Source of the DNA: a phage
Assembly: GCA_012813795.1 (NCBI GenBank)
Contig: GCA_012813795.1_4087.1
Length of the DNA stretch: 64,000 bases
Strand: one strand, 5' to 3'
Shown here: positions 1 to 64,000 of the stretch, piece by piece
Layout of the letters: each line of letters starts with the position of its first letter
Numbering within the stretch: the first letter of the stretch is position 1
Translations under genes and position numbers: made by a program
Notes under the pieces: generated by a model
What the model saw: only the letters and a program-made list of their open reading frames with translations
Told to the model about the DNA's origin: nothing
The model's database searches: none

Positions 1-23
1 GACCTATTTACCAAATAACCACA

Positions 24-434
24 TTAATTGTAGTATGTTCTACCAACAGTAATGTGATATTTGAAATATTTGGACGGTAAGCCAAGTTCACTACGAATTT
101 GTGTAATGAAGTCATCTTCAAACTCAATGATAAAGAATGACCCTGGCTTCTTATTGTCTTTTACTTCTTCGATGAAAGGATTGAACTTAATCTTCACTTT
201 CATACCATCGTACTTTTTCCAGTACTCTGGATTTGGTGGCACTTCACCTCGAACAATACTGACGTGTGCTCCCCATTGTGGGTCTTTAACATCAATGTGT
301 AGATCAGTTCTGATGAAGTACTGGTAGTATCTAACCAACTGTAATGGAAGTTGCAGTACTAACCAGAAATCCTTCTTCTTTTTCATAGTCCCACGGTCTG
401 GATCATACACCAGAGTTCCTTCCATTTCAATCAT
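24..434 (-). CDS. 2H phosphoesterase family protein (LigT-like)
   Basis: 136 aa; two H-x-[TS]-x motifs (HVSIV and HITVG) about 70 aa apart, typical of the 2H superfamily; ATG at 432-434. Confidence 0.55.
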   Translation of the reverse strand: MIEMEGTLVYDPDRGTMKKKKDFWLVLQLPLQLVRYYQYFIRTDLHIDVKDPQWGAHVSIVRGEVPPNPEYWKKYDGMKVKIKFNPFIEEVKDNKKPGSFFIIEFEDDFITQIRSELGLPSKYFKYHITVGRTYYN

Positions 435-441
435 ATTTTAC

Positions 442-645
442 CTATAAATGTACATATATGTTTTTATTTTCAATACGAACATATGTTTCCAAAACATCTT
501 TTGGAATTTTATTACTTGTTTTGTACCATGTAGTATTATCTACTAAAACAAAAGTTTCACCGTCAGTTTCACCAAATGTACTCAATGCATAAATGAAGTA
601 ATTTGGTGCTGCACTACAATAGATATCAGCATTAATTTCAATCAT
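442..645 (-). CDS. hypothetical protein
   Basis: 67-aa track ORF, packed between minus-strand neighbours. Confidence 0.45.
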   Translation of the reverse strand: MIEINADIYCSAAPNYFIYALSTFGETDGETFVLVDNTTWYKTSNKIPKDVLETYVRIENKNIYVHL

Positions 646-648
646 ATT

Positions 649-783
649 TTACACCATTACAAAGCTTAATACAACTAATGTAATAAACACACCGACAATC
701 GCGGTCATTTCTGGATTTGCATCATAAGTGTAGCGAATACACTTAACAAAATCCGATCCAAATTTCTTTAATCCTTTCATCAT
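649..783 (-). CDS. small hydrophobic protein (44 aa)
   Basis: Below track cutoff; MMKGLKKFGSDFVKCIRYTYDANPEMTAIVGVFITLVVLSFVMV; AAGGA-like RBS about 7 nt upstream; C-terminal TM segment. Confidence 0.35.
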   Translation of the reverse strand: MMKGLKKFGSDFVKCIRYTYDANPEMTAIVGVFITLVVLSFVMV

Positions 784-832
784 TTTTTTCCTTTTTTAAC
801 ATCAAACATAAAGACTTCTACGTATACCACGG

Positions 833-1219
833 TCAATTCCCCAAATCTGTTAAGATATCTAAGATTATATCATGAATTTCGAAATCGGTGTAAGAAAAGT
901 TTCGTGTGAGCTTATCATTAACTTCATCAATGGACAACATTTGATATCCGACTAGTACACCCTGAACACGACTGCGTTTAACTCTTGAGTACAGGTAAGA
1001 AGGTACTGAAATACGAGTCCCAAGAAATGTAGTACCTTCCCCATATAACTCTACTGTATATCGGTTCTTACTTTTGTTTCTTACATTAACATAGCATTGT
1101 GGATAACGTCTAGGTGTAATACTTTCATACAACATAGATGCAAAACTATCTTTAGAATTATAATACTTTTTGACGATCTCTGTAAATCGTTTAGTATGTC
1201 TCTTTTTCCATCTCATCAT
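833..1219 (-). CDS. hypothetical protein
   Basis: 128-aa track ORF; 4-nt overlap with upstream gene. Confidence 0.5.
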   Translation of the reverse strand: MMRWKKRHTKRFTEIVKKYYNSKDSFASMLYESITPRRYPQCYVNVRNKSKNRYTVELYGEGTTFLGTRISVPSYLYSRVKRSRVQGVLVGYQMLSIDEVNDKLTRNFSYTDFEIHDIILDILTDLGN

Positions 1220-1677
1220 TTAGATCCTATAAAAACTAATGGAAAATATATCTCATCATAAGTTGAGAGTGATTTACATTTCTGAATCATCTCATAATGG
1301 ATAATTTCAGATTCAATATTAGGATATGGAACAGGTGTAGGTGTGGATGGTTGTAATGCATAAAATGTATCTAATCTATTATATTCACCCATTGGTGTAT
1401 TACTCACATCTGGATATCTAACTTCGATCATAACCTGACAATTCGTTGTGTCATCCCACACATAAAATAACTCTTGTGCTACGCATTGGACTGAATAATT
1501 ACCATCAAATGCACTAAACATCGCACCGTCATAGTATCGGAATTGCGGATTTGTATACCCAAGAATTTCAGCTAATATATTAGCTTTGTGTTCATAAAAA
1601 TCCATTTTCAATAGATTAGTATCTTTACAAACATCAACCAAACGATACAAGCATTGCAATATTTCACGATTAATCAT
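1216..1677 (-). CDS. hypothetical protein
   Basis: 153-aa track ORF. Confidence 0.5.
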   Translation of the reverse strand: MINREILQCLYRLVDVCKDTNLLKMDFYEHKANILAEILGYTNPQFRYYDGAMFSAFDGNYSVQCVAQELFYVWDDTTNCQVMIEVRYPDVSNTPMGEYNRLDTFYALQPSTPTPVPYPNIESEIIHYEMIQKCKSLSTYDEIYFPLVFIGSK

Positions 1678-1723
1678 AATATTACCTTAAAAATATTCCC
1701 CACATAGTGAGGAATATAAAGTT

Positions 1724-1957
1724 TTAGTCATCTTTATCAAGCAACTCTTGCAATTCTTCACGATATGTGAAGTACGAGATGATGATAAGTAGAACGACAA
1801 TTGCAGTAATTACAATCCATACTGGTACAAAATGTAATACTAATGCGAACATCAATATTACTAAAATGCTCATTGCAGTACTGAATAGTAGTTTCACTGT
1901 ATCAACAAAACCATCCAACAAGCGTACTGCAATATTTTTAAGTAGTTTATCAACCAT
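1724..1957 (-). CDS. small membrane protein
   Basis: 77 aa with a long hydrophobic core (ILVILMFALVLHFVPVWIVITAIVVLLIII); lies just downstream of tk. Confidence 0.5.
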   Translation of the reverse strand: MVDKLLKNIAVRLLDGFVDTVKLLFSTAMSILVILMFALVLHFVPVWIVITAIVVLLIIISYFTYREELQELLDKDD

Positions 1958-2534
1958 TTTTATTCCTCATATAGTTTTTATAACATTTTCTACACAGGCT
2001 CTTATATGATTCATCACCACCAATAAACACTTTATCAGTACTATCTACGATGCGTGCATTCATTATGGCATTTCTTCCGCACTTTTGATTTTCACATACG
2101 TTCTTTAATTCATGGATCTCATCTGCTATTTCAAATAACCTTTGAGAACCTTCAAATGTATTTGATTCAAAATCGGTTTTAATACCATAACAATATACAT
2201 CAACCATATGCTCATCAGCAATATCGGCTAATAAATCAATTTGTTTTCGATTTAAAAACTGACATTCATCAACGTAGATACTATTATAATCATTGTCAAC
2301 CTGTAATAGTTTTATTACGTCATGAATAACGCTTAGGTCATCTTTTGGAATAACTTGAGCTTCAGATTCTATACCGATTCTCGATGTTATTTTACCAGTA
2401 CCATAACGATCATCTAATGCACTCGTTAAGTAGATGACTTTCATCCCGTTCTTCTTGTGGTTATATGCGTTCTGTAAAAGATGTGTACTCTTTCCTGATG
2501 ACATACTCCCACTAAAGAAAATAAGTTTACCCAT
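1950..2534 (-). CDS. tk: thymidine kinase
   Basis: P-loop GSMSSGKST near N-terminus and C-terminal Zn-binding cysteines (CENQKCGRNA...CRKC); track start 2540 is TTG, the ATG with AAGGA RBS is at 2532-2534. Confidence 0.9.
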   Translation of the reverse strand: MGKLIFFSGSMSSGKSTHLLQNAYNHKKNGMKVIYLTSALDDRYGTGKITSRIGIESEAQVIPKDDLSVIHDVIKLLQVDNDYNSIYVDECQFLNRKQIDLLADIADEHMVDVYCYGIKTDFESNTFEGSQRLFEIADEIHELKNVCENQKCGRNAIMNARIVDSTDKVFIGGDESYKSLCRKCYKNYMRNKNG

Positions 2535-2548
2535 AACCAATCCTTAGT

Positions 2549-2719
2549 TTATAAACTTGTTTCTGTTGTACTAATTACACTACCTCCGTATAGTAATTTT
2601 ACAGTAATGCGTTTATGTGGTGAAGTACTACCATCACTATTCCACAGTTCTACATCTTCTGATTCTATTTCTACACTAAGATTATTTCGAATTAGTAATT
2701 CTATATCTGTTTCATCCAT
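2549..2719 (-). CDS. small acidic protein (56 aa)
   Basis: Below track cutoff; MDETDIELLIRNNLSVEIESEDVELWNSDGS...; fills the gap upstream of tk; weak RBS. Confidence 0.3.
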   Translation of the reverse strand: MDETDIELLIRNNLSVEIESEDVELWNSDGSTSPHKRITVKLLYGGSVISTTETSL

Positions 2720-3047
2720 TTTTAATTCTCAAAAAAGTATGTTTACATTTTACTCTTTGTCCGTAATAAGAAACACCTTCATTGAACATTTCAATCTTAC
2801 CTTCTTTAAGAAGACGTAAGATATCAGGGTCATTCTTCGTTTGAACACAATGTTTTCCATTAACCTGTAATTCTGCACCGCTTTTCAGAATTTCATAAAT
2901 CAATTTGCGGCGTTTCCCGCCATAAGGTGCATCACGCACTGTATCAAGTAATACCTTACATTCAGGCTTTAAATCTCGGTGTAGTTTTCCATCTTTCGAA
3001 ACGTATGTTTCAAAAGCATTATAGTTCTTACTACCTCTAAGTGCCAT
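2712..3047 (-). CDS. hypothetical protein
   Basis: 111-aa track ORF, basic. Confidence 0.5.
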   Translation of the reverse strand: MALRGSKNYNAFETYVSKDGKLHRDLKPECKVLLDTVRDAPYGGKRRKLIYEILKSGAELQVNGKHCVQTKNDPDILRLLKEGKIEMFNEGVSYYGQRVKCKHTFLRIKNG

Positions 3048-3534
3048 AATTTTTCACCATATCAGGATACTTTTCCATTAGTTCAGTAAGACGTTTACGT
3101 TCTTGTTCTTCAAGTAAGCTATTAGAATATAGTGTTTTTAACTTTATACCTAATACATTTTCTGCGTTTTTAATTCGTTCACAGAAAGCATGATTTTTTG
3201 TGATTTTCTTACTTTCTGAAAACATTATATCACCAACATTGAAAATGTACTTTTCTTCTTCAGTACTGAATTCTGGTGCTTCAGCAACTATATAGATATC
3301 TTCAGAATATTGTGGGTACGTACTAAAAACTTTACCATTATACAAGGCAGTGATTGCAATATCGGCAAATACATTCGATGGTTCAGAACGTTCACGGTAA
3401 TGTTCAGTTCGTACAATCTCTTTAATGGTATCAATCGCATCTGATGTACTATGTGCGTAATCAAAACTCATTATACCATCAGTTGCACAATCAGATTCAC
3501 CATATGAACTACGCAATAATATAATTGTATACAT
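3037..3534 (-). CDS. hypothetical protein
   Basis: 165-aa track ORF. Confidence 0.5.
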   Translation of the reverse strand: MYTIILLRSSYGESDCATDGIMSFDYAHSTSDAIDTIKEIVRTEHYRERSEPSNVFADIAITALYNGKVFSTYPQYSEDIYIVAEAPEFSTEEEKYIFNVGDIMFSESKKITKNHAFCERIKNAENVLGIKLKTLYSNSLLEEQERKRLTELMEKYPDMVKNYGT

Positions 3535-3541
3535 AAAACCT

Positions 3542-3823
3542 CTACATTGCTGGTACTGTACTCAACATTAGAAGTACTGCATTTTCATCAAGGGACTCTG
3601 CTGAATCCATAATTACAGAGTTAAACAAATCAGAATCATACTCAAATGCTTCGTAGTCTGTGTCATTAGGGATAAGCTGGTACGTATAGACGATATCGAA
3701 TGTATCATCGTCAGTGGTTTTTTTGAAATGCTTTAAATCATTTACATTTTCAAGGATTGCATATTCTTCAAAGCCTTTAGTACCATCATTCATCAACATC
3801 CATGCTACGCCAACAATTTTCAT
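3542..3823 (-). CDS. hypothetical protein
   Basis: 93-aa track ORF, acidic. Confidence 0.5.
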   Translation of the reverse strand: MKIVGVAWMLMNDGTKGFEEYAILENVNDLKHFKKTTDDDTFDIVYTYQLIPNDTDYEAFEYDSDLFNSVIMDSAESLDENAVLLMLSTVPAM

Positions 3824-3838
3824 ATATTTGAATCCTTA

Positions 3839-4408
3839 TTATTTGTTTACAAAGAAATTACGTGCTTCTTCAAAGGTCATTGAAGTATATACTGGATTCC
3901 ACGCATCGTCAACAGAAGTCAGTACTTTAACTTCCATTACATCTTGTGGTGTATAGAATTGCCATGTATTGTGATCTGGCTCATAGTTAGGGTCCAGAAC
4001 AAAAACTGTTCCATCCTGACCATAAACTTGACCATCCTCGAATAGCTCACGGAAGAAGTCTTCTCCAGTAGTTGGGTCTTCGTATGCATTATAAAAACGA
4101 AAAACAACATTCTCAACATCAGTTCGGGTAGTACCATCGTCTTCATCATATTCTACCAAACGGTCCTGATGAAATACTAGGTCAATAGCACCAATGCGAG
4201 GTTTATTATGTGGAGTTTTGATTTCTTGCTGGGAATTGAAATCAATACGTTCAGTACTGATGAATACACCACTCGGAGTAATTTCAATACCAGTGACATT
4301 TTCAGCAGAATAGTAAACCTCACACATATCATCAATGTGCATGTGCTCATGATACACTTCCATTTCAGGATTCTGCATCAACAGTGCTGCTAAGTCTTTT
4401 GCTTTCAA
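3839..4408 (-). CDS. hypothetical protein
   Basis: 189-aa track ORF. Confidence 0.55.
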   Translation of the reverse strand: MKAKDLAALLMQNPEMEVYHEHMHIDDMCEVYYSAENVTGIEITPSGVFISTERIDFNSQQEIKTPHNKPRIGAIDLVFHQDRLVEYDEDDGTTRTDVENVVFRFYNAYEDPTTGEDFFRELFEDGQVYGQDGTVFVLDPNYEPDHNTWQFYTPQDVMEVKVLTSVDDAWNPVYTSMTFEEARNFFVNK

Positions 4409-4797
4409 TCTTCAATCTCCATAGAATTATCATCATCATAATCGTCACTTGTGTACTTAGTTTTTACCTCAATACCATTCTCGTGAAGGTATGTGATAAA
4501 ACCATTACCATAAACGAATTGATTATAGTAAATGTTTTCTTCCACATGAGTGTCATATTCATCTTCATAATATGTGGGCATTGTAACATCATGCCCTGCA
4601 CTTTGCAAGTACTGGAACAACTCTTTCAGTACTACTTCAATATCACCTTCTTCTGTACCATAACAATACGCAGGTTCACCATGTGTGAATTTGAATCCTT
4701 TACAGGAAACTGTAAAAATATCACTCATACACATACCACAATCATCACATTCATGTATAGAACAATGCTGGTGGAATTTAATCTTTTTGATTTGCAT
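4405..4797 (-). CDS. hypothetical Cys-rich protein (possible Zn-binding)
   Basis: 130 aa; N-terminal cluster HQHCSIHECDDCGMCMS...C. Confidence 0.5.
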   Translation of the reverse strand: MQIKKIKFHQHCSIHECDDCGMCMSDIFTVSCKGFKFTHGEPAYCYGTEEGDIEVVLKELFQYLQSAGHDVTMPTYYEDEYDTHVEENIYYNQFVYGNGFITYLHENGIEVKTKYTSDDYDDDNSMEIED

Positions 4798-5131
4798 TTA
4801 GAAAATCCTGTAAAGATGTAGTAGACATTGGACTATCAGCACCATCATACCACAGTGATGTATATGGCTGAACTGAACTAATATCAATACACAACCCTTC
4901 ACGCTCACATTTTCGAGCGAATTCTTCAGTAGTTAGTTTGTTACCAAAAGAAATCTCAAATTCATAACTAGACATATCAATATCAGTACTGTAAATCAAT
5001 GCACCATCATATGTAATATGGAGTTTAGAATCTGCGTCAAAAAGACGATCTGAAATAGTTTCATAATCATCTTCAGGAACTGCTTCAATAAGACGTGCCA
5101 TTAGTCCAGATGTTACGCGGTAATCACTCAT
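4778..5131 (-). CDS. hypothetical protein
   Basis: Track ORF 4778..5161 trimmed to the internal ATG (MSDYRV) that has a GGAGA RBS. Confidence 0.5.
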   Translation of the reverse strand: MSDYRVTSGLMARLIEAVPEDDYETISDRLFDADSKLHITYDGALIYSTDIDMSSYEFEISFGNKLTTEEFARKCEREGLCIDISSVQPYTSLWYDGADSPMSTTSLQDFLNANQKD

Positions 5132-5181
5132 ATATATTCTCCAAAAGAAAAGGAGAGTCAATATGACTCTCCATGTTTATA

Positions 5182-5643
5182 TTATTCAAGATACTTAAGT
5201 TTATATAAAGTACCCTCAATGAAACTCATTATATCTTCAAGGGTATTAGTACTACCATAGTCTTCTGCTTCTTCAAGCATAGCATGAACGTACTTACATT
5301 GTTCACAGTATTCTTCAAGAATAGGAATACACTGTTCAATTGGTGTGAACTTATAACTGTGTCCAGTGCCAATTTGTAAAGCACCACGAGTGTTCATAAT
5401 TCCTTCAATGAACGCATCGACATATTCTGGTAACTCTTTATACAACTCATCTAATTGTAGATGTTTTGTGTAGTGTTTACTTTGTAAATGCCAGCTATGT
5501 GCAATTGCTGGTAGTATAATGCTGTTTTCAATAAATGTCAATAGTACTTCATCATAAGCACTGTCTTCTTCAGTACAGCCAATGAAGTCCATAACATGTC
5601 GCAAGTCGTTAATATTTTCCATAAAATCTCTCCAGGGAGTCAT
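5182..5643 (-). CDS. hypothetical protein
   Basis: 153-aa track ORF. Confidence 0.55.
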   Translation of the reverse strand: MTPWRDFMENINDLRHVMDFIGCTEEDSAYDEVLLTFIENSIILPAIAHSWHLQSKHYTKHLQLDELYKELPEYVDAFIEGIMNTRGALQIGTGHSYKFTPIEQCIPILEEYCEQCKYVHAMLEEAEDYGSTNTLEDIMSFIEGTLYKLKYLE

Positions 5644-5654
5644 TCTATGTCTAT

Positions 5655-6071
5655 TTATTTGATCAGAAATGTAAATTCGGGATTCATATCTCTTATTACT
5701 GAATTACGTCTTCTATCCCATACAACTTTACTAAAATACTCGGAGTCATCACATACTATCAGTATACAATTCCTAAGAGAACTCGTTGTGTAAGTACTTA
5801 AATCATTTTCTGTAATGAAATGAACATTCCAGTTGACTTGTACTGGATAATCTCGTTTAAAAAACAAAACTACTATAGGTCTTTCAGTACTCAATGCATT
5901 AATAAATTCGATTACACTATCATAGATTTCAGTACGGATATTATTGGTTTTTATTGTACTTATGTAATTCTGTTTAATTCCGTGCTCTTCATTGATTTGA
6001 TACTCAAAAAACTTTTTAAACAATTCTTTGGTTAAATCAGATGAATTTTTAATATTCGTTGCGTTACTCAT
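5655..6071 (-). CDS. hypothetical protein
   Basis: 138-aa track ORF. Confidence 0.5.
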   Translation of the reverse strand: MSNATNIKNSSDLTKELFKKFFEYQINEEHGIKQNYISTIKTNNIRTEIYDSVIEFINALSTERPIVVLFFKRDYPVQVNWNVHFITENDLSTYTTSSLRNCILIVCDDSEYFSKVVWDRRRNSVIRDMNPEFTFLIK

Positions 6072-6791
6072 TCACTTCGTTCTCTCGTAACTCAAGAATT
6101 CGTTTCGTTATCTACGATAACTCACTCATTCATATTAATTAATATTGTATTGTACTTTTAAAGATTGACGGGATTTGTTGAGGACATTTTCATCCCCCCG
6201 CAGGGGAATGATATTAAAAAAGAACCAATGAAGGTTCTTGATTTTGACGCTGATGGCATCGGAATTTATCGAATTGCGAATTTCTCCATATTTTGGACGG
6301 TTCAAGGGTGTCCAATTTTTGGAGAACGAAAGCGGGTTGCTCTGTTTCTCTCTATCGCAGTCATATGCAACGGTCGCAGGTATTTTCATCCCCTGCACTA
6401 AAGTACTGGAACTATTCGATCAATTCAGTACTCGTTTTACTCAATTTTTGGGTGCAACTTTCCCGTAGAAAAATTGACCGCTTGTTTTAAGTAAAACTCC
6501 CTTAGCAAATCTGGTAAGGTGCGATCCTTATACATCTATCGAGGAACTCTCTGTATGCTTATCGGAGTTCTTTATTGAGCCGTGTCGCCGTGTGATCCGT
6601 GTCTTATTTCGCGTTTGTATGAATGCACTTGGATGGTACTAACGGGTTTCTTTTGCTCATCGCCTCAGTGGGAAGGCTCATCTATCCTTTACATTTTCAA
6701 GAGAAGTAGGTTCTTCTTGTCCGTTGTTAAAACGTCCACTGACATTTTCCATTACAATATAATTATAGCACAATATAAAGTATTGTCCCAA
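6072..6791 (-). other. non-coding, GC-richer island; candidate structured RNA or regulatory region
   Basis: About 720 bp with no convincing ORF in a genome that is otherwise densely coding; short overlapping ORFs in several frames; minus-strand -10-like TATAAT near 6762-6767; duplicated TTTTCATCCCC, CCGTGT x3, several hairpins; closed by a minus-strand terminator near 6220. Confidence 0.35.
6214..6239 (-). terminator. intrinsic terminator (minus strand)
   Basis: Stem AAGAACC/GGTTCTT with 6-nt loop, followed on the minus strand by a T-run. Confidence 0.5.
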
Positions 6792-7205
6792 TTACATATA
6801 AACTTTTTTCAATTCTTTGCTGCTTCGTTCAAATACTGTTTCAATGAACTCAATATCCTGAAGAAGCTGTAGAGTACTGGCATCTGTCTCATTGCGTGAC
6901 ACATTTCTGTACTTTTGTTCAGGGTGATTGAATACCACCTTGACTACACTATTTAGGTCTACAAAATTTGACGTTTTTTTCGTATAGGAAGCCTGAAGCT
7001 TAATATACTTCCCATTATCTTGTAGATTAGTTTTATGAATTAGTTCTTCAATACCTGTAAGATGTAAATAACTATCTTCTTCTTTGACGAATGTAATAGT
7101 CAACAGTACTGTCTTTTCGTCTCCCATGTCAGAGATATTTTTCACAGCACTAACAATTTCCAAGTTTGAAAAATCTAAATCTTTAAGCATTACACATATT
7201 TCCAC
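6792..7205 (-). CDS. hypothetical protein
   Basis: 137-aa track ORF. Confidence 0.5.
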   Translation of the reverse strand: MEICVMLKDLDFSNLEIVSAVKNISDMGDEKTVLLTITFVKEEDSYLHLTGIEELIHKTNLQDNGKYIKLQASYTKKTSNFVDLNSVVKVVFNHPEQKYRNVSRNETDASTLQLLQDIEFIETVFERSSKELKKVYM

Positions 7206-7546
7206 AAAGTTCTATAAGTGATAATTTCTTCTCTGGTAACAGAAACTTCATTGCACTTAACACCATCCGTTTCATACTCGAATGGTCGTTGTGGTCGATA
7301 TTCTGTTAAACCTCGTTCATACGTACAATGATAATACTTGTTCTCGTTTATGTCAAGAAAAACAAGATCAAATTCTTCAGTAAATCGTCTATGCCCTTTA
7401 CTTTCATTGCAAATGATTTTGTACTGCACATCTGGACCAAAGGTTTCAGTACTGTCATCCCATGCACCATAGTCAGTATACAAATCATCTTCATCTAACT
7501 CTGCAAGATGCCACATTAACTGTGGTAAAAAGATTTTTGATTTCAT
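7190..7546 (-). CDS. hypothetical protein
   Basis: 118-aa track ORF; ATG at 7544-7546. Confidence 0.5.
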   Translation of the reverse strand: MKSKIFLPQLMWHLAELDEDDLYTDYGAWDDSTETFGPDVQYKIICNESKGHRRFTEEFDLVFLDINENKYYHCTYERGLTEYRPQRPFEYETDGVKCNEVSVTREEIITYRTLWKYV

Positions 7547-7560
7547 TTATTTTCTCCATT

Positions 7561-7586
7561 AAAAAAGGACTTGATTTCTCAAGTCC
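7561..7586 (-). terminator. intrinsic terminator (minus strand)
   Basis: Stem GGACTTGA/TCAAGTCC with 4-nt loop, followed on the minus strand by T6. Confidence 0.5.
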
Positions 7587-7599
7587 CTATTATAACATA

Positions 7600-8211
7600 T
7601 TACTCATGTTTATCCAACAGCTTTTGTGCCTTTTTTAATGCTTTCATGTGTCGCCCGTACTCACGAACATGCCACAGATGATCGTTATCCCATAGCTCTT
7701 GACGCAATTTACGTTCTTCGATCATTTCTGGTGTAGGACGTTTACTTTCCTTCTCAATCTTATTGAAATAACGATTCATATGTTCTTCAAGTAGATTTAG
7801 GTTTTTGACTTTCTCAAGGAATTCATCAACCGTTTCAGTTTTATTTGAACGCATTTGGTTGCATCTTGAGCACATTGTATTAAAGTTGGACTCCAAATCA
7901 GCACCACCTTTAGATGCAAGATGATTATGATCTACAGTCATCATAACTTCATAAAGACCACATACTGCATACACATTTAAATGCGGTTTACCATATACCG
8001 GATCACTACAGTTAGAACGTTCGATTCGAACTTCTGTAGCCTCGATGCCACAAGCAATGCACTTACAATTCTTAACGAATGTTAGTACTTTTTGTGGAAA
8101 GTATCTGAAAGTAATACCATTATAAGTATAACGTTTCATTTTGGTACTAGTATGATTGAGTTCATCTAGTAAACTCAATTTGGTTACATAATAAACATGA
8201 TATTTAGACAT
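7600..8211 (-). CDS. HNH endonuclease (free-standing homing-endonuclease-like)
   Basis: 203 aa; HNH signature DHNH...N...CSRCNQ plus upstream Cys pairs. Confidence 0.65.
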   Translation of the reverse strand: MSKYHVYYVTKLSLLDELNHTSTKMKRYTYNGITFRYFPQKVLTFVKNCKCIACGIEATEVRIERSNCSDPVYGKPHLNVYAVCGLYEVMMTVDHNHLASKGGADLESNFNTMCSRCNQMRSNKTETVDEFLEKVKNLNLLEEHMNRYFNKIEKESKRPTPEMIEERKLRQELWDNDHLWHVREYGRHMKALKKAQKLLDKHE

Positions 8212-8212
8212 A

Positions 8213-8527
8213 CTATTCCTTAACTTTTATGTTAACACGAATATTTTGGTCTTGGAGTTTGCGAATTGTATCAATTAGTGCATCATATCTCAGTGCACAT
8301 TCATTGTATATGGAATCCCAACGCGTCAGAACGTTAAGAATTTCATCACCAGCATATCCTCTATTACCATGTGAGTCAACAACAATTTTTTTAGGAATTG
8401 GTGTATCTTCTTCGCATCGTTCTAATAAGATTTCCTGGGTGATTATTGGTGACGCTTGAACTGGAACCTTATTAGAACACCCAGTGATAAACATAAAAGT
8501 AATCAAGAATGTTAATATGTATTTCAT
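8213..8527 (-). CDS. o-spanin-like outer-membrane lipoprotein
   Basis: 104 aa; signal peptide with lipobox FITGC; immediately downstream of the i-spanin-like gene with 4-nt overlap. Confidence 0.6.
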   Translation of the reverse strand: MKYILTFLITFMFITGCSNKVPVQASPIITQEILLERCEEDTPIPKKIVVDSHGNRGYAGDEILNVLTRWDSIYNECALRYDALIDTIRKLQDQNIRVNIKVKE

Positions 8528-8898
8528 TTAAATTTCTCTCTAGCTGCAAGTGAATTTTGTTTTAGATCATTCAAAAGTTTTACCCCTTCTTCATCTAAAC
8601 ATACATTTCTATAAACTTCACGCTCAATAATAACTGGTACTTTAGTTTCTATTACCTTTGCATTATTTTGCATTATATGTTTAGTTTCTACATAGTTTTT
8701 GGTATTTTGGCTTTCAATTTTACTTAAAGCCGCATCTACTTTCTTCTCTATTTTTAATTCAATACTTTCTTTATACCCAGTATAAAAAGTATTAGCCTTC
8801 CAGCCACCAAAAGTACATGATGCCATCAGGAGAACAAACGCAATTGGTTTCCAGAACGGTATCAGTACTTTTGAAACAATAATATCTAGTACACTCAT
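8524..8898 (-). CDS. i-spanin-like protein
   Basis: 124 aa; N-terminal TM anchor followed by a charged helical region; paired with the downstream lipoprotein. Confidence 0.55.
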   Translation of the reverse strand: MSVLDIIVSKVLIPFWKPIAFVLLMASCTFGGWKANTFYTGYKESIELKIEKKVDAALSKIESQNTKNYVETKHIMQNNAKVIETKVPVIIEREVYRNVCLDEEGVKLLNDLKQNSLAAREKFK

Positions 8899-8943
8899 AA
8901 TAATATCTCCTATAGATGATGATATTATTTAGAGTGCTGAAAA

Positions 8944-9369
8944 TTAGCGTTTATCGATCATTGTTTGTACATGTTCTACGAGATGTACGATTCTGGAATC
9001 ACCTGATTCATACTTATCTTCGATCTCAACCTTAAATTCATCTTCAAGTTCCATGATCATTTCTACCCAGTCCAGTGAATCAAATTTGAATTTTTCTTCA
9101 ATTTCTAAGGAGGTTAAATGTAAATTCATCAGTACATCTGCCTCTGATACATCACCATAACGTCCAGAAATGAATTTTGCAATTGCTTTCTCAACGTCAG
9201 TTGGTCCACGTGTACGGTATTCTGGTTCAAGGAACCATTCACCCTTATTGATAGCTTCTAATTCTAGTTTAATTTCATGCATTACTTTATAACGATCAGT
9301 ACTTTTATGGATGCGGCTAACTTCGCGATTCAGTACACGTAGTGCATCAATAATTGTTGAATTCAGCAT
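8944..9369 (-). CDS. acyl-carrier-protein-like domain protein
   Basis: 141 aa; C-terminal ~85 aa resembles ACP, including the phosphopantetheine-site motif DSLDWVEMIMELEDEF (compare DSLDTVELVMALEEEF). Confidence 0.6.
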   Translation of the reverse strand: MLNSTIIDALRVLNREVSRIHKSTDRYKVMHEIKLELEAINKGEWFLEPEYRTRGPTDVEKAIAKFISGRYGDVSEADVLMNLHLTSLEIEEKFKFDSLDWVEMIMELEDEFKVEIEDKYESGDSRIVHLVEHVQTMIDKR

Positions 9370-9378
9370 ATAATCCTC

Positions 9379-10620
9379 TTATTTTTTACCATACCACTGC
9401 ATTTCTCGAATATCGATTAGAACTTTTGCAGCTAGTTGAATGTTTGGTTTCTTTGGTAGAACTGACTTAGGATACACCACATTGCGGATATAGTCAACCT
9501 TTTCATTGAAATAATCCATGACTTCTTCATATTTCCATTTGCCGTTGCGGATATCCATTAGCATATCAGCATCAGGACGTTTAACAAGGATAATACCGCT
9601 TTGTAATGCTTCTTCGGCACTATTTAGCAGCCTGATCGTATGCATAGCATGTTTTAAATCGAAGCCGTGCTGTGATTCCATAAGAGCACGTTTAGCATTA
9701 CGATTCTCTTTCCATTTGTGATAACTTTTACGGTTCTCACTGTTCTCACTGTATTCTTTTTCATTGAATTTGACAATGAGTTCAGGTCGCACTTTCAATT
9801 CTTCAGTACTGCGTTCTTTGTTGAAATAACGTAAAGAACCATCAGCGTTAATTGTACTTTCATTAGGATTGATAATAACACCAAAGATATTTTCACCGTA
9901 ATGAATTAATTCGTACCCATTGTTATAATCCAATAAGTTGAAATCACGGTCTAGTACTTTATCAGTACTGTAATTATGTACTAAACGTACAAAATGATAC
10001 TGTTTCAACGGATGAGTTGAAACTAACTGCAATGAAGTATCACGCATGTATTTTTCAAAATCAATTTTCTTAGCATTAAATGGATGTAGTTTAGAAGTAT
10101 CTAAACGTTCTACCAAATAGTGTGGGAAATTTTCATACATCCATGCTAAAGTTTCATCTACTGGAAAATCTTCTAAGATTTCATTTAGACGTTTTTCAGC
10201 AATACGCTCTTTATCCATCCACCCGTGGTGATTAGACATACGCTTAACCTGATTATATGCATAACCGGTATAAGAGAATGCAATCTTAGAACTAAGTAAT
10301 TGTTGATTGAATGTACGTAGATAATCATAGATTTCAGTACTTTCTACGATGTGTTCAGGATCGACCCATAGTGATTCAAGAATATTTGGGTTAGCCTCTG
10401 TATATAGTCTTAAGTACTGGTTTAGTTCATAGAATTTAGTATCTTCTTCTCTTGAATCAGAAACTTCCTTTACATTATAAAAAGGCGTAAGGATGAATTC
10501 TTTGTTAGCAAGAAAAATACCACGATAATCCGTATCACTTTCAGGTGTACTGGTTCCATACGCTTGTGAACCTGCTAAGTGCTTCACAATTGTTTGTTCA
10601 AGAAATTTGTTATTATTCAT
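9379..10620 (-). CDS. Pol-beta-superfamily nucleotidyltransferase (RlaP-like)
   Basis: 413 aa; N-terminal HLAGSQAYG...SDTDYRGIF matches the GS...[DE]x[DE] nucleotidyltransferase signature. Confidence 0.5.
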   Translation of the reverse strand: MNNNKFLEQTIVKHLAGSQAYGTSTPESDTDYRGIFLANKEFILTPFYNVKEVSDSREEDTKFYELNQYLRLYTEANPNILESLWVDPEHIVESTEIYDYLRTFNQQLLSSKIAFSYTGYAYNQVKRMSNHHGWMDKERIAEKRLNEILEDFPVDETLAWMYENFPHYLVERLDTSKLHPFNAKKIDFEKYMRDTSLQLVSTHPLKQYHFVRLVHNYSTDKVLDRDFNLLDYNNGYELIHYGENIFGVIINPNESTINADGSLRYFNKERSTEELKVRPELIVKFNEKEYSENSENRKSYHKWKENRNAKRALMESQHGFDLKHAMHTIRLLNSAEEALQSGIILVKRPDADMLMDIRNGKWKYEEVMDYFNEKVDYIRNVVYPKSVLPKKPNIQLAAKVLIDIREMQWYGKK

Positions 10621-11018
10621 AGATGTAATGTTAGCTCCTTAAGAAACCCATTATAGTACTTCATGAAATCTTTATGAAGAACTTTGTATTCTGATAAACT
10701 AAAACCTAGATTGATTATAGTATCTTCTTGAAAGAACTTTTCTTCTTCGGATAAATCCAGAGAAATAGATTGTTTGCCACCATTTAATATTTTAGTAAAG
10801 TGTAAACCATCATTATTGATTTCAACGTACATGAAGTTATTTTCACGGTCACGAGGGCAAACAATATTAATGGAACTTTCACCAGTATCATCGTATTCGA
10901 ATGATATTACATCATACTCCCCGATTCCATAAAATTGTTTATCACTCTTGTAACCACTATATACTTTTTTATACGAATCCATCTGTCTTATGGTGCTATA
11001 CACATCATCAAGATCCAT
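10617..11018 (-). CDS. hypothetical protein
   Basis: 133-aa track ORF. Confidence 0.5.
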   Translation of the reverse strand: MDLDDVYSTIRQMDSYKKVYSGYKSDKQFYGIGEYDVISFEYDDTGESSINIVCPRDRENNFMYVEINNDGLHFTKILNGGKQSISLDLSEEEKFFQEDTIINLGFSLSEYKVLHKDFMKYYNGFLKELTLHL

Positions 11019-11021
11019 ATA

Positions 11022-11525
11022 TTAACTCCTGTAATATTGTAAGTATTCGTTCTTTGCATCATCCAATTCTTTTTGTTCCTGAATTTTCTTGTCGATATCT
11101 TTCACGTTAGTAATACTGTTATATAGTGCGTGAAGTACAAGAAAATCAGATACAGAAGTTGAAAAATCCTTCCACCCACCCGACATTTTAATACGCACAC
11201 GTATATCACGTCTGTCCATCCAGAACATGAACCCTCGATTCCCACGTAAATCATTAATCATATACACTTTAAAACAAGAATCTCGTGTGCTGCTTTCTCG
11301 TCTTTCAAAATCTACATGAATACTGAACAAGTTTTTTGAACAGTACTTACAAAATGCATAGATAACAGGATCACATTTTGAAAGAAGATATTTGTTTTGA
11401 ATAATTTCTCTGCGATCTTTGTCTGATTTAATATTAGGTACTAATAAAGTACTTTTGTTTAAAATCAACGCAACTAAGTACTGAAGAATATCATTATCTT
11501 TTACTTTATGTTTACCGAAGATCAT
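11022..11525 (-). CDS. hypothetical protein, tandem paralog 3 of 3
   Basis: 167 aa; shares the L...S.L......D.DR..I..K..LS motif block with the two upstream genes. Confidence 0.55.
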   Translation of the reverse strand: MIFGKHKVKDNDILQYLVALILNKSTLLVPNIKSDKDRREIIQNKYLLSKCDPVIYAFCKYCSKNLFSIHVDFERRESSTRDSCFKVYMINDLRGNRGFMFWMDRRDIRVRIKMSGGWKDFSTSVSDFLVLHALYNSITNVKDIDKKIQEQKELDDAKNEYLQYYRS

Positions 11526-12025
11526 TAGTATAATCCTTTTAGTTTATTAAATTCATTAAGTTTATGCTGCTCGTATTCTAACTTCTTGTACTTTGTTTCA
11601 AGCTCACGAAGTGCAACGAGTAAATGAAACAAAAACATTTGTTCATGTTTAGGTAGAATATTCGCATCTCCGTTAATATAAACAAATGTATGTTTTTCAT
11701 CATAATCTTTAGATGAATATGTTACTGCATTAAAATCAACCTTAGTTTCGGTATCAAACAATTTTACACGGTTGATATGATTACCATATATGAATACTGG
11801 TTCATATAACCAACGTTCACCGTATGGTTCTTTAACTAGGTCAGTGATTAGTTTCATTAGAGAATGAGAACTTAACATTTCTTTAATTTTAAGTATAGTT
11901 CTACGATCTTCATCAGTACTGATAATTTCTTTTAAAGAATAGCTTTTCATCAGTACTGGAAGAATTAATGTACACCACTCTACATTTTCTCTTTTGTGAT
12001 CATTATTTTTCTTTTTGAAAAACAT
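11525..12025 (-). CDS. hypothetical protein, tandem paralog 2 of 3
   Basis: 166 aa; paralogous to 12035..12595 and 11022..11525. Confidence 0.55.
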   Translation of the reverse strand: MFFKKKNNDHKRENVEWCTLILPVLMKSYSLKEIISTDEDRRTILKIKEMLSSHSLMKLITDLVKEPYGERWLYEPVFIYGNHINRVKLFDTETKVDFNAVTYSSKDYDEKHTFVYINGDANILPKHEQMFLFHLLVALRELETKYKKLEYEQHKLNEFNKLKGLY

Positions 12026-12034
12026 AGTAACCTC

Positions 12035-12595
12035 TTAATATAAATCAGTTATTCTCTTTTGGATTTTGAATTTACGCTGTTCTTCTTCAATTTGTGATAA
12101 CTTTTCTTTAATATCTTCAGCACCAATAATCACATGGAACAGGATCATTAACTCATCATCATCAAGCATATCATAATGAACACCGAAGTTTGAAGAAACA
12201 ACACATGACAAATCTCTTGATTGAATGATAGTTTCTTCGGTTCTGTGTTCAATCCCTGCTGGTGTATACTCAACCTTAAACATGATTGCATTTTTTAAAT
12301 CGCGTAGTATGAATTCTTCATCACCACCCCACAGTTTTTTTTGAACCATAGACCAACGATCACTGAATGGATTTTGGGTGTATTCTGCCAGTAATCCATA
12401 TAGTTTATGCTTACTTAACTTGTACTTAAGTTCGATAAGTGATTTACGATCATTATCGGTTTTCACAAAATCTTTAAGAGTTACACTTTTGCATAGCAAA
12501 CGAACTACTAGTGTATTCTGAAAGTGCTGCTCTTTTTCTTTTAAACGTTGTAACTGTGCGGGTGACAGTGGTGGTCTAAAACGTGATTGTACCAT
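12035..12595 (-). CDS. hypothetical protein, tandem paralog 1 of 3
   Basis: 186 aa; paralogous block around KSVTLKDFVKTDNDRKSLIELKYKLSKHKL. Confidence 0.55.
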   Translation of the reverse strand: MVQSRFRPPLSPAQLQRLKEKEQHFQNTLVVRLLCKSVTLKDFVKTDNDRKSLIELKYKLSKHKLYGLLAEYTQNPFSDRWSMVQKKLWGGDEEFILRDLKNAIMFKVEYTPAGIEHRTEETIIQSRDLSCVVSSNFGVHYDMLDDDELMILFHVIIGAEDIKEKLSQIEEEQRKFKIQKRITDLY

Positions 12596-12635
12596 AGATT
12601 CCTCCTAGTTTTTTAGCATTATACAGATAAAAGAA

Positions 12636-12657
12636 AAGCCTGTCAATAGACAGGCTT
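12636..12657 (-). terminator. intrinsic terminator (bidirectional hairpin) after the fiber locus
   Basis: Stem AAGCCTGTC/GACAGGCTT with 4-nt loop, T-rich on both sides; immediately after the stop of 12664..15405. Confidence 0.5.
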
Positions 12658-12663
12658 AATTTT

Positions 12664-15405
12664 TTAACTCCAACGAGTACCAGATTGTGATGGTAACCCA
12701 GAACTAGCTGGGATAGCAGAACCACGATTGTAGGTACTTGGGCGGTATAGCAAGAATCTGGACACTTTTTCAGACTCGATTGATGCAATACCATTAGCAT
12801 CAGTTACTATCTTACCAATGTAGGTTGATGTCATAGTTTCTGATAATTGATATAGTGATATCTGATACGAAGCTGTAGATGTACCTCTATCCATAACCGC
12901 ATATATGTAGAATGTTGAATTATCTGGTGTAGTACTTATGGTAGATAAGTCTATCATAGTCGGTGGTATCTTTGCAAACTTTCCACCCAAGAAAACTGGT
13001 ACTTCTTGTGAAAAGTACACGTTGAACCCTTGTGCCACATCCTGTGAAGCAACAACTAAGTACTGTGATATCGTTTCATTACCAGATATTAGTTTATCCA
13101 TATCTGCTTCAGTAGTACCACATACAGCAAAAACTGATTTAGTTTGATAATCGTTTTTGTTCATTTGGTAATATCCAAACCCAATCCCTGGAATTGTACC
13201 TATATCAAATTGTGCGTTTGAAATATAAGTTGTTTCCATATATCGTTGACTTGAAATAATACCATTTTTCACTTTAGCAATCATGTTAGGATAACGAGTC
13301 CATCCTGGGGTATCAATGCCATATAAAATGTTCACACCTAAGTAGTTAAAACCACTAAACTTAGCAACCGTCATACCAGCCCAACGTTTGATCATTTCAT
13401 TTGGTGAAATTTGGAATGTATTCGTGATTGATGTATATCTTGCTGTATCAACACTAATACCACGTAAAATTATAGTACCACTTGTACCCAGTGCACTACA
13501 TGATATTTCGGAAAAAATAATATAACACACGTTGGTAGTACCGTTTAGTGCAGAAGTGACTGCAATAGATTTAGAATATGTAGTATCAGGTACATAATAA
13601 AAAACAGTTTTATGTTCAGTTATTCCAGTCAATCCAGCTTTAGCAACGGCATTATAACCTATACCTGATAATGTAGTTCCTGAAATTTCATATCTATCAC
13701 TGTTAAAGTCCATTGTAACAGGGTCGAATTTTCCATAAGCTGGTTTATCGATACCTTCTATTAAAGAAGATCCATAAGTGCTGACATTTCCATTGGCATC
13801 AACCAATGTTACCATACCTGCATATTTGTAATCAGTACTTAAATAGTGTCTATTACCTGATGGTGCAAAACCATTCATTGTGGTATTTTGTTCCAAGTTT
13901 TTATAACTATAAGTTGGATTCTCACCTATTTCAGTAAAAACTGTACTATCATAACCATAAGAAATTCCATCAGCAGTACCAGAACATGCAACAAGTATCT
14001 TACGTTTATCAACGAAACGAACACCTATTAAGTTTTCACCTACAGGTGAACCATAAACGGGCATTACTTCTACGCGTTTTAAATTACTACCAGTACGTGT
14101 TTTAGCAACCCAACTATCATAAGGTGTACCAGAAACTTTGTATGTTTGTACTGCATAGGTCGGCATGGATGACCATCTTGCTTTGGTAGTGAAAACAAAA
14201 CCATCAGAAGTTTGACAGATTGAACCATAGTTACCAAGTGCACCATCATAAAACCCTGTAAAGTTTTCCATATTGATTGAAAACGGGTTTCTCACTGTTA
14301 TACTGCCAGTTGATGCATTAGCTGATACTCTGATTGGACCACGTTCAGAACCGTCAAGTGTCATTGTTTTAGTACTGATATCATATGTAAAGCTAATGCC
14401 AAGTGAATATACACTAGATGTTTTTGTTTCAGTAAAGACACGAAACCCTGGATATATCGCTACTCTTATTTTTGTACCATCAGGGCTAAGAACTGCTTGG
14501 GTATTAAACGTGTAATGTTGCCAGTCATCGATTTTGGAAACCCCATTATCATATGCTATTAGTGCATCACCACCTGAACCCAATACTGAATAGCTATCAT
14601 AAACGCGAATATTATTTGAAGCTGAATATGTTACATCTCGTATAGTTCTTCCTGAATAACCACTAATTTGTGTTACTGTCGAAACTGAACCAGTATTAAA
14701 TGCAGTTAAAGGTACTGTGTATATGATAAATGCACAACCGCGAACACTATTAAGAACACTTGAATCCCTACACCATATATAAACTGAATCATTTACGATG
14801 TGTGCATAGATTGGTTTATTTGTTATTGCTGTTTTTGGAATTCTACAGTGTTTATGAGCAGATTCATTTAATGTTTCATTTGTTAATGTAAGGTAGTATG
14901 ATGCTCTATCAGTTGATTCCCAAAATAGTAATTCATATGCATTTGACCCATAAAATTCATAAATGTAATCAGTGCTTGGTAGCACAGAAGGTCTATACAT
15001 CGTGTTGGTTGTAATTATATTATCTTGAGTTAGTGTTTCTATATCTCTTATATTTTTAATATAAGCATAATAGTAACCATACGAACTTCCATTTGTACCT
15101 GCACGTAAAATTACACCAGTACCATCATTTTCAATGATACAAGGTTGCATTATTTTTGCAAATGAAAAGGAAGAAGCACCTTCAAATGTACCGTTAATAC
15201 TCATCGGTAGGTAATCTTGATCACCTACCCTTGAAACTGGAAGCATATCAAACATCTGATCTACTTCCGCTTTGTCATAATATTGGTAAGTGATTTTACC
15301 AGCAGAATCAGCAGGGAATCCATTAAAGGAACGTAATGCATACTTTCCATTAATTTTCAAATTCCCTAGTATTTCTGCGTTTCCTATAATTCGTCTCGAA
15401 GCCAT
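12664..15405 (-). CDS. tail-fiber-like large structural protein (paralog B)
   Basis: 913 aa from the ATG with AAGGA RBS (track ORF extends to 15432); S/T/G/N/Y-rich; N- and C-terminal similarity to 16017..18716; ends ...SSGLPSQSGTRWS. Confidence 0.6.
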   Translation of the reverse strand: MASRRIIGNAEILGNLKINGKYALRSFNGFPADSAGKITYQYYDKAEVDQMFDMLPVSRVGDQDYLPMSINGTFEGASSFSFAKIMQPCIIENDGTGVILRAGTNGSSYGYYYAYIKNIRDIETLTQDNIITTNTMYRPSVLPSTDYIYEFYGSNAYELLFWESTDRASYYLTLTNETLNESAHKHCRIPKTAITNKPIYAHIVNDSVYIWCRDSSVLNSVRGCAFIIYTVPLTAFNTGSVSTVTQISGYSGRTIRDVTYSASNNIRVYDSYSVLGSGGDALIAYDNGVSKIDDWQHYTFNTQAVLSPDGTKIRVAIYPGFRVFTETKTSSVYSLGISFTYDISTKTMTLDGSERGPIRVSANASTGSITVRNPFSINMENFTGFYDGALGNYGSICQTSDGFVFTTKARWSSMPTYAVQTYKVSGTPYDSWVAKTRTGSNLKRVEVMPVYGSPVGENLIGVRFVDKRKILVACSGTADGISYGYDSTVFTEIGENPTYSYKNLEQNTTMNGFAPSGNRHYLSTDYKYAGMVTLVDANGNVSTYGSSLIEGIDKPAYGKFDPVTMDFNSDRYEISGTTLSGIGYNAVAKAGLTGITEHKTVFYYVPDTTYSKSIAVTSALNGTTNVCYIIFSEISCSALGTSGTIILRGISVDTARYTSITNTFQISPNEMIKRWAGMTVAKFSGFNYLGVNILYGIDTPGWTRYPNMIAKVKNGIISSQRYMETTYISNAQFDIGTIPGIGFGYYQMNKNDYQTKSVFAVCGTTEADMDKLISGNETISQYLVVASQDVAQGFNVYFSQEVPVFLGGKFAKIPPTMIDLSTISTTPDNSTFYIYAVMDRGTSTASYQISLYQLSETMTSTYIGKIVTDANGIASIESEKVSRFLLYRPSTYNRGSAIPASSGLPSQSGTRWS

Positions 15406-15415
15406 ATATATTCCT

Positions 15416-16006
15416 TTACCATTCTGTCCCACTATTCACATCTGGTGTACCAGAACTGATAGGGATAGCTGAACCAATTTTTGTAGCACTTACTCTGAAG
15501 TCGTCAAATCTTGACACTTTATTTATACTGACCCCTGTAATGCCATCTGGGAAAACTGTCATTTGTCCTATGTACATATTAACATTACTTTCAGGGCGTT
15601 GAGTTTTAGAAATGATGTAGTCAGCTACCCCAACATCTAATATAACATATACATAATGTGTTTCAATATTAGTTCCAGTAACGCCTGGGTCCGTTATTGT
15701 TTTAGCAGGGAGGGTATAAACCGCTCCCGCCATGAACAATGGTAATTCTTTACTGAAAGTTAATTTGAACCCAGCAGCAGTAATACCTAATGGTTCAGTA
15801 CTGTAAAGTGAACCAAATTGTGATAACGGAAAGGAACTGGTAATGTAATTCACATCATCTGTACTCATGAGTGGTACATCAACATTCCCATTAGCATCAG
15901 CTTGATACACATTACCAGAACGATCAGTTATCGTGGTCCCAGTATTTTTTCCTTGTGATTTAACGGAAGCATACGCTTCCACATCAGATCTAAATTTATA
16001 AGCCAT
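15416..16006 (-). CDS. short protein carrying the fiber C-terminal domain
   Basis: 196 aa; C-terminal ~120 aa alignable with the C-termini of both large fiber-like proteins; ends ...SSGTPDVNSGTEW. Confidence 0.55.
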   Translation of the reverse strand: MAYKFRSDVEAYASVKSQGKNTGTTITDRSGNVYQADANGNVDVPLMSTDDVNYITSSFPLSQFGSLYSTEPLGITAAGFKLTFSKELPLFMAGAVYTLPAKTITDPGVTGTNIETHYVYVILDVGVADYIISKTQRPESNVNMYIGQMTVFPDGITGVSINKVSRFDDFRVSATKIGSAIPISSGTPDVNSGTEW

Positions 16007-16016
16007 ATTATCTCCA

Positions 16017-18716
16017 TTACCAATTCACATTACCAGAACTTGAAGGGAACCCAGAACTAACTGGGAAGGAACTTCCGGCAGCGTCGAATGATGAACCAAA
16101 CAGGTCTAAACGCGAACGTTTTTCTATATTAATTTCGGTTATTTGTAAATCATCAGTTTTCACTGTACCAATCCAGTATATTGAATGAGTTTCAGCTAAT
16201 TCAGTTGTTGATATGTGATAGTTTGCAATACCCTGTACTAATTTAATATACACATAAAATGTAGTATTGGCAGGATTTGCTTTCACAGTTGTTAAATCTA
16301 TATTTGATATTGGTAATTTATAGTGTTTACCTGATAGCAGTACTGGTGTCTCTTCGGTGAAGTATATAATAAAACCTTGAGCAACATCTTGGGAAACAAG
16401 ACATATAAATGGATTTCCTTTATCAGTCCATGCATTATAATCCGCTAATGTAGTACCATATGTTCTAAAAATTGTTTTGTTTGTATTATCTATACTTTGA
16501 AGAATACCAAACCCAATATTAGGTAAAGCGAATGGTTGACCATCTAATGCATAGATAGGACGTGCACCAGCTATATGGAAATTATTAAATTGGGCTGTCG
16601 CTTTATCCACTGTAGCACGGAAAAATGGAGAGTTTGTATTACCAACTGTATTAAAGAAACCTGGAATACCACCACCAATGAAGTAGAAAGAACCAGCATC
16701 ATATATAGTAATACCAATACTTCCACTATCAAGATGATATGCGGTATCTGTTTTGTAATCCCCAGCTTGAACACTTTCATGTACTAAACGTTTGAACGAC
16801 CATGTTGTAATATCACCAGTTCTTGTATTGACATTCAATTCAACAACTCGTACATATAAACCACGGGCTGTAGTAGATGCTGCAAGAACACCAAAAACAG
16901 GAATATCAGTTTGTTGTGGAACAAATACAGATAATGTTTTTATTGATTCTGGTGATATATTCCATGAACTAGCAACTTTAGCAAATTCGGAATTTCGAAT
17001 AGCATTCATTATATCTTGAGACATACTGATTGTACCATTATTCAGTACATTACCTTTATAATCAAAACTAATAGGAGTTGATGTTCTATTATCTGCCACC
17101 AAAACACCACCATTAGTAGTGACCGTTGAACCAGAAATTGAACTTATAAAAATTCTAGATTCTGGTGTAGTTATAAACGCTCGGTCTGGTGTTGGTTCAT
17201 AACCAGGAACAGTACCATAGTCTAGAGACTTAAATGTAAAGTTCGGTGTAGCTTTATGTACAGCATAGGATGGATAAAAACGACCATCACCAGAACGTCT
17301 TGAATATTGTTTAGTACTGTTATTTGGTAATAACTCTACACCTACTTGGTATGAACCAACTGCTGAACCAAATCTTGGTGATACTACACCATTAATAAAA
17401 TTAGTTGCTGATACACTTCTAACATTCATTAAATTAAACAATGACTGTGGTGGATATTTCGCATATGATAAGTTCAATGCTTCTGCGAGGTTTGGTGAGA
17501 ATGAACAAAATGCATCACCAGTTGATGGTACATAGCAATAATTACTAAAAATATTACGACCACCCGCGTGAAGATAAAATGGATCTTTTGTTATGCATTG
17601 ACCCGTTACATTCATACTTGAACCCGTGTCATTAACAGCAACTGGTGTAGTCGTTAACATATTATCTAATTTACATTGTTTTGTCACAACATCAAAAGTC
17701 ATACTAAAACCATGTTGTGGGCGTGTGTCATATCGTCCATTTGTCATCCACATATCACCACATAATCTAAATCTGAATTCGGATGTACCAGATTTCTGTG
17801 CAACATATAAATCTGGATCTGTCATATAAACACCAAACCCAATAATACCACTTGGAATTAAAACGTATGGATTATCATTGGTATTTGTTGAATTTATTTT
17901 CATAGTTGGAACAATATTGTCATCATATACCATTGCATTATAAAAAGTTCTTGTGGCCCAACCAGTAATTCTAGTAACACTATAAGTACCACCACCTGGG
18001 TTATTACTTGGACTAAAAGTAACTTTAGTAACGGATATTTTAAGAGTATTGCTTGGTGTATCTAAACTGAAAAAGTATAATGAACCATCTTCAGCACGAA
18101 TAACAAATTGTATTGCACCAAAAGGTTGTACGGCTGTATGGTCTGATAGAATAATACCAGTGTGCATTGTATCATTCATAGTACCATTATTGACTGAAAC
18201 AAAAACTCTATCAATATATGTACCATCAGAATTTTCAGTTCTCACCAAACCACAAGTAATATCATCACTGCTTGGATACAAATAAACTGCATACCCAGCA
18301 CCAAAATAATTTGGTTTATATGCACGAGTAGTATTAACCATACGACTTGTATTTGTTGTACCAACCGCCTGGGTCATATAACTATAATAAATCCCCTGTG
18401 TACTTCCATTAGTACCCGGACGTAACATTACTAAAGTGTTATCATCTTCCAAAAATAATTTTGTATTTCTGGAACTAGCATTTTCTGAAGAACCAACTGT
18501 TGTACCATTGACACCAGCAGGTAGATAGTTTTGTGTACCATAACGAGAAATGGGTAACATACCAACCATTTCCAGCATATCATCTTGTGTATATGCATCT
18601 ATTGTGAGATTGCCATTTTCATCAAATACGTTATCATTGATGCTCTGAACACTTCTCTTACCTTTGACTGTTACATTATGTGTAACATCAATGCCACCAT
18701 ATATTTTCTTTGCCAT
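16017..18716 (-). CDS. tail-fiber-like large structural protein (paralog A)
   Basis: 899 aa; N-terminal LPISRYGTQNYLP block and C-terminal SQDVAQGF...SSGFPSSSGNVNW shared with paralog B; ATG with AAGGGA RBS; late-promoter-like box upstream. Confidence 0.6.
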   Translation of the reverse strand: MAKKIYGGIDVTHNVTVKGKRSVQSINDNVFDENGNLTIDAYTQDDMLEMVGMLPISRYGTQNYLPAGVNGTTVGSSENASSRNTKLFLEDDNTLVMLRPGTNGSTQGIYYSYMTQAVGTTNTSRMVNTTRAYKPNYFGAGYAVYLYPSSDDITCGLVRTENSDGTYIDRVFVSVNNGTMNDTMHTGIILSDHTAVQPFGAIQFVIRAEDGSLYFFSLDTPSNTLKISVTKVTFSPSNNPGGGTYSVTRITGWATRTFYNAMVYDDNIVPTMKINSTNTNDNPYVLIPSGIIGFGVYMTDPDLYVAQKSGTSEFRFRLCGDMWMTNGRYDTRPQHGFSMTFDVVTKQCKLDNMLTTTPVAVNDTGSSMNVTGQCITKDPFYLHAGGRNIFSNYCYVPSTGDAFCSFSPNLAEALNLSYAKYPPQSLFNLMNVRSVSATNFINGVVSPRFGSAVGSYQVGVELLPNNSTKQYSRRSGDGRFYPSYAVHKATPNFTFKSLDYGTVPGYEPTPDRAFITTPESRIFISSISGSTVTTNGGVLVADNRTSTPISFDYKGNVLNNGTISMSQDIMNAIRNSEFAKVASSWNISPESIKTLSVFVPQQTDIPVFGVLAASTTARGLYVRVVELNVNTRTGDITTWSFKRLVHESVQAGDYKTDTAYHLDSGSIGITIYDAGSFYFIGGGIPGFFNTVGNTNSPFFRATVDKATAQFNNFHIAGARPIYALDGQPFALPNIGFGILQSIDNTNKTIFRTYGTTLADYNAWTDKGNPFICLVSQDVAQGFIIYFTEETPVLLSGKHYKLPISNIDLTTVKANPANTTFYVYIKLVQGIANYHISTTELAETHSIYWIGTVKTDDLQITEINIEKRSRLDLFGSSFDAAGSSFPVSSGFPSSSGNVNW

Positions 18717-18747
18717 ATATATCCCTTTTATCTAGATATCCATAGTG

Positions 18748-18755
18748 TATTTATA
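18748..18755 (-). promoter_or_regulatory. T4-type late promoter box TATAAATA (minus strand)
   Basis: Exact TATAAATA on the minus strand about 32 nt upstream of the fiber-A ATG, directly after a terminator. Confidence 0.4.
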
Positions 18756-18761
18756 ATAGTA

Positions 18762-18786
18762 TAAAAAAAGCACCCAAAGGGTGCTT
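18762..18786 (-). terminator. intrinsic terminator (minus strand)
   Basis: Stem AAGCACCC/GGGTGCTT with 3-nt loop, followed on the minus strand by T5-6. Confidence 0.55.
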
Positions 18787-18793
18787 CTTCATA

Positions 18794-18952
18794 TTAACCG
18801 CCGTGTTTAGAAAATTCAACTGCTCTTAATTGTTTAAGTGCTTCTTTTCTGGTTGGGTGACGACCGAGAACTTTCTTCCCTGTGTGGTCAGTAACAACCC
18901 ACTCATTTCCACGTTTCTGTATCTTTTCCGAAATAATATCAAGATAACGCAT
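18794..18952 (-). CDS. small basic protein (52 aa)
   Basis: Below track cutoff; MRYLDIISEKIQKRGNEWVVTDHTGKKVLGRHPTRKEALKQLRAVEFSKHGG; overlaps the nrdG 3' end by 14 nt; followed by the terminator. Confidence 0.4.
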   Translation of the reverse strand: MRYLDIISEKIQKRGNEWVVTDHTGKKVLGRHPTRKEALKQLRAVEFSKHGG

Positions 18953-19418
18953 AATCTACTCCTTTACGAAGAATACGTTGATTATTAGAGCCTCTAAATG
19001 GTAATTCTAAATTCTTTTCTTCAAGAATAAATTTACCATCAACTAATACATCAATGTACTCTAGTATTGCGGAGGCATGATTATTTATTATTTCCTCTAA
19101 AGTATAACCACTCCAGCACCAAATATCTTTATTTGGATATTTTTCTTTTACTACTTTACATAACTCAACAACAGTACTGATATTCTTTGGCATCAATGGA
19201 TCACCACCAAGAAGTGACAACCCTTGTACATATGGCTTGTTAAGTTCATTCAGGATGATATCAACTGTTTCAGTACTGAATTCTGAACCACTGCGATAAT
19301 CCCATGCTTTTTCGTTGAAGCATTCTTCACATCCGTGGCTACACCCTGAAACAAAAAGGGAGCATCTAACTCCCTCTCCATTGACTAAATCATCCTTGAT
19401 TATCGTCTGGTAATTCAT
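18939..19418 (-). CDS. nrdG: anaerobic ribonucleotide reductase activating protein (radical SAM)
   Basis: 159 aa; radical-SAM C-x3-C-x2-C cluster (CSHGCEEC) near the N-terminus; adjacent to nrdD. Confidence 0.85.
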   Translation of the reverse strand: MNYQTIIKDDLVNGEGVRCSLFVSGCSHGCEECFNEKAWDYRSGSEFSTETVDIILNELNKPYVQGLSLLGGDPLMPKNISTVVELCKVVKEKYPNKDIWCWSGYTLEEIINNHASAILEYIDVLVDGKFILEEKNLELPFRGSNNQRILRKGVDYALS

Positions 19419-19725
19419 CTAATATTGCACTCACTATTTCAACAAGAACATCTCCGTGACATGATTTGGGCTTACAAAAGCACCCAAGACGCTTCCCAGC
19501 CAATTCAAGTAGTTCTTCGATAGTAACCTCACCATTATCAATTCTTTGGATAAGATACTCTCTGAACTTCTCAATCGACTCTTCTCGTGTCGGAACTATA
19601 AACTCTGCCTTTGTTTGTTTGTCATTAATGTGGGTAAATGGATTTCCCCATTTAGACCCACGACCAATATACACATCATATGGTTCTTTATATTTGTTAA
19701 CTACAATTGGTTTTAAGTCCATCAT
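19390..19725 (-). CDS. conserved small phage protein (DUF4326-like)
   Basis: 111 aa; motifs [12 protein letters not shown] and [13 protein letters not shown]; inserted between nrdG and the GrcA-like gene. Confidence 0.45.
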
Positions 19726-20084
19726 AGACCTTTAGTAAAAGTACGATTGATTACATCATCTTGTTGTTCTTTTGTTAGTGAATTGAAACGAACTGCATAA
19801 CCACTAACACGAATTGTAAGTTGCGGATACTTTTCTGGATTATTTTGTGCATCAATGAGTTGTTCTTTAGATAGAACATTTACATTCAAGTGCTGACCAC
19901 CTTCAATATTCGGTGCGTGTTGAATTTCCACATCACGCAGTACCTCACCATCAAAAGTACTCAAAAGTACTTCATCATCTTCGGAAATGGTCTTTGATAC
20001 AATAATACGTGCAATATCATTTTCTATTAGCATGATAGTTCCACGGTGCTCACCAGACATGACTTGTTTACCTTGAATTGACAT
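19722..20084 (-). CDS. autonomous glycyl-radical cofactor (GrcA/YfiD-like, T4 Y06I-type)
   Basis: 120 aa; C-terminus [11 protein letters not shown]...[20 protein letters not shown]...Q.DVI.RTFT is near-identical to the glycyl-radical domain of GrcA. Confidence 0.85.
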
Positions 20085-20093
20085 AATATCTCC

Positions 20094-21899
20094 TTACATG
20101 TGTTGTATACGTTGAATAACTTCAGCTTGTTTACCTTTATTGAACGGGCGACTATTTGGGGCACTAAGATATCCCGAAACTCTGCGAATAACCGACATTG
20201 TGCGTTCATTGCGGTTGTCACATACCGGACAATGGAAACCATTTTTATCTACACTAAATTCACCCTCAAAATCACATTCAAAACACTTATCGACCTTCTG
20301 ATTAATACCAAAATATGGAATTTTAGTATAAGCAAAATTTATTAATGTTTCAAGTGCTTGTATATTATTAGCTAGATTTGGTGTTTCAACATAGCTAATA
20401 TTACCACCATTGCTTAGATAAGCAAAGTTTTCCTCATAATCCCATTTAGCAAAAGGTGTACTTTCAACCCATACTGGTTGATGGAATGAGTTAGTGATAA
20501 AGTCACGTTTCAGTACTGAAGGATGTTTTGCCTCAATACAACGTGCAAATTTATAACATAGTGATTCTGCTGGTGTACCGTAAAGACTAAATGCAATGTT
20601 ACTCTCTTTTTTGAATTCATCACATTTTGCTTTCATGTAGTTCAAAATACTCATACAGAACTCTTTACTAATAGAACCAGTGAGGATCTCTGAACACTCA
20701 GATAACCCAACATAACCAATACTGATACTAGCATAACCATTATAAAATAAATGGTCAATAGTGTCTTCAGGATCAAGACGTGCAATCGCACCTTCAGCGA
20801 AAAGTATAGGGTTTTGTTTTGCCTTTGTACCTTTTAAACGTTCTACACGGTTCATCTGTGCTCTGTAAGCAATATTCATGTGCTCATCAATCTTATCAAA
20901 GAAATCACCATCAGACTCACTCTCAAGAGCAATTAGTGGTAAGTTGATAGACACAACGCCAAGGTTGAATCTACCATTGTATTTTTCTTCTCCTTGTATA
21001 TTTTCCCATTTCCCTAAGAAACTTCTGCATCCCATAGGAGTAACAGGAATAGTTGTGCTTCCAGTAACTTTTTGATTCAAAGGTACGGATACAAAATCAG
21101 GATAGATGCGTTTAGCTGCACAACGCATAGCTAATTGTTTTAAGTCATAATTACAATCAGTACTGTTCATATTAATTCCATCCTGAAGAAAGAATATTAC
21201 TTTAGGAAATACTGGAGTAATCTTATCTTTACCTAGTCCATTTTCATGTACTTTCAAATATTGTTCAGTGATTAGTTTTTCAAATTTAGATGTACCTAAT
21301 CCTAAACTCAAAGAAATGAACGCAGCCTGGCCATTAGTACTGATCATTGAGTTTGTTTGATATAGAATTGTTTGACAACCGTCATAAACTTCCTTACGCA
21401 ACTCATCTTCGATGAATTCAGTGCTAAGATTGTATTTCTTTTGTTTTTCTAGGAGTTTATCCCATGACTTTTGTACATATGGTGCAAGGCCAGTGTCAAT
21501 GTGAGCCAACGACTGACCACCGTATTGTGAGCTTGCAACAGCCTGAACGATCTGGGTTAGTACTGTACAAGCTACCCCAAAGCTTTTTGGTTCTTCAATC
21601 TTGGCACAACCAATCATGAAGCCATTAGCAAGCATATCAGGATAATTAACTAAACAACAGTTTGTTAATGGGCTAATGTAATAGTCTAAATCATGAATAT
21701 GACCGTAACCTTCATTATGCCACTTCATCAATTCATCAGGAATCACATCTTGGGAATAATGTTTAGAAAGAATACCTGCCAATAAATCACGATGTGTATT
21801 AACACATTTAGCGTCTTTATTTGCATTTTCGTTTGTTAAATCAGCGTTACTCTGGTTGAGGAAGTTAGTTACGTCCGTATATAATTTATCTATTTGCAT
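20094..21899 (-). CDS. nrdD: anaerobic ribonucleoside-triphosphate reductase
   Basis: 601 aa; C-terminal Zn-ribbon (CFECD...CPVCDN) followed by glycyl-radical motif RRVSGYL; ATG at 21897-21899 with AAGGAA RBS. Confidence 0.9.
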   Translation of the reverse strand: MQIDKLYTDVTNFLNQSNADLTNENANKDAKCVNTHRDLLAGILSKHYSQDVIPDELMKWHNEGYGHIHDLDYYISPLTNCCLVNYPDMLANGFMIGCAKIEEPKSFGVACTVLTQIVQAVASSQYGGQSLAHIDTGLAPYVQKSWDKLLEKQKKYNLSTEFIEDELRKEVYDGCQTILYQTNSMISTNGQAAFISLSLGLGTSKFEKLITEQYLKVHENGLGKDKITPVFPKVIFFLQDGINMNSTDCNYDLKQLAMRCAAKRIYPDFVSVPLNQKVTGSTTIPVTPMGCRSFLGKWENIQGEEKYNGRFNLGVVSINLPLIALESESDGDFFDKIDEHMNIAYRAQMNRVERLKGTKAKQNPILFAEGAIARLDPEDTIDHLFYNGYASISIGYVGLSECSEILTGSISKEFCMSILNYMKAKCDEFKKESNIAFSLYGTPAESLCYKFARCIEAKHPSVLKRDFITNSFHQPVWVESTPFAKWDYEENFAYLSNGGNISYVETPNLANNIQALETLINFAYTKIPYFGINQKVDKCFECDFEGEFSVDKNGFHCPVCDNRNERTMSVIRRVSGYLSAPNSRPFNKGKQAEVIQRIQHM

Positions 21900-22036
21900 T
21901 TCACATTCCTTGTATGTTATTCGTTTGGGTGAATTTATTTAACTTCAACAAAGAGCATTATAGCCTCATATTGGCCTTTTTCTCTTGACCTAAATCAAGG
22001 AAAAGTGCAATTGATTAAGTACTGTACAAACACAAA

Positions 22037-22055
22037 AAGCACCACTTGGGTGCTT
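22037..22055 (-). terminator. candidate intrinsic terminator (minus strand)
   Basis: Stem AAGCACC/GGTGCTT followed by a short T-run; stem sequence is the same family as the hairpin at 18768. Confidence 0.4.
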
Positions 22056-22132
22056 TATAGAATAGACAAAATAACAACTGACCAGATTAGCATAACATAT
22101 AAATTGCAATTACACAGCATCCAATGAATAGT

Positions 22133-22318
22133 TTAATTAGTCTCATCTGGACTCCATGTAATAGTTACAGTAAATGTACCTTCCTGGAAGCCATATTCAT
22201 CTTGTGGGATTTGTTCAGCTAATGGGTTAAATCTTGAATCAAAAGCTTCATGCACATCTCTTTGGATATCATATAGACTTTCACCATCATATTCTTTTTT
22301 GAAGATTTCATTCTGCAT
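22133..22318 (-). CDS. hypothetical protein
   Basis: 61-aa track ORF, acidic. Confidence 0.45.
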   Translation of the reverse strand: MQNEIFKKEYDGESLYDIQRDVHEAFDSRFNPLAEQIPQDEYGFQEGTFTVTITWSPDETN

Positions 22319-22718
22319 TTAAACGTAACGACCCTCTGAATGTGTCTGGATAACTGTCTAATAGATCGATTAGTCTATTAAACGCATGAGTACTGATGAA
22401 TGGATGTTTCTTCGCGAGTTCGATGCGTTTCTCAAAATCCATTAATGTAATCTCGGTTCTATTGAAACTACCTTTACGTCTGTACGTTAGTAAACGCTCT
22501 TTGTGTCCATTAAGCTGGAAATCAAAATATGTTGTTGTAGTATAATCACTATCATCACTGATAGGCTTTGAAAAATCCAGATTATACGTAGAACCAAATG
22601 CGAAAAAGAAACCACCATCTTCCAATGGGATATCTTTATCGCTTAGATTGAAATCTGATTCATCGCATAAAATATCAAATATCTTTCTACTTAATTTTAG
22701 AAACTCATCTTCTAACAT
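22308..22718 (-). CDS. hypothetical protein
   Basis: 136-aa track ORF. Confidence 0.5.
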   Translation of the reverse strand: MLEDEFLKLSRKIFDILCDESDFNLSDKDIPLEDGGFFFAFGSTYNLDFSKPISDDSDYTTTTYFDFQLNGHKERLLTYRRKGSFNRTEITLMDFEKRIELAKKHPFISTHAFNRLIDLLDSYPDTFRGSLRLNAE

Positions 22719-22720
22719 AG

Positions 22721-22942
22721 TTATTCCTCGTTTTCATTTGGAATACAATATACAAATACTAAATGCTTAAAGTGATCAGTACTGGAATATAATGCCAATT
22801 CATGTAATGGGAAATTTGTATCTTTAAATTTACCATTTTCGTATATAGTTATTTGTAACGAATGTTTTGGCTCAAAAATATAATAGTACATTATTGATTC
22901 ACCAAAAAGTACAGTATGGTGCTGATATCGTTCAATTTTCAT
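22721..22942 (-). CDS. hypothetical protein
   Basis: Track ORF 22721..22990 trimmed to the ATG (MKIERYQ) that overlaps the upstream TGA stop as ATGA. Confidence 0.5.
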   Translation of the reverse strand: MKIERYQHHTVLFGESIMYYYIFEPKHSLQITIYENGKFKDTNFPLHELALYSSTDHFKHLVFVYCIPNENEE

Positions 22943-23307
22943 GTATGGATAATCTCTTTTACCCCGTACTCCTGAATTGCTAATGTACAAATCTCACAAG
23001 GTTTAGCTGGTACTGGGATACCATCTTTGCTTACACGAGCGATAAGAAGAGTATGTACTTCAGCACGAGCAGCAAGAAGACACGAAATTTCAGCGTGTAA
23101 AAATTCCCCTTGTGGACGACCAGCACGAATTGCAAAGCCTTTCTGCTTAGGGTGAGTCTGTGTGTAAGAGTTGGTACGAGTAGCCAGTACTCGACCTTTC
23201 TTATCCAGTGCACGAGCAATTACTCTATACCGTTTGTAATTGCCAACTTGTTCAATCGGCGGCATCTCACGGAGTTCTTCTACCAGTTTAAGCAATTTCG
23301 GGTTCAT
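22939..23307 (-). CDS. small cytidine/deoxycytidylate-deaminase-fold protein
   Basis: 122 aa; zinc-deaminase motifs HAE (HAEISCL) and PCxxC (PCEIC); distinct from the canonical dCMP deaminase at 43989. Confidence 0.65.
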   Translation of the reverse strand: MNPKLLKLVEELREMPPIEQVGNYKRYRVIARALDKKGRVLATRTNSYTQTHPKQKGFAIRAGRPQGEFLHAEISCLLAARAEVHTLLIARVSKDGIPVPAKPCEICTLAIQEYGVKEIIHT

Positions 23308-23921
23308 ATGTTGTAGTCTATACCTTTTCTAAGTGATTCCTCAAGCACCCATAGTTTACATTCCTCGGATTGTAAATGTTTGTTTGCCTCTTCTTGTTCT
23401 TCTATTGTACAAGTTTTGAGGAATTCTTTCAAGGCTTTTATTGTACCTTTAATGTTTTCAATATCACCTGGAATATAATCAAGTTCAATTTCAGATAATT
23501 TTGAGTTCTCCCATGTGTTACGAAGTTCTTCTGGTTGGAACATTGATGAAGGAAAAACACTTTTCGTCACTACACGCTGATGTACAGAATCATACTTAGC
23601 TTCCGCTTCTTCTTGTGTGTAATCACCGTACTTTTCTAGGATCTTGGTGTATAAATTATCAATTGCTTCTTCATATGTATCACCACCACAATCCAACTCG
23701 TACTCATGTCCACGAACAAACTTCCCTTCGTCTTCATCGAAAAAAGGAGTTAGCATTTCGATCCAGTACTGTGTTTTTGTATTCAGGGCCGGATAATCTT
23801 CAATTCGATTTGTGATGGGACATACATCGTGTGGCTCAACATCAATGCGAGCATCAACGTAGTCTTTATTGATAAATTCAGGGTGTCCCAAAATCCACCA
23901 GTACTTTTGTGATGTAGTCAT
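23304..23921 (-). CDS. hypothetical protein
   Basis: 205-aa track ORF, acidic. Confidence 0.55.
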   Translation of the reverse strand: MTTSQKYWWILGHPEFINKDYVDARIDVEPHDVCPITNRIEDYPALNTKTQYWIEMLTPFFDEDEGKFVRGHEYELDCGGDTYEEAIDNLYTKILEKYGDYTQEEAEAKYDSVHQRVVTKSVFPSSMFQPEELRNTWENSKLSEIELDYIPGDIENIKGTIKALKEFLKTCTIEEQEEANKHLQSEECKLWVLEESLRKGIDYNI

Positions 23922-23965
23922 ATAGTCTCCATAAAAAGTACTGCCACATGGACAGTACTGAACTA

Positions 23966-24769
23966 TTAGTAGTCTTCGTTATATGCAAAAGCGTAATGAG
24001 AAATTAGTTTATCGTTATACGATACTAAGGTGTAATGTCTACCTTCATCTGATTCAAATAAGCGGTATTCGATTTGACCCCATTTTTCTTTTTTAATGCG
24101 TTTTGCTTTTTCAACATCATATTCTTGCTTTAGGAATGCTTTACAATCAGCAGTCGTTTTGATATCAACGGAATCGGGACTATACAATGAACGCCCAATA
24201 ACTTCAGACATAAAGGCATTAATACCTTTATTCTTACTTTCATCAATATCCATATGACTTTCAAAAGTGCCAATTTCAATCAATTCTAAATTAGAAAGCT
24301 TACTCCATTCTATTAATGTAATATTATCAAGAAGGCAGTAATCATCTTCAAGTTCACCGATATTGGTTTTCATACCAAACATTAGATAAGTTCCATCATT
24401 TGCAGTATCCGGTTTACCTAAAACGACAGTTCCATCACAATTGTTTAATGCACATTTTAGGTCATCTGCTTCTTCTTCACAATCAACATCGGCATTTTTA
24501 TAAATCGTATCAAAAACCCATTGTTTGTCATGTAACGGAATAACAAAATCATCAACATTGGTAATCTGTTCTTTCCAATCTAGTAATGGACTTACGGTTT
24601 GATTGATTTCTGGAATAACTAAAACGTTTGGTTCAGAAACTACTTCATCATATACATTAACATCTTCATAAGTGACGAGAAGAGAACGAGAAGGTTTAGG
24701 ACATTTCAATGTATGTGGTTCATGGTAGAATTTAGTTTTTGAACAATGCTTACAGATTGGATTCGACAT
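23966..24769 (-). CDS. hypothetical protein
   Basis: Track ORF 23966..24937 trimmed to the ATG (MSNPICKHCSK) with GAGGA RBS, which removes the long overlap with the upstream gene; N-terminal Cys pairs. Confidence 0.55.
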   Translation of the reverse strand: MSNPICKHCSKTKFYHEPHTLKCPKPSRSLLVTYEDVNVYDEVVSEPNVLVIPEINQTVSPLLDWKEQITNVDDFVIPLHDKQWVFDTIYKNADVDCEEEADDLKCALNNCDGTVVLGKPDTANDGTYLMFGMKTNIGELEDDYCLLDNITLIEWSKLSNLELIEIGTFESHMDIDESKNKGINAFMSEVIGRSLYSPDSVDIKTTADCKAFLKQEYDVEKAKRIKKEKWGQIEYRLFESDEGRHYTLVSYNDKLISHYAFAYNEDY

Positions 24770-24779
24770 GGATTGATCC

Positions 24780-25139
24780 TCAGATATAACGTTTCTTTTT
24801 ATAATCATACCCGATTGCTTTATAAAAGTCAAACAATGAAGCATGGGTAAACGTAGGTAATAGATCATATGGGTGCTGATAGTTTGCAATGCCAACAATT
24901 TTAAGCATTGATACCGCAGTTCTTGCATTATCTTCATCCCATTCGTCTAAACGCCAAAGGGAACAAAGCACTGCTCGTTCATGTTGCTTACCGAGAAAGA
25001 ATTCAGCTTCACGGTCACGGAATGCACCTACGCTGATAGTACTTTTGTACCAGTCTTTCTCACCATAAGCTGGTAGACGAATGATGTGCTTTTCTTCAGC
25101 TTTACCAAAACGATGTAGGAATGCAACATAATCACTCAT
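24780..25139 (-). CDS. hypothetical protein
   Basis: 119-aa track ORF. Confidence 0.5.
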   Translation of the reverse strand: MSDYVAFLHRFGKAEEKHIIRLPAYGEKDWYKSTISVGAFRDREAEFFLGKQHERAVLCSLWRLDEWDEDNARTAVSMLKIVGIANYQHPYDLLPTFTHASLFDFYKAIGYDYKKKRYI

Positions 25140-25161
25140 AGTTTATATCCCATTACGTCTT

Positions 25162-25395
25162 TCATTGAGCATCCCTTGGGACTGTTGTTAAGCGTTTGCG
25201 GTTAACAATTTTGCGACACATAAGATTTAGATCCTGTCCGTGACGCATCTCATGACAGGCATAGAGTGTGCCATTATGATTCAGTTTAGTTAAGTCCTTA
25301 CGGATCATTTCTGCATCCATCTCGTTAACTTTAGGTGCACAGCCGACGAGTAAGGTTGTCCCAGCAACTAAACAAGAAATGATAATCTTTTTCAT
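25162..25395 (-). CDS. small lipoprotein
   Basis: 77 aa; signal peptide with lipobox LLVGC. Confidence 0.5.
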   Translation of the reverse strand: MKKIIISCLVAGTTLLVGCAPKVNEMDAEMIRKDLTKLNHNGTLYACHEMRHGQDLNLMCRKIVNRKRLTTVPRDAQ

Positions 25396-25602
25396 GAATT
25401 AATCCTCTTTGTAAATGTATTGTAATTTTGTTTCACCATTAATGACATACATCTGATTACTTTCTAGTAAACAGTTATCTGGTGCTTCTTCAAACACTGA
25501 ATAGTATTGTGTACTGTATTTAAAGTCCATTAGTGAACAAGATGATATTAACATTAATACTAATACATATGCAAGTCTTTTTATGATTATTTTCCAATGT
25601 TT

Positions 25603-26253
25603 TTAAGTTTTGGTCTTAGCTAATGCAATCTGGATTCGTGTAATGAACTCACGCTCAATTTCATCGGCATTTGTACCTTGGTATTGCGTCTTGAATAGTT
25701 CCATAGCTTTAAGTGCCATTTGTACTGAAATGTCAGCAATGCTCTCAGTACTGGAATTGTCAAATACACATTTGAGGCTTAGTTCACCGTCACTTACATC
25801 ATCTACTAAAATTGGCGTTTTGTTCTGTTCATCAATGTAACGCAACGCTTTGTACTCTGCTTTGGTTAGATTTTCATACCAACGCGGATGGTTGAACAAA
25901 TCATACATTGTAACTTTCGCTGATTCCATGAGAAGCAATAGCTCTTCATTTCTGCGAATATGTTTTTCTTCACCTTTGTGATTTTTGTAAGCATATGCAC
26001 AACGCATAATGGCTAAACGAACTTCACCTGCTTTGGTGATAGTATATGAATGTGTTGCATTATCATAATCACTTTCCCATTGCTGTCCAGCGTATTCATA
26101 CCAAAGATCATTAGTTTCCCATTTCAGGAAATCAAATTCCAATAAATTATCAATCAACTTAGCCATATGACCAACGTATTCTCGGCTAATAATATTGAAA
26201 GAACCGTTATGTTTAGCGTGATACAGAATCTTTTCTTGAGTTACATTTTTCAT
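25603..26253 (-). CDS. hypothetical protein
   Basis: 216-aa track ORF. Confidence 0.55.
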   Translation of the reverse strand: MKNVTQEKILYHAKHNGSFNIISREYVGHMAKLIDNLLEFDFLKWETNDLWYEYAGQQWESDYDNATHSYTITKAGEVRLAIMRCAYAYKNHKGEEKHIRRNEELLLLMESAKVTMYDLFNHPRWYENLTKAEYKALRYIDEQNKTPILVDDVSDGELSLKCVFDNSSTESIADISVQMALKAMELFKTQYQGTNADEIEREFITRIQIALAKTKT

Positions 26254-26582
26254 TACATGTAATCCTTGATATATTTTAGAAGTTTAGATTTCTCTTCAGT
26301 ACTTAATGATTTCTTGTTCATTAAATGTTTCATTTCTTGACGTTCAATTTCTTCGCGACGTTGTGATTCTAACTGCAAACGGATATTGTATTCTTCATCC
26401 GTTTCTTCTCGTGTCCAAATTACATTGTATCCATCGAAACCGCCGTAACCACCGTCTGGTGAAAGACTAATGTGTCCCTTGTACTCTGCACGGTACTTAT
26501 TAAGAGTGTCAATCAATGTATCAATACAACACTGTTCAATTTCAATATAGCCAATAACTACATCAACATCAACTTTGCTCAT
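26253..26582 (-). CDS. hypothetical protein
   Basis: Track ORF 26253..26744 trimmed to the internal ATG (MSKVDVDVV) downstream of the terminator hairpin. Confidence 0.45.
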   Translation of the reverse strand: MSKVDVDVVIGYIEIEQCCIDTLIDTLNKYRAEYKGHISLSPDGGYGGFDGYNVIWTREETDEEYNIRLQLESQRREEIERQEMKHLMNKKSLSTEEKSKLLKYIKDYM

Positions 26583-26603
26583 AACGTTTAACCTATAAAA
26601 ATA

Positions 26604-26619
26604 GGGAGCATTAGCTCCC
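26604..26619 (-). terminator. hairpin terminator (T-rich on both sides)
   Basis: Stem GGGAGC/GCTCCC with 4-nt loop, flanked by T-rich tracts on both strands; overlaps the stop of 26611..27168. Confidence 0.45.
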
Positions 26620-27168
26620 TTTGTATTGTTTTTTACGCTTAGTACTGTATTTCCAGCCAGTACTGTGTCTTGTTCTAAAATCGTCCCAATATGTCGGTAG
26701 TGAACGCATCTTGCGTTTTCCACGAATATCAGGTTCACCATCATCCTTCAGTACTGCACACGCCATACGACGCTCTTGTTGGGTCTTAGGACGTTTGTAG
26801 CGAGAATGGTTATGCTTGTACATGTAAGAGCGTTTGTGTCGCCATTCGGTGTCACGGGCCTTACGTTTATGTTCCCAGTACTCATTATAGAGAACCATGT
26901 ATTCACCCATAAGTAAATCAGGCGATACTAATAAACCTTTTTCAGTACAGAGATAATAACCGACAAACTTTTCAGGATACATTTCGTAATAGAAACGATT
27001 TTTCCAGAATGATTCACGATTCTTCTTGTTGAACTCGGATAAATCAAATTTCATTTTGCTGTGAAATAGATCAACCCCTTCGTGGTCAGCAATATATTGT
27101 AGAAGATTATCAACAATCTCTACTTTTCCAGAATCATGGTACAACGTAAATGTTTGGTCAAAGAACAT
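26611..27168 (-). CDS. hypothetical protein with highly basic C-terminal tail
   Basis: 185 aa; C-terminal ~70 aa rich in K/R/H/Y. Confidence 0.5.
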   Translation of the reverse strand: MFFDQTFTLYHDSGKVEIVDNLLQYIADHEGVDLFHSKMKFDLSEFNKKNRESFWKNRFYYEMYPEKFVGYYLCTEKGLLVSPDLLMGEYMVLYNEYWEHKRKARDTEWRHKRSYMYKHNHSRYKRPKTQQERRMACAVLKDDGEPDIRGKRKMRSLPTYWDDFRTRHSTGWKYSTKRKKQYKGS

Positions 27169-27231
27169 ATTATTTTCTCCATTAAGTTAAAGTTCCTTAA
27201 TGGAAAGTCATGCGACCTCTGAAAGTATCTT

Positions 27232-27978
27232 TCATACATCCTCCTTGGGGTATAATTTTCTAAATTCAGTCATCAGTTTGTTGCGAATCGGTTTCGCATA
27301 ATCAATAACAGCTTGTGCTTTTACATGATAATCACCATATGTTTCATCATATATCTTATAGATGTTGTCGCGAATGTTCAGCATTTCAAGCACATCAAAC
27401 TCTTGTTTCATTGACGCAATATTCATTTCATGTTCAGTATTGGATCTGTACAGATTGTAATAATGCGTAATGATATAGATGAAGTGAATGCTATGCCAGA
27501 TGTTCTTCAGTCCTAACATCTTATCGTAATCTTCCAGTACTGTCAACTTCTTTTTTCCTTTATTAAAGGCTTTATCTGATGCAGTACTGCAAATTTTACG
27601 AATCTCACTGTTACGGCGTGTCATCATAACCGAACCGATATGACCAAGGTACATCAAAAGATGATTTGCACATTTCGGTACAATAGTACCAAAACCGATG
27701 GTATAGTATTTAACATCACCACGCATTAATTCGACACGAAGATGATTGAGAGTCATACATTCAATATTGACAGGTATATCAATACAATCTAATTTTACAG
27801 AGAACTCACCTTCTTCAAACTCTTCTGGTACTATATTAATAACATCAATATCATTTGGTAATTTGTCATCATACTTATACAAACAAAAAGTATTCCACGA
27901 ACCATAGATAAATGGGCATTTATAACCAATTTTGATTAGTTCGGTGATGATTGCTTCGGTTTGTTTTTCAAGATCCAT
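27232..27978 (-). CDS. hypothetical protein (possible minimal nucleotidyltransferase fold)
   Basis: 248 aa; N-terminal YGSWNTF...NDIDV weakly resembles the GS...DxD nucleotidyltransferase motif. Confidence 0.5.
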   Translation of the reverse strand: MDLEKQTEAIITELIKIGYKCPFIYGSWNTFCLYKYDDKLPNDIDVINIVPEEFEEGEFSVKLDCIDIPVNIECMTLNHLRVELMRGDVKYYTIGFGTIVPKCANHLLMYLGHIGSVMMTRRNSEIRKICSTASDKAFNKGKKKLTVLEDYDKMLGLKNIWHSIHFIYIITHYYNLYRSNTEHEMNIASMKQEFDVLEMLNIRDNIYKIYDETYGDYHVKAQAVIDYAKPIRNKLMTEFRKLYPKEDV

Positions 27979-27997
27979 AGTTTACCACCAATAAAAA

Positions 27998-28019
27998 ATC
28001 CCTGCCAATTGACAGGGAT
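27998..28019 (-). terminator. intrinsic terminator (minus strand)
   Basis: Stem ATCCCTG/CAGGGAT with 8-nt loop, followed on the minus strand by T5. Confidence 0.55.
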
Positions 28020-28122
28020 GAAAAACTTACTGAAATAACACATGGAGTTCTTTTTAAATTCATAAAAAGTATTATTATTCTTATGAAAGTATTTATTAAG
28101 AACTCCAAAAAAACGCGTTAAA

Positions 28123-28311
28123 TCAAAAACCTTTTTGTGCAACCAGTTCACGATATTGTGCACGTGTTAGTACACCTTGCTTACGTAGAGACTGAAGCCC
28201 ACTTAAAGTTTCAGCTTTACGTAGCTCATAAGTGCGTTGTTCTTTGGATTGAATAACTTTCACTTTTTTAACTTTAACTTCTGGTTCTTTTTTCTTAGGT
28301 TGTTTAGCCAT
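28123..28311 (-). CDS. small basic protein
   Basis: 62 aa; Lys-rich N-terminus (MAKQPKKKEPEVKVKKVKV). Confidence 0.45.
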   Translation of the reverse strand: MAKQPKKKEPEVKVKKVKVIQSKEQRTYELRKAETLSGLQSLRKQGVLTRAQYRELVAQKGF

Positions 28312-28379
28312 GATTTACTTCCTTCTTCGATAATGGTGTGTTCATTATAGCAATGAACACATTTAATGTCAATAATAGA

Positions 28380-29819
28380 TTACATATTTTCTTCTGCAAA
28401 CTCTGCAAGTGCAGAACGTACAACACCTTCCAATTCAATGATACGACACCCTTCCCAATCTTTGAATTTTTCAGTTACATATGTCAAACCACTATTAACT
28501 GGACTAATAAACTTACTATCAATCTGTGCTAAGTTACCCATAATGATAACCTTACAGTTTTGACCAGCACGGGTAAGAATAGTCTTTGCCTGTGCAGGGG
28601 TGATGTTCTGGAATTCATCTACAATTAGAATTGTATTAGTAAAAGAACGACCACGAATAAAGTTCAATGCTTTAAACTGCATTACGTTACGTTTGAGAAT
28701 CTCTTCAATGCTACCTTGTGGGTTAGCATCATCTTTGTGTAGATACTCTAGAGCATCGATTGCAGCCCCACAGAATGGGATGACCTTTTCAGCTTCAGAA
28801 CCAGGCAAGAAACCAATTTCTTCAAATTGAGAATCTTGTGTTTTGGAGAAGATTATACGATCATATTTACGTTTTTCCAGCACTAATTCAAGGGAAGTAG
28901 CAACGGTAATCAGTGTTTTACCAGTACCTGCTGAACCTAGTAGTACTGTCAAATGTACATCAGGGTCAAGAATACTGTTAATTGCTAGTGCCTGTTGAAT
29001 ATTCTTTGCTTTAATATCCCAAACTTTAGCACGAAGAGCGATACTTTGACCAATATCCTGGAATACCAAAATATCTTCAGGTGTTAGTGAACCGTCTTCT
29101 TCTTCGATAGCAGATTGACCTTCGTATACGAATAGTACATCAGCATTATCATATAGATAATCACCAATACATAGATTATCTGGTAGAACATCTTGAATCA
29201 ATGCGGTTGGAATATAGTGATATAGACGGCGACCTTCTTGTTGGGATTTAATTTCAGCATTGTTAACTTCACTGAATGTTTTCCAGAAATCAATATCAAG
29301 GTGGTGCTGTCCAATATGAATCAACTCACTATCTTCGATTGCAACGTCATGGCGGTAATCTTGTACCTCAACACCGTAGCTCATTGCTTTGATACGCATG
29401 TTAATGTCGCGAGTTACCAGTACTGATTGTGATGCCAAAGCCACTAGAATGATTTTGTCATCTGGTACAGTACTTTTAAGTAGAGTTTCTACTTTATCTT
29501 CACTGCCGCCCATACGAATAAGTGCTTCAGCTTCTTCATTCGTCATAACGAATAGCTTACTGGATGCATCCATATTTTTGTGGATATTGGCAATATTAAC
29601 ACCAGTACTGCTGATTTCTTCATGAGTAGCATCTTTCAGAATTGCATCGATGTTACGGATTGCGAAACGTGCATCACGTGATACGTCAACATTACGGCTC
29701 TTGATTGAATCAAGTTCTTCAAGAACAGTGAATGGTAGAATCACTGCTGCCCCATCAAATGCTACGGTTGCATTTGGATCGGATAGTAGTACGTTTGTGT
29801 CAATTGTGTATTTTTTCAT
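28380..29819 (-). CDS. phoH: PhoH-like ATPase with N-terminal PIN-like domain
   Basis: Walker A GSAGTGKT and Walker B LIVDEFQN in the C-terminal half; N-terminal IDTNVLL...LEELD is PIN-like; start set to the ATG (MKKYTID) with AAGGA RBS. Confidence 0.85.
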   Translation of the reverse strand: MKKYTIDTNVLLSDPNATVAFDGAAVILPFTVLEELDSIKSRNVDVSRDARFAIRNIDAILKDATHEEISSTGVNIANIHKNMDASSKLFVMTNEEAEALIRMGGSEDKVETLLKSTVPDDKIILVALASQSVLVTRDINMRIKAMSYGVEVQDYRHDVAIEDSELIHIGQHHLDIDFWKTFSEVNNAEIKSQQEGRRLYHYIPTALIQDVLPDNLCIGDYLYDNADVLFVYEGQSAIEEEDGSLTPEDILVFQDIGQSIALRAKVWDIKAKNIQQALAINSILDPDVHLTVLLGSAGTGKTLITVATSLELVLEKRKYDRIIFSKTQDSQFEEIGFLPGSEAEKVIPFCGAAIDALEYLHKDDANPQGSIEEILKRNVMQFKALNFIRGRSFTNTILIVDEFQNITPAQAKTILTRAGQNCKVIIMGNLAQIDSKFISPVNSGLTYVTEKFKDWEGCRIIELEGVVRSALAEFAEENM

Positions 29820-29883
29820 AAAACATCCTTGAGTTATGAGCACATCCTTGTGCTCTACGGTAGATTATAGACTCAGACACTTC

Positions 29884-30183
29884 TTATTGTGGCTCATAGT
29901 CAACGTAGCAGCGGTGACCGCGAGCCTTTTCTGTCCAGCATTCATTGTAAACAATTTGCCCAACTGAAACTGGTTTCCTTGATGCTCCATACTTAATAGA
30001 CCCATCTTCAGTCTTATAAGTAAATGAACATGTATTTTCTTCACACTGCCCTATGTCAGTAACAACAGCAGTACGGTAGTATATATCTCTGTGTTTGGTT
30101 TGATCTTGATGATAAAAGAACCAAAACCCAATAAGAAATATAATACTTGTGATTATAAAGCTTTGTATATGATGTTTTGTCAA
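29884..30183 (-). CDS. membrane-anchored hypothetical protein
   Basis: 99 aa; N-terminal TM (FIITSIIFLIGFWFFY) then Cys-containing domain. Confidence 0.5.
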   Translation of the reverse strand: MTKHHIQSFIITSIIFLIGFWFFYHQDQTKHRDIYYRTAVVTDIGQCEENTCSFTYKTEDGSIKYGASRKPVSVGQIVYNECWTEKARGHRCYVDYEPQ

Positions 30184-30512
30184 TTGTCCCCTCTCAAAAA
30201 TCTAAAACCATTCTGTAAGTACGTGTCAATGTTGACCTTCCCTACAGGATTACTGCTATGGATGATATAATCGAATTCAGTACTGATATTGTTTTCGACC
30301 ATATAATCAATTAGAAATTTTGCAAATGAATACCCTGTCTTTTCATCCTCCCCAACATCACCTAAGTCATGATCGAAGCTAATAAATTGTGGTAAACCAT
30401 GTTCATTTACATAAGCACATGCACTTTCATAATCACGACATAAAACCATGTTTTGATTTGGATAATACTTTTCAGGATCACGAATATCATCCAGAAACAT
30501 TGAGTAAGACAT
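30180..30512 (-). CDS. hypothetical protein
   Basis: 110-aa track ORF; ATG verified; 4-nt overlap with downstream gene. Confidence 0.5.
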   Translation of the reverse strand: MSYSMFLDDIRDPEKYYPNQNMVLCRDYESACAYVNEHGLPQFISFDHDLGDVGEDEKTGYSFAKFLIDYMVENNISTEFDYIIHSSNPVGKVNIDTYLQNGFRFLRGDN

Positions 30513-30523
30513 TATAATTCACC

Positions 30524-31072
30524 TTATAAGTAACTAATCAGTAAATTCTCGGATTGAACAAGATGTTCTAATTCCATTTTAGCAGTTCCTATGAAGTTTT
30601 GTGTCATAAGATTATTATATCCTGCTTCTCGGTTTTGTCCCTTTGAATAACGAGAAATGTGACATAAATTAACACCAGCCACTTCTGCACTTGCATGTTT
30701 AGCAGTACTGTATCCATCGCGAATCGCTTTCAATTCTTCGTAAGTAACTTCATAACTATAGCTATGGGTATGTGCTCCTGGATATAGTTCGTAAGTTTTC
30801 AATGGTTTCAATTGTTCGATAAAAATATTATAATTCATCTCTTCCTGAATTTCACGGAATAGTGCATCTTCTAAGGTGGCATCGGTATCTTCGACTGTTC
30901 CACCACAACCACCCAGTAAACCATCCCAACGAAGCTGGAGTAATACCAGATTCACAACAGGGATATCATTTAATTCATAACCTTTATATGGGTTACAATT
31001 TCGAGCAAAGAAGTAACAGAATACAAAGTTTGCTCGTTTACCATACTCACCTAGAGGTACTTCTCGAATCAT
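30524..31072 (-). CDS. Nudix-family hydrolase
   Basis: 182 aa; Nudix-box-like GGTVE...REIQEEMNY with non-canonical spacing; start overlaps the Sir2 stop as ATGA. Confidence 0.55.
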   Translation of the reverse strand: MIREVPLGEYGKRANFVFCYFFARNCNPYKGYELNDIPVVNLVLLQLRWDGLLGGCGGTVEDTDATLEDALFREIQEEMNYNIFIEQLKPLKTYELYPGAHTHSYSYEVTYEELKAIRDGYSTAKHASAEVAGVNLCHISRYSKGQNREAGYNNLMTQNFIGTAKMELEHLVQSENLLISYL

Positions 31073-31821
31073 TTCATTCTATCCTTAATGATAGTTTCCA
31101 GTACTGGAATCGCTTTTGTAGCTGGTTTTATAATTTTTTCATTGAACATGAAATCGTTATCATTTTTTCTGATGTTGATATTAACACTAAAGCATGGTAA
31201 ACAAGCAACCAGATGTGACCATTTCAGTACTGTGTCACTGCTACCAATGACTACAACTGTATCATCTTCTGTTAAGGATTGCAATACTAAATTACGCTCA
31301 TCGTATATTGGGAGTTTTTCACCATCAACATAACGATAATATTCACCAATGAACACTACGTTTGGTTTCGCAAAGACACCTTCTTTCGGAATGTACGGTT
31401 CATAACCACAATCCACAATACTATAATCGTCACCACCAATTGTAAAATTCTCAATAACTTCTTTTAAATTACCATGTAACTTTAATTCATTACCACCAAT
31501 ACGAGTATAGAGATCATCCATATTCGAAGTCATATGTAAAAAGTTATCCCCGTATGTATCTTCTAGAGATTTGATATAATAATGCATATCATTAGGAACA
31601 CAATCTTTCATTTTATCACGTAATGTATTATAGAAAGTGTGTACTAAATGATACTTAGTACTAAGACGTGCAATGTTACATACATCATTTATTTGAAATT
31701 GATCCCATAGACCATCGTCCATGCGAAACGGTTCCATCCCACTTTCAACGGATAGACCTGCACCGGAAATAACCAATACACGTTTATTACCTTTATTTTT
31801 TATAAAAGAGTCAGAAATCAT
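31069..31821 (-). CDS. Sir2-family (sirtuin-like) NAD-dependent enzyme
   Basis: 250 aa; canonical sirtuin motifs GAGLSVESGMEPFR, TSNMDDL, LHGNL, VVFIGE, VVVIGSS; no Zn-ribbon cysteines. Confidence 0.8.
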   Translation of the reverse strand: MISDSFIKNKGNKRVLVISGAGLSVESGMEPFRMDDGLWDQFQINDVCNIARLSTKYHLVHTFYNTLRDKMKDCVPNDMHYYIKSLEDTYGDNFLHMTSNMDDLYTRIGGNELKLHGNLKEVIENFTIGGDDYSIVDCGYEPYIPKEGVFAKPNVVFIGEYYRYVDGEKLPIYDERNLVLQSLTEDDTVVVIGSSDTVLKWSHLVACLPCFSVNINIRKNDNDFMFNEKIIKPATKAIPVLETIIKDRMK

Positions 31822-32030
31822 AGCTTACCTACTGTACCTAATGAACTCAAATCATATACAAATAATATACACACAACAGAGATGATAATATGATATACCA
31901 TCCATCCATTGAATTTCTCTTTGTTTTTGATAATTTTATATATACATTTAATATTATTGTACGCTGCAACTGCTAGAAATACAACAACAAAATAAACAAA
32001 GCATAGTGAAAAGTAATTGATAGTTATCAT
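31818..32030 (-). CDS. small membrane protein
   Basis: 70 aa with two hydrophobic segments. Confidence 0.45.
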   Translation of the reverse strand: MITINYFSLCFVYFVVVFLAVAAYNNIKCIYKIIKNKEKFNGWMVYHIIISVVCILFVYDLSSLGTVGKL

Positions 32031-32063
32031 AGTTATAATACTCTCCTTATTAAATTAATATAG

Positions 32064-32087
32064 GGGATTATAAGAATCCCCTTTTTT
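32064..32087 (+). terminator. orphan plus-strand intrinsic terminator hairpin
   Basis: Stem GGGGATT/AATCCCC with 4-nt loop, followed by T6 on the plus strand, inside a minus-strand gene block. Confidence 0.4.
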
Positions 32088-32090
32088 GTA

Positions 32091-32693
32091 TTACAGCTTA
32101 GGATAGCTTAGTAAATCATACTCAGCACTAACGCTGGTGACATTATCACTTACAATTTTGAAGATAGAATCGGTGCGGTCAACCATCTTAACACCTGTTT
32201 CTTTTTGAACTTCAATATATGCTTGCATAGCTGCAATTGCATGATATGTCCCACTACCTACTGACGTAATTTGAGTCTTCGGCTGGAGTACTGAAAAATC
32301 CCCTTGAACTTCATAAATTGTATGATTGTGGAGAATAATAAACTGTCCACCACCAACGTCTTGAGTTGTATCACGAGCACCCCATTCTTCTTTAAAGAGT
32401 GTGCGAATACGTGGGATTACCTCAAGTACTAAGTACTGTGAGAATGTTTGGTTTGATTGCTGTTCAGGTAAATCAAGTTTATACGTCAGCAATTGTCCCA
32501 TGCGGAAGCTCGACGTGTATCCCATTGCCATAACTTCTTTGGTGCGATTCAATCCACTTTCATCGATTTTGATGAATTCTTTTTCAAACACTTTTGGTTC
32601 AGTTTGAATTGCTTTAGTGAAACCATTACTACCCAGTTTGTCACCAGCGATAAAAGATGTGTTACCATCAGTATAAGCAATAATACAAGTCAT
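32091..32693 (-). CDS. HslV/proteasome-beta-like Ntn hydrolase
   Basis: 200 aa; N-terminal MTCIIAYTDGNTSFIAGD aligns with the HslV Thr1 region (TTIVSVRRNGHVVIAGD); internal SVGSGTYHAIAAMQA aligns with HslV IGSGGPYAQAAARA. Confidence 0.55.
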   Translation of the reverse strand: MTCIIAYTDGNTSFIAGDKLGSNGFTKAIQTEPKVFEKEFIKIDESGLNRTKEVMAMGYTSSFRMGQLLTYKLDLPEQQSNQTFSQYLVLEVIPRIRTLFKEEWGARDTTQDVGGGQFIILHNHTIYEVQGDFSVLQPKTQITSVGSGTYHAIAAMQAYIEVQKETGVKMVDRTDSIFKIVSDNVTSVSAEYDLLSYPKL

Positions 32694-32704
32694 TGATATC
32701 TCCG

Positions 32705-32968
32705 TTATAAAAGGTGTGTTACATCTAAGATTGTGTACATGAAATACAATAGTAAACCCAAAATTATGAGTAAAATTGTATACGAAATTTTAAAGAAATA
32801 ATAAAAGTACTTTTCAGTTTTAGAAGAAAACTCACCATTTTCTTCAAGAAAACCACTCTTAAAATCACTTGCCATAATCACTGATAAAAGAACAATGATT
32901 CCATATGTAACTATAGTAGCATAGAAGATGAACTCTGTCCAGCCTTGAAGATGTGATAATTCTGTCAT
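32705..32968 (-). CDS. small membrane protein
   Basis: 87 aa with two TM segments. Confidence 0.45.
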   Translation of the reverse strand: MTELSHLQGWTEFIFYATIVTYGIIVLLSVIMASDFKSGFLEENGEFSSKTEKYFYYFFKISYTILLIILGLLLYFMYTILDVTHLL

Positions 32969-33094
32969 TTTTTGTTTCCTTGGTTGTTAATGTACAACCA
33001 TTATATCTTAAAATCGGGTGGCAGTACACCACCCTTAACCAAAATCATGAATTAGTATTAGGATTATATCATTGCTTCATAAAAAATACAACTT

Positions 33095-33700
33095 TTATTG
33101 AATAATTCCCCATTTAACTAGATCTGTTCTTCGTAAGACAACGATATCCTCACCATGTTTAGTACTGATATCAATGAGTGTTTCAGCGGGGATACCGTTA
33201 TGTGCGTACAGTGTAAAAAGATACCCAACTTTAGTTGAGACTTGATGTGTAAACTCCATCAACTGTCTAACTGAAACGAATGTAGTATCTGGATCTGCAC
33301 CATTCGTAGATACCAGTGAGATGTTATGTAAACCCATCACTGCGGTATCACTCATATCCCTACGTTCAGTTGATGCAGAGAAAAAAACCAGACTACAAGA
33401 CGAATTACATTGCTTTGGGACATAAACAGTTAACTTTTTAGCAGCCACAAACAATCCCAAATCTAATCCTGCATCAAAATCTCCACCTGGTGATGTAATT
33501 GTTAAAATTTTAAATCTTGTTTCTTTCCACAACTTCTTCACTTCTTGTACAGTTTCATCATTTAGTTCACCATCAATTGACACAACATGTTCATTTAATA
33601 GAAAAACAGATGATTTTTTTGAAACTTCTGCCGCTGCCGGAAAGTTTAATGCAGCGATTAAAACAACGGTTTGTACAATCTCTTTCAAGATTCGTTTCAT
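33095..33700 (-). CDS. secreted ClpP/S49-like serine peptidase-fold protein
   Basis: 201 aa; N-terminal signal peptide (VVLIAALNFPAAA); ITSPGGDFDAGLDLGLF resembles the ClpP/crotonase-fold active-site region. Confidence 0.5.
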   Translation of the reverse strand: MKRILKEIVQTVVLIAALNFPAAAEVSKKSSVFLLNEHVVSIDGELNDETVQEVKKLWKETRFKILTITSPGGDFDAGLDLGLFVAAKKLTVYVPKQCNSSCSLVFFSASTERRDMSDTAVMGLHNISLVSTNGADPDTTFVSVRQLMEFTHQVSTKVGYLFTLYAHNGIPAETLIDISTKHGEDIVVLRRTDLVKWGIIQ

Positions 33701-33899
33701 TTATTACCTCGGATTTGAGTTAAGGAACATAAATAATAGTATAATAATTGATCAATTATGTCAAGTACAAAACTGAACAATTATGACTGTAGTATCAAGT
33801 GTTTTTGTTAAGTTCATTGATTTACCAATTGACCATTTGAACTATGGTATCATATTGGGAGGCAGTTTGCAATCCCATTTTTTAAGGTAAGGAGATGTT
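33701..33899. promoter_or_regulatory. divergent promoter region
   Basis: 200-bp AT-rich spacer between divergently transcribed genes; contains CATAAATA and TATAAT near 33728-33745, TTGACC near 33829 and an AAGGAGA RBS for the plus-strand gene. Confidence 0.4.
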
Positions 33900-36800
33900 A
33901 TGAAACCAATAGCTGGCTTAGATCAATTTCCATTTGTTATAGGTGGATTGCAGGTTACTGCTGCAAAGATAGAAGGGCAAGTATTTGTTAAAGAATTGTA
34001 TGTTATAAAACAAAGAACATTCGATTCGTATGATTTGATATCTGAAAATTTCAAGATTTACAAAGATATAAAAATCACAGGTAGAAATAAAGATAAATCA
34101 ACATTGACGTATGATGATGACGATGCTGAAATTGCTAAATCTTTAGCAAATAATACATTTTGCATAAAAGAATCTGATGATTTTAACAAAAAATATGGTT
34201 TTGGTATACAATATCAATTGAATAAAATAAAATTACATAATGGTGAAGTGATATTTAGACAATCCTCAATTCGACCATCAGTACTTAATGGTGTTTTCAT
34301 TACACCGAGTTCATTTGAGATTGATGTTGGTCAACAACAAGTATTTGACGCGATATATGATCCACAAAGTTGGATTAATAAAAATGGTACTTGGGATTAT
34401 GATAAATCAGTTTTTGATGTGGTTTCTTTTACACAAACATCAATCACACTTCTCGCTAAACAAGATGCCATTAATACAGAAATAAAATATTCACCTACTG
34501 GACGAGAAATAAATCGCATAGCAGTCAGTATAGGTTCAGTAGTAGATAACACTTCTATAATTAAAAACATTTCAATAACACCTAATGTCATAAATTCCAA
34601 ATTATCTGAAGATTTTACAGTTAATGTAGTTTATGATCCTATCAAATATAAATTCAAATCAGGTAAATGGTCTGTCAGTGATACATCAGTACTACAATTT
34701 GTTTCTGGTGATGGTGAAACTGCGACATTTAAACCTATCAGCGTTGGTTCTTCCACAATAACATTCACATTAGATAAAGATAGTACAAAAACTGCAACTG
34801 CATCAGTTGAAGTATCTTATGCAGATTTAAAATCCGTCACAATATCACCAGAAAATGTAACTGGTACTATAGGTGAAACTGGTAGTATTTCAATAAGTTA
34901 TGTACCAGATAATGCACAAAAAGGTGGTTCATGGGCTATTTCTGATAAATTAATACTAAAAGAATTATCATCGACAATATCAGAATTTGATTATGAATTG
35001 GTTGGTAATGGAACAACATATGCTACATTCGTCCCATTAGCTAATTATGATGGTTCAATGATAACTGCTAAATTTGATGTTAACTATTCAAAACTTGAAA
35101 ACATTGTTCTTACACCTTCATCAGTTAGTAATCTAGTTCCAGGCGACACAGGAAAAATTAGTATTGAATATACACCAAGTACTGTTGAAACTGGTGGTAC
35201 ATGGTCATTCAATCCAACTGGTGTAATAGAACAAGATCTCAGCAAAAGTACGAGTACTGAAATGTATTATAATGTATTAATCCCAGGTACATCAACTGCA
35301 ACATTCCACCCAACTGCGTCATATGATGGAACTCCTAAAACTGTTTCATTTGAAGTTGGGAATTCCGAGTTAACTGGTATTACGCTAACACCTACTACAT
35401 CAACCGTAAAAATTGGTGATGATTTCTATATTGATATTACATATGAACCAAACACTGCTCTACATGAAGGTACATGGAATACATCAGATTTTGAGAAATA
35501 TGTAACACTCGAATCAGATAGTACACCTGATCGTGCACATTTTAAAGCTATAGGTGTGATTGATTCTGTTAATCTGACATATTCAAAAGGAACAATTAGT
35601 GCAACTAACAAATGTGCAGTTAATTATTCTGATTTAAAATCTATCACATTAAGTCCAACTGCAACATATGCTAAACTTGGTGATGATTTCTATGTAGATA
35701 TTGCATATGATCCAGACACAGCACAACACACGGGTTCATGGAATACATCAGATTTTGAGAAATATGTAACACTAGAATCAGATAGTACACCTGACCGTGC
35801 ACACTTCAAAGCAATTGATTTAGTTGATGAAGTTGATTTGGTATATTCGAATGGTAATATAAGTGATACGAATTATTGTGGAGTTAGTCGTCCACCATTA
35901 ATTTCAGTTTCATTGTCACCTTCTTCTGAAAAAGTTAAAGTTGGTGATTCCTTTAATGTGAAGATTACATATAACCCTAATACTGCTCAACATTACGGTG
36001 AATGGAATTTGGATGAAATAAAAGAATATCTTACATATGATTCGGATCTTAGTGTTTATGATGTGGCTGTGTTTGATGTTATTAAACGTTCTGAAACACC
36101 AATAGAATTGAAATTTACAAGTGCAGGTAAAACTGCAACAAACACTTGTGAATTTGAAGAAGCTGTGTTAACCGGAATTTCATTGAAAATACAAGAAAAT
36201 ACGCCAATATACGACAGCCTATATGTTGTACCATATAAAGGTGACATATATATTGATGTTCTACCTATTCCAGCCGACGCAAAATTACCAGACGATATTG
36301 GAACCATCACTGATAATACGGGATTATATGATTTAACGTTTTTTGATTTTTTGAGTTTTAATAAAGAAAAAAGTACAAATCACCGTTTGTATTTTGATTT
36401 TGTTTCATCATTTGATGAGTATATGTATTTTATTGAGGAATCTTCAAAAGGATTAATATTCACATATACACTGTCTAATGGTATGACGGTAGACTCACCG
36501 GCAATGGTAACAAATTTTCCAGAACTGACGAAAGTCACCCTTGTGCCATCATCTGGAAAATGTGATGTTAACTCAATAATAAAATGCGAGGCAACACTTG
36601 ATAATGGTATGTCAACTTATTATATTAATCCGTTGAGTACTTATACAAGTGAACACGAGGATTATTTGGTAATTGAAGATAGAACATCCTTTCAGCCGTT
36701 TGATGAATTCCTTGAACCAATTGAAATTGTAGGTAAACTTCCAACAAATATATATGTACCAGATGGTAATTACGTATATTTCACATATACACTATCAACC

Positions 36801-37187
36801 ACACCTGCCCAACCGTTGATTGATTATAATATTTACATATATGATAGTAATGAATGTATAAAAGGACGTATAAAAAATCCAACAGACGTAGTTAACATAA
36901 AATATATGAATGTCTTTTTCTTTGACATAGAGAATAATCCACCAAATGCTTTATATAGAGGAAAAATGGAAGGTGGTATTCCTGTTACGTTTCAATATGA
37001 CACCCAAAATTCTAGATTAAATTCGTATACTTATATGGTACAGGGGGTAACTGATGGACCAATAACTCTAAAATACACTTCATCTGCTACTGGTGTTATT
37101 AGAACTGCACAAGTTGATGTTACTGGACCAATGACTGATGATAGTAATAAAACTGATGAGGGGGGTGATGGTGATTTACTTAAATGA
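33900..37187 (+). CDS. large Ig-like (Big_2-type) repeat protein 1
   Basis: 1095 aa; about 7 tandem ~90-aa units with the recurring pattern ...TP..(V/K)(L/I).GD.F...I.Y.P.TA.H.G.W...; distinct ~330-aa C-terminal region. Confidence 0.75.
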   Translation: MKPIAGLDQFPFVIGGLQVTAAKIEGQVFVKELYVIKQRTFDSYDLISENFKIYKDIKITGRNKDKSTLTYDDDDAEIAKSLANNTFCIKESDDFNKKYGFGIQYQLNKIKLHNGEVIFRQSSIRPSVLNGVFITPSSFEIDVGQQQVFDAIYDPQSWINKNGTWDYDKSVFDVVSFTQTSITLLAKQDAINTEIKYSPTGREINRIAVSIGSVVDNTSIIKNISITPNVINSKLSEDFTVNVVYDPIKYKFKSGKWSVSDTSVLQFVSGDGETATFKPISVGSSTITFTLDKDSTKTATASVEVSYADLKSVTISPENVTGTIGETGSISISYVPDNAQKGGSWAISDKLILKELSSTISEFDYELVGNGTTYATFVPLANYDGSMITAKFDVNYSKLENIVLTPSSVSNLVPGDTGKISIEYTPSTVETGGTWSFNPTGVIEQDLSKSTSTEMYYNVLIPGTSTATFHPTASYDGTPKTVSFEVGNSELTGITLTPTTSTVKIGDDFYIDITYEPNTALHEGTWNTSDFEKYVTLESDSTPDRAHFKAIGVIDSVNLTYSKGTISATNKCAVNYSDLKSITLSPTATYAKLGDDFYVDIAYDPDTAQHTGSWNTSDFEKYVTLESDSTPDRAHFKAIDLVDEVDLVYSNGNISDTNYCGVSRPPLISVSLSPSSEKVKVGDSFNVKITYNPNTAQHYGEWNLDEIKEYLTYDSDLSVYDVAVFDVIKRSETPIELKFTSAGKTATNTCEFEEAVLTGISLKIQENTPIYDSLYVVPYKGDIYIDVLPIPADAKLPDDIGTITDNTGLYDLTFFDFLSFNKEKSTNHRLYFDFVSSFDEYMYFIEESSKGLIFTYTLSNGMTVDSPAMVTNFPELTKVTLVPSSGKCDVNSIIKCEATLDNGMSTYYINPLSTYTSEHEDYLVIEDRTSFQPFDEFLEPIEIVGKLPTNIYVPDGNYVYFTYTLSTTPAQPLIDYNIYIYDSNECIKGRIKNPTDVVNIKYMNVFFFDIENNPPNALYRGKMEGGIPVTFQYDTQNSRLNSYTYMVQGVTDGPITLKYTSSATGVIRTAQVDVTGPMTDDSNKTDEGGDGDLLK
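35415..35825 (+). repeat. near-identical intragenic tandem duplication (period about 273 bp)
   Basis: Two copies sharing an almost identical ~60-bp core (catggaatacatcagattttgagaaatatgtaacact.gaatcagatagtacacctga), encoding the duplicated peptide SDFEKYVTLESDSTPDRAHFKAI. Confidence 0.8.
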
Positions 37188-37223
37188 TTATAAATTAATT
37201 TTAATGCTAAGGAGAAATATTTT

Positions 37224-39743
37224 ATGGCAGAATTAAAATCAATTAGATTTAACAATAATGGTGTTGTAAACAGCACCATTTATAAAACCAGTACTATAAC
37301 GGTTACATATGACCCAGTTGATTGGTATGATCAAACTGGGAAATGGGTATATGATAGTACGTATATTAAAGTGTTGTATAGGAGTGGTGAGAAACTTATT
37401 TTCAAAACACTCAAAGAAGGAAACACAAATATATCATTTTCACCAACTAATTATGATTCTTTAAAACAAACGTGTACTGTTGATATTCATACCGATACAG
37501 TTCAAAGTATCTCATTGAATCCAACTGAAAACATGTTGAAGTATAGTTCTGAATTTGAAATCGATGTCACTTATAACCCACCAATTGGCACGGATCTTCC
37601 AACATGGACATATGATAAAAATGTTTTAACATATGATGCTGAAAAAAGTACAAGGGATAAAGCTTTCTTTAAAGTAAATTCTAGTGTTTTAAGTCCAGTA
37701 TCAGGTAAGATTACATGTACGTATGGTGTAGATTTATCAGCGGAAAGTTTTTATTACGTGTCCGAAAACCCCGCATCACGTGTAAAATTGTCTCCTGATA
37801 CATCAAACGTACTACTTGGTGATACGTTCTCAGTTAATATTTTATATGATCCACTTGGGTGTGATAAAACTGGTGTATGGAGTTACGATGATACATGTCT
37901 TGAATACAACGAATCACGCTCAACTTCTGATGTTGCATATTTTAAAGCAATTAAAACACCAGAAGGAAATAATGACACGTTAAAATTAACATATAAATGT
38001 GCATCATCCGTGTCCGATTCAACAACGTGTACAATATCATATGATCCATTGCAATCAGTTAAATTGACAACAATCCCAGCTTCATTGAATCCAGATGCAA
38101 TGATAAACGTAAAAGCTGGGGATGGGTTTAGTGTTAAGGTCACATATGTCCCAGACACCGCCAGACATGATGGTGTTTTGAATTTTAACCCACTATATTT
38201 CACCTATGAAAAAGACCAATCTGCACAAGACACTTTTTTAATCACACCAATTCTACCATCTATAGACACTGATGAACCTGTGCAGCCGATATCTTTTACT
38301 TCTAACGGGATTATATCAAATATACTCAATTTCACAATAGATTATTCTGACCTTGTTTCGGTATCTTTTGACCCACCAGAAGTTAATACAACCGCTGGTT
38401 CTGTATTTGGTGTAACTGTGATTTATAATCCAAGCACAGCTAAAAATGACGGTGAATGGAACATTGCTAATGTTCTGGATTATATTAAAAAAGGAACAAC
38501 AGTCGGTGATTCAACTTCATTCCAATCTTTGAAAGCCACAGTTGATAGTGATGGAAACCCATCAAGTATAGATATGGTTTACAAAAGTGGTTATATCAGT
38601 ACACCTATTAAATGTAACATTGATTATAGTGAGTTGAAATCTATTAATGTAAAATGTGATCCGTCATATCCACTGAATACTTCTCTTGGGATAATAGCAA
38701 CATATACACCAGACACCGCAAAACATGATGGTGTATGGACATGTTCATCAGATTTAATTCCAGGTGCATCTACTCCAGATCTTGGGTCATTCCGTACAGG
38801 TAAATTAGTAAATGCAAAAAGTGTAGTTACTGTAACATCTAAATCCAATAAAGATATTGGTGCATCATGTGGATTTACCTCAACTTATTCTAAGTTAAAA
38901 GGTATAACAGTAACACCACTTGGAACAACAACAGTTAAACCTGGTGATTCATTTGGTATACAAATATCGTATAATCCAAACACTGCACAGCATCTTGGTA
39001 TGTATAATTGGGATTTTAACCCTGATTATTTTGAATATAACTATGAGTTGTCAGAGCCAAACAAAGATATACAATATTTTAATGCTTTATTACCCACACC
39101 AGAAGAAGGTTCAGTACTAACATGTCTCCCACCTGAAGGGTCTGGTGCTACATCTGGTAAATGTGTAATAACCGTTAGTTATCCTCCAATCAAATCAGTG
39201 TCTATTGAACCACCTGAATCAACTCATAAATTTGGTGATGTGTTCAACCTTATCGTGAAATATGATCCAGATACAGCAAGAAAAATGGGTACATGGGAAT
39301 ATGATAAAGATCGAATAGCATTAGTTAATCCGGTAACCGACCTTAACGATCAAGCAACATTTTATGTTATCAATAACGGTATAGGTGGAGAAACGGATAT
39401 ATCATATTCATATTATCCAGGCGTAACTGCAACACATAAGTGTACTGTAGAATATGAAAACTTGGATACCCTAAGTTTAGTTCCTCCAAGAATCAAGAAA
39501 AAACCAGGTAATACTTTCTATATAAAAATCATATACACACCAGATGGTGCATTACATGATGGTACATGGACATACAATAAAACTGTATTTGAATATACAC
39601 AGGAAAGTACTAAAGATTTGGGAGTTTTTAAAATTTCCGACACTGCTCCTGAAGGTGCATACCAATTATCATATCAACCAAAAACTGCTGATCCAGATCA
39701 AACATTCCCACCTGTAATTTTACAATGCACTATTACAAAATAA
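37224..39743 (+). CDS. large Ig-like repeat protein 2
   Basis: 839 aa; about 9 repeat units of the same type; GGAGAAA RBS. Confidence 0.75.
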   Translation: MAELKSIRFNNNGVVNSTIYKTSTITVTYDPVDWYDQTGKWVYDSTYIKVLYRSGEKLIFKTLKEGNTNISFSPTNYDSLKQTCTVDIHTDTVQSISLNPTENMLKYSSEFEIDVTYNPPIGTDLPTWTYDKNVLTYDAEKSTRDKAFFKVNSSVLSPVSGKITCTYGVDLSAESFYYVSENPASRVKLSPDTSNVLLGDTFSVNILYDPLGCDKTGVWSYDDTCLEYNESRSTSDVAYFKAIKTPEGNNDTLKLTYKCASSVSDSTTCTISYDPLQSVKLTTIPASLNPDAMINVKAGDGFSVKVTYVPDTARHDGVLNFNPLYFTYEKDQSAQDTFLITPILPSIDTDEPVQPISFTSNGIISNILNFTIDYSDLVSVSFDPPEVNTTAGSVFGVTVIYNPSTAKNDGEWNIANVLDYIKKGTTVGDSTSFQSLKATVDSDGNPSSIDMVYKSGYISTPIKCNIDYSELKSINVKCDPSYPLNTSLGIIATYTPDTAKHDGVWTCSSDLIPGASTPDLGSFRTGKLVNAKSVVTVTSKSNKDIGASCGFTSTYSKLKGITVTPLGTTTVKPGDSFGIQISYNPNTAQHLGMYNWDFNPDYFEYNYELSEPNKDIQYFNALLPTPEEGSVLTCLPPEGSGATSGKCVITVSYPPIKSVSIEPPESTHKFGDVFNLIVKYDPDTARKMGTWEYDKDRIALVNPVTDLNDQATFYVINNGIGGETDISYSYYPGVTATHKCTVEYENLDTLSLVPPRIKKKPGNTFYIKIIYTPDGALHDGTWTYNKTVFEYTQESTKDLGVFKISDTAPEGAYQLSYQPKTADPDQTFPPVILQCTITK

Positions 39744-39770
39744 TAGACTGAAATTACTTTACAAAAAAAA

Positions 39771-39792
39771 TGTGGTTGAATATTCAACCACA
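39771..39792. repeat. perfect 22-bp palindrome
   Basis: TGTGGTTGAATATTCAACCACA preceded by A8, 20 nt upstream of the RBS of 39814. Confidence 0.7.
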
Positions 39793-39813
39793 TAATAAGA
39801 AGGAAACATAATT

Positions 39814-41439
39814 ATGATAGAAGATTCAAAAAATCTTATTTCAGTTAGTTTAAACAAAAGAACTATTAGAACTTCTGTTCGTGATGTTAACACATTATAT
39901 GTTAGTTTTAATCCACCTGACTATATTAATCAGGTTGGAACATGGACATATGATGAACAGTATATTGAAATGATCACACAAGATAATTTGGTTTTTGTTT
40001 TTAAATCTATAAAAAGTGGTGTAACCACCATAACATACACACCACGTGATAATAAAGCATTATCGAAGAATTGTATAGTTAATATTGAAAAAATACCATT
40101 ATCATCAATTAGTCTTAACCCAAATTATATAACTTTATACAAAGGTCAAACTTTTGATATTGATATATCATATATCCCAGATGGAGCAGTTCATTCGGGT
40201 AATTGGAGTAATTTAAACAATGATATATTGTATATAGGTCAACAAAGTACACCTGATAAATCAAGAATGCAAGTACTAACAACTGATGCTAAGATGATAA
40301 CTTTATATTATACCAGTGGCGAAATATCAGTTCCTTTGAATTGTACTATATTGAACAACCCAGCAGATGAAATTATTTTCGATCCACCATCACCAATTAA
40401 TGTAACAGTTGGTGAGAGTTTTTTTGTAAACATAAACTATGCACCAGAAAATGCGGATAAGGTTGGATTCTGGGAATATGATGATTCAGTACTGATGTTA
40501 TTGAATGATAGTGATAAGGCATCCAGTGCACATTTTGTGGCTACCAAAAAAACCACATCAACTGGAACTGAACTTAAATTCCGTTCAGGTGATGTGTACT
40601 CAACGTTACAGTGCTTTATAACTCCTGGTGTTTTAGATTTATTAACATTAACACCTAGTTATGAAACGGTGGTTGTTGGTGACGCGTTTGACATTGGAAT
40701 AACCTATTACCCAGAAGACATAATTCACAAAGGTATATGGGAATATGATTCTACATATTTCAAAAAAATGTTCGATGACTCAAATACTGCAACATTTAGA
40801 TTAATCAAAAAATCCGACATACCATTAAAATTAAGATATATCTCTTATGGGAGAGCATTTAATAATATATGCACTACTGTTGAAAATGGTGATTTAGTTT
40901 CATTACAATTAAACCCTAATTCCGAATCAGTTGAGGTTGGTAAAAGTTTTGATATCGCAATAACATATAAACCTGATAATGCTTTACATAGTGGTATATG
41001 GGATTTCGATTCGGAATATATTAAATTGGAAAAATCAAGTACAGTGGATAAAGCAACATTTACAGTACTGAAATATAATCCAAATCCATTAACATTAACT
41101 TATAAATCAGGTAAAACAACTGCAACAAACAAATGTATTACTGTAAAAAATACACCAGTATTAAGTAGTATTAAAGTATCCCCAGAATCAACTGAAATGA
41201 AAGTTGGTGATACAGTATTATTATCAATTTCATACAACCCTAATACAGTAGAGCATATGGGAATGTGGTATTATGATAAAAAACTATTCAAATTAATAGA
41301 CACAGGTCAAACACATGACTATGGTATATTTGAATGCTTGGCGGTGTCAGACGCAAAATCACCAATAGTATTTTCAAGTGCTGGAAATGCTGATGCTTGT
41401 ATTGTCACAACTAAAGAAAAAACAACTAAAGAGGATTAA
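39814..41439 (+). CDS. large Ig-like repeat protein 3
   Basis: 541 aa; about 6 repeat units; AAGGAAA RBS. Confidence 0.75.
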   Translation: MIEDSKNLISVSLNKRTIRTSVRDVNTLYVSFNPPDYINQVGTWTYDEQYIEMITQDNLVFVFKSIKSGVTTITYTPRDNKALSKNCIVNIEKIPLSSISLNPNYITLYKGQTFDIDISYIPDGAVHSGNWSNLNNDILYIGQQSTPDKSRMQVLTTDAKMITLYYTSGEISVPLNCTILNNPADEIIFDPPSPINVTVGESFFVNINYAPENADKVGFWEYDDSVLMLLNDSDKASSAHFVATKKTTSTGTELKFRSGDVYSTLQCFITPGVLDLLTLTPSYETVVVGDAFDIGITYYPEDIIHKGIWEYDSTYFKKMFDDSNTATFRLIKKSDIPLKLRYISYGRAFNNICTTVENGDLVSLQLNPNSESVEVGKSFDIAITYKPDNALHSGIWDFDSEYIKLEKSSTVDKATFTVLKYNPNPLTLTYKSGKTTATNKCITVKNTPVLSSIKVSPESTEMKVGDTVLLSISYNPNTVEHMGMWYYDKKLFKLIDTGQTHDYGIFECLAVSDAKSPIVFSSAGNADACIVTTKEKTTKED

Positions 41440-41442
41440 ATC

Positions 41443-43644
41443 ATGTCAAAAGATGATCAATTAACATCTGTTACCCTACAACCAGAATCAGTAACACTGA
41501 ATGTGGGTGACAATAAAATTGTATATGCAGTTTATACACCAAATACATATACACCAAAAAAAGGTAAATGGATATATGATGCAAATATTGTATCTGTTAC
41601 ACATGAAGAAGATACCTTTATGCAATTCATTGCAGTAAAACCTTCTGAAACTGAAATAACGTACATTCCATTGGGTGCACCTGAATTTGCTTGTAGTACA
41701 GTTGTTACAATTAAAGGTACTGATCCAACAGATGATTTGGTATTAGATCCAGAAAACGAAACAGTTCAGGTCAATACTGATTTTTATATTAATGTAAAAT
41801 ATAATCAAGCAGATGGTATCCCAACATGGAAATATGACCAATCTGTAGTTAAATATATGCCTGATAGTACACCTAGTAAAGCACACTTTAAAGCACTAAA
41901 AACTACTGCGAATAGTATTCCTTTGGTTTGTGAATGCGGAAATAACACTAAAATGAATTTATGTACAGTTGTTGATACTGCGGCCACCATATCATTGAAT
42001 CCACAACACGTAACTAAACAAGTTGGTGACGACTATTATGTTGATATTTTTTACTCCAAAAAAGTTCAAGATCCAGTAGTTACATGGGACGGTACTGATG
42101 AGTTTTTAGAATTACAACCTGATAGCAACCCATACCGTGCTCATTTCAAAGTTGTAAAATATTCTGAAGATCTTGTTTCAAGAAGAATTACAACTTCAAT
42201 GGGTAAAAGTGCCACACATACCTGTGTTACACGTTATAGTGATTTGAAAAACATTTTCATTGATTATCCAAGTAAAAATTTAATGGTTGGTGACCAATTT
42301 AAATTAACAGCGTTGTATTATCCAGATACGGCAAATCATGATGCTAAATGGTCGTTTGATTCTGGTAATTTTATTATTGATAGTAGTAGAACCACGCCAA
42401 ATGAAGCATACTTCACTGCACTAAAAGCAACATCAGGGGCAGACTTCAAGAGTATTACATTGAGTAGTGGTACATTTAAAGATGAATGTAAATGTATAAT
42501 TAATGAATCCTCATACTCAGAAGAAGATAATGTGCCAGTACTAAATCAACGTGCAAGTGGGGATTTGGATAGTGTTGTAGTAACTCCATTAACAATTGCA
42601 TCCAGAGTTGGGCAGCCTAAAATTATATCTGCGGTTTTCGAACCAAGAGATTATAGTGATAAATCAGGAACTTGGATGTATGATCCACAAACACTTGACG
42701 TATTGTCTGAACAAGATAACTATATAATCATAAAACCGAACCATATTAGTAATACATTTGTTGAATTTGTTTCCAATGATAAACCTTCATTTAGTTCTAA
42801 TTGTTCCATCGTGGTTTCAAGTGATGGTTTTGTAATTTCACCAACACACCAACATGTAAAATTAACTGAAGATTTTTATATTGATGTTTTATTCGATGAA
42901 TCGAAAGGTAAACCAGTATGGAGATACGATACTAATTACATAAAAATGTTGGATGACAGTACTGATACCAAACCACATTTTCAAGCATTTAATATGACAA
43001 GTGAGGATGAATTAATAACCAAATTAGTATGTTCGTATGACAATATGGAACAAATATTCACTTGTTATATTGATAAAAATACTAACCCAATATCATGTCA
43101 CCCATCAAAATCATTACAATTTATGTCATCTGATTTTTGGATAAATGTTGCATATGATAAAGAAAATACAAAATCTTCTTTATTGGATGTCGATTTTATT
43201 ACATGGGATGATGATAATGAATACGTTGAACTACAACCTGACAGTACCTCTTTCGTAGCCCATTTCAAAGTTGTGAAATATAAAAATGGTCAAATTACAA
43301 GAACAGCAACCTCCAAATCTGGACATACCGCCACATTTGCCATATCATTATATTCACCATATACTTACATCGATATGACACCACAATTTGAAACTTATTC
43401 TATGAATAGTATTATAGTTTTGAGCATAAATTACGGAGGTAGTCCATATACACCTGAATACAAAAAATTCAATGACATGTTAAATTATGATTCTAGATTT
43501 CTGCAATTGGAGGATGATAGTACTGGCGATAAACTATACTTCACTCCTTTATCTCCAACAGGAAATAACTTTACAACTGTTATATTTTCCGACGATAACA
43601 CACGTTTGATGTCTGCAAAAAGTTGCATTACAATTAAAAAATAA
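41443..43644 (+). CDS. large Ig-like repeat protein 4
   Basis: 733 aa; about 8 repeat units; starts 3 nt after the stop of protein 3. Confidence 0.75.
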   Translation: MSKDDQLTSVTLQPESVTLNVGDNKIVYAVYTPNTYTPKKGKWIYDANIVSVTHEEDTFMQFIAVKPSETEITYIPLGAPEFACSTVVTIKGTDPTDDLVLDPENETVQVNTDFYINVKYNQADGIPTWKYDQSVVKYMPDSTPSKAHFKALKTTANSIPLVCECGNNTKMNLCTVVDTAATISLNPQHVTKQVGDDYYVDIFYSKKVQDPVVTWDGTDEFLELQPDSNPYRAHFKVVKYSEDLVSRRITTSMGKSATHTCVTRYSDLKNIFIDYPSKNLMVGDQFKLTALYYPDTANHDAKWSFDSGNFIIDSSRTTPNEAYFTALKATSGADFKSITLSSGTFKDECKCIINESSYSEEDNVPVLNQRASGDLDSVVVTPLTIASRVGQPKIISAVFEPRDYSDKSGTWMYDPQTLDVLSEQDNYIIIKPNHISNTFVEFVSNDKPSFSSNCSIVVSSDGFVISPTHQHVKLTEDFYIDVLFDESKGKPVWRYDTNYIKMLDDSTDTKPHFQAFNMTSEDELITKLVCSYDNMEQIFTCYIDKNTNPISCHPSKSLQFMSSDFWINVAYDKENTKSSLLDVDFITWDDDNEYVELQPDSTSFVAHFKVVKYKNGQITRTATSKSGHTATFAISLYSPYTYIDMTPQFETYSMNSIIVLSINYGGSPYTPEYKKFNDMLNYDSRFLQLEDDSTGDKLYFTPLSPTGNNFTTVIFSDDNTRLMSAKSCITIKK

Positions 43645-43664
43645 TTATTATATTAAATAATTTA

Positions 43665-43684
43665 AAGGAGCCATAAGGCTCCTT
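43665..43684 (+). terminator. intrinsic terminator closing the plus-strand cassette
   Basis: Stem AAGGAGCC/GGCTCCTT with 4-nt loop followed by TTTCTTTT; sits between convergent genes. Confidence 0.55.
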
Positions 43685-43689
43685 TTCTT

Positions 43690-43992
43690 TTATAGTTCAA
43701 TATTACCAGATAACACACTGTAATCTTTATTCATAAGTTCACAAACATATGATACAGTTGAAACATCTTTGTAATAAATTGTTAACCCAAAACGACCACG
43801 GATACGTTCTTCTTTTTCTTGATACATGAATGTTCGTACAACGTAGTACTTATTATTCTTTGGTTCATAACGTGCTTCGTACCCTTTAACTTTGTAAGCA
43901 CTAGTAGAAGTACAAATAATCAATGACACAATAACCCACACGATTATAAAGAATGCCATTAGTCCAAGAAAAACAAAAGCTTGAATCATCAT
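43690..43992 (-). CDS. membrane-anchored hypothetical protein
   Basis: 100 aa; N-terminal TM (FVFLGLMAFFIIVWVIVSLII). Confidence 0.5.
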   Translation of the reverse strand: MMIQAFVFLGLMAFFIIVWVIVSLIICTSTSAYKVKGYEARYEPKNNKYYVVRTFMYQEKEERIRGRFGLTIYYKDVSTVSYVCELMNKDYSVLSGNIEL

Positions 43993-44468
43993 TTTAATCC
44001 CATGTCAAATATACAGTTAACTTCAATCCCAGCATCTTCCAGTACTTTAATAGCTTCTAGTGGAGTGCGAGGATACGATTTTTCGTAAATTACACGAGAA
44101 ATACCACTACCAGCGATTAACTTAGAACAAGTATAGCACGGTTGGAGTGTGGTGTAAAGTGTTGCACCCTGACGTTCTTGTGGTGAACTATATAGTAATG
44201 CATTCATTTCCGCATGGATCTCATGAATGTTGCTCCACTCGTGATGTAAGTGTTTTGCATCTTCATCAATCCAATTTTGAAATTGACCATTGTTTACGAG
44301 ATGTTTATTAACATCACAACAGTTAGGTTGCTTTGATGGTGTACCGTTATATCCAGTACTCAATACTCGGTTATTCTTTACAATAACACAACCTACTTTC
44401 TGGGAAAGACACTTACTTTCCTCAGCAACGACACTGGCTATCTTCAACCACGTTGTATGTTTCATCAT
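43989..44468 (-). CDS. cd: dCMP deaminase
   Basis: 159 aa; N-terminus WLKIASVVAEESKC parallels T4 Cd; zinc motifs HAEMNAL and PCYTCSK. Confidence 0.85.
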   Translation of the reverse strand: MMKHTTWLKIASVVAEESKCLSQKVGCVIVKNNRVLSTGYNGTPSKQPNCCDVNKHLVNNGQFQNWIDEDAKHLHHEWSNIHEIHAEMNALLYSSPQERQGATLYTTLQPCYTCSKLIAGSGISRVIYEKSYPRTPLEAIKVLEDAGIEVNCIFDMGLK

Positions 44469-44943
44469 ATGTCCCTAAATTGGTTAATAGTTCTTTACAG
44501 ATCTGATGCGTACGTAAAATACGCATATAGTCTACTATATCTTTCTGGGTAATGTCAAATGGTTTTGAGCTATAAACATTCCAGCAACGAACGATTTCCA
44601 GAATGAAATCCACTTCCTTATTCATAATCTTATCAACTGCCACGATAACATCTTTTTCGTTTTGTTCTAATGTACGACCAGTATCTGAAAAAATCCCACC
44701 TAATGTGAACATCGCCCCACTATACAACCCAATAAAAATATCAGATGGTTTGTACATATTATACATAGTAAGTGCATAAATTTTCATGAAGATATTACGG
44801 TGAAAGTGTTTGTATGTTTTTTCTTTAGCTTCGTCTGATACACGGTCAGCTTCCGAAATACATTGTCGCACAAGTTCCAACGTATTGTTTACGTTCTTTA
44901 GCCAAATATCAGTATCTTCTTGTGATAATTGATTATAGTTCAT
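44422..44943 (-). CDS. hypothetical protein
   Basis: 173-aa track ORF; 3' end overlaps the cd start by 47 nt in another frame. Confidence 0.5.
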   Translation of the reverse strand: MNYNQLSQEDTDIWLKNVNNTLELVRQCISEADRVSDEAKEKTYKHFHRNIFMKIYALTMYNMYKPSDIFIGLYSGAMFTLGGIFSDTGRTLEQNEKDVIVAVDKIMNKEVDFILEIVRCWNVYSSKPFDITQKDIVDYMRILRTHQICKELLTNLGTYDETYNVVEDSQCRC

Positions 44944-44944
44944 A

Positions 44945-45454
44945 TCACTCCTTTAATTTTAAAGATTCAACCATCTCTTCACACATTTTCATGTGATGAT
45001 ATTGTTTTTCATCTAAAGTATATGGGATATTACGACTTTGTAAATCCATACTAATATCATAATTTCTATACATAAATGACGAGTGCTTAATCATAAATGT
45101 TACAGCTTCCCAAACTTTACCCGATTCTTCATATATTTCCTTAGTATTGATTGATGTTAATTTTCTAATTTTTTTAATATCCATACCAACAATTGTTGAA
45201 TTGAAATCAAGTCCAATGTAATTAAAATTCATACAATTATATCTTAATACTAGTCCATCTCCCTCAGTTATAGTAGTAAGAAACCACTGGTAATCATTAA
45301 TTTTATGATACCATTTTCTTGTATTCAAATAATTATCGTACCATTTCTTGGTTATTTCTATTGCTTCAGTACTGATATTTTTTGCGTACTCATTTATTAA
45401 AAACATATTTTTTGAGAACTCAATACTGCTTTCTTTAGTGATTTTAAAGATCAT
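44945..45454 (-). CDS. hypothetical protein
   Basis: 169-aa track ORF. Confidence 0.5.
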   Translation of the reverse strand: MIFKITKESSIEFSKNMFLINEYAKNISTEAIEITKKWYDNYLNTRKWYHKINDYQWFLTTITEGDGLVLRYNCMNFNYIGLDFNSTIVGMDIKKIRKLTSINTKEIYEESGKVWEAVTFMIKHSSFMYRNYDISMDLQSRNIPYTLDEKQYHHMKMCEEMVESLKLKE

Positions 45455-45807
45455 TAAAGTATTACCTCCTTCCTAGTGTTACTTGCGTCGCACCAATAAA
45501 AGACGTGCCAGTCAGGAAACTCCTTCTTTATTTGTACTGCACAAGCTTGACTTAATATATGTGATGCTTGTTGGATCATAAACATCCCAGGTGCTTCCAC
45601 ATTTATCATATCCGATGGTGACAGATATGAACTCCAATTGGATGCCTCCCAAATTTGCTGGTAAACATACAAGCTATGCATTAAACCTGCACTAAAAAGT
45701 TTTTTGTATCCATCAAGATCATCATTAATCCAATAGTCTCCTGTTTTAGAAGTCCATATAGGATCAGATGAATAATCCATATCAACAGAAATGTAAACTT
45801 TACTCAT
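45454..45807 (-). CDS. hypothetical protein
   Basis: 117-aa track ORF. Confidence 0.5.
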   Translation of the reverse strand: MSKVYISVDMDYSSDPIWTSKTGDYWINDDLDGYKKLFSAGLMHSLYVYQQIWEASNWSSYLSPSDMINVEAPGMFMIQQASHILSQACAVQIKKEFPDWHVFYWCDASNTRKEVIL

Positions 45808-45855
45808 ATAATTTACCTATGCGAAAAGGGAGTACAATGACTCCCATTTATTTAA

Positions 45856-46302
45856 TCACTTTTCGGTCGGTGTATAGTTATATTGTTGACAATCTTCAAC
45901 AGTTAATACACCTTCATCGTAGCCGTACTGAAGTACAATATCAAATGCTTCATCTACCATAGTAACAACATCACGATAACGGACAATAGTATGTGCACGT
46001 TTTTCAACAGCTTTCATGATACCCATTAGCAGCCATTTACCTTCGTCGGTATGTAGTTTTGCAAAACGTGGTCGTTTAGTTGCTGCCATAATATCAGTCC
46101 AATCAGCCTTAAACACTTCAGGACGTTTAGGAATATCAAACAATGTAGTTGGGAAGGTTACATTGTTTTTCTTCATTGCGTCAGCTTGTGCAGCACGATA
46201 GCCTTGACGGAAAATTGGATGCTGCATTTTAAGTTGTTCTGGTGACAATACTAGTTTATTTTTAAACGCATCATAACCATCTTTGTATTGTTCATTAGCC
46301 AT
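45856..46302 (-). CDS. hypothetical protein
   Basis: Track ORF 45856..46395 trimmed to the ATG (MANEQYK) with AAGGAA RBS just after the upstream stop. Confidence 0.5.
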   Translation of the reverse strand: MANEQYKDGYDAFKNKLVLSPEQLKMQHPIFRQGYRAAQADAMKKNNVTFPTTLFDIPKRPEVFKADWTDIMAATKRPRFAKLHTDEGKWLLMGIMKAVEKRAHTIVRYRDVVTMVDEAFDIVLQYGYDEGVLTVEDCQQYNYTPTEK

Positions 46303-46306
46303 TGTA

Positions 46307-46600
46307 TTATTCCTTATCTTCTGTGCTGACAGCTTTTTTCTCGTTGAATGAACCGTGTTCGGCTCGCAAATTTGCAGCATATTGCACTGCATCAATTGGT
46401 TTAATATTGTTCTTCATAAGAACTTCTTGCATCAATTCAAGAATTTCAGCCATACCAACCAGTAGGTCTTCTGATTCTTTAATGTCTTTTAGTGCTAACG
46501 CTTGAGTACTGATCTGCTCTAGTGCAGTACTGATGAATTCCGAATCATCAAGAATTTCAACTTCTTCAGTGCTAGAGTTTCGTACAAGTTTCTTTGACAT
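46307..46600 (-). CDS. hypothetical protein
   Basis: 97-aa track ORF, acidic. Confidence 0.5.
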   Translation of the reverse strand: MSKKLVRNSSTEEVEILDDSEFISTALEQISTQALALKDIKESEDLLVGMAEILELMQEVLMKNNIKPIDAVQYAANLRAEHGSFNEKKAVSTEDKE

Positions 46601-46664
46601 TTTAACTCCTTAGAAAATGCCCCACATAGTGAGGCATAATATATTTTAAGTTTTTAGTACTGAA

Positions 46665-47360
46665 TTATACCCACTCTTCCACGCCACCGCGACGTTTAAC
46701 TAGGTATTGACCTTTTTCATTACGTGGACCAAGGATAATACCATCGATAAATCCAAGTTCACCATACTCAAGTGCTTCATCTGCACTCAACCACAAATCG
46801 CGGTCCGCATCTTCTAGTAGTTTTTCATGAGAAACACCTACAGCTTCAGCGATTTCTTTCGTCAGCAATGTGTTCAATGCATCAGAGTGTTTTAGTGCAA
46901 TTTTCTGATCAGTGATCAGACCTTGTGTACCAGAACTTACTTGGTGACACATAAAGTACGAGCGTTTACCACCAAGACGATAACCTTTAGTACCAACTAC
47001 TGATTGTGTGTAGCAACCCATTGATGCTGCATAACCCATCACTACTGTGCGGATTGGTGATACACAAGATTTAGCAATATCAGAAATACCCAAACCTGCA
47101 TGAACACTACCACCCGGCGAGGAAATATAAAGAGTAATTGGTTCAGAACCTTGAGAATCCAACCACACCAATTGTTGCTTGATGATATGTGCCATTTGGT
47201 CGTTGAAATCAGTATCAAGGAAAATGATACGGTCTTGCATCATACGAGATGCTAGATCATAAGTACGTTCGTTGCCATTAACTTTTTCAACTACATATGG
47301 AATTGAAATGTTAGTTGTTTCACCATTCGCATAACCACCAAACATAAATTGTTGAGTCAT
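46665..47360 (-). CDS. clpP: ATP-dependent Clp protease proteolytic subunit ClpP
   Basis: 231 aa; collinear with ClpP: RIIFL, ITLYISSPGGSV, catalytic-Ser context AASMG, His context FMCHQ. Confidence 0.85.
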   Translation of the reverse strand: MTQQFMFGGYANGETTNISIPYVVEKVNGNERTYDLASRMMQDRIIFLDTDFNDQMAHIIKQQLVWLDSQGSEPITLYISSPGGSVHAGLGISDIAKSCVSPIRTVVMGYAASMGCYTQSVVGTKGYRLGGKRSYFMCHQVSSGTQGLITDQKIALKHSDALNTLLTKEIAEAVGVSHEKLLEDADRDLWLSADEALEYGELGFIDGIILGPRNEKGQYLVKRRGGVEEWV

Positions 47361-47420
47361 TGTATATTTTCCTCTATTGTTTCATTGATGTGAGTATTAT
47401 ATCACAGTGTTCTTATTTGT

Positions 47421-47804
47421 CTACAATTTTCTTGTAAAATCTAGTAAACCGTAAATTGTTTCTTTGTTGTACAGAGTTGGGTCTATCTTCAGTAACCTAA
47501 CCATACCTGTATCATACACAGAAGTGTTGGTAATGTCAAACAAAGAATGTGTATAAAATCGGTCAGTACTGACATAAATGAAGAATTCGTTCGATTTATC
47601 TAAATCTTCAAAGAAAACTGCATCATAGTATTCAGCATTGCCATCAATATACACTTCAACTGAATCATCATCAAGCCAGTAGTGAGAGATTTCAGTACTG
47701 TTCTGTTGTAACTTTGTTTCACCTCTCGTGTGGTGTAAGTTTGCATTTAACACGTACTTGATTTCGTTATTATATACGATTGTGTACACAGTAATAAGTT
47801 TCAT
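47421..47804 (-). CDS. hypothetical protein
   Basis: 127-aa track ORF. Confidence 0.5.
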   Translation of the reverse strand: MKLITVYTIVYNNEIKYVLNANLHHTRGETKLQQNSTEISHYWLDDDSVEVYIDGNAEYYDAVFFEDLDKSNEFFIYVSTDRFYTHSLFDITNTSVYDTGMVRLLKIDPTLYNKETIYGLLDFTRKL

Positions 47805-48199
47805 CAGTACTCCCTAATTGATACCAGTGCGTTAAGAAATTCTAAACGAATTCCACATGGTATGGTATCAAAATCAACCTCAATCATTCTTAATGAATCA
47901 GAGAGTTCATTTCTAAAGAACATATTACATGCAAAAGTACTGAAAGGTAACACATCACCTTTACTATCATCACAAACAACAACGTACACTTTACCACTAA
48001 AAGAATCCAAATCATCTGCTCTCTGGATATCACGACTATAGTGATACCTATCTTTCAGTACTGAGTTGATTCCTTTCTTATCATCATAGAATTGAACTTT
48101 ATCACAATATGTCACCAGACGCATACCATATCTTTGGAACATACGAGCACTTCCATTGATTACGATCATTTTGTCTTTTGTATGCAATGTATATATCAT
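47804..48199 (-). CDS. hypothetical protein
   Basis: 131-aa track ORF. Confidence 0.5.
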   Translation of the reverse strand: MIYTLHTKDKMIVINGSARMFQRYGMRLVTYCDKVQFYDDKKGINSVLKDRYHYSRDIQRADDLDSFSGKVYVVVCDDSKGDVLPFSTFACNMFFRNELSDSLRMIEVDFDTIPCGIRLEFLNALVSIREY

Positions 48200-48208
48200 A
48201 GTAATCCC

Positions 48209-49000
48209 TTAGATTTCGAATACCAATTTAGGATTGTAATCGAAATTCTCACAAGCTCCACTATAAGATTCGTAACCTCTTGGATTACAAATGATACGTG
48301 TCTTACCGATGTGGTAATCAAAGCTACTATGAACATGACCATGAATCCAAACATCAGCACCCAAATCTTCAATGTACTGATCCATGTCTGAACAGTAACA
48401 ACCATTCAGTGAATCGTTTTTATATTTTGGTGAAACACTTTGAAAACTCGGTGCGTGATGGGTAATCACGATGACCTTGAAATCATTATCCTGCATTAAG
48501 CGTACTGTGTCAACTGAATTTTTGATAAATTGTTTATCTTTGTAATGCATGAACTCAGTATCTTCTGGTGTCAGTTTCTTACGCCAAGGCTCGGATGTTG
48601 TTCCATGACGGATGTGTTTGTAATCGTTCATCTTCTGACGAGCATCAAACTTCGTCATGGAATTACCTTTGTCAAAGTCTGTCCACAGAGTACTACCAAC
48701 GAGCAAAACACCATCCAGCCATACAAATTTGTTTTGCAAAAAGATGAAATTAGGAAACTCATCTTGCATATCGGACAGTACTTGATGCGTTTTGTAAATG
48801 TTCGAACCGTAGTACTCGTGATTACCAGGAACCAGTACTACATTCTTGAACTGCTTACACAGTGATTCGATACCAGTACGATAACGACTACGTTTAACTT
48901 CATCGAAGTCCCCAGCAATGATCAGTACTGTGTCACTGTAATCACCACTATGGAGGTAATCAGTGCCACCGTGTACATCAGATGTTACGACAAATTTCAT
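48209..49000 (-). CDS. calcineurin-like metallophosphoesterase
   Basis: Motifs SDVHG, GDF, GNHE, HGHVH; start set to the ATG (MKFVVTSDVHG) with GGAGG RBS. Confidence 0.8.
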   Translation of the reverse strand: MKFVVTSDVHGGTDYLHSGDYSDTVLIIAGDFDEVKRSRYRTGIESLCKQFKNVVLVPGNHEYYGSNIYKTHQVLSDMQDEFPNFIFLQNKFVWLDGVLLVGSTLWTDFDKGNSMTKFDARQKMNDYKHIRHGTTSEPWRKKLTPEDTEFMHYKDKQFIKNSVDTVRLMQDNDFKVIVITHHAPSFQSVSPKYKNDSLNGCYCSDMDQYIEDLGADVWIHGHVHSSFDYHIGKTRIICNPRGYESYSGACENFDYNPKLVFEI

Positions 49001-49019
49001 AATTACCTCCAATAAATGT

Positions 49020-50438
49020 TTAGCCAAGTGATTCAATAATACTGTTTGAGAAGACCTCAACTGCACTATCACGAATTTCTAAGATACGAGTATAATCGTC
49101 ACAAGTGTTTTTGTCAAATCTAAATTCAATAAACACTGGTAAAAATAGTGATGGCTCACCAGTACGCTTGTCGAATACAATGTCATTACACTCAACTGTA
49201 ACCACTTTACCAATAAGTTCTTGCATTCTTTCCCAAATGGTTTTAAATGTCCATTCAGCATCTTTTTCGCGGATTCCTGTTCCTACGCTTACTTTTAGTG
49301 TACCACAAGCACTTTCCAGTTGTAAAGAACCAAGCATACCTTTACGCTTACCTTCACCTTCATTGAAACCAACAATACGCAAGTCCAGTTGCATTTTCAA
49401 TTTCATTTTCAACTGCTTAGGAGAAGTATGTGATTTCCAGATACCATCTTCACATTTCAGTACTGAACCTTCTTCACCTGAACTCATGAGTTCAGAGTTG
49501 TAAGCAAAGGCTTCTTTGAGATCCTTCACCTTACGATATCCAACCATACGCACGAATTCACTACCTAATGCATTGATTGCACCTTCAAGAATCTCGCGAC
49601 GTTCCTTACGTTTTACATCCCAGATACCATCACAATATGCATCGTATGGCACTACATCCCAGAGAACGAATACTGTACGCATTGCTTCGTTTTGGGTGAT
49701 AGTATCTTTACCTGCTTTCTGAATGATGCCGTTACCAGTTGTACGTGGAAGAATAGTTTCCCCATCAGTATCCAGTACTAAACCCTCGCCCATAAAGACT
49801 ACACCACTACTGAAACGTTCATCTGTACTTTGGATATGATGAGCAAGGCCAGCCATTTCAGCATCACGACAACCGAGGAAGTCGTAAATCTTACCATTAC
49901 GGGAAGTGGATGTTAATGATGCATTGATAACAACGTGGTTCAAGTACTGACCATCCATCTTAACTTCAGCAACGGCATAACCATAATCTTTGAAGTTGAT
50001 GTTCTTAGCAGTTTTCTTGTCAATCAATGAACAACGCATATAAGGTTCATCTTTAATGAAGCCTTTACCGAATACATCATTACAGTTCTTTTCCTGAATA
50101 CCACAATCAAGGTTCTTCGTGAGCATTTTACGGAGAACTTCCTGGTCATCTTCAGGAACAGCACCCAGTACTGAAGCAATGAAATCACGCCCTGTATTAC
50201 CCGTCACACCACGCTTATAGATGCATTCTAGCTTATCAATAGCTTCATCTAACGTCATATGTTGATACACGTCAGCAGCGTCTGGTAGCTTCTTATAGCC
50301 ACTTACGATAGTAGGGTCTAGCGTATATTTCAGTACTTTTTTGAGTGTTTCATTGTTTTTGTTTTCTTCAAGGATTGCTTTCTTACCAAGTGTACTTGAA
50401 GTCTTTTTGATTTGTTCCAGAATTGCTAAAATGCTCAT
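49020..50438 (-). CDS. 30: ATP-dependent DNA ligase
   Basis: 472 aa; adenylation motif I KxDG in AEVKMDGQY; size comparable to T4 gp30. Confidence 0.85.
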   Translation of the reverse strand: MSILAILEQIKKTSSTLGKKAILEENKNNETLKKVLKYTLDPTIVSGYKKLPDAADVYQHMTLDEAIDKLECIYKRGVTGNTGRDFIASVLGAVPEDDQEVLRKMLTKNLDCGIQEKNCNDVFGKGFIKDEPYMRCSLIDKKTAKNINFKDYGYAVAEVKMDGQYLNHVVINASLTSTSRNGKIYDFLGCRDAEMAGLAHHIQSTDERFSSGVVFMGEGLVLDTDGETILPRTTGNGIIQKAGKDTITQNEAMRTVFVLWDVVPYDAYCDGIWDVKRKERREILEGAINALGSEFVRMVGYRKVKDLKEAFAYNSELMSSGEEGSVLKCEDGIWKSHTSPKQLKMKLKMQLDLRIVGFNEGEGKRKGMLGSLQLESACGTLKVSVGTGIREKDAEWTFKTIWERMQELIGKVVTVECNDIVFDKRTGEPSLFLPVFIEFRFDKNTCDDYTRILEIRDSAVEVFSNSIIESLG

Positions 50439-50447
50439 TATATTCCC

Positions 50448-51647
50448 TTATAGATAATAGGTTCCATAAAAAATAGGACAGTCAGTGCTAATATGAACCA
50501 TAGGTTTTTTATTAGATTCTGATGTATTATTACTGTATCGTTTGGTTGGTGGATAGAAAGGTGAATTATAACCACGCCATGTATTGAAAGATGTATGTTT
50601 ATCGATATCAACATCCATTGACATTACACCATTCGCATCAACTTCTACTGGGTATCCGCAGTATTTTTCAAAATCACCCTTGTACGCTATAGAATAATCA
50701 TGGCGATAATATCCATAGGAATTTCTGCTGTTGTTATCTGAAATACCAAAGAATACACGATATTTTTGACCATTCTGTTCAGTCATGAATAATACGTTTT
50801 CATTGAAACGACCATTAACAAGAACGTCTTTAGTGATTTCAGTGTATTTTACTTTCATATCAGTACTTTTAAATGATTTAGTACTGATCAGTACTGGTCT
50901 ATTGCATTCACCTAATGCGTTCTCAGTTCGCATTCGGTACGTATTGAAATACGCATTTGCTTTAACAATTTCAGCTTCCATTGTTGTTTTAACGTTATGG
51001 AGTGCTCTGGGTGTTAATTCGTATCGGTCAAGGCTTGCACATACACCATATGTACCATCAGCGATACAATACACCATATGATAGAAAGAACTTTTGTTAG
51101 GTAAAGAGAATTCTTTAGTTTTCTTCAAACAAAGAGTATGAACGCGACCACAATAGTAGTACTCTTTTTTGTTATAAAGGAATCCATCACCAACTTTCAA
51201 CTCACCAACAACGCATTTACGTTCTTCAGCTTTCTCTTGCTTCTCTTGCATCTTAGCAAATGTTTTTGTATTACCATTAATGAGTTCAAGATTATTATTA
51301 AAGAACATAGCATCTTGGAATACACCATTAACGATATCATTGTGTGTGATTAAGTCCAGCATATTGTTTGCAGTGATATTGAACTCAAATCCTTCTGGGT
51401 GACGGCAAACGAAATAAGTATCTCGACCACTGTGAATCAATTTCTGAACAATAGCGAAACCTTTTTTCGGTTCATTGTCGAGTGTAAGTGACGGCATATT
51501 ATTGGTTCTTGCCCAGTACTCAACACGTTCTTTCTTATTTTCAAATGCTTTAGTGTGAGTTTTAGTTGCGTCGATAATAAATCCGTCAACCTGATCTCCA
51601 CTAACAAAACGTCTTGCGACGAAAATCTTTTCAGGAAAATTCATCAA
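50448..51647 (-). CDS. hypothetical protein
   Basis: 399-aa track ORF. Confidence 0.55.
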   Translation of the reverse strand: MMNFPEKIFVARRFVSGDQVDGFIIDATKTHTKAFENKKERVEYWARTNNMPSLTLDNEPKKGFAIVQKLIHSGRDTYFVCRHPEGFEFNITANNMLDLITHNDIVNGVFQDAMFFNNNLELINGNTKTFAKMQEKQEKAEERKCVVGELKVGDGFLYNKKEYYYCGRVHTLCLKKTKEFSLPNKSSFYHMVYCIADGTYGVCASLDRYELTPRALHNVKTTMEAEIVKANAYFNTYRMRTENALGECNRPVLISTKSFKSTDMKVKYTEITKDVLVNGRFNENVLFMTEQNGQKYRVFFGISDNNSRNSYGYYRHDYSIAYKGDFEKYCGYPVEVDANGVMSMDVDIDKHTSFNTWRGYNSPFYPPTKRYSNNTSESNKKPMVHISTDCPIFYGTYYL

Positions 51648-52063
51648 ATAGTCCTCATTGTACTCATAGCTTTTAGTGTTTCGTACATATGACCGTATTT
51701 GGAAAATAGCTGTAAATCAGACATTGGGTCGTTAGTACGCATCAGTGCCATGTCATCAATCATTTCTTCAGTGCATAGTACTGCTACACTAGTGAGGGTA
51801 TCGTTCAAACCTGGTTCATTGAATTTAGCAAATGGAACCTTGCCCTGTTTGGATAGATTCTCGTAATGAGTGGTTAATTTATCTTGGTTGCCAGCATTGA
51901 GAATTACAATAGTTTCGTGCTCATTATACCATTCATCGATTAGAGTACTGAATACTGTACCTTCATATTCTTTGACGAGTTTAATACCAGCATGAAATGC
52001 CTGAACGCCAGCCTGAACACCCTGACAGTACATGTTTGTTAAGCAATATAGTTTCACTTCCAT
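51644..52063 (-). CDS. hypothetical protein
   Basis: 139-aa track ORF. Confidence 0.5.
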   Translation of the reverse strand: MEVKLYCLTNMYCQGVQAGVQAFHAGIKLVKEYEGTVFSTLIDEWYNEHETIVILNAGNQDKLTTHYENLSKQGKVPFAKFNEPGLNDTLTSVAVLCTEEMIDDMALMRTNDPMSDLQLFSKYGHMYETLKAMSTMRTI

Positions 52064-52281
52064 ACCTCTTGTTTTTCTACATATCCTTTACCATCACAAT
52101 CTGGACATGCATAATAGCGACGAAATTCTTCATCGGGAACTTGTTGTGATCCGTTACATTTAGGACAAATGCGACGAACACCAGAAATAATACGTTCATG
52201 ATGCTCAGCTTGTTTAGCTGAATCAAAAATGCGACCATCTTCAGTTTGATATTTTTCAACCTGAACATAAATTACTTTCAT
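52054..52281 (-). CDS. small Zn-ribbon protein
   Basis: 75 aa; CPKC...CPDC pairs. Confidence 0.5.
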   Translation of the reverse strand: MKVIYVQVEKYQTEDGRIFDSAKQAEHHERIISGVRRICPKCNGSQQVPDEEFRRYYACPDCDGKGYVEKQEVWK

Positions 52282-52290
52282 TTTATATCC

Positions 52291-52569
52291 TTATAAAAAA
52301 GTTAAATCTTCAGTACTTAATTGTACAAAACATTTGTTAGTTTCATTGTCAACCAGAATTTCAACATACACCTTCACTTCATGAATTGTTACAATTCTAT
52401 GAATCACACCAACAGTAGTTCCATCTATATATGGTAGCTCAACCCAACGACCAACCAATTTATCACTTAAATGGTCTTTCATTTGTTGGTTGGTATCATT
52501 GATTATTGTATCGAGTGATTTTTTAAAAAAGTTAAATTCGGTTAATGAACTATCAATCATGTCATGCAT
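52291..52569 (-). CDS. small protein, K-[YL]-[IV]-G-[KR]-x-V family
   Basis: 92 aa; contains DKLVGRWVEL; member of the small-paralog family described in findings. Confidence 0.5.
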   Translation of the reverse strand: MHDMIDSSLTEFNFFKKSLDTIINDTNQQMKDHLSDKLVGRWVELPYIDGTTVGVIHRIVTIHEVKVYVEILVDNETNKCFVQLSTEDLTFL

Positions 52570-52574
52570 AATAA

Positions 52575-53318
52575 TTACCTCTTGAATCGACTAAATGAAT
52601 ATTCGTCTTTTTCTTTACGCAAATAACACATCTTACCACCTTGAGGGGTAGCAATAGTCAAATCACCAGTAAGAAACTGACTGTCAATCCAGATACGGTT
52701 ACCATAAATGAGGGGATCAAACACGGCAGTATGCCCACTAAGTACATAATCTACGTTGGTAATACGTGATGCATTAAAGACGTTGTTGGCTTTACAGAAA
52801 TCAAATGTCTTTCTGTCCCATAGGCATGACTCAATTGTATCACTGGACATTGATTTTGTCCCAGTAATGAACTTATTCCAGTCAGTGTGCTTAAGGTCTA
52901 CACTTGCATGTACGAGGCCAATCTTGAGTCCTCTGTGATTGATTTGGATAATCATAGGTAGCTGGTTCAAGTACTGACGGAAGAATTCCACTCCTGATAC
53001 ACCAACTTCTTCCAGGAACTTATCGCCCCCATTCTGTGTCCAGCAATGATACCAGTCACGATGAGTTGCAGAATCAACACACATCGATTCATGATTGCCC
53101 ATGATCATATATCGATTCTCAGCGAATAAAAACTCAAACAAAAGGTGAGCACTTTGCTCACCTCTGTCAATTAAATCGCCTAAACTGAATACATAATCTT
53201 CAGGAGTAATACCAAATTCTTTCTTGGTATGTTCCCATAGTTTTGCATTACCGTGAATGTCTCCTACTATATACAAATCTTTTTCATCAGGAACTGTTAC
53301 TTCTAAGAAATGTTTCAT
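52575..53318 (-). CDS. PPP-family Ser/Thr protein phosphatase (lambda-PPase/ApaH-like)
   Basis: 247 aa; motifs GDIHG, GDLIDRG, GNHE in canonical order; ATG verified. Confidence 0.8.
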   Translation of the reverse strand: MKHFLEVTVPDEKDLYIVGDIHGNAKLWEHTKKEFGITPEDYVFSLGDLIDRGEQSAHLLFEFLFAENRYMIMGNHESMCVDSATHRDWYHCWTQNGGDKFLEEVGVSGVEFFRQYLNQLPMIIQINHRGLKIGLVHASVDLKHTDWNKFITGTKSMSSDTIESCLWDRKTFDFCKANNVFNASRITNVDYVLSGHTAVFDPLIYGNRIWIDSQFLTGDLTIATPQGGKMCYLRKEKDEYSFSRFKR

Positions 53319-53569
53319 TGTTCTTTAATCCATATAATTCTATCATAGGTGACAACTTGAGTATTGGCAATTTGGTCATTGACATAGCAATCTACGTAAT
53401 ATCGCACATCACCATGATATGTTCCCATATCTCTTATGCATATTTTTTGCCAACCTCTGGAGTGTTTAAGAAGAATTTCTTGACCAATATATTTGTGCTT
53501 AGCACGTTGGACAAAATCATCATATAACGATTGTAACATCTTTAACTGTTCAATTTCAGTCTTTGTCAT
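53315..53569 (-). CDS. small protein, K-[YL]-[IV]-G-[KR]-x-V family
   Basis: 84 aa; contains HKYIGQEILL. Confidence 0.5.
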   Translation of the reverse strand: MTKTEIEQLKMLQSLYDDFVQRAKHKYIGQEILLKHSRGWQKICIRDMGTYHGDVRYYVDCYVNDQIANTQVVTYDRIIWIKEQ

Positions 53570-53792
53570 GTTTCTTCTTCTTGAATTTTGTTAGTGTATT
53601 GTAAAAATCTTTACAGATTGAAATGAAAAGATACACCAACGACACAGGCCACAGTACTGATAACATAGAGCAGGTACTAATATTAATCATTGTGGTATGG
53701 GTATCTTTAAAAGAACCCCAGTTGATGATAAGAAAAGTACTCAAAAATGTACTCAGTACTCCTACACCATACAAAGCAAAAAATAAAATCAT
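53556..53792 (-). CDS. small membrane protein
   Basis: 78 aa, two TM segments. Confidence 0.45.
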   Translation of the reverse strand: MILFFALYGVGVLSTFLSTFLIINWGSFKDTHTTMINISTCSMLSVLWPVSLVYLFISICKDFYNTLTKFKKKKHDKD

Positions 53793-54137
53793 TTATTCCT
53801 CTTCTATTAGTTCTAAACGATCTAAACGGTAAGTGAATCCGTACCATTCAGAACTTTTTGGATTTTCATATTCCACATCAACATAGATTGATGAATTCTT
53901 TACTCGCAACAAAGTAATAAACATAACTGTATTTTCGTTGATATGAGAAGCTTCATCATCACAATAAATCCAGTCAGAATCTACTTCATCCTCCTTAGCC
54001 TTATTGATGTGGTCAATATACTCTTGAGTGAATTTTACTTTTTTGCCTATTAATTTATTTTTTAAGGTACTAACGAATTCTGATTGAAGATCAAGGAGAG
54101 ATTCGAAGTACCTTAGTTCAGATGATAACGGAACCAT
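53793..54137 (-). CDS. small protein, K-[YL]-[IV]-G-[KR]-x-V family
   Basis: 114 aa; contains NKLIGKKVKF. Confidence 0.5.
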   Translation of the reverse strand: MVPLSSELRYFESLLDLQSEFVSTLKNKLIGKKVKFTQEYIDHINKAKEDEVDSDWIYCDDEASHINENTVMFITLLRVKNSSIYVDVEYENPKSSEWYGFTYRLDRLELIEEE

Positions 54138-54745
54138 TAATCACAGCTTCCTGAACTTGAGCTTGAACTATCACAAGAGCCACTATCATAAGAGGAAGAT
54201 GAGTCGCTATAGGATGAAGTACTGATAATTGCGGCAGTTGTTGCTGCTGTCAGTAGAACAGTGCTTGTACCATCATCAGTACTGGTAGTACTGGAAGATG
54301 CTTCCTTATCAGTTTTAGTGCTTTTGCGAGTTGTACTGGTTTTTTTGGTATTTTTAGTGCTAGTCTTGCGACCTTTTGTTTTCTTAGAAGTTTTTGCTTT
54401 TGTTTTAGTTGTTGGTGCTTTTGGTTGTGGTTCTTCTTTTACTGGAACTTCTTCCTGAACTGATTTAACTTCTTCAGCAGCACCATCAATGTAAACGTCA
54501 TCAACTGTTAAAGTTGGCGTATATCCTTCAAAAACTGGTACATCATGTACTGCTTTATCACGATTATCGTCAATGACTAGTGACATGTCACGGCGACCCA
54601 TAATAATGAGTAAACCTAGTTCTAGTACTGGCGTAAAAATAATACCAAATACTGTGTATACCAGTGCATTACGGTTGTAAGATTTTGCCAAAAACCAACC
54701 AATAACCAGACCAAGTACGTATAGTACGTATAGTGCATAAATCAT
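54137..54745 (-). CDS. membrane-anchored protein with K/T/S-rich low-complexity tail
   Basis: 202 aa; N-terminal TM segments, then a basic low-complexity stretch (TKTKAKTSKKTKGRKTSTKNTKK) and S/C-rich C-terminus. Confidence 0.5.
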   Translation of the reverse strand: MIYALYVLYVLGLVIGWFLAKSYNRNALVYTVFGIIFTPVLELGLLIIMGRRDMSLVIDDNRDKAVHDVPVFEGYTPTLTVDDVYIDGAAEEVKSVQEEVPVKEEPQPKAPTTKTKAKTSKKTKGRKTSTKNTKKTSTTRKSTKTDKEASSSTTSTDDGTSTVLLTAATTAAIISTSSYSDSSSSYDSGSCDSSSSSSGSCD

Positions 54746-55041
54746 AGTATGACTCCTTTAATTACAATTATTTTACCGATATCTTCGATATAATTAGAAA
54801 AGTGATAGTTGTCTTGGTATATCAACCACGCACCAAACCCATCTACTATTTCGATTATATTAATTTCTTCAATTGGATTATTTTTACATTCAGCAACGAA
54901 CGGACAAAAATAATCATTTAAAATTTGAAGATATATTTTACTTACCTCTAACCATTCAGTTCTATTATAGTATTTGTCAAAAATAAAAGTTTCCCACAGA
55001 AGTTTATATGTTTCTTCTGCTTCATATAATGTTTTAATCAT
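54742..55041 (-). CDS. hypothetical protein
   Basis: 99-aa track ORF. Confidence 0.45.
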   Translation of the reverse strand: MIKTLYEAEETYKLLWETFIFDKYYNRTEWLEVSKIYLQILNDYFCPFVAECKNNPIEEINIIEIVDGFGAWLIYQDNYHFSNYIEDIGKIIVIKGVIL

Positions 55042-55340
55042 ATACTAATAATTTCGTTAGTGGATACTACTCTTCCGTACATCAATGGGATTACGTACAC
55101 ATTTGGAATCGAAATCCCCACTGATTTAATTGTATCACATAGCTCATTATTTGTCCTGGCATTTTTGAACTTTATTTCTCTACCTTCAAATGCATCAATA
55201 ACAGATTGTGAATATGAATCCATTAACACCCTGAAGTTAATCATCATAGTTGGGTAGTCTAGTATCCCCTCAATTCGCATATCATGGCACGTTCTGAATA
55301 GCATAATGTATGTTTTATGACAAAGTAATAGTTCATTCAT
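55038..55340 (-). CDS. hypothetical protein
   Basis: 100-aa track ORF. Confidence 0.45.
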   Translation of the reverse strand: MNELLLCHKTYIMLFRTCHDMRIEGILDYPTMMINFRVLMDSYSQSVIDAFEGREIKFKNARTNNELCDTIKSVGISIPNVYVIPLMYGRVVSTNEIISI

Positions 55341-55654
55341 ATGAAAATCTCATCCAGATACAATGTAGTACTGGGTCTGTCTGTATTAACATCAGTACTG
55401 CAATCAATCATCAGACCGTAGTCAGTACCCCATATTTGCTTGATATAAATGTCATAATCACGACTGGTATTTGCTTCATATACTACATTATTATAAAAAA
55501 GATCAGTCAATTCGTAATAGAAATCTTTAACAAGTTTATTCACCTCTTTTCTGTACATATCCATCTCAACGTTATCAATGTACAATAACCATTTCAGACA
55601 ATAATTAAAATGATTCTCGTACATTATTAATTTATTATATTCTTCTTGTGTCAT
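55337..55654 (-). CDS. hypothetical small protein (paralog of 55651..55974)
   Basis: 105 aa; IWGTDYGLMIDC...YLDEIFI parallels HGVFGTSHGIFVDY...YIEEIEL in the neighbour. Confidence 0.5.
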   Translation of the reverse strand: MTQEEYNKLIMYENHFNYCLKWLLYIDNVEMDMYRKEVNKLVKDFYYELTDLFYNNVVYEANTSRDYDIYIKQIWGTDYGLMIDCSTDVNTDRPSTTLYLDEIFI

Positions 55655-55974
55655 AGTTCAATCTCTTCTATGTACATACTATTTTCTGTGTACGGATCAA
55701 ATGGGTGTATTTTATAATCAACAAAGATTCCATGTGATGTACCAAAAACACCATGAATATATACAATTTCATCTTCGCACTTAATAGTTCTGTACTTAAA
55801 TCTCTTTTCCAATGATTCATATATTTCACTAATTATACAGTTAATATAGTTCTTAAACTGACGGTTTGATTTAGTGCATTGTTCTTCAAGAAGTATATTA
55901 TATATAATCAGAAAGTGTCTGTTTATATAATTCAAATAATCTAATTCACTTTTTGTTATTAAAGTGTTGCTCAT
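55651..55974 (-). CDS. hypothetical small protein (paralog of 55337..55654)
   Basis: 107-aa track ORF. Confidence 0.5.
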   Translation of the reverse strand: MSNTLITKSELDYLNYINRHFLIIYNILLEEQCTKSNRQFKNYINCIISEIYESLEKRFKYRTIKCEDEIVYIHGVFGTSHGIFVDYKIHPFDPYTENSMYIEEIEL

Positions 55975-56275
55975 ATATAATCTCTATCTCGTTTGAATCG
56001 TAATATGCTTTATGGGTTCTTGTTTTATTTTGGTATTTTATTTTGGTTTTGATAAAATATATAACCTTTTTCCATTCATAATACACGTACTCAATTTTAC
56101 CATAGTCACCAGTACTAAGTAATACTTTTTTACCTTTGTACAGTTCTTGTAATTGTGTTTTATAATCCTCAAGAAATCTACTTTCAAAAATTTTTACATC
56201 ACTTTCCATCACAAGGTCGATAAGAATAGCAAGATGCCTATCCAATAATAGTAAGTTCTCTTGATCGTATTGCAT
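55946..56275 (-). CDS. small protein, K-[YL]-[IV]-G-[KR]-x-V family (start uncertain)
   Basis: Track ORF 55946..56362 contains LYKGKKVLL; start trimmed to an internal ATG to limit overlap; no clear RBS. Confidence 0.4.
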   Translation of the reverse strand: MQYDQENLLLLDRHLAILIDLVMESDVKIFESRFLEDYKTQLQELYKGKKVLLSTGDYGKIEYVYYEWKKVIYFIKTKIKYQNKTRTHKAYYDSNEIEIIYEQHFNNKK

Positions 56276-56552
56276 AATATCTTTGTCCATTATCAGATTT
56301 TGCCGTATACATGTATGCCCCATAAGAATATGATATGTTGGTAATTTCAACTTCTCTTCCAAGATATATAGCTTTTGTTCCTACGTATTTTTTAAGCAGT
56401 GGTGTAGTTAGTTCAAGGAGATAGGTTTCAAGGAAATCGGAAATATCATAAGATGGATAATAATCATCCATTTGGGTATGAAAGAAACGACGTGTATCTC
56501 TTATTAATTTCACGTGCCTGTCATACAATTCTAATTTCGTCATATGTTGCAT
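56238..56552 (-). CDS. small protein, K-[YL]-[IV]-G-[KR]-x-V family (start uncertain)
   Basis: Track ORF 56238..56615 begins with TTG; contains KKYVGTKAIYL; start set to an internal ATG. Confidence 0.4.
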   Translation of the reverse strand: MQHMTKLELYDRHVKLIRDTRRFFHTQMDDYYPSYDISDFLETYLLELTTPLLKKYVGTKAIYLGREVEITNISYSYGAYMYTAKSDNGQRYYAIRSRELTIIG

Positions 56553-56802
56553 CCCATAAAAAACCTGCTCGTTCGCACCTGTACAAAATATTACCATTCC
56601 ATGTCGCCACTTCAATAATTGTCCAAGTTAAATCAGTATCATCTAGAACATTGACACCAAAAACCGATTTAGACAATTCGTTCTCGTAATTATCCATCAG
56701 TACTGATAATGATGTTAGTAATCTTTCATCGGATTCTGAAAAATATAAACTACGTAAAATACGATAATGATAATAAAAAAACTTCAATGAATCATTATTC
56801 AT
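56521..56802 (-). CDS. hypothetical small protein
   Basis: 93-aa track ORF. Confidence 0.45.
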   Translation of the reverse strand: MNNDSLKFFYYHYRILRSLYFSESDERLLTSLSVLMDNYENELSKSVFGVNVLDDTDLTWTIIEVATWNGNILYRCERAGFLWDATYDEIRIV

Positions 56803-57104
56803 GAAAAAATAAACCTCGAATATATTCTTGAGCGAAATGTTATATCACTTGGGATATATTTGCAACAAAGGTATGGATATCCGTAAGTACTGGATTCGAT
56901 TTCGGTAATAATAACATCACTACCTCGATATTTGCACTGAACATTTGAGTATTTTTTATTCAAAAAGTCAAGATATTCATCATGGAAATAAATGAGTTGT
57001 TCTTCAAACTTGTATTGTTTTTCATTATACATTGCAAGAGATTCTTCTTTAAGAAGATATAATGTTTTCATTAATGCTTGGAATTCATTCGTATTCATAT
57101 CCAT
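56799..57104 (-). CDS. hypothetical small protein
   Basis: 101-aa track ORF. Confidence 0.45.
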   Translation of the reverse strand: MDMNTNEFQALMKTLYLLKEESLAMYNEKQYKFEEQLIYFHDEYLDFLNKKYSNVQCKYRGSDVIITEIESSTYGYPYLCCKYIPSDITFRSRIYSRFIFS

Positions 57105-57351
57105 CCACTGTAGTTATTGTTGCTCGCGTTGTGAATTGGTATCTATGCCCATACATATCAACGCCAGATACAACTATATTATTGTTAGTATCAAGATATA
57201 CTGAATCAATTTTAATAATGCGTTCCCAGTCACTTGTATCATAGACACATTTAACATATGTATCTTTATATTTTTCTGATAGTTGCTTTACTAAATTTTT
57301 CAGTACTTGAATATGTGAATTAACAAATTGGAAATCTATATTAATATTCAT
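57085..57351 (-). CDS. hypothetical small protein
   Basis: 88-aa track ORF. Confidence 0.45.
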   Translation of the reverse strand: MNINIDFQFVNSHIQVLKNLVKQLSEKYKDTYVKCVYDTSDWERIIKIDSVYLDTNNNIVVSGVDMYGHRYQFTTRATITTVDGYEYE

Positions 57352-57353
57352 GT

Positions 57354-57614
57354 TTATTCATCCGATATAGATAATTCAGAGATAATTTTTACCATATGTT
57401 CACCCAAGAAATCGTTAGATCCAGTTAGGAATATTTTAGCTTTTATTTTAATTTCATCACTAAGTGGAGAATAATAAATCTCTACAATTTGCCCACGTCT
57501 TCCAGTTGATAAACATGTAGCAATTTTGCCTATGTACTTGATTCGCAACTCTTCCATTAGGGAGTGTAAAACCAACTGGCATTGTTTGAAATGTACATCA
57601 TAACTATTATCCAT
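57354..57614 (-). CDS. small protein, K-[YL]-[IV]-G-[KR]-x-V family
   Basis: 86 aa; contains IKYIGKIATCL. Confidence 0.5.
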   Translation of the reverse strand: MDNSYDVHFKQCQLVLHSLMEELRIKYIGKIATCLSTGRRGQIVEIYYSPLSDEIKIKAKIFLTGSNDFLGEHMVKIISELSISDE

Positions 57615-57637
57615 TATATCACCTAAATTAAAAGAAA

Positions 57638-57657
57638 AGGGATCAGTACTGATCCCT
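57638..57657 (-). terminator. intrinsic terminator (minus strand) after pseT
   Basis: Perfect palindrome AGGGATCAGTACTGATCCCT (with CAGTACTG at its centre), followed on the minus strand by TTTTCTTTT. Confidence 0.5.
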
Positions 57658-57666
57658 TTGTAATAA

Positions 57667-58599
57667 TCAAAATAGTCCAGGTTCCACCTGAAATACTTTC
57701 AAGCCTAGTAGCTTACGCCACATGAATACAACTTGTGATCTATCATCAAATACTTTCTTAACATCGTAATGATTAACAACGTTATTCATATACAACTCGA
57801 ATTTGACAACATCATCAGGACGTTTATCATCGATAGCTCGCATTAACAATACATCGTAGGGAATGCCCCAATTCTTAAGCCACTGTTCAGTATCAGCACG
57901 ACACCCTTCAGTACGCCCACTCATGACGATTACCTTACGCTTATGGAAAACAGCCTCAGCAATGACAGACAGAATTACTTCTTCATCTGGTGTATCCTGA
58001 AGGACAGTACTTTCATCAAACGGGTTACGTCCCCACTTATGAGCAAGAGTACCGTCGATATCAACAATGATAGCAGCTTCACGTGCATTACCATAGTAAC
58101 CAATGTGCATCGCCTTACTATAATAGTACGTATTTGCCATAGTGTCAATGATTTCATCTTGTACTGAACGCTCACGCTGGAGGTTATATTTCTTACAAAG
58201 TTTTACGAACTCTTTAATCTTAAAGAATTCATGAACATCTGCACCACGGTCTTCATTAGGTACAAAATCATCATAGAAGTTCTTTTCTTTGTAATCATAA
58301 CCATTATCTTTAGCCCACATTTTCCATTGATCACGGAAATGTGGTTTAAGGTTCGTATCGGATACGATGATATTCCAACTATTCTCCGCTGCTGAATTTG
58401 CTGCACTGAACTGTAAATTAGTTACGTACTTCTCATTAGCATCGTTGAATTTGTAAGCATCATGTGACCCAGCCATAGATTCACGAATATCATCACGGTT
58501 GATGTTGATAGTCTTGGATTTGGCTTTTTTAATCTCTTGCACTGCCCATGTAGTTTTACCACACCCTGGCAATCCAACTGTTAGTGTAATAGTTGGCAT
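57667..58599 (-). CDS. pseT: polynucleotide 5'-kinase/3'-phosphatase
   Basis: 310 aa; N-terminal P-loop GLPGCGKTT and C-terminal HAD-type phosphatase motif IVDIDGTLA, the T4 Pnk architecture; ATG verified. Confidence 0.85.
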   Translation of the reverse strand: MPTITLTVGLPGCGKTTWAVQEIKKAKSKTININRDDIRESMAGSHDAYKFNDANEKYVTNLQFSAANSAAENSWNIIVSDTNLKPHFRDQWKMWAKDNGYDYKEKNFYDDFVPNEDRGADVHEFFKIKEFVKLCKKYNLQRERSVQDEIIDTMANTYYYSKAMHIGYYGNAREAAIIVDIDGTLAHKWGRNPFDESTVLQDTPDEEVILSVIAEAVFHKRKVIVMSGRTEGCRADTEQWLKNWGIPYDVLLMRAIDDKRPDDVVKFELYMNNVVNHYDVKKVFDDRSQVVFMWRKLLGLKVFQVEPGLF

Positions 58600-58911
58600 T
58601 TAATCCTCAATAAATTTCACATTCTTTAGATTGTACCACGAAAAACGTTCATGACGTGTGTTGTGTCCTATAGTTACTTCTACATAGCACTCGTCAGTAA
58701 TGTGATGAGTAACTACATGAAATTTGACATTAACATCACTAATGATAGTTTCGAACCATGTTTTAGTGTTGTAATCCCAGCATTCAACTTTCTTACCAAT
58801 GAGTGATTTCTTGTATTGTGTAATCATATCATGAACAATTTCAGAAATAGTATTAGTTAATTCAATTTCTGCATTCATTAAATTATGAAGTTCTTTTAAT
58901 GCTTTATTCAT
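58600..58911 (-). CDS. small protein, K-[YL]-[IV]-G-[KR]-x-V family
   Basis: 103 aa; contains KSLIGKKVECW. Confidence 0.5.
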   Translation of the reverse strand: MNKALKELHNLMNAEIELTNTISEIVHDMITQYKKSLIGKKVECWDYNTKTWFETIISDVNVKFHVVTHHITDECYVEVTIGHNTRHERFSWYNLKNVKFIED

Positions 58912-59183
58912 TAGATTACCTCAATAATATCATCAATTGAGATATCAATACAATTATCGACAATGATATTCAATGTAAAATCATCATCTACATATACATT
59001 AGTGATTTTACCATAAACATTCATCCCATCATAAGATGATTTATAACGTACTCTTTTGTTAATATATTTTGCACGTAGAGTATTACTCTCACGGTACAAT
59101 ATATCCGTCAAACATTCTGATAGTACTTTATAATATAACAAATCACTTGAATGATTGTTTTTCATTGTATTTCCCAACTCCAA
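58911..59183 (-). CDS. small protein, K-[YL]-[IV]-G-[KR]-x-V family
   Basis: 90 aa; contains AKYINKRVRYK. Confidence 0.5.
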   Translation of the reverse strand: MELGNTMKNNHSSDLLYYKVLSECLTDILYRESNTLRAKYINKRVRYKSSYDGMNVYGKITNVYVDDDFTLNIIVDNCIDISIDDIIEVI

Positions 59184-59379
59184 ATCGCTTGGAGATTTTT
59201 ACAAGTACAGCTTCATCACAACGAATACTAGCAGTGTTATTGGATGAACTGTACTTTAAGGGGGTCCACTGTAATTGAGATTCTTCAAGGAACTTGATAC
59301 ATCTGAAGTAATCTTTCAGAGAAAGAAACTTAACCACTGACATATCCTGAACAATACTATGCTGAACTTCAACTTTCAT
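59143..59379 (-). CDS. hypothetical small protein
   Basis: 78-aa track ORF. Confidence 0.45.
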   Translation of the reverse strand: MKVEVQHSIVQDMSVVKFLSLKDYFRCIKFLEESQLQWTPLKYSSSNNTASIRCDEAVLVKISKRFGVGKYNEKQSFK

Positions 59380-59388
59380 ATGAACTCC

Positions 59389-59646
59389 TTATAGTGGATC
59401 GAATTTATTTTCACGTTTCGATGTATAGCGAGTTACATCATGTATTCTCGGCTTAACATCCTTTGGTTTCCTTTTCTTCTTATATTCAGTACTACTACAC
59501 CCAAAAGTATTCTCGATTCGCTTCTTACTAATCTTCACACCTTTCATTGAGCGTTTGTGCTGTAAATCATCGATTTCTTGTTGTATTTTCCTGAACTCAG
59601 TAGGAGAAAGGGAACCATCATTTTTATACTTAGGTTTAGCCATCAC
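59389..59646 (-). CDS. small basic protein
   Basis: 85 aa, K/R-rich. Confidence 0.45.
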   Translation of the reverse strand: MMAKPKYKNDGSLSPTEFRKIQQEIDDLQHKRSMKGVKISKKRIENTFGCSSTEYKKKRKPKDVKPRIHDVTRYTSKRENKFDPL

Positions 59647-59672
59647 TTCTCCTTGTGCTGGGCTAGTTAGTA

Positions 59673-60818
59673 CTAAAAATCCTTTAGTACATCTTTGTAG
59701 TACTTTAGTAAAGTCTCTTTATAATCGACACTTTTGCCATTGTACAACGCAAAGGCCAAGCCTTGTCGGTTCAATACATTAGGTAAATCTTGCTGAACCT
59801 TTTGAGCGAATTCCTTTCGCTCTAAGTGCTTGTATGCATGGACGAAGCTTTCTACCTCATCTTGTAAAGCATTATAGCACGAAAATACCAATTGTTCCAT
59901 TCTTAATATCTTATCCATAGCATATGTATCAGTACTGAACAATTGTTTTAAGTCATCACTTGCACCAGTCAGTACAGCTTCATATAAATGGGAATCAATA
60001 AGAATGGAATCTTTTGTTAAATGCAAAGAGCAATACCAGTCAGTTTTGATTTTGCACATTGTACCATCTTTCATTATACACACAAAACCTTCAATGTCAA
60101 GCATAGAACGTACTTTATCGATTGACTCTTTAAATGTAGGCATAATCGGGAATGTATGATGAATGTCATTACCTGTCATATTAGTACTGTACTGTGAAAG
60201 GCATGGAAACTTATCACGTAGTGCTTTACCGCATAACAACTCACCACTAATACGATGACGAACGTTAAGAACAAATAACTGTTCCACCTGATATGGTAAC
60301 ACAATTCGATACTCTGGGCTTGTGTATTCCAGATTCACAGTATAGCCCAAACGGTCTGCTTCATCAATGTATTGATAGAGATTTTGGTTCTCGTTCAAAA
60401 GTCGAGTACTGTTAATAGCATGGTCAGAAGATAACGAAGTGTGTGATTTACAACGGATTTCACCATCGTTATCACGGAATGTGCTGATGATAGAACCATC
60501 TAGCTTAGGCATTACAACCGCAATATCATCACAGGTAGTATCAGTACTGAACATTGTGTACGGGTTTTCATATGCATTGAAGAACTTTTTCATTGTACGT
60601 GCTGCACAACGAATCATAATTCCGTTGGAATCGATTTCCCACATAGAACCACGAGTTTCTAGTGCATTTTTATTTGTGAAATCGGTATAAGATGCCAGAC
60701 GATAGGTGAATACACGGTATAAACCACCACCAGGGCTTGTATGATCTATATAGAAAAATGCATCATTAGATTCACATAGTTCCATTAAATCATTGTATAT
60801 TTCTCGCAAATTACTCAT
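59673..60818 (-). CDS. rnlA: RNA ligase 1 (T4 Rnl1-like)
   Basis: 381 aa; nucleotidyltransferase motif I KxDG in VMPKLDGSIIS about 100 aa from the N-terminus; size matches T4 Rnl1; ATG verified. Confidence 0.8.
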   Translation of the reverse strand: MSNLREIYNDLMELCESNDAFFYIDHTSPGGGLYRVFTYRLASYTDFTNKNALETRGSMWEIDSNGIMIRCAARTMKKFFNAYENPYTMFSTDTTCDDIAVVMPKLDGSIISTFRDNDGEIRCKSHTSLSSDHAINSTRLLNENQNLYQYIDEADRLGYTVNLEYTSPEYRIVLPYQVEQLFVLNVRHRISGELLCGKALRDKFPCLSQYSTNMTGNDIHHTFPIMPTFKESIDKVRSMLDIEGFVCIMKDGTMCKIKTDWYCSLHLTKDSILIDSHLYEAVLTGASDDLKQLFSTDTYAMDKILRMEQLVFSCYNALQDEVESFVHAYKHLERKEFAQKVQQDLPNVLNRQGLAFALYNGKSVDYKETLLKYYKDVLKDF

Positions 60819-61123
60819 CTAATTACCTCTATATCTACATCTGTGCCATAGTAGGAAACGTAACCATTATCTGACTTACATTGAATTGATAACTCTGATT
60901 CATAGTATGTTACTTTGTTCACTGTTAGAACTTTTTCTTCAATTTCTCCCGTTAAATAATCCATTTCACGAACACGAACGTTGGTTCCTTTTGGGAGTTC
61001 TTGTGCAATTTTATTAACAAGTTCAAAAGCAGCTTCTTCAAGTGTGTGCAACAATTGCAATCTATCTTGGATATTCATATTATTTCCACCAACTGGTATC
61101 TCGACCACCAGACAAAGATTCAT
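60815..61123 (-). CDS. hypothetical small protein
   Basis: 102-aa track ORF. Confidence 0.45.
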   Translation of the reverse strand: MNLCLVVEIPVGGNNMNIQDRLQLLHTLEEAAFELVNKIAQELPKGTNVRVREMDYLTGEIEEKVLTVNKVTYYESELSIQCKSDNGYVSYYGTDVDIEVIR

Positions 61124-61769
61124 TGTACTGATGCCTGAAATTAGTATTTGGATTATTTGTCATTGTACTAATAAAATCAAATTTAGTGTTCTCTTGGATA
61201 TATTCAATAACACTATCTTTAAACTTGATAGTACTGAAATCTAAATCCAAATGTTCATACGATACTGGATGACAAAACTCATGATTACACAATGATCTCA
61301 TCGTATCTTTAATGTATTGTACGGTGTTAATCATTGCTTCATAGTCTGGCATTGCACGCATCATCATAAGCTGGAAGTGTTCTTCCTCTGTCATTGATTC
61401 ATCCAAATCAATAACAACTTCTTCATTCTTAGAGTCATATACTTTAATCTTACTATTCGTAGGGTCAAGCATAGCCCAATCAGGGTACAGGCATGTTTTC
61501 CAGAAAGGATTATTACACTGAAACATACTGACCAGTACTTGATTTTTATCGAAGATTGCAAAACCAAGATCATTACTGGGCTGTACTTCACACACATATA
61601 TATCATATGCAGAGTCTTCAGTGCAGAATGAACCAACTACATTTGATATATGAGTGTATGGAGTTTCTCTTGATTTTAATTCAAAGGCTCTCTCCATGCG
61701 GTTAATCTGTGGTTGTAAAGTAATTACACCCCTTAGTACATATAAAATTCTATCTAAATCTTTAATCAA
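61080..61769 (-). CDS. hypothetical protein
   Basis: 229-aa track ORF. Confidence 0.5.
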   Translation of the reverse strand: MIKDLDRILYVLRGVITLQPQINRMERAFELKSRETPYTHISNVVGSFCTEDSAYDIYVCEVQPSNDLGFAIFDKNQVLVSMFQCNNPFWKTCLYPDWAMLDPTNSKIKVYDSKNEEVVIDLDESMTEEEHFQLMMMRAMPDYEAMINTVQYIKDTMRSLCNHEFCHPVSYEHLDLDFSTIKFKDSVIEYIQENTKFDFISTMTNNPNTNFRHQYNESLSGGRDTSWWK

Positions 61770-62344
61770 AATTCTATCCCCGTGTCGGTTAATTTTGCCC
61801 CGTCCATGTACCTGACAGTTATTTCAATACGACTCTCGGTACTCAATTTCTGAAGTTCACTGTAGTACAATTTAAATTCTTCAAAGAACTCAAACGGTGG
61901 AATATCGAATAGAGTACTCATCTGGAAGTGCTCAGGTAAGCCAAAATCTAATATATTAATCTTAGGAATAAGACCATCTGATGCTGCACCTTCAGGTGTA
62001 CTGCTATCTGCTATATAAAACATAGAATCACCATGACGCTGGATAACGAATATACAATCATCTTCAGTTACATAAATTATATTTCCTAGGTATGGATCAT
62101 TATCACACCACTCATCATGGACGAGTTCTTCAACTTGAAGTAAATCTTTTATAATTCCCTGCCCACTATCATCAACTCGAATATGTAAACTAGAATCATC
62201 TTTACTCAACCAGCGGTATCTGGCATCTGATTCTGATTCCATGAATGGATATTTGGAAAAATCCATATCAGTACCGTTATAATACCAATTGTACCACTCA
62301 TTACGCATAGTAATCAGCTTAGTACTTAATTCTACAATATTCAT
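61766..62344 (-). CDS. hypothetical protein
   Basis: 192-aa track ORF, acidic. Confidence 0.5.
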   Translation of the reverse strand: MNIVELSTKLITMRNEWYNWYYNGTDMDFSKYPFMESESDARYRWLSKDDSSLHIRVDDSGQGIIKDLLQVEELVHDEWCDNDPYLGNIIYVTEDDCIFVIQRHGDSMFYIADSSTPEGAASDGLIPKINILDFGLPEHFQMSTLFDIPPFEFFEEFKLYYSELQKLSTESRIEITVRYMDGAKLTDTGIEF

Positions 62345-62640
62345 TTTAGTTTTAACCTTTTAGCAACATATTCTCTTAATTTTCCATCAGGAAGTTCTAC
62401 TACAAAATATGGATGATATGTTAGTCTCAGTGTAACCCTTTTTATTACACCTCGGTCATATGATATGGGAATTCCATAGGGATCATCAATTTCAACTTCC
62501 TTGCCATATAACATTGCATTGCAGGTATAGGTGTATTGCGTGAGTATACCGTGCATAGCACTGACGGAACCACCACTGCTCCATCTGGCAGCATCTGCGA
62601 GCATTGTTATCGTACTACTAACTAATTGTATTTTGTCCAT
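62341..62640 (-). CDS. hypothetical small protein
   Basis: 99 aa; contains MLYGKEVEI, possibly a distant member of the small-protein family. Confidence 0.45.
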   Translation of the reverse strand: MDKIQLVSSTITMLADAARWSSGGSVSAMHGILTQYTYTCNAMLYGKEVEIDDPYGIPISYDRGVIKRVTLRLTYHPYFVVELPDGKLREYVAKRLKLK

Positions 62641-62683
62641 AATGTACCTACAAAAAAGACCAGCAATCCATGCTGGCCTGTAC

Positions 62684-62962
62684 TTATTTTAATTCTTTAT
62701 ACGTGTATATACCAACAGTATCATTTGAGAAAATAATATAAAAATACACACCATGTGTATCAAAATCAATTTCATCAATGATACCTGATTTATTCATTGA
62801 TTTATGTGTAACTTCTTTATTAGTATAAAGTGGAATAAACTCAGAAGAAAAATCATCTATCAAAGCCCTTATATCGTCTATGTATGGTTTATTTTTAATA
62901 TACATATCACCATAAAGTTCTAAAAGATATTCATATATCCACACATCTCTTTGTAAATTCAT
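62684..62962 (-). CDS. hypothetical small protein
   Basis: 92 aa; contains LYTNKEVTHK. Confidence 0.45.
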   Translation of the reverse strand: MNLQRDVWIYEYLLELYGDMYIKNKPYIDDIRALIDDFSSEFIPLYTNKEVTHKSMNKSGIIDEIDFDTHGVYFYIIFSNDTVGIYTYKELK

Positions 62963-62970
62963 AACTTACC

Positions 62971-63699
62971 TTAGAAGTAAATCATACCAAGTAATTCAGA
63001 ATCATCAGGTCTGTTATAATCTTGCTTCTTAACTTTGAAGTAGAAAGACTCATGTTCTTCTAAATTATATCTCTTTTTAAGGCAACGTGTATAAGTTTGA
63101 CAGTTAGGTGTGACCCATTCATAAATGTGGACACCATTCTCATCATAACCATTTACACTACAACGATTGCCTTCGTGCTTTTTGTAGTTTTTACTCTTTT
63201 CAGTAAATTCACGAGCACATGTGGTATGTGGTTTTTTATAATCAAAAGGTACTTCAGTTATACGGAAATAATAGAAAAATTCGTCTTCATCATATCCCAA
63301 GAGCACTGTGTTAGTTTCACGTACATTGTAATGATTCTTACTTTTTGCTTCATTTTCGTATATATCTTTCAGTACTTCATCAAATACTACATCACTTGCA
63401 GCATTCGGGTTTGACACACCTGATACACGGCGTTCAATAATAAAATCGGTAAACTTACGTTCTTCTTCAATATCACCGTTCATATACAGACTAACAAACT
63501 TATCCTTGTATGTTTTGACTGAATATTGTTTACCTTGCACTTCACTGTATACATCAGCTAGTAAATTCTCTTGTCCGCATTGGACACCACTTACTGAATA
63601 TGCAGTTGCATGTTCTGCCATTACGGATGTTAGCATTTGGAAATTTGCAATGTTTAATTGGTTTGCTAACTCGCTGGCAAATCTGATACGGTCAATCAC
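62971..63699 (-). CDS. hypothetical protein
   Basis: 242-aa track ORF. Confidence 0.5.
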   Translation of the reverse strand: MIDRIRFASELANQLNIANFQMLTSVMAEHATAYSVSGVQCGQENLLADVYSEVQGKQYSVKTYKDKFVSLYMNGDIEEERKFTDFIIERRVSGVSNPNAASDVVFDEVLKDIYENEAKSKNHYNVRETNTVLLGYDEDEFFYYFRITEVPFDYKKPHTTCAREFTEKSKNYKKHEGNRCSVNGYDENGVHIYEWVTPNCQTYTRCLKKRYNLEEHESFYFKVKKQDYNRPDDSELLGMIYF

Positions 63700-63757
63700 T
63701 CTACACGCTCCTTGTGTTAGATATTATTCCATACCAACAATTATATCACTACTTATA

Positions 63758-63997
63758 CTACTGTCCCGCTTTATAACAATAAAGATTCTCTAATTTGAAG
63801 TCCGCAAGGTCACATTCAGAACGTACTCGGTTCTTGTTCCAGTACAAAATACGAATCCTTTCATAATCACGATAAACACTAATAATGCTTTTGTGCTTGG
63901 ATTTATAGTATTCCTGCACAGTCACAAGATACACGGTCCTCAATAAAGACTTAATGGGATAGGGCATATTCTGTGCTGTAGTAATACTATAAATCAT
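63758..63997 (-). CDS. hypothetical small protein
   Basis: 79-aa track ORF starting 3 nt from the window end. Confidence 0.4.
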   Translation of the reverse strand: MIYSITTAQNMPYPIKSLLRTVYLVTVQEYYKSKHKSIISVYRDYERIRILYWNKNRVRSECDLADFKLENLYCYKAGQ

Positions 63998-64000
63998 CTT

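What the first reader, a model, noticed from the sequence alone, without database searches (positions are those of the whole stretch)
11022..12595. Tandem triplication of a ~170-aa gene directly downstream of the fiber locus
Three consecutive genes share a conserved block (L..S.L......D.DR..I..K..LS). Tandem paralogs next to receptor-binding genes may be fiber assembly or accessory factors, or a diversifying family.
Basis: seen in the sequence. Interest (0 to 1): 0.4.

Follow-up and report, generated by a model that had tools for sequence, protein, structure and literature searches.

The report
Three old paralog genes beside fibre genes
Three neighbouring small genes in this giant E. coli phage are real but very old copies of one gene of unknown function, and they appear to belong to a separately switched gene block rather than being helpers for the neighbouring tail-fibre-like genes.

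Summary
Three minus-strand genes, A (12035-12595, 186 aa), B (11525-12025, 166 aa) and C (11022-11525, 167 aa), are full-length homologues: BLASTP A-B gives 2e-15, and the A/B versus C profile comparison gives 98.8% probability, E 1.3e-16. The window is an Asteriusvirus jumbo phage, 98.6% identical to phage A4.

The duplication is ancient. The family (PHROGs 18641 and 7868, unknown function) occurs in 2-4 tandem copies across Rak2-like jumbo phages.

The fibre-helper idea is not supported:
- A conserved terminator hairpin and a perfect sigma-70 promoter separate the triplet from the fibre-like operon, which carries a T4-type late motif.
- Triplet alleles assort independently of fibre alleles (versus ph0011: fibres 90-94% identical, triplet 35-37%). 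They co-vary with the downstream 133-aa gene and RlaP nucleotidyltransferase.
- Orthologues are absent from two published virion proteomes.
- There is no match to tail-fibre assembly families.

My best reading is fast-evolving, early-type, non-virion cytoplasmic proteins aimed at host or nucleic-acid targets. The function itself is inferred, not shown. This is a modest finding.

The parts
12035..12595 (-). Paralog A (186 aa), first gene of the unit; phrog_18641
   Evidence: ORF with an AGGAGG Shine-Dalgarno sequence. 100% identical to A4_498. AF2 model pLDDT 89.4.
11525..12025 (-). Paralog B (166 aa); phrog_18641
   Evidence: BLASTP to A gives 2e-15 over the full length; PHROG hit; its stop overlaps the start of C (TAATG).
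11022..11525 (-). Paralog C (167 aa); phrog_7868, the oldest branch
   Evidence: PHROG hit; hhalign A/B clade versus C clade E 1.3e-16; orthologue of 121Q gp504 and RaK2 gp002.
12618..12646 (-). Perfect sigma-70 promoter TTGACA-17-TATAAT in front of A
   Evidence: 3 perfect sites in 64 kb against 0.19 expected, all on the coding strand. Conserved in A4, ph0011, 121Q, SD-6, JNE01 and L011. Analogous sites occur in RaK2, CBB, L008 and L009.
12636..12657 (-). Intrinsic terminator hairpin ending the fibre-like operon; its 3' arm carries the -35 box
   Evidence: 9-bp stem plus a T-run; -15.9 kcal/mol, z -6.0; conserved, with one compensatory change in the stem.
10617..11018 (-). 133-aa gene (phrog_22376) packed behind C, co-inherited with the triplet
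   Evidence: 3-nt gap after C and a 4-nt overlap with the next gene. Its identity pattern correlates with A/B/C, r 0.91-0.97.
9379..10620 (-). RlaP-family nucleotidyltransferase (413 aa), same packed gene string
   Evidence: Pfam PF10127 at 2.1e-17 and phrog_388. Syntenic in 121Q, RaK2, CBB and L009.
12664..15405 (-). Upstream ~913-aa fibre-like virion protein f2 (the mechanical ORF runs to 15432; the likely ATG is at 15405, as in A4_497)
   Evidence: phrog_3573; paralog of f1 at 26%; the CBB homologues were detected in virions.
15416..16006 (-). 196-aa gene sharing the C-terminal ~120 aa of f1 and f2
   Evidence: phrog_26864 and phrog_3573 C-terminal hits; tblastn 36-39% identity.
16017..18716 (-). 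899-aa fibre-like virion protein f1, first gene of the late operon
   Evidence: The orthologue phAPEC6 gp323c was detected by virion MS.
18748..18755 (-). T4-type late-promoter motif TATAAATA about 40 nt upstream of f1
   Evidence: conserved in A4, ph0011, 121Q, SD-6 and phAPEC6. The motif is depleted in the window, 2 against 11.6 expected, and both copies lie in this operon.

Best explanation
A, B and C are ancient tandem paralogs of a stand-alone ~160-220-aa protein family. The family is restricted to Rak2-like jumbo phages, with 2-4 copies per genome.

They are not part of the fibre-like late operon. They open a tightly packed string of genes (A-B-C, a 133-aa protein, an RlaP nucleotidyltransferase, and probably onward). 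This string starts at a consensus sigma-70 promoter placed directly on the terminator of the fibre-like operon.

I infer the following:
- They are made by host RNA polymerase early in infection.
- They stay in the cytoplasm (no signal peptide or membrane segment) and are not built into the virion.
- Each protein has a conserved N-terminal helical patch (KS..L......D.DR...I..KY.LSK), a variable five-strand beta-meander and a 40-residue C-terminal helix ending in an invariant tyrosine.
- The most likely mode of action is that the conserved patch docks on a common partner (a nucleic acid, or a host or phage protein) while the variable body gives each paralog its own target. That would make them host-directed take-over or counter-defence effectors working alongside nucleic-acid enzymes.

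Shown: paralogy, ancient origin, transcription signals, independence from fibre alleles, purifying selection, and absence from published virion lists. Inferred: early timing, cytoplasmic effector role, and target.
For: Paralogy.

Identity of the phage and synteny.

Transcription signals:
- Terminator plus a perfect sigma-70 promoter, conserved across genera.
- Late motif only at the fibre-like operon, and depleted elsewhere.
- The CBB paper assigns RpoD-like promoters to early genes and ATAAATA to structural genes in Rak2-like phages (PMC5259590).

Independent assortment:
- Window versus ph0011: fibres 89-94% identical, triplet 35-37%.
- ph0011 versus 121Q: fibres 44-54%, triplet 87-96%.
- Correlation of A with B/C is 0.95-0.97, with p133 0.91, with the nucleotidyltransferase 0.84, and with f2 only 0.43.

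Not in virions: phAPEC6 gp319c-321c are absent while gp314c, gp315c and gp323c are present (PMC7247149). CBB_150/153/155/156 have no MS detection while CBB_148 and CBB_149 do.

Functional constraint: dN/dS is 0-0.34, and 0.57 for C against A4.

Structure: AF2 pLDDT 89.4, pTM 0.80.

Neighbours in other genera are nucleic-acid enzymes (Thg1, an N4-cytosine methyltransferase and RlaP), plus a DUF4326 protein of unknown function.
Against: - No expression data exist for any Asteriusvirus. 'Early' rests on promoter type and on analogy with T4 and CBB.
- Read-through of the terminator could also give late expression.
- CBB's published promoter list does not include a site before CBB_150, although one is visible in the sequence.
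- Absence from MS lists is weak negative evidence for ~20-kDa proteins.
- No homology or fold match supports any particular activity.
- The position just after the receptor-binding or fibre-like cluster is kept across genera. That would also fit some generic link to those genes.
- The identity correlations use non-independent genome pairs.
Confidence: 0.5

Rival explanations
1. Fibre assembly chaperones or accessory factors. Each small protein would help one of the neighbouring large fibre-like proteins to fold or attach, as Tfa, gp38 or gp57A do in other phages.
For: - The genes lie immediately downstream of the fibre-like or tailspike cluster in every lineage examined.
- Their size (~170 aa) and the pattern of a conserved N-terminus with a variable remainder resemble Tfa proteins. 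This resemblance is from my own knowledge and was not tested here.
- 121Q has three small paralogs and three large fibre-type genes near this locus.
Against: - A terminator and a sigma-70 promoter separate them from the late fibre-like operon.
- Their alleles do not co-vary with the fibre alleles.
- The window, ph0011 and L011 have three small genes but only two large ones here. RaK2 has two small genes after about ten unrelated tailspike genes. CBB has four small genes after three large ones.
Confidence: 0.12
2. Dimeric DNA-binding regulators of phage transcription. Helices 2-3 would form a helix-turn-helix-like unit with a basic recognition helix, and the long C-terminal helix would dimerise.
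For: - The nearly invariant residues (K36, S37, L40, D47, R50, K57, Y58, S61) cluster on helices 2-3 of the model.
- Most members are mildly basic, with pI of 8-9.4.
- Placement behind an early-type promoter fits a regulator.
Against: - 35% identity within one genus is unusually low for regulators of conserved phage promoters.
- No repeated operator-like sequence was found nearby.
Confidence: 0.15
3. Decaying, functionless duplicates: junk left by tandem duplication during genome expansion.
For: Tandem duplication is a recognised route of jumbo-phage genome growth (PMC7247149). One orthologue, A of Salmonella phage SD-6_S16, is split into two ORFs.
Against: - All three are intact and keep their orthology across genera.
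- dN/dS is well below 1.
- Ribosome-binding sites and translational coupling are kept.
- The AF2 fold is confident.
Confidence: 0.03

Closest known systems
PHROG families phrog_18641 and phrog_7868 (unknown function); orthologues A4_498-500, 121Q gp502-504, phAPEC6 gp319c-321c, RaK2 gp001/gp002, CBB_150/153/155/156
   Same: Direct sequence membership. The synteny and gene order are the same. All are annotated as hypothetical.
   Different: PHROGs split the family in two, and the CBB paralog table does not list its small genes as paralogs. Here the two PHROGs are shown to be one full-length family.
Phage tail fibre assembly proteins (Mu/P2/lambda Tfa, Pfam PF02413; T4 gp38 and gp57A)
   Same: Small proteins encoded just downstream of receptor-binding genes, with a conserved N-terminal part and a variable remainder.
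   Different: No sequence or fold match. They form a separate sigma-70 transcription unit. They do not co-vary with the fibres and show no copy-number parity.
T5 Llp-type receptor-blocking lipoproteins encoded beside the receptor-binding gene
   Same: An early-type gene next to receptor-binding genes, divergent between related phages. The comparison with Llp is from my own knowledge.
   Different: A, B and C have no signal peptide, lipobox or membrane segment. The hydrophobic stretch is part of helix 1 of a globular model. They do not co-vary with the neighbouring fibre genes.
Tandem paralog arrays of small early genes in large lytic phages (for example T4 modA/modB; the jumbo-phage paralog arrays noted for RaK2, CBB and phAPEC6)
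   Same: Clustered, divergent, small non-structural genes behind host-type promoters.
   Different: No ADP-ribosyltransferase or other catalytic motif; there is no invariant acidic residue. The fold has no PDB neighbour.

Membership tests
PHROG 18641 / 7868 small-protein family of Rak2-like jumbo phages | Significant full-length profile match | tested here: met
   A scores 5.1e-33 and B 1e-23 to phrog_18641; C scores 2.4e-26 to phrog_7868, with cross-hits of 1e-5 to 1e-9. All 43 collected members hit phrog_7868.
PHROG 18641 / 7868 small-protein family of Rak2-like jumbo phages | Conserved position: after the fibre-like or tailspike cluster and before the RlaP nucleotidyltransferase | tested here: met
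Tail fibre assembly proteins (Pfam PF02413 Caudo_TAP, Tfa) | Sequence match to the family profile | tested here: not met
   No PF02413 hit in any of the 43 members at E up to 10, and none for A, B or C at E up to 0.1.
Tail fibre assembly proteins (Pfam PF02413 Caudo_TAP, Tfa) | Fold similar to a solved Tfa or other fibre chaperone | tested here: not met
Tail fibre assembly proteins (Pfam PF02413 Caudo_TAP, Tfa) | Co-expression and co-variation with the cognate fibre gene | tested here: not met
   A terminator and a sigma-70 promoter lie between the fibre-like operon and A. Correlation of identities with f2 is 0.39-0.43, against 0.91-0.97 with p133.
Tail fibre assembly proteins (Pfam PF02413 Caudo_TAP, Tfa) | Physical binding to the fibre and a requirement for fibre folding | not testable with these tools
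Receptor-masking or superinfection-exclusion lipoproteins (T5 Llp type) | Signal peptide with a lipobox, exported | tested here: not met
   The N-termini are charged. There is no lipobox and no stretch long enough for a membrane helix (the sequences). Residues 12-35 are modelled as a helix of the globular domain.
Known anti-defence or defence proteins (PADLOC models; AcrIF13 as a fold hit) | Profile or fold match | tested here: not met
Helix-turn-helix transcription regulators | Match to an HTH profile or fold | tested here: inconclusive

The most novel reading that the evidence does not exclude
The family would be a previously unrecognised class of early effectors with a new fold, shared by all Rak2-like jumbo phages. 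The 2-4 co-inherited paralogs would use a common N-terminal docking patch and variable bodies to neutralise different host factors, such as defence or RNA-damage systems, together with the adjacent RlaP or Thg1 RNA-repair-type enzymes.
Probability: 0.25. Interest if true: 0.55.

Novelty: new member of a known kind. Interest (0 to 1): 0.3.

Why it matters
The practical point is an annotation warning. Proximity to receptor-binding genes is not evidence of a fibre-helper role here. The fibre-like operon is a late-gene island inside a region driven by host-type promoters, and its downstream neighbours belong to a different unit.

The work also joins two 'unknown' PHROGs into one family that is conserved across Rak2-like jumbo phages. 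That family has a confidently predicted fold without a solved relative, and its lineages within one genus are unusually divergent. This makes it a reasonable, though not urgent, candidate for screens of early host-directed phage proteins.

Tried and rejected
- Pfam, NCBIfam and PADLOC scans of A, B, C and the 133-aa neighbour gave nothing for the triplet. A Pfam scan of all 43 family members at E up to 10 gave only scattered single hits.
- A PDB sequence-profile search gave one hit, the 4y9v tailspike lyase, at E 0.49 on the KY.SK motif. I rejected it as chance. The motif regular expression matched no ORF outside those the family HMM picks up, fibres included, and the model places the motif in a helix.
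- The word-indexed protein search found only 2-5 relatives. The exhaustive search found 42. One of these, P0010 (1157 aa), is a tandem-repeat artefact. No domain fusions were seen.
- There are no DNA repeats within the triplet, and no tRNA or Rfam hits in the window.
- A search for positive selection found only purifying selection.
- The literature on Asteriusvirus, RaK2 and CBB does not mention these genes and has no transcriptome. Every database name for family members is 'hypothetical'.

Full report
**What is there.** The window is part of an Asteriusvirus (121Q/PBECO4-like) jumbo coliphage. Positions 10500-13000 are 98.6% identical to Escherichia phage A4, where all the genes concerned are annotated as hypothetical. 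The finding's coordinates match three consecutive minus-strand ORFs exactly: A 12035-12595 (186 aa), B 11525-12025 (166 aa) and C 11022-11525 (167 aa). Each has its own Shine-Dalgarno sequence. A and B are 9 nt apart, and B's stop overlaps C's start (TAATG). The 133-aa gene starts 3 nt after C ends and overlaps the following RlaP-type nucleotidyltransferase gene by 4 nt.

**Is the similarity real?** Yes.
- BLASTP gives A-B E 2e-15 over the full length (25% identity), A-C 3e-6 and B-C 0.012, the last two over the N-terminal block.
- A and B hit phrog_18641 and C hits phrog_7868, with significant cross-hits.
- A profile-profile comparison of the A/B clade (14 sequences) with the C clade (9 sequences) gives 98.8% probability, E 1.3e-16, over 163 columns.
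A stricter regular expression for its core matched only ORFs that the family HMM also finds, in the window and the loci held at that point; it misses some members, including window B.
- The family HMM finds exactly three members in the 64 kb.
- No nucleotide-level repeat survives.

**Age and distribution.**
- tblastn finds the family in 45 phage records: Escherichia and Salmonella Asteriusvirus, and Klebsiella RaK2/K64-1-like phages.
- More distant members occur in CBB, GAP32, Yersinia fHe-Yen9-03/04, Erwinia and Serratia Eneladusvirus-type phages and Xanthomonas XbC2.
- An exhaustive HMM search of 1.84 billion representatives finds only 42 proteins. All are stand-alone proteins of 150-219 aa, apart from two shorter fragments and one repeat artefact.
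- Copy number is 2 in RaK2 (gp001, gp002), 3 in Asteriusvirus, and 4 in CBB-like phages, where the copies are interleaved with Thg1, DUF4326 and a methyltransferase.
- A neighbour-joining tree keeps A, B and C orthologues in separate clades. RaK2 gp002 falls with C, and RaK2 gp001 falls outside A and B.
- The C versus A/B split therefore predates the Rak2-like radiation, and the A/B split predates Asteriusvirus diversification. This is not a recent triplication.

**Transcription signals.** The 68-nt spacer between the upstream ~900-aa gene and A holds a 9-bp GC-rich hairpin followed by a T-run (12657-12636; -15.9 kcal/mol, z -6.0).
- The 3' arm of the hairpin is the -35 box of a perfect TTGACA-17-TATAAT promoter (12646-12618). 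AGGAGG and the ATG follow.
- Only three perfect sigma-70 sites exist in the window against 0.19 expected, and all are on the coding strand.
- The element is conserved in A4, ph0011, 121Q, SD-6, JNE01 and a metagenomic relative, with one compensatory stem change.
- A terminator plus a TTGACA-type promoter also precedes the first family member in RaK2, CBB and two CBB-like contigs.
- By contrast, the first fibre-like gene (16017-18716) has the T4-type late motif TATAAATA about 40 nt upstream, conserved across Asteriusvirus.
- That octamer is strongly depleted in the window, 2 against 11.6 expected, and both copies lie in this operon.
- The CBB paper assigns RpoD-like promoters to early genes and ATAAATA to structural genes in this phage group (PMC5259590).

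The fibre-like genes therefore form a late island ending at a terminator, and the triplet opens a different, host-polymerase-type unit. That it is 'early' is an inference, because no transcriptome exists.

**Relation to the fibre-like genes.** Pairwise identities across six genomes show independent assortment.

| Pair | f1 / 196-aa / f2 | A / B / C |
|---|---|---|
| Window vs ph0011 | 90 / 89 / 94% | 36 / 35 / 37% |
| ph0011 vs 121Q | 54 / 44 / 51% | 87 / 92 / 96% |

- Nucleotide similarity between the window and ph0011 is lost between about 11011 and 12411-12585, the stretch that holds the three genes. It resumes at the 133-aa gene (78%) and at the spacer (91%).
- A, B and C co-vary with each other (r 0.95-0.97), with the 133-aa gene (0.91-0.97) and with the nucleotidyltransferase (0.84). 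They co-vary only weakly with f2 (0.39-0.43).
- Copy numbers do not pair up either. The window, ph0011 and L011 have three small and two large genes here. The third fibre module of 121Q and A4 is absent from the whole window.
- RaK2 has two small genes after an unrelated tailspike cluster.
- Orthologues are absent from the phAPEC6 virion proteome although the neighbouring gp314c, gp315c and gp323c are present (PMC7247149). They are also undetected in CBB virions although CBB_148 and CBB_149 are detected.

**Selection.** Close pairs give dN/dS of 0-0.18 for A and B and 0.08-0.57 for C. This compares with 0.03-0.04 for the 133-aa gene and 0.07-0.14 for the nucleotidyltransferase. The genes are functional and constrained, only more loosely than their neighbours. 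The 27-40% identity between lineages reflects old allelic types shuffled by recombination. Breakpoints fall at the spacer and also between B and C: for window versus L011, dS is 1.35, 0.90 and 0.07 for A, B and C.

**Structure and homology.**
- With a 43-sequence alignment, AlphaFold2 gives pLDDT 89.4 and pTM 0.80. The model has four helices (12-74), a five-strand meander (81-141, with a low-confidence insertion at 111-128) and one 40-residue helix (146-185).
- The nearly invariant residues (K36, S37, L40, D47, R50, K57, Y58, S61) lie on helices 1-3. Y186 ends the last helix.
- Pfam, NCBIfam, PADLOC and PDB sequence searches give no usable hit.
- The proteins have no signal peptide or membrane segment and are mildly basic.

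**Interpretation.** The most likely account (about 0.5 for the framework, less for the specific activity) is this:
- The genes encode early-type, non-virion cytoplasmic proteins, co-inherited and probably co-transcribed with the 133-aa protein and the RlaP nucleotidyltransferase.
- They use a conserved helical patch to bind a common partner, and variable bodies for paralog-specific targets.
- That points to host take-over or counter-defence rather than particle assembly.

The rivals are generic fibre chaperones (0.12), dimeric DNA-binding regulators (0.15) and decaying duplicates (0.03). Function remains untested.

**Verdict.** This is a real and tidy, but ordinary, feature. The genes are already deposited as hypothetical proteins and catalogued in two PHROGs of unknown function. 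The small additions made here are:
- merging the two PHROGs into one family;
- defining the terminator-promoter boundary;
- showing that the family is independent of the fibre genes;
- a confident model without a solved relative.

Noticed in passing
window 12618-12657 (minus strand): This is a compact terminator-promoter element. The -35 hexamer TTGACA of the triplet's promoter forms the loop end and 3' arm of the terminator hairpin of the fibre-like operon. The arrangement is kept in Asteriusvirus and, as TTGACC, in CBB-like phages.
   Followed up: partly
window 9369-9379: The tail-fibre module that lies between the nucleotidyltransferase and the acyl-carrier-like gene in 121Q (gp507-509) and A4 (A4_503/504) is missing here. 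It has no tblastn match anywhere in the 64 kb. ph0011 and the metagenomic contig L011 lack it too.
   Followed up: partly
window 8524-8898 and 8213-8527 (minus strand): This overlapping gene pair looks like an i-spanin/o-spanin pair. It is a 124-aa protein with an N-terminal membrane helix followed by a 104-aa protein with a lipoprotein signal (MKYILTFLITFMFITGC). The CBB homologues CBB_164 and CBB_165 were, however, reported as virion-associated.
   Followed up: no
whole window: The octamer TATAAATA is strongly depleted, 2 found against 11.6 expected. Both copies lie on the coding strand inside the fibre-like operon (18755 and 15527). This fits with it being the functional late promoter, and with the rest of the window being early or middle genes.
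   Followed up: partly
window 15416-16006, 12664-15432, 16017-18716: The 196-aa protein and the two ~900-aa proteins share a homologous C-terminal ~120 residues (36-39% identity). This C-terminal module also occurs in virion and tail proteins of phiKZ/EL-like and Ea35-70-like jumbo phages. The label 'fibre' for these proteins is plausible but unproven.
   Followed up: partly
L005 6391-6937 (Salmonella phage SD-6_S16): The orthologue of paralog A is split into two ORFs of 103 and 74 aa. This is either a frameshift (pseudogene) or a sequencing error.
   Followed up: no
window 8944-9369: This 141-aa protein has a weak phosphopantetheine-attachment (acyl carrier) signature. It directly follows the nucleotidyltransferase and is conserved at this position in RaK2, CBB and 121Q.
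   Followed up: no
protein clusters of 121Q gp502-type and window-A-type sequences: Many identical copies sit on 344-379-kb contigs. Most carry 'Escherichia coli' protein names, and some are named phage genomes. So whole Asteriusvirus genomes are common in E. coli isolate assemblies, through carrier state, contamination or pseudolysogeny.
   Followed up: no
window 7600-8211 (minus strand): An HNH endonuclease gene sits in the same gene string. It is 74% identical to its ph0011 counterpart and is present at the same place in RaK2.
   Followed up: no

What the first reader, a model, noticed from the sequence alone, without database searches (positions are those of the whole stretch)
12636..18755. 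Late-promoter-driven fiber locus: two large paralogs plus a short gene sharing their C-terminal module
An exact TATAAATA box on the minus strand precedes two ~900-aa S/T/G/N-rich paralogs and an interposed 196-aa gene, all ending in a homologous ~120-aa C-terminal domain, and a terminator follows. Duplicated receptor-binding proteins with exchangeable distal modules suggest alternative or expanded host-range determinants. The short gene could be a module donor or an adhesin tip.
Basis: partly seen in the sequence, partly recalled or inferred. Interest (0 to 1): 0.6.

Follow-up and report, generated by a model that had tools for sequence, protein, structure and literature searches.

The report
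Late operon of three fibre-like virion paralogs
A jumbo coliphage carries a late-expressed three-gene block for related virion proteins, two large and one "body-less" miniature, that share both ends; the shared C-terminal piece looks like a docking domain, not an exchangeable receptor-binding tip.

Summary
On the minus strand lie a terminator hairpin, TATAAATA (18748-18755), three tightly packed genes (899, 196 and 913 aa) and a second terminator (12636-12657). The large proteins are full-length paralogs (26% identity, E 1e-53). All three share a ~120-aa C-terminus (35-39% identity by BLASTP).

The window is an Asteriusvirus-like jumbo coliphage (96.5% to phage A4). Homologs were found by mass spectrometry in phAPEC6 and GAP32 virions.

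- The C-terminal module is the most conserved part, not an exchangeable one.
- Its predicted fold matches the "shoulder" domain shared by lactococcal phage RBPs, SPP1 gp22 and TssK, which docks those RBPs and TssK to the baseplate.
- Variation and recombination patches lie in the central beta-propeller body (aa ~150-450).
- The 196-aa protein also shares the N-terminal 65 aa (hhalign 99%, E 3e-18). It is a conserved mini-paralog lacking the ~700-aa body, not a module donor or tip adhesin.
- The module occurs in 546 protein clusters, in two main size classes, almost always at the extreme C-terminus.

Best reading: accessory tail or baseplate adhesins with common docking ends. This is a new variant of a known kind, of moderate interest.

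The parts
18768..18786 (-). Terminator-like hairpin (AAGCACCC-TTT-GGGTGCTT followed by a T-run on the minus strand). It ends the upstream nrdG/52-aa-ORF unit and lies just before the late box.
   Evidence: Sequence read. The stem was found by the scan. The hairpin is invariant in A4, phAPEC6, CBB and Yen9-03.
18747..18755 (-). T4-type late-promoter-like box, TATAAATA (ATAAATACA invariant core). 31 nt lie between the box and the ATG of the first gene.
   Evidence: The box is conserved at the same position in five phages of three genera. An ATAAATA late motif and a gp55-like sigma factor are reported for the related phage CBB (PMC5259590).
16017..18716 (-). Gene 1: 899-aa virion protein, the large paralog that is more variable among close relatives.
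   Evidence: ORF. PHROG 3573, E 2e-196. The phAPEC6 ortholog gp323c was detected by MS. AF2 model has pLDDT 81 and is all-beta.
18522..18716 (-). N-terminal adaptor segment of gene 1 (aa 1-65, ending in the motif LPxSxxG). It is shared by all three proteins and has low confidence in the monomer model.
   Evidence: Alignments. hhalign probability 99%, E 3e-18. pLDDT is below 50 for residues 1-21 and 41-76.
16437..18464 (-). Central body of gene 1 (aa ~85-760), with a predicted beta-propeller-like fold. aa ~150-450 is the variable, mosaic part.
16020..16424 (-). C-terminal shared module of gene 1. It comprises a shoulder-like beta-sandwich (aa ~765-866) and a conserved G/S/P-rich tail ending in Trp (aa 867-899).
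15416..16006 (-). Gene 2: 196-aa mini-paralog. It consists of the N-terminal adaptor (aa 1-65) joined directly to the C-terminal module (aa 72-196), with no central body.
   Evidence: PHROG 26864, E 4e-44. In the AF2 model the core aa 72-163 has pLDDT ~85. A widespread short class has the same architecture.
12664..15405 (-). Gene 3: 913-aa large paralog. Its ATG at 15405 has the Shine-Dalgarno sequence AAGGAA. N-terminal adaptor at 15223-15405; C-terminal module at about 12667-13068.
   Evidence: The same start is used in A4 and in NCBI records. PHROG 3573, E 1e-204.
12636..12657 (-). Intrinsic-terminator-like hairpin that closes the operon. Its loop and 3' arm contain the -35 TTGACA of a perfect sigma-70 promoter (12646..12618) for the next, unrelated gene set.
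   Evidence: terminator and 12/12 promoter match. Sequence. The same terminator/promoter overlap follows the array in Yen9-03.

Best explanation
The locus is one late transcription unit: terminator, ATAAATACA late box, three genes with their own ribosome-binding sites, terminator. It sits inside an early/middle gene region of an Asteriusvirus-like jumbo myophage.

It encodes three paralogous minor virion proteins built on one plan:
- a conserved ~65-aa extended N-terminal adaptor ending in LPxSxxG;
- an optional ~700-aa beta-propeller-like body;
- a conserved ~95-aa C-terminal beta-sandwich with the fold of the shoulder domain shared by p2/1358-type RBPs, SPP1 gp22 and TssK;
- a conserved G/S/P-rich tail that ends in Trp.

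Shown here: the operon anatomy, the paralogy, the shared ends, the conservation pattern, and virion presence of homologs.

Inferred:
- The conserved ends are the oligomerisation and docking elements that fix all three proteins to equivalent sites on the tail or baseplate periphery, or to each other.
- The variable, recombination-prone propeller body of the two large proteins is the surface that contacts the host, most likely binding glycans.
- The 196-aa protein is a body-less adaptor, cap or spacer that uses the same docking ends.
For: - Operon anatomy and its conservation across three genera.
- A late ATAAATA motif and a gp55-like sigma factor in the related phage CBB: PMC5259590.
- Paralogy: E 1e-53; shared C-termini; shared N-termini, hhalign 99%, E 3e-18.
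- Virion association: phAPEC6 gp323c, 4 peptides; GAP32 homologs of CBB_148 and CBB_149 detected by MS.
- Body: beta-propeller lectin and glycosidase folds.
- Conservation: both ends are the most conserved and aa 150-400 the least.
- Recombination: mosaic patches of high dS occur only in the body.
- Spread: 546 clusters, two main size classes, with the module at the extreme C-terminus.
- Tail-fibre links: some short members have gp37-like or tail-fibre N-termini.
- In EL and Ea35-70 the family sits next to baseplate genes.
- RaK2 lacks the family and has its tail-spike cluster at the same locus.
Against: - No protein of this family has been located in a virion map, and no receptor or glycan binding has been shown.
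- The MS evidence is for homologs at 40-52% identity, with few peptides, and covers only the large paralogs. The short one has never been looked for.
- In p2 RBP and TssK the shoulder domain is N-terminal. Here it is C-terminal, so the docking analogy may not transfer.
- The oligomeric state is untested.
- The late promoter is inferred from motif, position and conservation only.
Confidence: 0.55

Rival explanations
1. The two large proteins are alternative receptor-binding tail fibres whose C-terminal ~120 aa is the exchangeable receptor-binding tip. The short protein supplies or donates that tip, or acts as a tip adhesin or chaperone like T2/T4 gp38 or Tfa.
For: The C-terminal position matches where most tail fibres bind receptors. 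A short gene sits next to fibre genes, as with Tfa or gp38. The module's fold is found in RBPs and tail fibres.
Against: - The module is the most conserved part of the proteins.
- It is conserved, down to its last residue, across Rak2-like and phiKZ-like phages that infect different hosts.
- It shows background divergence between close relatives, whereas the body is mosaic.
- The fold matches the shoulder domain rather than a receptor-binding head domain.
- The short protein also carries the N-terminal adaptor.
Confidence: 0.08
2. Plug-and-socket chain model. Each protein has a socket (a trimer of shoulder-like C-modules) and a plug (the extended N-terminal adaptor or the Trp-ended tail). The three proteins would then dock head-to-tail or branch on one another into heteromeric appendages, with the 196-aa protein as a link or terminator. 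This could account for part of the 'hairy' appendages seen on phAPEC6/CBB-type virions.
For: - Both termini are conserved, and both are predicted disordered or extended in the monomer.
- p2/1358 RBP shoulders and TssK bind an inserted extension of a partner protein.
- Tandem arrays of 2-3 paralogs are the rule.
- A comparable head-to-tail model was proposed for DUF7941 proteins in Goslar.
- The proteins responsible for the hairs of phAPEC6 and CBB are unidentified.
Against: No multimer prediction or experiment was available. GAP32 has the array but is not reported as hairy. MS abundance is low. CBB and Yen9-03 have no short member.
Confidence: 0.12
3. Virion-borne enzymes. The propeller bodies are glycoside hydrolases or lyases (depolymerases) rather than lectin-like adhesins.
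Confidence: 0.12
4. Structural proteins unrelated to host recognition, for example neck, collar or capsid decoration, or baseplate scaffolding. Under this reading the variability is neutral.
For: The only direct data are low-coverage MS hits in whole virions. phAPEC6 has unassigned decoration densities on the collar, tail and capsid.
Against: The module has a tail-fibre-type fold and some members have tail-fibre N-termini. The family neighbours baseplate genes in phiKZ-like phages. The mosaic recombination confined to the body is typical of host-contact proteins.
Confidence: 0.13

Closest known systems
Shoulder domain of lactococcal phage p2/1358 receptor-binding proteins, SPP1 gp22 and T6SS TssK
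   Different: There is no sequence similarity. The domain is at the C-terminus here instead of the N-terminus, and is followed by a conserved Trp-ended tail. It is attached to a beta-propeller body instead of a neck and head. The hosts are Gram-negative bacteria and the phage is a jumbo myophage.
phiKZ gp131-family peripheral fibres (gp131/133/134/135 hetero-hexamers)
   Same: Both are sets of tandem paralogs in a jumbo phage that share an attachment module and differ in the rest. One phiKZ member has a beta-propeller thought to contact the host (PMC13250141). Relatives of the present family lie in the baseplate gene clusters of phiKZ-like phages EL and Ea35-70.
   Different: In phiKZ the shared module is N-terminal and helical-bundle forming. 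Here both ends are shared and the C-module is a beta-sandwich. No sequence match to any PDB chain was found for the 899-aa protein, and only a chance-level one (E 0.2) for the 913-aa protein. Homology of the N-terminal domains was not tested directly.
T4 late promoters (TATAAATA, gp55-dependent)
   Same: There is an exact TATAAATA with no -35 element, a short distance upstream of a structural gene. The related phage CBB encodes a gp55-like sigma factor and uses ATAAATA before its structural genes.
   Different: The conserved core here is ATAAATACA. No transcript mapping exists for this phage group. gp33 and gp45 homologs were not found in CBB.
RaK2/K64-1 multi-tailspike adsorption cluster (ORF525-534)
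   Same: It occupies the same genomic position, directly beyond nrdD-nrdG and the small ORF. The two gene sets are mutually exclusive among CBB, GAP32 and RaK2.
   Different: The RaK2 cluster is on the opposite strand. Its proteins are unrelated, being beta-helix spike and depolymerase types. The RaK2 proteins are experimentally tied to adsorption, whereas the present family is not.
Goslar DUF7941 'fibre cloud' proteins
   Same: It is a paralog family of jumbo-phage virion proteins that occurs with and without extra domains. It has disordered linkers and a proposed head-to-tail assembly.
   Different: It is a different fold and family: there is no Pfam DUF7941 match here. DUF7941 is reported as restricted to chimalliviruses and is very abundant in virions, unlike gp323c.

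Membership tests
T4-type late promoter | Exact or near-exact TATAAATA at -10, with no -35 element required | tested here: met
   TATAAATA at 18748-18755 on the minus strand.
T4-type late promoter | Placed shortly upstream of a late (structural) gene, and conserved in relatives | tested here: met
   31 nt lie between the box and the ATG. The ATAAATACA core is invariant at the same place in A4, phAPEC6, CBB and Yen9-03. Homologs of the genes are virion proteins.
T4-type late promoter | The phage encodes a gp55-type late sigma factor, and the transcript 5' end maps just downstream of the box late in infection | not testable with these tools
   A gp55-like protein is reported for the related phage CBB only. 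No transcript data exist, and gp55 was not searched for in this window.
Intrinsic terminator | G+C-rich hairpin followed by a T-run at the end of the unit | tested here: met
   12636-12657: 9-bp stem, 5 G-C pairs, tail TTCTTTTATC. An analogous element follows the array in Yen9-03.
Phage tail fibre / receptor-binding protein | Component of the virion | tested here: inconclusive
   Homologs of the large paralogs were detected by MS in phAPEC6 (4 peptides) and GAP32. There are no data for this phage or for the 196-aa protein, whose gene is unannotated in phAPEC6.
Phage tail fibre / receptor-binding protein | Elongated fibrous or beta-helical trimeric shaft | tested here: not met
   The AF2 monomer is made of globular all-beta domains with propeller-type matches. 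The oligomeric state was not modelled.
Phage tail fibre / receptor-binding protein | N-terminal anchor related to known fibre N-termini | tested here: inconclusive
   Some short family members match tail-fibre or gp37-type PHROGs at their N-termini. The window proteins themselves match only PHROGs of unknown function.
Phage tail fibre / receptor-binding protein | Variable receptor-binding part at the C-terminal (distal) end | tested here: not met
   The C-terminus is the most conserved part and variability is central.
p2-type RBP / TssK shoulder domain | Beta-sandwich fold superimposable on the shoulder domain | tested here: met
p2-type RBP / TssK shoulder domain | N-terminal position, followed by a neck and a head domain | tested here: not met
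   The module is at the extreme C-terminus in nearly all of the 150 best hits listed.
p2-type RBP / TssK shoulder domain | Trimer whose cavity binds an extension of a baseplate partner | not testable with these tools
   No multimer modelling was available. The property of the known family is taken from the literature.
Peptidase S74 intramolecular chaperone (C-terminal auto-cleaved fibre chaperone) | Pfam Peptidase_S74 match at the C-terminus | tested here: not met
   No Pfam family at E <= 1 for the proteins or for the module alignment. The predicted fold is a beta-sandwich.
DUF7941 chimallivirus fibre proteins | Pfam DUF7941 match | tested here: not met
   No Pfam hit. The family is also present in non-chimalliviruses.
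phiKZ gp131 fibre family | Sequence similarity to the gp131 propeller or N-terminal domain | tested here: inconclusive
   No PDB chain sequence matches the 899-aa protein at E <= 1, and only a chance-level one matches the 913-aa protein. That the gp131 C-domain structure is in the PDB rests on my own knowledge, not on a check made here. No direct profile comparison with gp131-135 was made.

The most novel reading that the evidence does not exclude
The family is a self-docking 'plug-and-socket' building set. The shoulder-like C-module trimer of one protein would capture the conserved N-terminal adaptor, or the Trp-ended tail, of another. Large (propeller-bearing) and short (body-less) paralogs would then assemble into heteromeric chains or branches on the tail. 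That would be a previously undescribed way of building accessory appendages in jumbo phages, and a candidate for part of the unexplained 'hairs' of phAPEC6/CBB-type virions.
Probability: 0.12. Interest if true: 0.75.

Novelty: new variant of a known kind. Interest (0 to 1): 0.42.

Why it matters
Jumbo phages of the Rak2/121Q group are being considered for therapy, yet most of their virion proteins, and the proteins that set their host range, are unassigned. This locus defines the anatomy of a widespread family of jumbo-phage virion proteins. The family comprises 546 clusters at 50% identity and spans Rak2-like and phiKZ-like phages. It is so far annotated only as 'hypothetical', 'structural' or 'minor tail protein'.

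The analysis shows which part is likely the conserved attachment element (both termini) and which part is the variable, recombining surface (the propeller body, aa ~150-450). That gives concrete targets for host-range engineering and for fitting unassigned densities in baseplate and tail cryo-EM maps. It also corrects the intuitive but wrong assumption that the shared C-terminus is the receptor-binding tip.

Tried and rejected
- Pfam, NCBIfam and PDB-sequence searches with the proteins and with a profile of the C-module found nothing usable.
- Pfam scans of family members in which the module is internal, or which carry extra regions, found no known domains.
- The word-indexed homology search with the 196-aa protein reached only close relatives. 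The exhaustive HMM search was needed to go further.
- The second exact TATAAATA (15520-15527) was considered as an internal promoter for gene 3. I rejected it because it is coding sequence for the conserved I-N-K-V-S-R motif and is not conserved in phAPEC6.
- The GTG start at 15432 (922 aa) was rejected in favour of the ATG at 15405.
- A DUF7941 relationship and an S74 chaperone relationship were considered and not supported.
- I looked for positive selection in the variable region. dN/dS is below 0.5 everywhere, and the signal is recombination (high dS), not adaptive substitution.
- CBB's own MS did not detect CBB_147-149. The 'structural protein' label there comes from the GAP32 MS data.
- XaC1 has the family (two short members plus one large) but lacks the ATAAATA box.
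Full report
**Where the window comes from.** The region 12000-19800 is 96.5% identical to Escherichia phage A4 (355 kb, Asteriusvirus) and 90.7% identical to phage ph0011. More distant matches go to 121Q-, PBECO4- and RaK2-type jumbo myophages. The three proteins occur, residue for residue, on a 357,761-bp contig deposited as E. coli, and every source names them 'hypothetical protein'. The locus lies just beyond nrdD-nrdG and a 52-aa ORF.

**Checking the observation.** On the minus strand the order is as follows.
- A hairpin plus T-run at 18768-18786.
- TATAAATA at 18748-18755.
- The ATG at 18716 of an 899-aa gene.
- Seven nucleotides containing GGAG, then a 196-aa gene (15416-16006).
- A spacer of ten nucleotides (AGGAATATAT), whose AAGGAA Shine-Dalgarno sequence overlaps the stop codon, then a 913-aa gene (ATG 15405, stop 12664).
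- A terminator hairpin at 12636-12657.

These features are seen. The listed 922-aa ORF starts at a GTG that overlaps the preceding gene. The ATG at 15405 is the start used in the A4 record and in NCBI records.

The two large proteins align over their whole length at 26% identity, E 1e-53. The three C-termini match at 35-39% identity by BLASTP, E 1e-16 to 3e-20, with 36 invariant columns. S+T+G+N make up 35-36% of each protein.

**The promoter-like box.** TATAAATA is depleted in the window: 2 copies against 11.6 expected. Its mere presence is therefore not the argument. Its context is.
- The same terminator hairpin, an invariant ATAAATACA, and a similar spacing to the start codon precede the first gene of the homologous array in A4, phAPEC6, CBB (Mimasvirus) and Yersinia phage fHe-Yen9-03 (Eneladusvirus).
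- The CBB paper independently derived ATAAATA as the motif upstream of structural genes and reported a gp55-like sigma factor (PMC5259590).
- The other exact copy (15520-15527) encodes the conserved I-N-K motif and is not conserved in phAPEC6.
- The closing terminator contains the -35 element of a perfect sigma-70 promoter for the next genes. The same overlap follows the array in Yen9-03.

The locus is thus a self-contained late-type unit inside a region of nucleotide-metabolism genes and small genes.

**Are the products virion proteins?** phAPEC6 gp323c, the ortholog of the 899-aa protein (about 52% identity), was found in purified virions with 4 unique peptides and 5.6% coverage (PMC7247149). 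In CBB, GAP32 and Yen9-03 the array consists of three large paralogs. The GAP32 homologs of CBB_148 and CBB_149 were detected by MS in GAP32 virions, whereas CBB's own MS did not detect them. The phAPEC6 record leaves the 195-aa and 939-aa ORFs unannotated, so its proteomics could not have reported them.

**What the proteins look like.** No Pfam, NCBIfam or usable PDB-sequence match exists. PHROGs places them in families of unknown function: 3573, 26864 and 7449.

An AF2 model of the 899-aa protein, built on 26 sequences, has pLDDT 81 and pTM 0.75. It is all-beta. Confidence is low only for residues 1-76 and 866-899.

- HFTV1 tail fibre gp42, including the baseplate-resolved fragment

According to the literature, what p2 RBP, 1358 RBP, SPP1 gp22 and TssK have in common is the 'shoulder' beta-sandwich. 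In p2/1358 RBPs and TssK it is the domain whose trimer clamps an extension of a baseplate partner: Dit in p2 and 1358, TssG in the T6SS (PMC7291167 and PMC6300606). The shared module therefore resembles a docking domain, not a receptor-binding head. This is a fold-level resemblance only. A profile of the module finds nothing in the PDB or Pfam, and here the domain is C-terminal rather than N-terminal.

**The short protein is a mini-paralog.** BLASTP already hinted that residues 1-129 of the 196-aa protein align with the N-terminus of the 899-aa protein. The multiple alignments show the same. A profile of short-family N-termini aligns with residues 2-61 of the large family at 99% probability, E 3e-18. 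The 196-aa protein is therefore the N-terminal adaptor (ending in LPxSxxG) joined directly to the C-module, without the ~700-aa body.

This class is old and widespread, not a local deletion product. An exhaustive HMM search of 1.84 billion representative proteins with the module profile finds 546 proteins at E <= 1e-3.
- They fall into two main size classes, about 190-250 aa and about 880-1170 aa.
- The module is almost always at the extreme C-terminus.
- Short members from other lineages keep the same N-terminal motif.
- Some short members carry N-termini that match PHROGs annotated as tail fibre or as gp37-like distal fibre subunit.

The module, including its terminal GSxIPVSSGxPxxxGxxxW motif, is conserved in phiKZ-like phages. 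Examples are EL gp114 and gp115 and Ea35-70 gp018 and gp019, encoded beside baseplate genes.

**Which part varies.** Across orthologs and paralogs, residues 1-100 and 751-899 are the most conserved. Residues 151-400 are the least conserved, even among relatives at ~90% identity. Codon-level comparison with A4 shows patches with dS of 0.5-1.3 within aa 150-450 of the 899-aa protein, and a smaller patch at aa 251-300 of the 913-aa protein. Background dS is 0.03-0.1, and dN/dS is below 0.5 throughout. The C-module is at background. The exchangeable element is therefore the central body, through recombination, and not the C-terminus.

**Genomic context in relatives.** RaK2 has no member of this family. 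It carries its tail-fibre and tail-spike cluster, ORF525-534, at the same position next to nrdG, on the other strand. This is circumstantial support for a role in host interaction.

**Most likely mechanism.** The following is shown: the operon anatomy, the paralogy, the shared ends, the conservation pattern, and virion presence of homologs. The rest is inferred.
- The three proteins use their common N-terminal adaptor and shoulder-like C-module (plus the Trp-ended tail) to oligomerise and dock at equivalent sites on the tail or baseplate periphery, or on each other.
- The propeller bodies of the two large paralogs provide two different, recombining host-contact surfaces, most likely binding glycans.
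- The short protein is a body-less adaptor, cap or spacer.

I give this about 0.55. The rivals are:
- a plug-and-socket chain or branch assembly (about 0.12);
- enzymatic propellers (about 0.12);
- a decoration or scaffold role unrelated to host recognition (about 0.13).

**Comparison with known systems.** The nearest structural analogue of the module is the shoulder domain of p2/1358 RBPs, SPP1 gp22 and TssK. The nearest organisational analogue is the phiKZ gp131 family, in which tandem paralogs share an attachment domain, form hetero-hexameric peripheral fibres and include a beta-propeller (PMC13250141). Neither is a family match. The position of the shoulder domain is reversed, no sequence link exists, and in phiKZ the shared domain is N-terminal and helical. 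The Goslar DUF7941 proteins are a conceptual parallel for paralogs with and without extra domains and for head-to-tail assembly, but they belong to a different family.

**Verdict.** The finding is a new variant of a known kind: a tail-fibre-like accessory virion protein set with an unusual 'both ends conserved, body optional' architecture and a C-terminal shoulder-like domain. Interest is moderate. The family is widespread and uncharacterised, and the analysis gives clear experimental handles, but nothing here overturns current ideas.

Noticed in passing
window ~9349-9380: Homology with phage A4 is interrupted here. A4 carries about 3.6 kb more, encoding A4_503 'putative tail fiber' and A4_504 'tail protein I'. 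phAPEC6 has its MS-detected 105-kDa fibre gp314c at this position. Nothing similar to the ~3.4 kb of that extra DNA held in L001 exists anywhere in the 64-kb window.
   Followed up: partly
window 12618-12657 (minus strand): The terminator hairpin that closes the operon contains the -35 TTGACA of a perfect 12/12 sigma-70 promoter (TTGACA-17-TATAAT) for the next genes. The same terminator/promoter overlap follows the homologous array in Yersinia phage fHe-Yen9-03.
   Followed up: partly
window 11022-12595 (minus strand): The three genes just downstream (186, 166 and 167 aa) are themselves tandem paralogs of unknown function (PHROGs 18641 and 7868), served by the consensus sigma-70 promoter.
   Followed up: partly
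window 33900-43644 (plus strand): Four large tandem genes (1095, 839, 541 and 733 aa) encode Ig-domain structural proteins. A CATAAATA (ATAAATA core) lies at 33728-33735, upstream of the first. The CBB protein whose GAP32 homolog is called 'Ig domain-containing protein' is an MS-detected 'major tail protein'. These genes could be candidates for the hair-like appendages of this phage group.
   Followed up: no
whole window: TATAAATA is strongly under-represented: 2 copies against 11.6 +/- 3.5 expected from shuffles, and every shuffle had at least 2. This is consistent with avoidance of a functional signal.
   Followed up: partly
L002 (phAPEC6 MK817115) 2853-6186: The phAPEC6 record leaves a 195-aa ORF and a 939-aa ORF unannotated. 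They are the homologs of the 196-aa and 913-aa genes. The published virion proteome could therefore not have reported them.
   Followed up: yes
window 16020-16118, 15419-15517, 12667-12765 (C-terminal tails): All three proteins end in a G/S/P-rich tail, GSxIPxSSGxPxxxGxxxW, whose final Trp is the last or next-to-last residue. The tail is conserved in family members from Rak2-like and phiKZ-like phages and has low confidence in the monomer models. Its role is unexplained.
   Followed up: partly
L006 (RaK2 NC_019526) 1-11968: In RaK2 the position beyond nrdG is occupied, on the opposite strand, by the tail-fibre and tail-spike cluster ORF525-530 and onward. The 899/196/913 family is absent from RaK2.
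   Followed up: partly
L007 (Xanthomonas phage XaC1) 3188-7100: XaC1 has the reverse arrangement: two short members (190 and 194 aa) followed by one large member (911 aa, annotated 'structural protein'). It has no ATAAATA box upstream.
   Followed up: no

Follow-up and report, generated by a model that had tools for sequence, protein, structure and literature searches.

A Rak2-like jumbo coliphage carries what we consider, with fair confidence, to be a self-contained anaerobic dNTP operon, bounded by terminators, gated by the host regulator FNR and equipped with a spare part for PFL. The window (the whole 64,000-nucleotide stretch of phage DNA that was analyzed) shares 98.8% identity with Escherichia phage A4, one of the Rak2-like jumbo phages. 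Its minus strand holds five co-directional genes between 18794 and 21899, in the order nrdD, a GrcA-like gene, a DUF4326 gene, nrdG and orf52, followed by a strong terminator (Table 1).

In the model that we propose, host RNA polymerase would use a class II FNR-dependent promoter to transcribe the operon, as suggested by the motif, its geometry and its conservation. Since such a promoter depends on FNR, the oxygen-labile glycyl-radical proteins would be produced only under anoxia as sensed by host FNR, as is the case for the FNR regulon members nrdDG, yfiD and focA-pflB of the host (PMC3688515, PMC4009431). The operon would thus supply deoxynucleotides in an infected cell without oxygen. By extension from established biochemistry, the host PFL-activase would activate the GrcA-like protein, which would repair oxygen-cleaved PflB and so maintain the production of acetyl-CoA, ATP and formate; because formate is the reductant of T4/E. 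coli-type NrdD, formate from the repaired PFL could feed the phage NrdD encoded alongside. Whether a virulent jumbo phage in this way reads the host oxygen sensor, with an embedded PFL spare part feeding formate to NrdD in a self-feeding anaerobic dNTP circuit whose logic and regulation are borrowed from the host FNR regulon (yfiD, pflB, nrdDG), is in our judgment evenly poised. If the FNR box works, a lytic phage would here clearly have placed an auxiliary metabolic operon under a host environmental sensor, which would bear on gut phages at the oxic-anoxic gradient and on phage therapy in anaerobic niches.

Table 1. Features of the predicted operon and its flanks, in window coordinates.
Feature	Position	Strand	Basis
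Intrinsic terminator of the operon	18763-18786 (hairpin 18768-18786)	-	AAGCACCC-TTT-GGGTGCTT then TTTTT
orf52, conserved basic protein, 52 aa	18794-18952	-	phrog_3684
nrdG, radical-SAM activase of NrdD, 159 aa	18939-19418	-	TIGR02491, Fer4_12
DUF4326 protein, T4 NrdA.1 homolog, 111 aa	19390-19725	-	PF14216
GrcA/YfiD/Y06I-like autonomous glycyl-radical protein, 120 aa, Gly95	19722-20084	-	Pfam, PDB, phrog_1209
nrdD, class III (anaerobic) ribonucleoside-triphosphate reductase, 601 aa	20094-21899	-	Pfam, NCBIfam, T4 NrdD structures
Invariant TAAATA block in predicted 5' leader	21936-21941	-	alignment of 9 phages
Perfect -10 hexamer TATAAT, 22 nt after FNR-type box	21957-21962	-	sequence
FNR-type box TTGATTTAGGTCAA, predicted FNR site centered near -41.5	21985-21998	-	9/10 match to TTGAT-N4-ATCAA
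Intrinsic terminator of upstream transcription unit	22036-22056	-	terminator scan; AAAGCACCCAAGTGGTGCTTT then TTGTGTTTGT

Gene content and boundaries of the operon

Judged by their profile and structure matches, the five ORFs are homology-supported genes rather than chance ORFs. A preliminary description, made from the sequence without database searches, had already named all five within this stretch, correctly to the base, and the identities that it gave are all borne out by Pfam, NCBIfam and phrog profile matches; the two small genes that it put between nrdD and nrdG are the GrcA-like and DUF4326 genes. Within the operon, gaps are at most 9 nt, or neighboring ORFs overlap. Gene order in relatives, which the preliminary description had proposed as a check, is conserved: A4, RaK2 and K64-1 show the identical order in their annotation. 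The gene content is therefore already known; the genes themselves are nothing new, and what interest there is lies mainly in the predicted FNR gating.

NrdD is a predicted formate-dependent class III RNR of the T4 type. It matches Pfam NRDD (E=7e-163), exceeds the thresholds of NF006732 (766 bits; cut-off 657) and TIGR02487 (529 bits; cut-off 326) and matches T4 NrdD structures with E=4e-167, sharing an identical finger loop (PMGCRSFL). Its glycyl radical motif RRVSGY at residues 572-577, with Gly576, aligns with that of T4 NrdD and is preceded on the N-terminal side by a Zn ribbon (C539/C542/C557/C560; CFEC at 539, CPVC at 557), and its thiyl Cys291, Met289 and Cys81 align with T4 Cys290, Met288 and Cys79. 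The active site is of the formate type, with a methionine two residues before the thiyl cysteine and a bottom-face cysteine, and without the third Cys/Glu of the thioredoxin type; formate is the reductant of the T4 and E. coli class III RNRs (PMC4390871). The activase NrdG exceeds its equivalog cut-off (TIGR02491, 200.8 bits against 126.1; Fer4_12, E=9e-53), and the cluster motif CxxxCxxC is present as CSHGCEEC. NrdDG was considered as the sole RNR of the phage and rejected as such: the window contains no NrdA/NrdB, yet class I NrdAB has been reported elsewhere in Rak2-like phages (PMC5259590).

The operon thus resembles E. coli nrdDG and T4 nrdD-nrdG in the catalytic, Zn and glycine motifs of NrdD, all of which are present, and in an NrdG above the equivalog cut-off. 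It differs from them in having two genes between nrdD and nrdG and one after nrdG, and this comparison with T4 nrdD/nrdG and E. coli nrdDG is also marked by the absence of a group I intron from the phage operon. No Rfam matches (RNA elements, intron) were obtained in the region at E<=0.1.

Terminators are predicted on both sides. The one downstream of the genes, also claimed in the preliminary description, proved to be a real hairpin followed by a T-run, with a dG of -16 kcal/mol and z=-6.35 (0/200 shuffles fold as well). The hairpin upstream of the operon is weaker (dG -10 kcal/mol, z=-2.7) and is kept in Asteriusvirus and Alcyoneusvirus relatives; it is predicted to insulate the operon from read-through. 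Neither this terminator nor the FNR-type promoter had been mentioned in the preliminary description.

A predicted FNR-type promoter upstream of nrdD

Upstream of the operon, TTGATttagGTCAA is followed by a 22-nt spacer and TATAAT, with no recognizable -35 element (AGAGAA occupies the 17-nt position). A generic sigma-70 scan did not call the nrdD promoter, a silence that we attribute to the missing -35. Transcription is predicted to start near 21950; the position of the box relative to this start, about -41.5, was computed from the -10 hexamer only, with the start taken 7 nt after the -10. The published FNR consensus reads TTGATnnnnATCAA, with activating sites centered at -41.5, and a 22-nt spacing to a perfect -10 without a -35 corresponds to class II activator geometry (PMC3688515). 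The predicted phage promoter shares its TTGAT-N4-ATCAA box 22 nt before the -10 and its lack of a -35 with the E. coli class II FNR promoters of yfiD, focA-pflB, dmsA and narG (PMC3688515), and Rak2-like phages use host-type RpoD promoters (PMC5259590). The operon has an FNR-type site upstream of its first gene as host nrdDG does (PMC4009431). Unlike the E. coli class II promoters, the predicted phage site lies on the genome of a virulent jumbo phage, and a second conserved element, TAAATA, stands in the leader. The host nrdDG promoter has two FNR sites, whereas the phage operon has a single class II-type box.

Conservation of this box was assessed in nine phages (A4, ph0011, 121Q, UE-S1, EJP2, RaK2, K64-1, pEa_SNUABM_12 and fHe-Yen9-04) representing four groups, and in all of them it is retained upstream of nrdD while the spacer diverges. 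The palindrome is perfect (10/10) in UE-S1, RaK2, K64-1, pEa_SNUABM_12 and fHe-Yen9-04, against 9/10 in the window. A4, ph0011, 121Q, UE-S1, EJP2, RaK2 and K64-1 have the 22-nt spacing from box to TATAAT in common; the Erwinia phage pEa_SNUABM_12 has a weaker -10 (TATTAT, at 23 nt), and that of the Yersinia phage fHe-Yen9-04 is unclear. Nine of the ten half-site columns are invariant, compared with 16/141 other columns (Fisher p=2e-7, for promoters that are homologous and hence not fully independent), and with 1/22 within the spacer.

The window is not enriched in such boxes, which it contains at chance frequency (10 found with up to one mismatch, 9.6 expected); the case for FNR accordingly rests on position and conservation. 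Composites of a box and a -10 were found 37 times in 2.8 Mb of phage DNA, 14 of these being the nrdD promoters considered here. Apart from the nrdD promoter, the window has no intergenic composite, and 50 kb of phage A4 yielded none. Neither FNR-controlled phage nrd promoters nor transcript maps of Rak2-like coliphages were found in the searchable literature. Because the operon sits behind a conserved, predicted FNR site, it is probably switched on only when oxygen is absent.

The GrcA-like protein and its linkage to nrdDG

The preliminary description had likened the 120-aa protein to GrcA/YfiD and T4 Y06I, and its homology to E. coli GrcA/YfiD and to Y06I (vs.6) is confirmed. Among PDB structures it matches PflB (E=3e-30) and GrcA (6OWR, E=2e-29), it is detected by Pfam Gly_radical (E=2e-17), and it belongs to phrog_1209, the phage vs.6 family (E=1.5e-50), with 60% overall identity to the T-even-type vs.6 of a Mosigvirus. 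The RVSGY glycine context, whose absence on alignment the preliminary description had named as grounds for dropping the homology, is present and contains Gly95. Like YfiD/GrcA and Y06I, the protein is standalone, of approximately 14 kDa, with a C-terminal radical domain that is 80% identical to GrcA and 81% identical to PflB (47/58, PflB residues 702-758). In contrast to E. coli GrcA and T4 Y06I, its N-terminal half has diverged (∼35% identity), which explains why it scores 126.7 bits, below the cut-off of 170, with the bacterial GrcA equivalog TIGR04365, even though its best matches are still GrcA models. The spare-part function of T4 Y06I was already shown in 2001, and E. coli YfiD and T4 Y06I are the only cases in which PFL-activase has been demonstrated to install the radical and oxygen-cleaved PFL to regain activity (PMC8683613).

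Linkage of grcA to nrdDG is specific to certain lineages. Among 80 viral loci with a GrcA-like gene, nrdD or nrdG lies within 10 kb in only seven, all from jumbo Rak2-like or Aeromonas T4-like phages; a general linkage was accordingly rejected, the contexts in T-even, Slopekvirus and T5-like phages being unrelated. Whereas the present gene sits inside the nrdD-nrdG operon, its counterparts occupy the vs region of T-even phages and the tRNA region of T5, and because most phage grcA genes (T-even, T5-like) lie away from nrdDG, the linkage is not needed for grcA function. The Aeromonas phages PX29 and Aeh1 also carry a PFL-type GrcA homolog physically linked to nrdD/nrdG. In their cluster, nrdD-nrdG-vs.6-nrdC-nrdH, grcA follows nrdG, DUF4326 and orf52 are lacking, and no conserved FNR box is found upstream. 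The one perfect palindrome of PX29 was rejected as a chance occurrence because it lies in nrdD coding DNA and is not kept in Aeh1-like phages.

Alternative readings and the variable small genes

The palindrome upstream of nrdD might not be an FNR site at all; as an operator for a phage regulator or a plain promoter element, it would leave the operon on an ordinary temporal program regardless of oxygen. Besides the chance frequency of such boxes in the window, this reading can draw on the sigma-like factors that Rak2-like phages encode (PMC5259590) and on the second invariant block: TAAATA resembles the late motif ATAAATA of the Rak2-like phage CBB (PMC5259590), and may be a late-type promoter variant or could constitute a second, FNR-independent promoter downstream. 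We nevertheless regard it as unlikely, as the positions that do not vary coincide exactly with the FNR half-sites TTGAT/TCAA, more distant relatives approach the perfect FNR consensus, and the site stands only before the one operon with oxygen-labile products. The host genera, Escherichia, Klebsiella, Erwinia and Yersinia, all belong to the group possessing FNR. Spacing, perfect -10 and missing -35 together match an activator of class II (PMC3688515), and FNR-dependent transcription is the interpretation that we retain.

Two further alternatives concern the genes behind this promoter. From the adjacency of the GrcA-like gene to nrdD, the preliminary description had suggested that its product could be a spare part for the glycyl-radical enzyme of the phage itself; in its full form, the proposal is that the small protein, activated by the adjacent NrdG, would restore reductase activity once oxygen has cleaved NrdD at Gly576. 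The two genes do adjoin within one operon with nrdG, and the linkage has arisen independently in Aeromonas phages. The adjacency argument is not supported, given how few viral loci share the arrangement and how far grcA lies from nrdDG in T-even and T5-like phages, and the radical domain is of the PflB type: around the glycine loop it is identical to the phage NrdD at only 14/36 positions (E=0.016). Furthermore, the glycine loop of NrdD is preceded by a Zn ribbon, which the small protein lacks, and the only enzymes with demonstrated spare-part rescue are formate-lyases (PMC8683613, PMC13450708). Rescue of NrdD therefore seems to us very improbable, and the GrcA-like protein is most likely a PFL-type spare part whose predicted target is host PflB. 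The interval between nrdD and nrdG could instead be a tolerated insertion slot in which grcA, DUF4326 and orf52 have gathered as unrelated small genes by chance, so that their arrangement would carry no functional meaning. Its content indeed differs among close relatives: EJP2 has nrdD-nrdG alone, 121Q adds DUF4326, ph0011 and UE-S1 add grcA as well, and A4, RaK2 and the window add orf52, while Erwinia phages hold other hypothetical genes in the slot. DUF4326 is moreover generally unlinked to RNR genes, one of which lies within 8 kb in 2/80 diverse viral loci, both Rak2-like. For the cluster as a whole, a chance gathering is nonetheless improbable, as grcA became linked to nrdDG in two phage lineages that are unrelated, independently and with differing gene orders, and as host grcA, pflB and nrdDG are under common FNR control (PMC3688515), which provides a regulatory reason for their co-location. 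The FNR box is kept in all variants of the slot (EJP2, 121Q, ph0011, UE-S1, A4, RaK2 and the window), and the predicted FNR gating offers a rationale for the repeated joining of grcA to nrdDG in phages. For DUF4326 and orf52, by contrast, the chance-slot reading probably holds: these two genes are variable cargo and not core parts.

The basic 52-aa ORF that had been reported to overlap the 3' end of nrdG does so by 14 nt and has 12 K+R against 6 D+E. Designated orf52, it matches phrog_3684 (E=1.4e-17), has homologs in 300 phage records and is 75% identical to the RaK2 ORF at the same position. It was not matched by any NCBIfam model, and an assignment to DUF2188 was rejected, its Pfam score of 16.4 bits (E=0.01) falling short of the cut-off of 22 and amounting to a resemblance only.

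The DUF4326 gene overlaps both of its neighbors, at its start with the grcA stop (ATGA) and at its end with 29 nt of nrdG. Its product scores 87.5 bits with PF14216, well above the Pfam gathering threshold of 25, is 43% identical to T4 NrdA.1 and shares the invariant motifs G-R-x-S...N and C-x-C-x-P-x-x-C-H-G-D. The preliminary description was thus right to call it DUF4326-like, but its "unknown function" holds only in part, since it corresponds to T4 NrdA.1 and has been predicted in the literature to be a rhodanese-phosphatase-like enzyme. Most plausibly, following that published prediction, the protein would be a small phosphatase-like enzyme acting on nucleotide or ADP-ribose derivatives. 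The T4 gene precedes nrdA (class I RNR), whereas the present gene lies between grcA and nrdG, and because so few of the 80 loci are RNR-linked, the nrdA.1-nrdA adjacency of T4 does not generalize; a general DUF4326-RNR linkage was rejected. In phrog_24867 and some records, DUF4326 is labeled 'NrdA-like ribonucleotide reductase', apparently for no other reason than the name NrdA.1; this annotation error is corrected here.

Operon layout and gene content in related phages

All five ORFs noted in the preliminary description were found on the minus strand, with unchanged limits, and form one tightly packed unit: nrdD and the GrcA-like gene are 9 nt apart, the grcA stop codon shares the bases ATGA with the start of DUF4326, and overlaps of 29 nt and 14 nt join DUF4326 to nrdG and nrdG to orf52. 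Family assignments, made from sequence, are strong. NrdD scores above two NCBIfam equivalog cut-offs (Pfam NRDD, E=7e-163) and NrdG above that of TIGR02491, the 120-aa protein contains a Pfam Gly_radical domain, and the 111-aa protein exceeds the DUF4326 threshold; we regard the gene identities as nearly certain. The basic 52-aa ORF reported over the nrdG 3′ end (12 K+R against 6 D+E) is indeed followed by a textbook intrinsic terminator (dG -16 kcal/mol, z=-6.4).

Features of the operon and its surroundings (window coordinates)
Feature	Position	Strand	Description
Upstream terminator	22036-22056		5′ of nrdD
FNR-type box	21998-21985	minus	TTGATTTAGGTCAA; between upstream terminator and nrdD ATG
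-10	21962-21957	minus	TATAAT; 22 nt after box
TAAATA block	21941-21936	minus	~15 nt past -10
nrdD	20094-21899	minus	601 aa
GrcA-like	19722-20084	minus	120 aa
DUF4326	19390-19725	minus	111 aa
nrdG	18939-19418	minus	159 aa
orf52	18794-18952	minus	52 aa
Operon terminator		minus	directly 3′ of orf52; AAGCACCC-TTT-GGGTGCTT, then T-run
T4-type late promoter motif	18748-18755	minus	TATAAATA
Structural (tail-fibre-like) gene	16017-18716		899 aa
dCMP-deaminase-like gene	22939-23307	minus	HAE...PCxxC motif
Plus-strand block	33900-43644	plus	four large ORFs (1095, 839, 541, 733 aa)

Positions 18700-22000 share 98.8% identity with Escherichia phage A4 (ON286972), an Asteriusvirus of 355 kb that belongs to the Rak2-like jumbo phages and whose record annotates the same five genes. 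The Klebsiella phages RaK2 and K64-1 share the gene order, and the two middle genes of RaK2 are already described in its record as homologs of T4 vs.6 and nrdA.1. Databases therefore already hold this gene content, and for this group such genes are known and unremarkable (1585 phage records contain GrcA-like genes and 2179 contain DUF4326 genes). The slot between nrdD and nrdG is variable among Rak2-like phages: EJP2 has nrdD-nrdG only, 121Q has nrdD-DUF4326-nrdG, ph0011 and UE-S1 have nrdD-grcA-DUF4326-nrdG, and A4, RaK2, K64-1 and the present phage add orf52 after nrdG, while Erwinia phage pEa_SNUABM_12 carries nrdD, three hypothetical genes, grcA, one hypothetical gene, nrdG and one small ORF. 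Outgroup genera carry grcA, so the simplest view is that the 121Q and EJP2 lineages lost it. The genes between nrdD and nrdG are variable cargo. The preliminary observation is confirmed and its interpretation partly right; new here are this cargo status, a predicted conserved FNR-type promoter and the probable PFL-type specificity of the GrcA-like protein.

The dCMP-deaminase-like gene, ~1 kb upstream of the operon and annotated likewise in A4, indicates that nucleotide-metabolism genes cluster in this part of the genome. Elsewhere, the plus-strand block breaks the otherwise minus-strand gene array, and both GC and AT skew reverse locally there.

The region upstream of nrdD

A second terminator upstream of nrdD implies that the operon needs its own promoter. 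The -10 there has no -35-like hexamer upstream, and a generic sigma-70 scan called no nrdD promoter. The host oxygen sensor FNR recognizes TTGAT-N4-ATCAA, centred at -41.5 in most FNR-activated promoters (PMC3688515); with the -10 at -12 to -7 of the computed, predicted start, the 14-bp box and 22-nt spacing would place the box centre at exactly -41.5. Such boxes are not enriched in the window (10 sites with at most one mismatch, 9.6 expected), so the case for this one rests on conservation. The same box precedes the nrdD ATG by ~90-105 nt in A4, ph0011, 121Q, UE-S1, EJP2, RaK2, K64-1, pEa_SNUABM_12 and the Yersinia phage fHe-Yen9-04, as a perfect palindrome in five of the nine. Invariant columns in the nine-sequence alignment fall at 9/10 half-site, 1/22 spacer and 16/141 other positions (Fisher p=2e-7). 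All Escherichia and Klebsiella phages compared have TATAAT 22 nt after the box; the Erwinia phage has 23 nt, then TATTAT, and fHe-Yen9-04 shows no clear -10 after the box. Scanning 2.8 Mb of phage DNA gave 37 composites of box plus -10, 14 of them the nrdD promoters of these phages, and the sole other composite in the window plus 50 kb of phage A4 is within coding sequence.

We therefore predict an operon insulated by terminators, with a phylogenetically conserved class II promoter of FNR type that host FNR probably activates under anoxia. The FNR regulon includes host yfiD (grcA), focA-pflB and nrdDG (PMC3688515, PMC4009431), and Rak2-like phages use host-type RpoD promoters (PMC5259590). A literature search found no paper describing FNR control of this operon. 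The testable prediction is that a host oxygen sensor gates the oxygen-labile enzymes of a lytic jumbo phage.

An inverted repeat, ACCCC-N7-GGGGT, lies within the box-to-(-10) spacer of pEa_SNUABM_12 (approximately L008:1040-1062) and fHe-Yen9-04 (approximately L014:7705-7730), is absent from the Escherichia and Klebsiella phages, and may form a hairpin or bind a further regulator. Aeromonas phage PX29 has a perfect FNR palindrome, TTGATTTCGATCAA (L007:1390-1403), 31 nt into the nrdD coding sequence as annotated; Aeh1-like relatives do not conserve it, and it probably arose by chance. The TAAATA block, invariant in the nrdD leader of all nine Rak2-like phages and with a semi-conserved TTCACC after it, is similar to the late motif ATAAATA of phage CBB and may be a second (late-type) promoter or operator. 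The perfect T4-type late motif lies between the operon terminator and the structural gene, and suggests that this phage has late transcription signals of the T4 kind.

Specificity of the GrcA-like protein

The resemblance of the 120-aa protein to GrcA and Y06I holds: its top matches among solved structures are E. coli PflB (E=3e-30) and GrcA/YfiD (6OWR, E=2e-29), with 47/58 and 47/59 identities, respectively, from GGQHLNVNV to the C-terminus, only ~35% identity in the N-terminal half, and 60% identity to T-even-type vs.6 (Y06I family). The radical domain is nearly invariant across eight aligned phages. As a caveat, the score (126.7 bits) falls below the NCBIfam curated bacterial GrcA cut-off of 170 bits.

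The protein's position beside nrdD had suggested a spare part, restoring oxygen-cleaved enzyme, for the phage's own NrdD. This reading is not supported: only 14/36 residues are shared with the NrdD glycine loop (E=0.016), against 47/58 with PflB, the Zn ribbon preceding that loop is absent, and rescue has been demonstrated for PFL only, YfiD and Y06I being activated by PFL-activase (PMC8683613, PMC13450708). We conclude from these comparisons that the protein is probably a PFL-type spare part, PFL-specific rather than NrdD-specific. Nor does the adjacency seen here hold as a general rule, since nrdD/nrdG lie within 10 kb of the GrcA-like gene in only 7/80 viral contigs carrying one (three Rak2-like jumbo phages and four Aeromonas T4-like phages). 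The latter have the order nrdD-nrdG-vs.6, unlike the present operon, so linkage arose at least twice; in T-even, Slopekvirus and T5-like phages grcA is located away from nrdDG, and as most GrcA-like loci have no nearby nrdDG, linkage is not required.

PFL is the cell's fermentative formate source. NrdD is of T4 type (E=4e-167 to T4 structures), with a conserved finger loop PMGCRSFL (Met289/Cys291) and Cys81, Met/Cys/Cys residues typical of the class III enzymes in E. coli and T4 that use formate (PMC4390871). Because PFL makes the formate that this NrdD type uses, co-expressing a PFL spare part is metabolically coherent; repair of PFL would sustain both energy supply and reductant for dNTP synthesis, a rationale that we offer tentatively.

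The last 59 residues of a T-even-type vs.6 (L010:3501-3863), from GGQHL onward, match E. coli GrcA exactly, with a difference (I versus V) at the preceding residue. GrcA and PflB are equally far from the jumbo-phage protein, which has LTKEQQ in common with PflB; this hints at separate acquisitions or different constraints.

orf52 and DUF4326

orf52 is a real, conserved, basic small protein (phrog_3684, E=1e-17; homologs in 300 phage records); its resemblance to DUF2188 is sub-threshold and was discounted. The DUF4326 protein is 43% identical to T4 NrdA.1, whose gene overlaps the nrdA start in T4, whereas here DUF4326 lies between grcA and nrdG. Proximity to RNR genes in only 2/80 loci argues that DUF4326 is not RNR-linked in general. 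A confident AF2 model (pLDDT 92) has a beta-strand, an invariant loop C-x-C-K-P-x-x-C-H-G-D and a helix. The preliminary family assignment stands, but its function is not entirely the blank described, since the Aravind group predicts a rhodanese-phosphatase-like enzyme with phosphates derived from ADP-ribose as substrates (PMC9503650, PMC7824862), the best available guess. In phrog_24867 and GenBank MW021753, PV159336 and PQ571289, homologs go under the name 'NrdA-like ribonucleotide reductase' or 'ribonucleoside-diphosphate reductase subunit', and the RaK2 paper names gp522 as NrdA; as DUF4326/NrdA.1 proteins are ~110 aa and do not resemble NrdA, these labels look like a naming error propagated from 'NrdA.1'.
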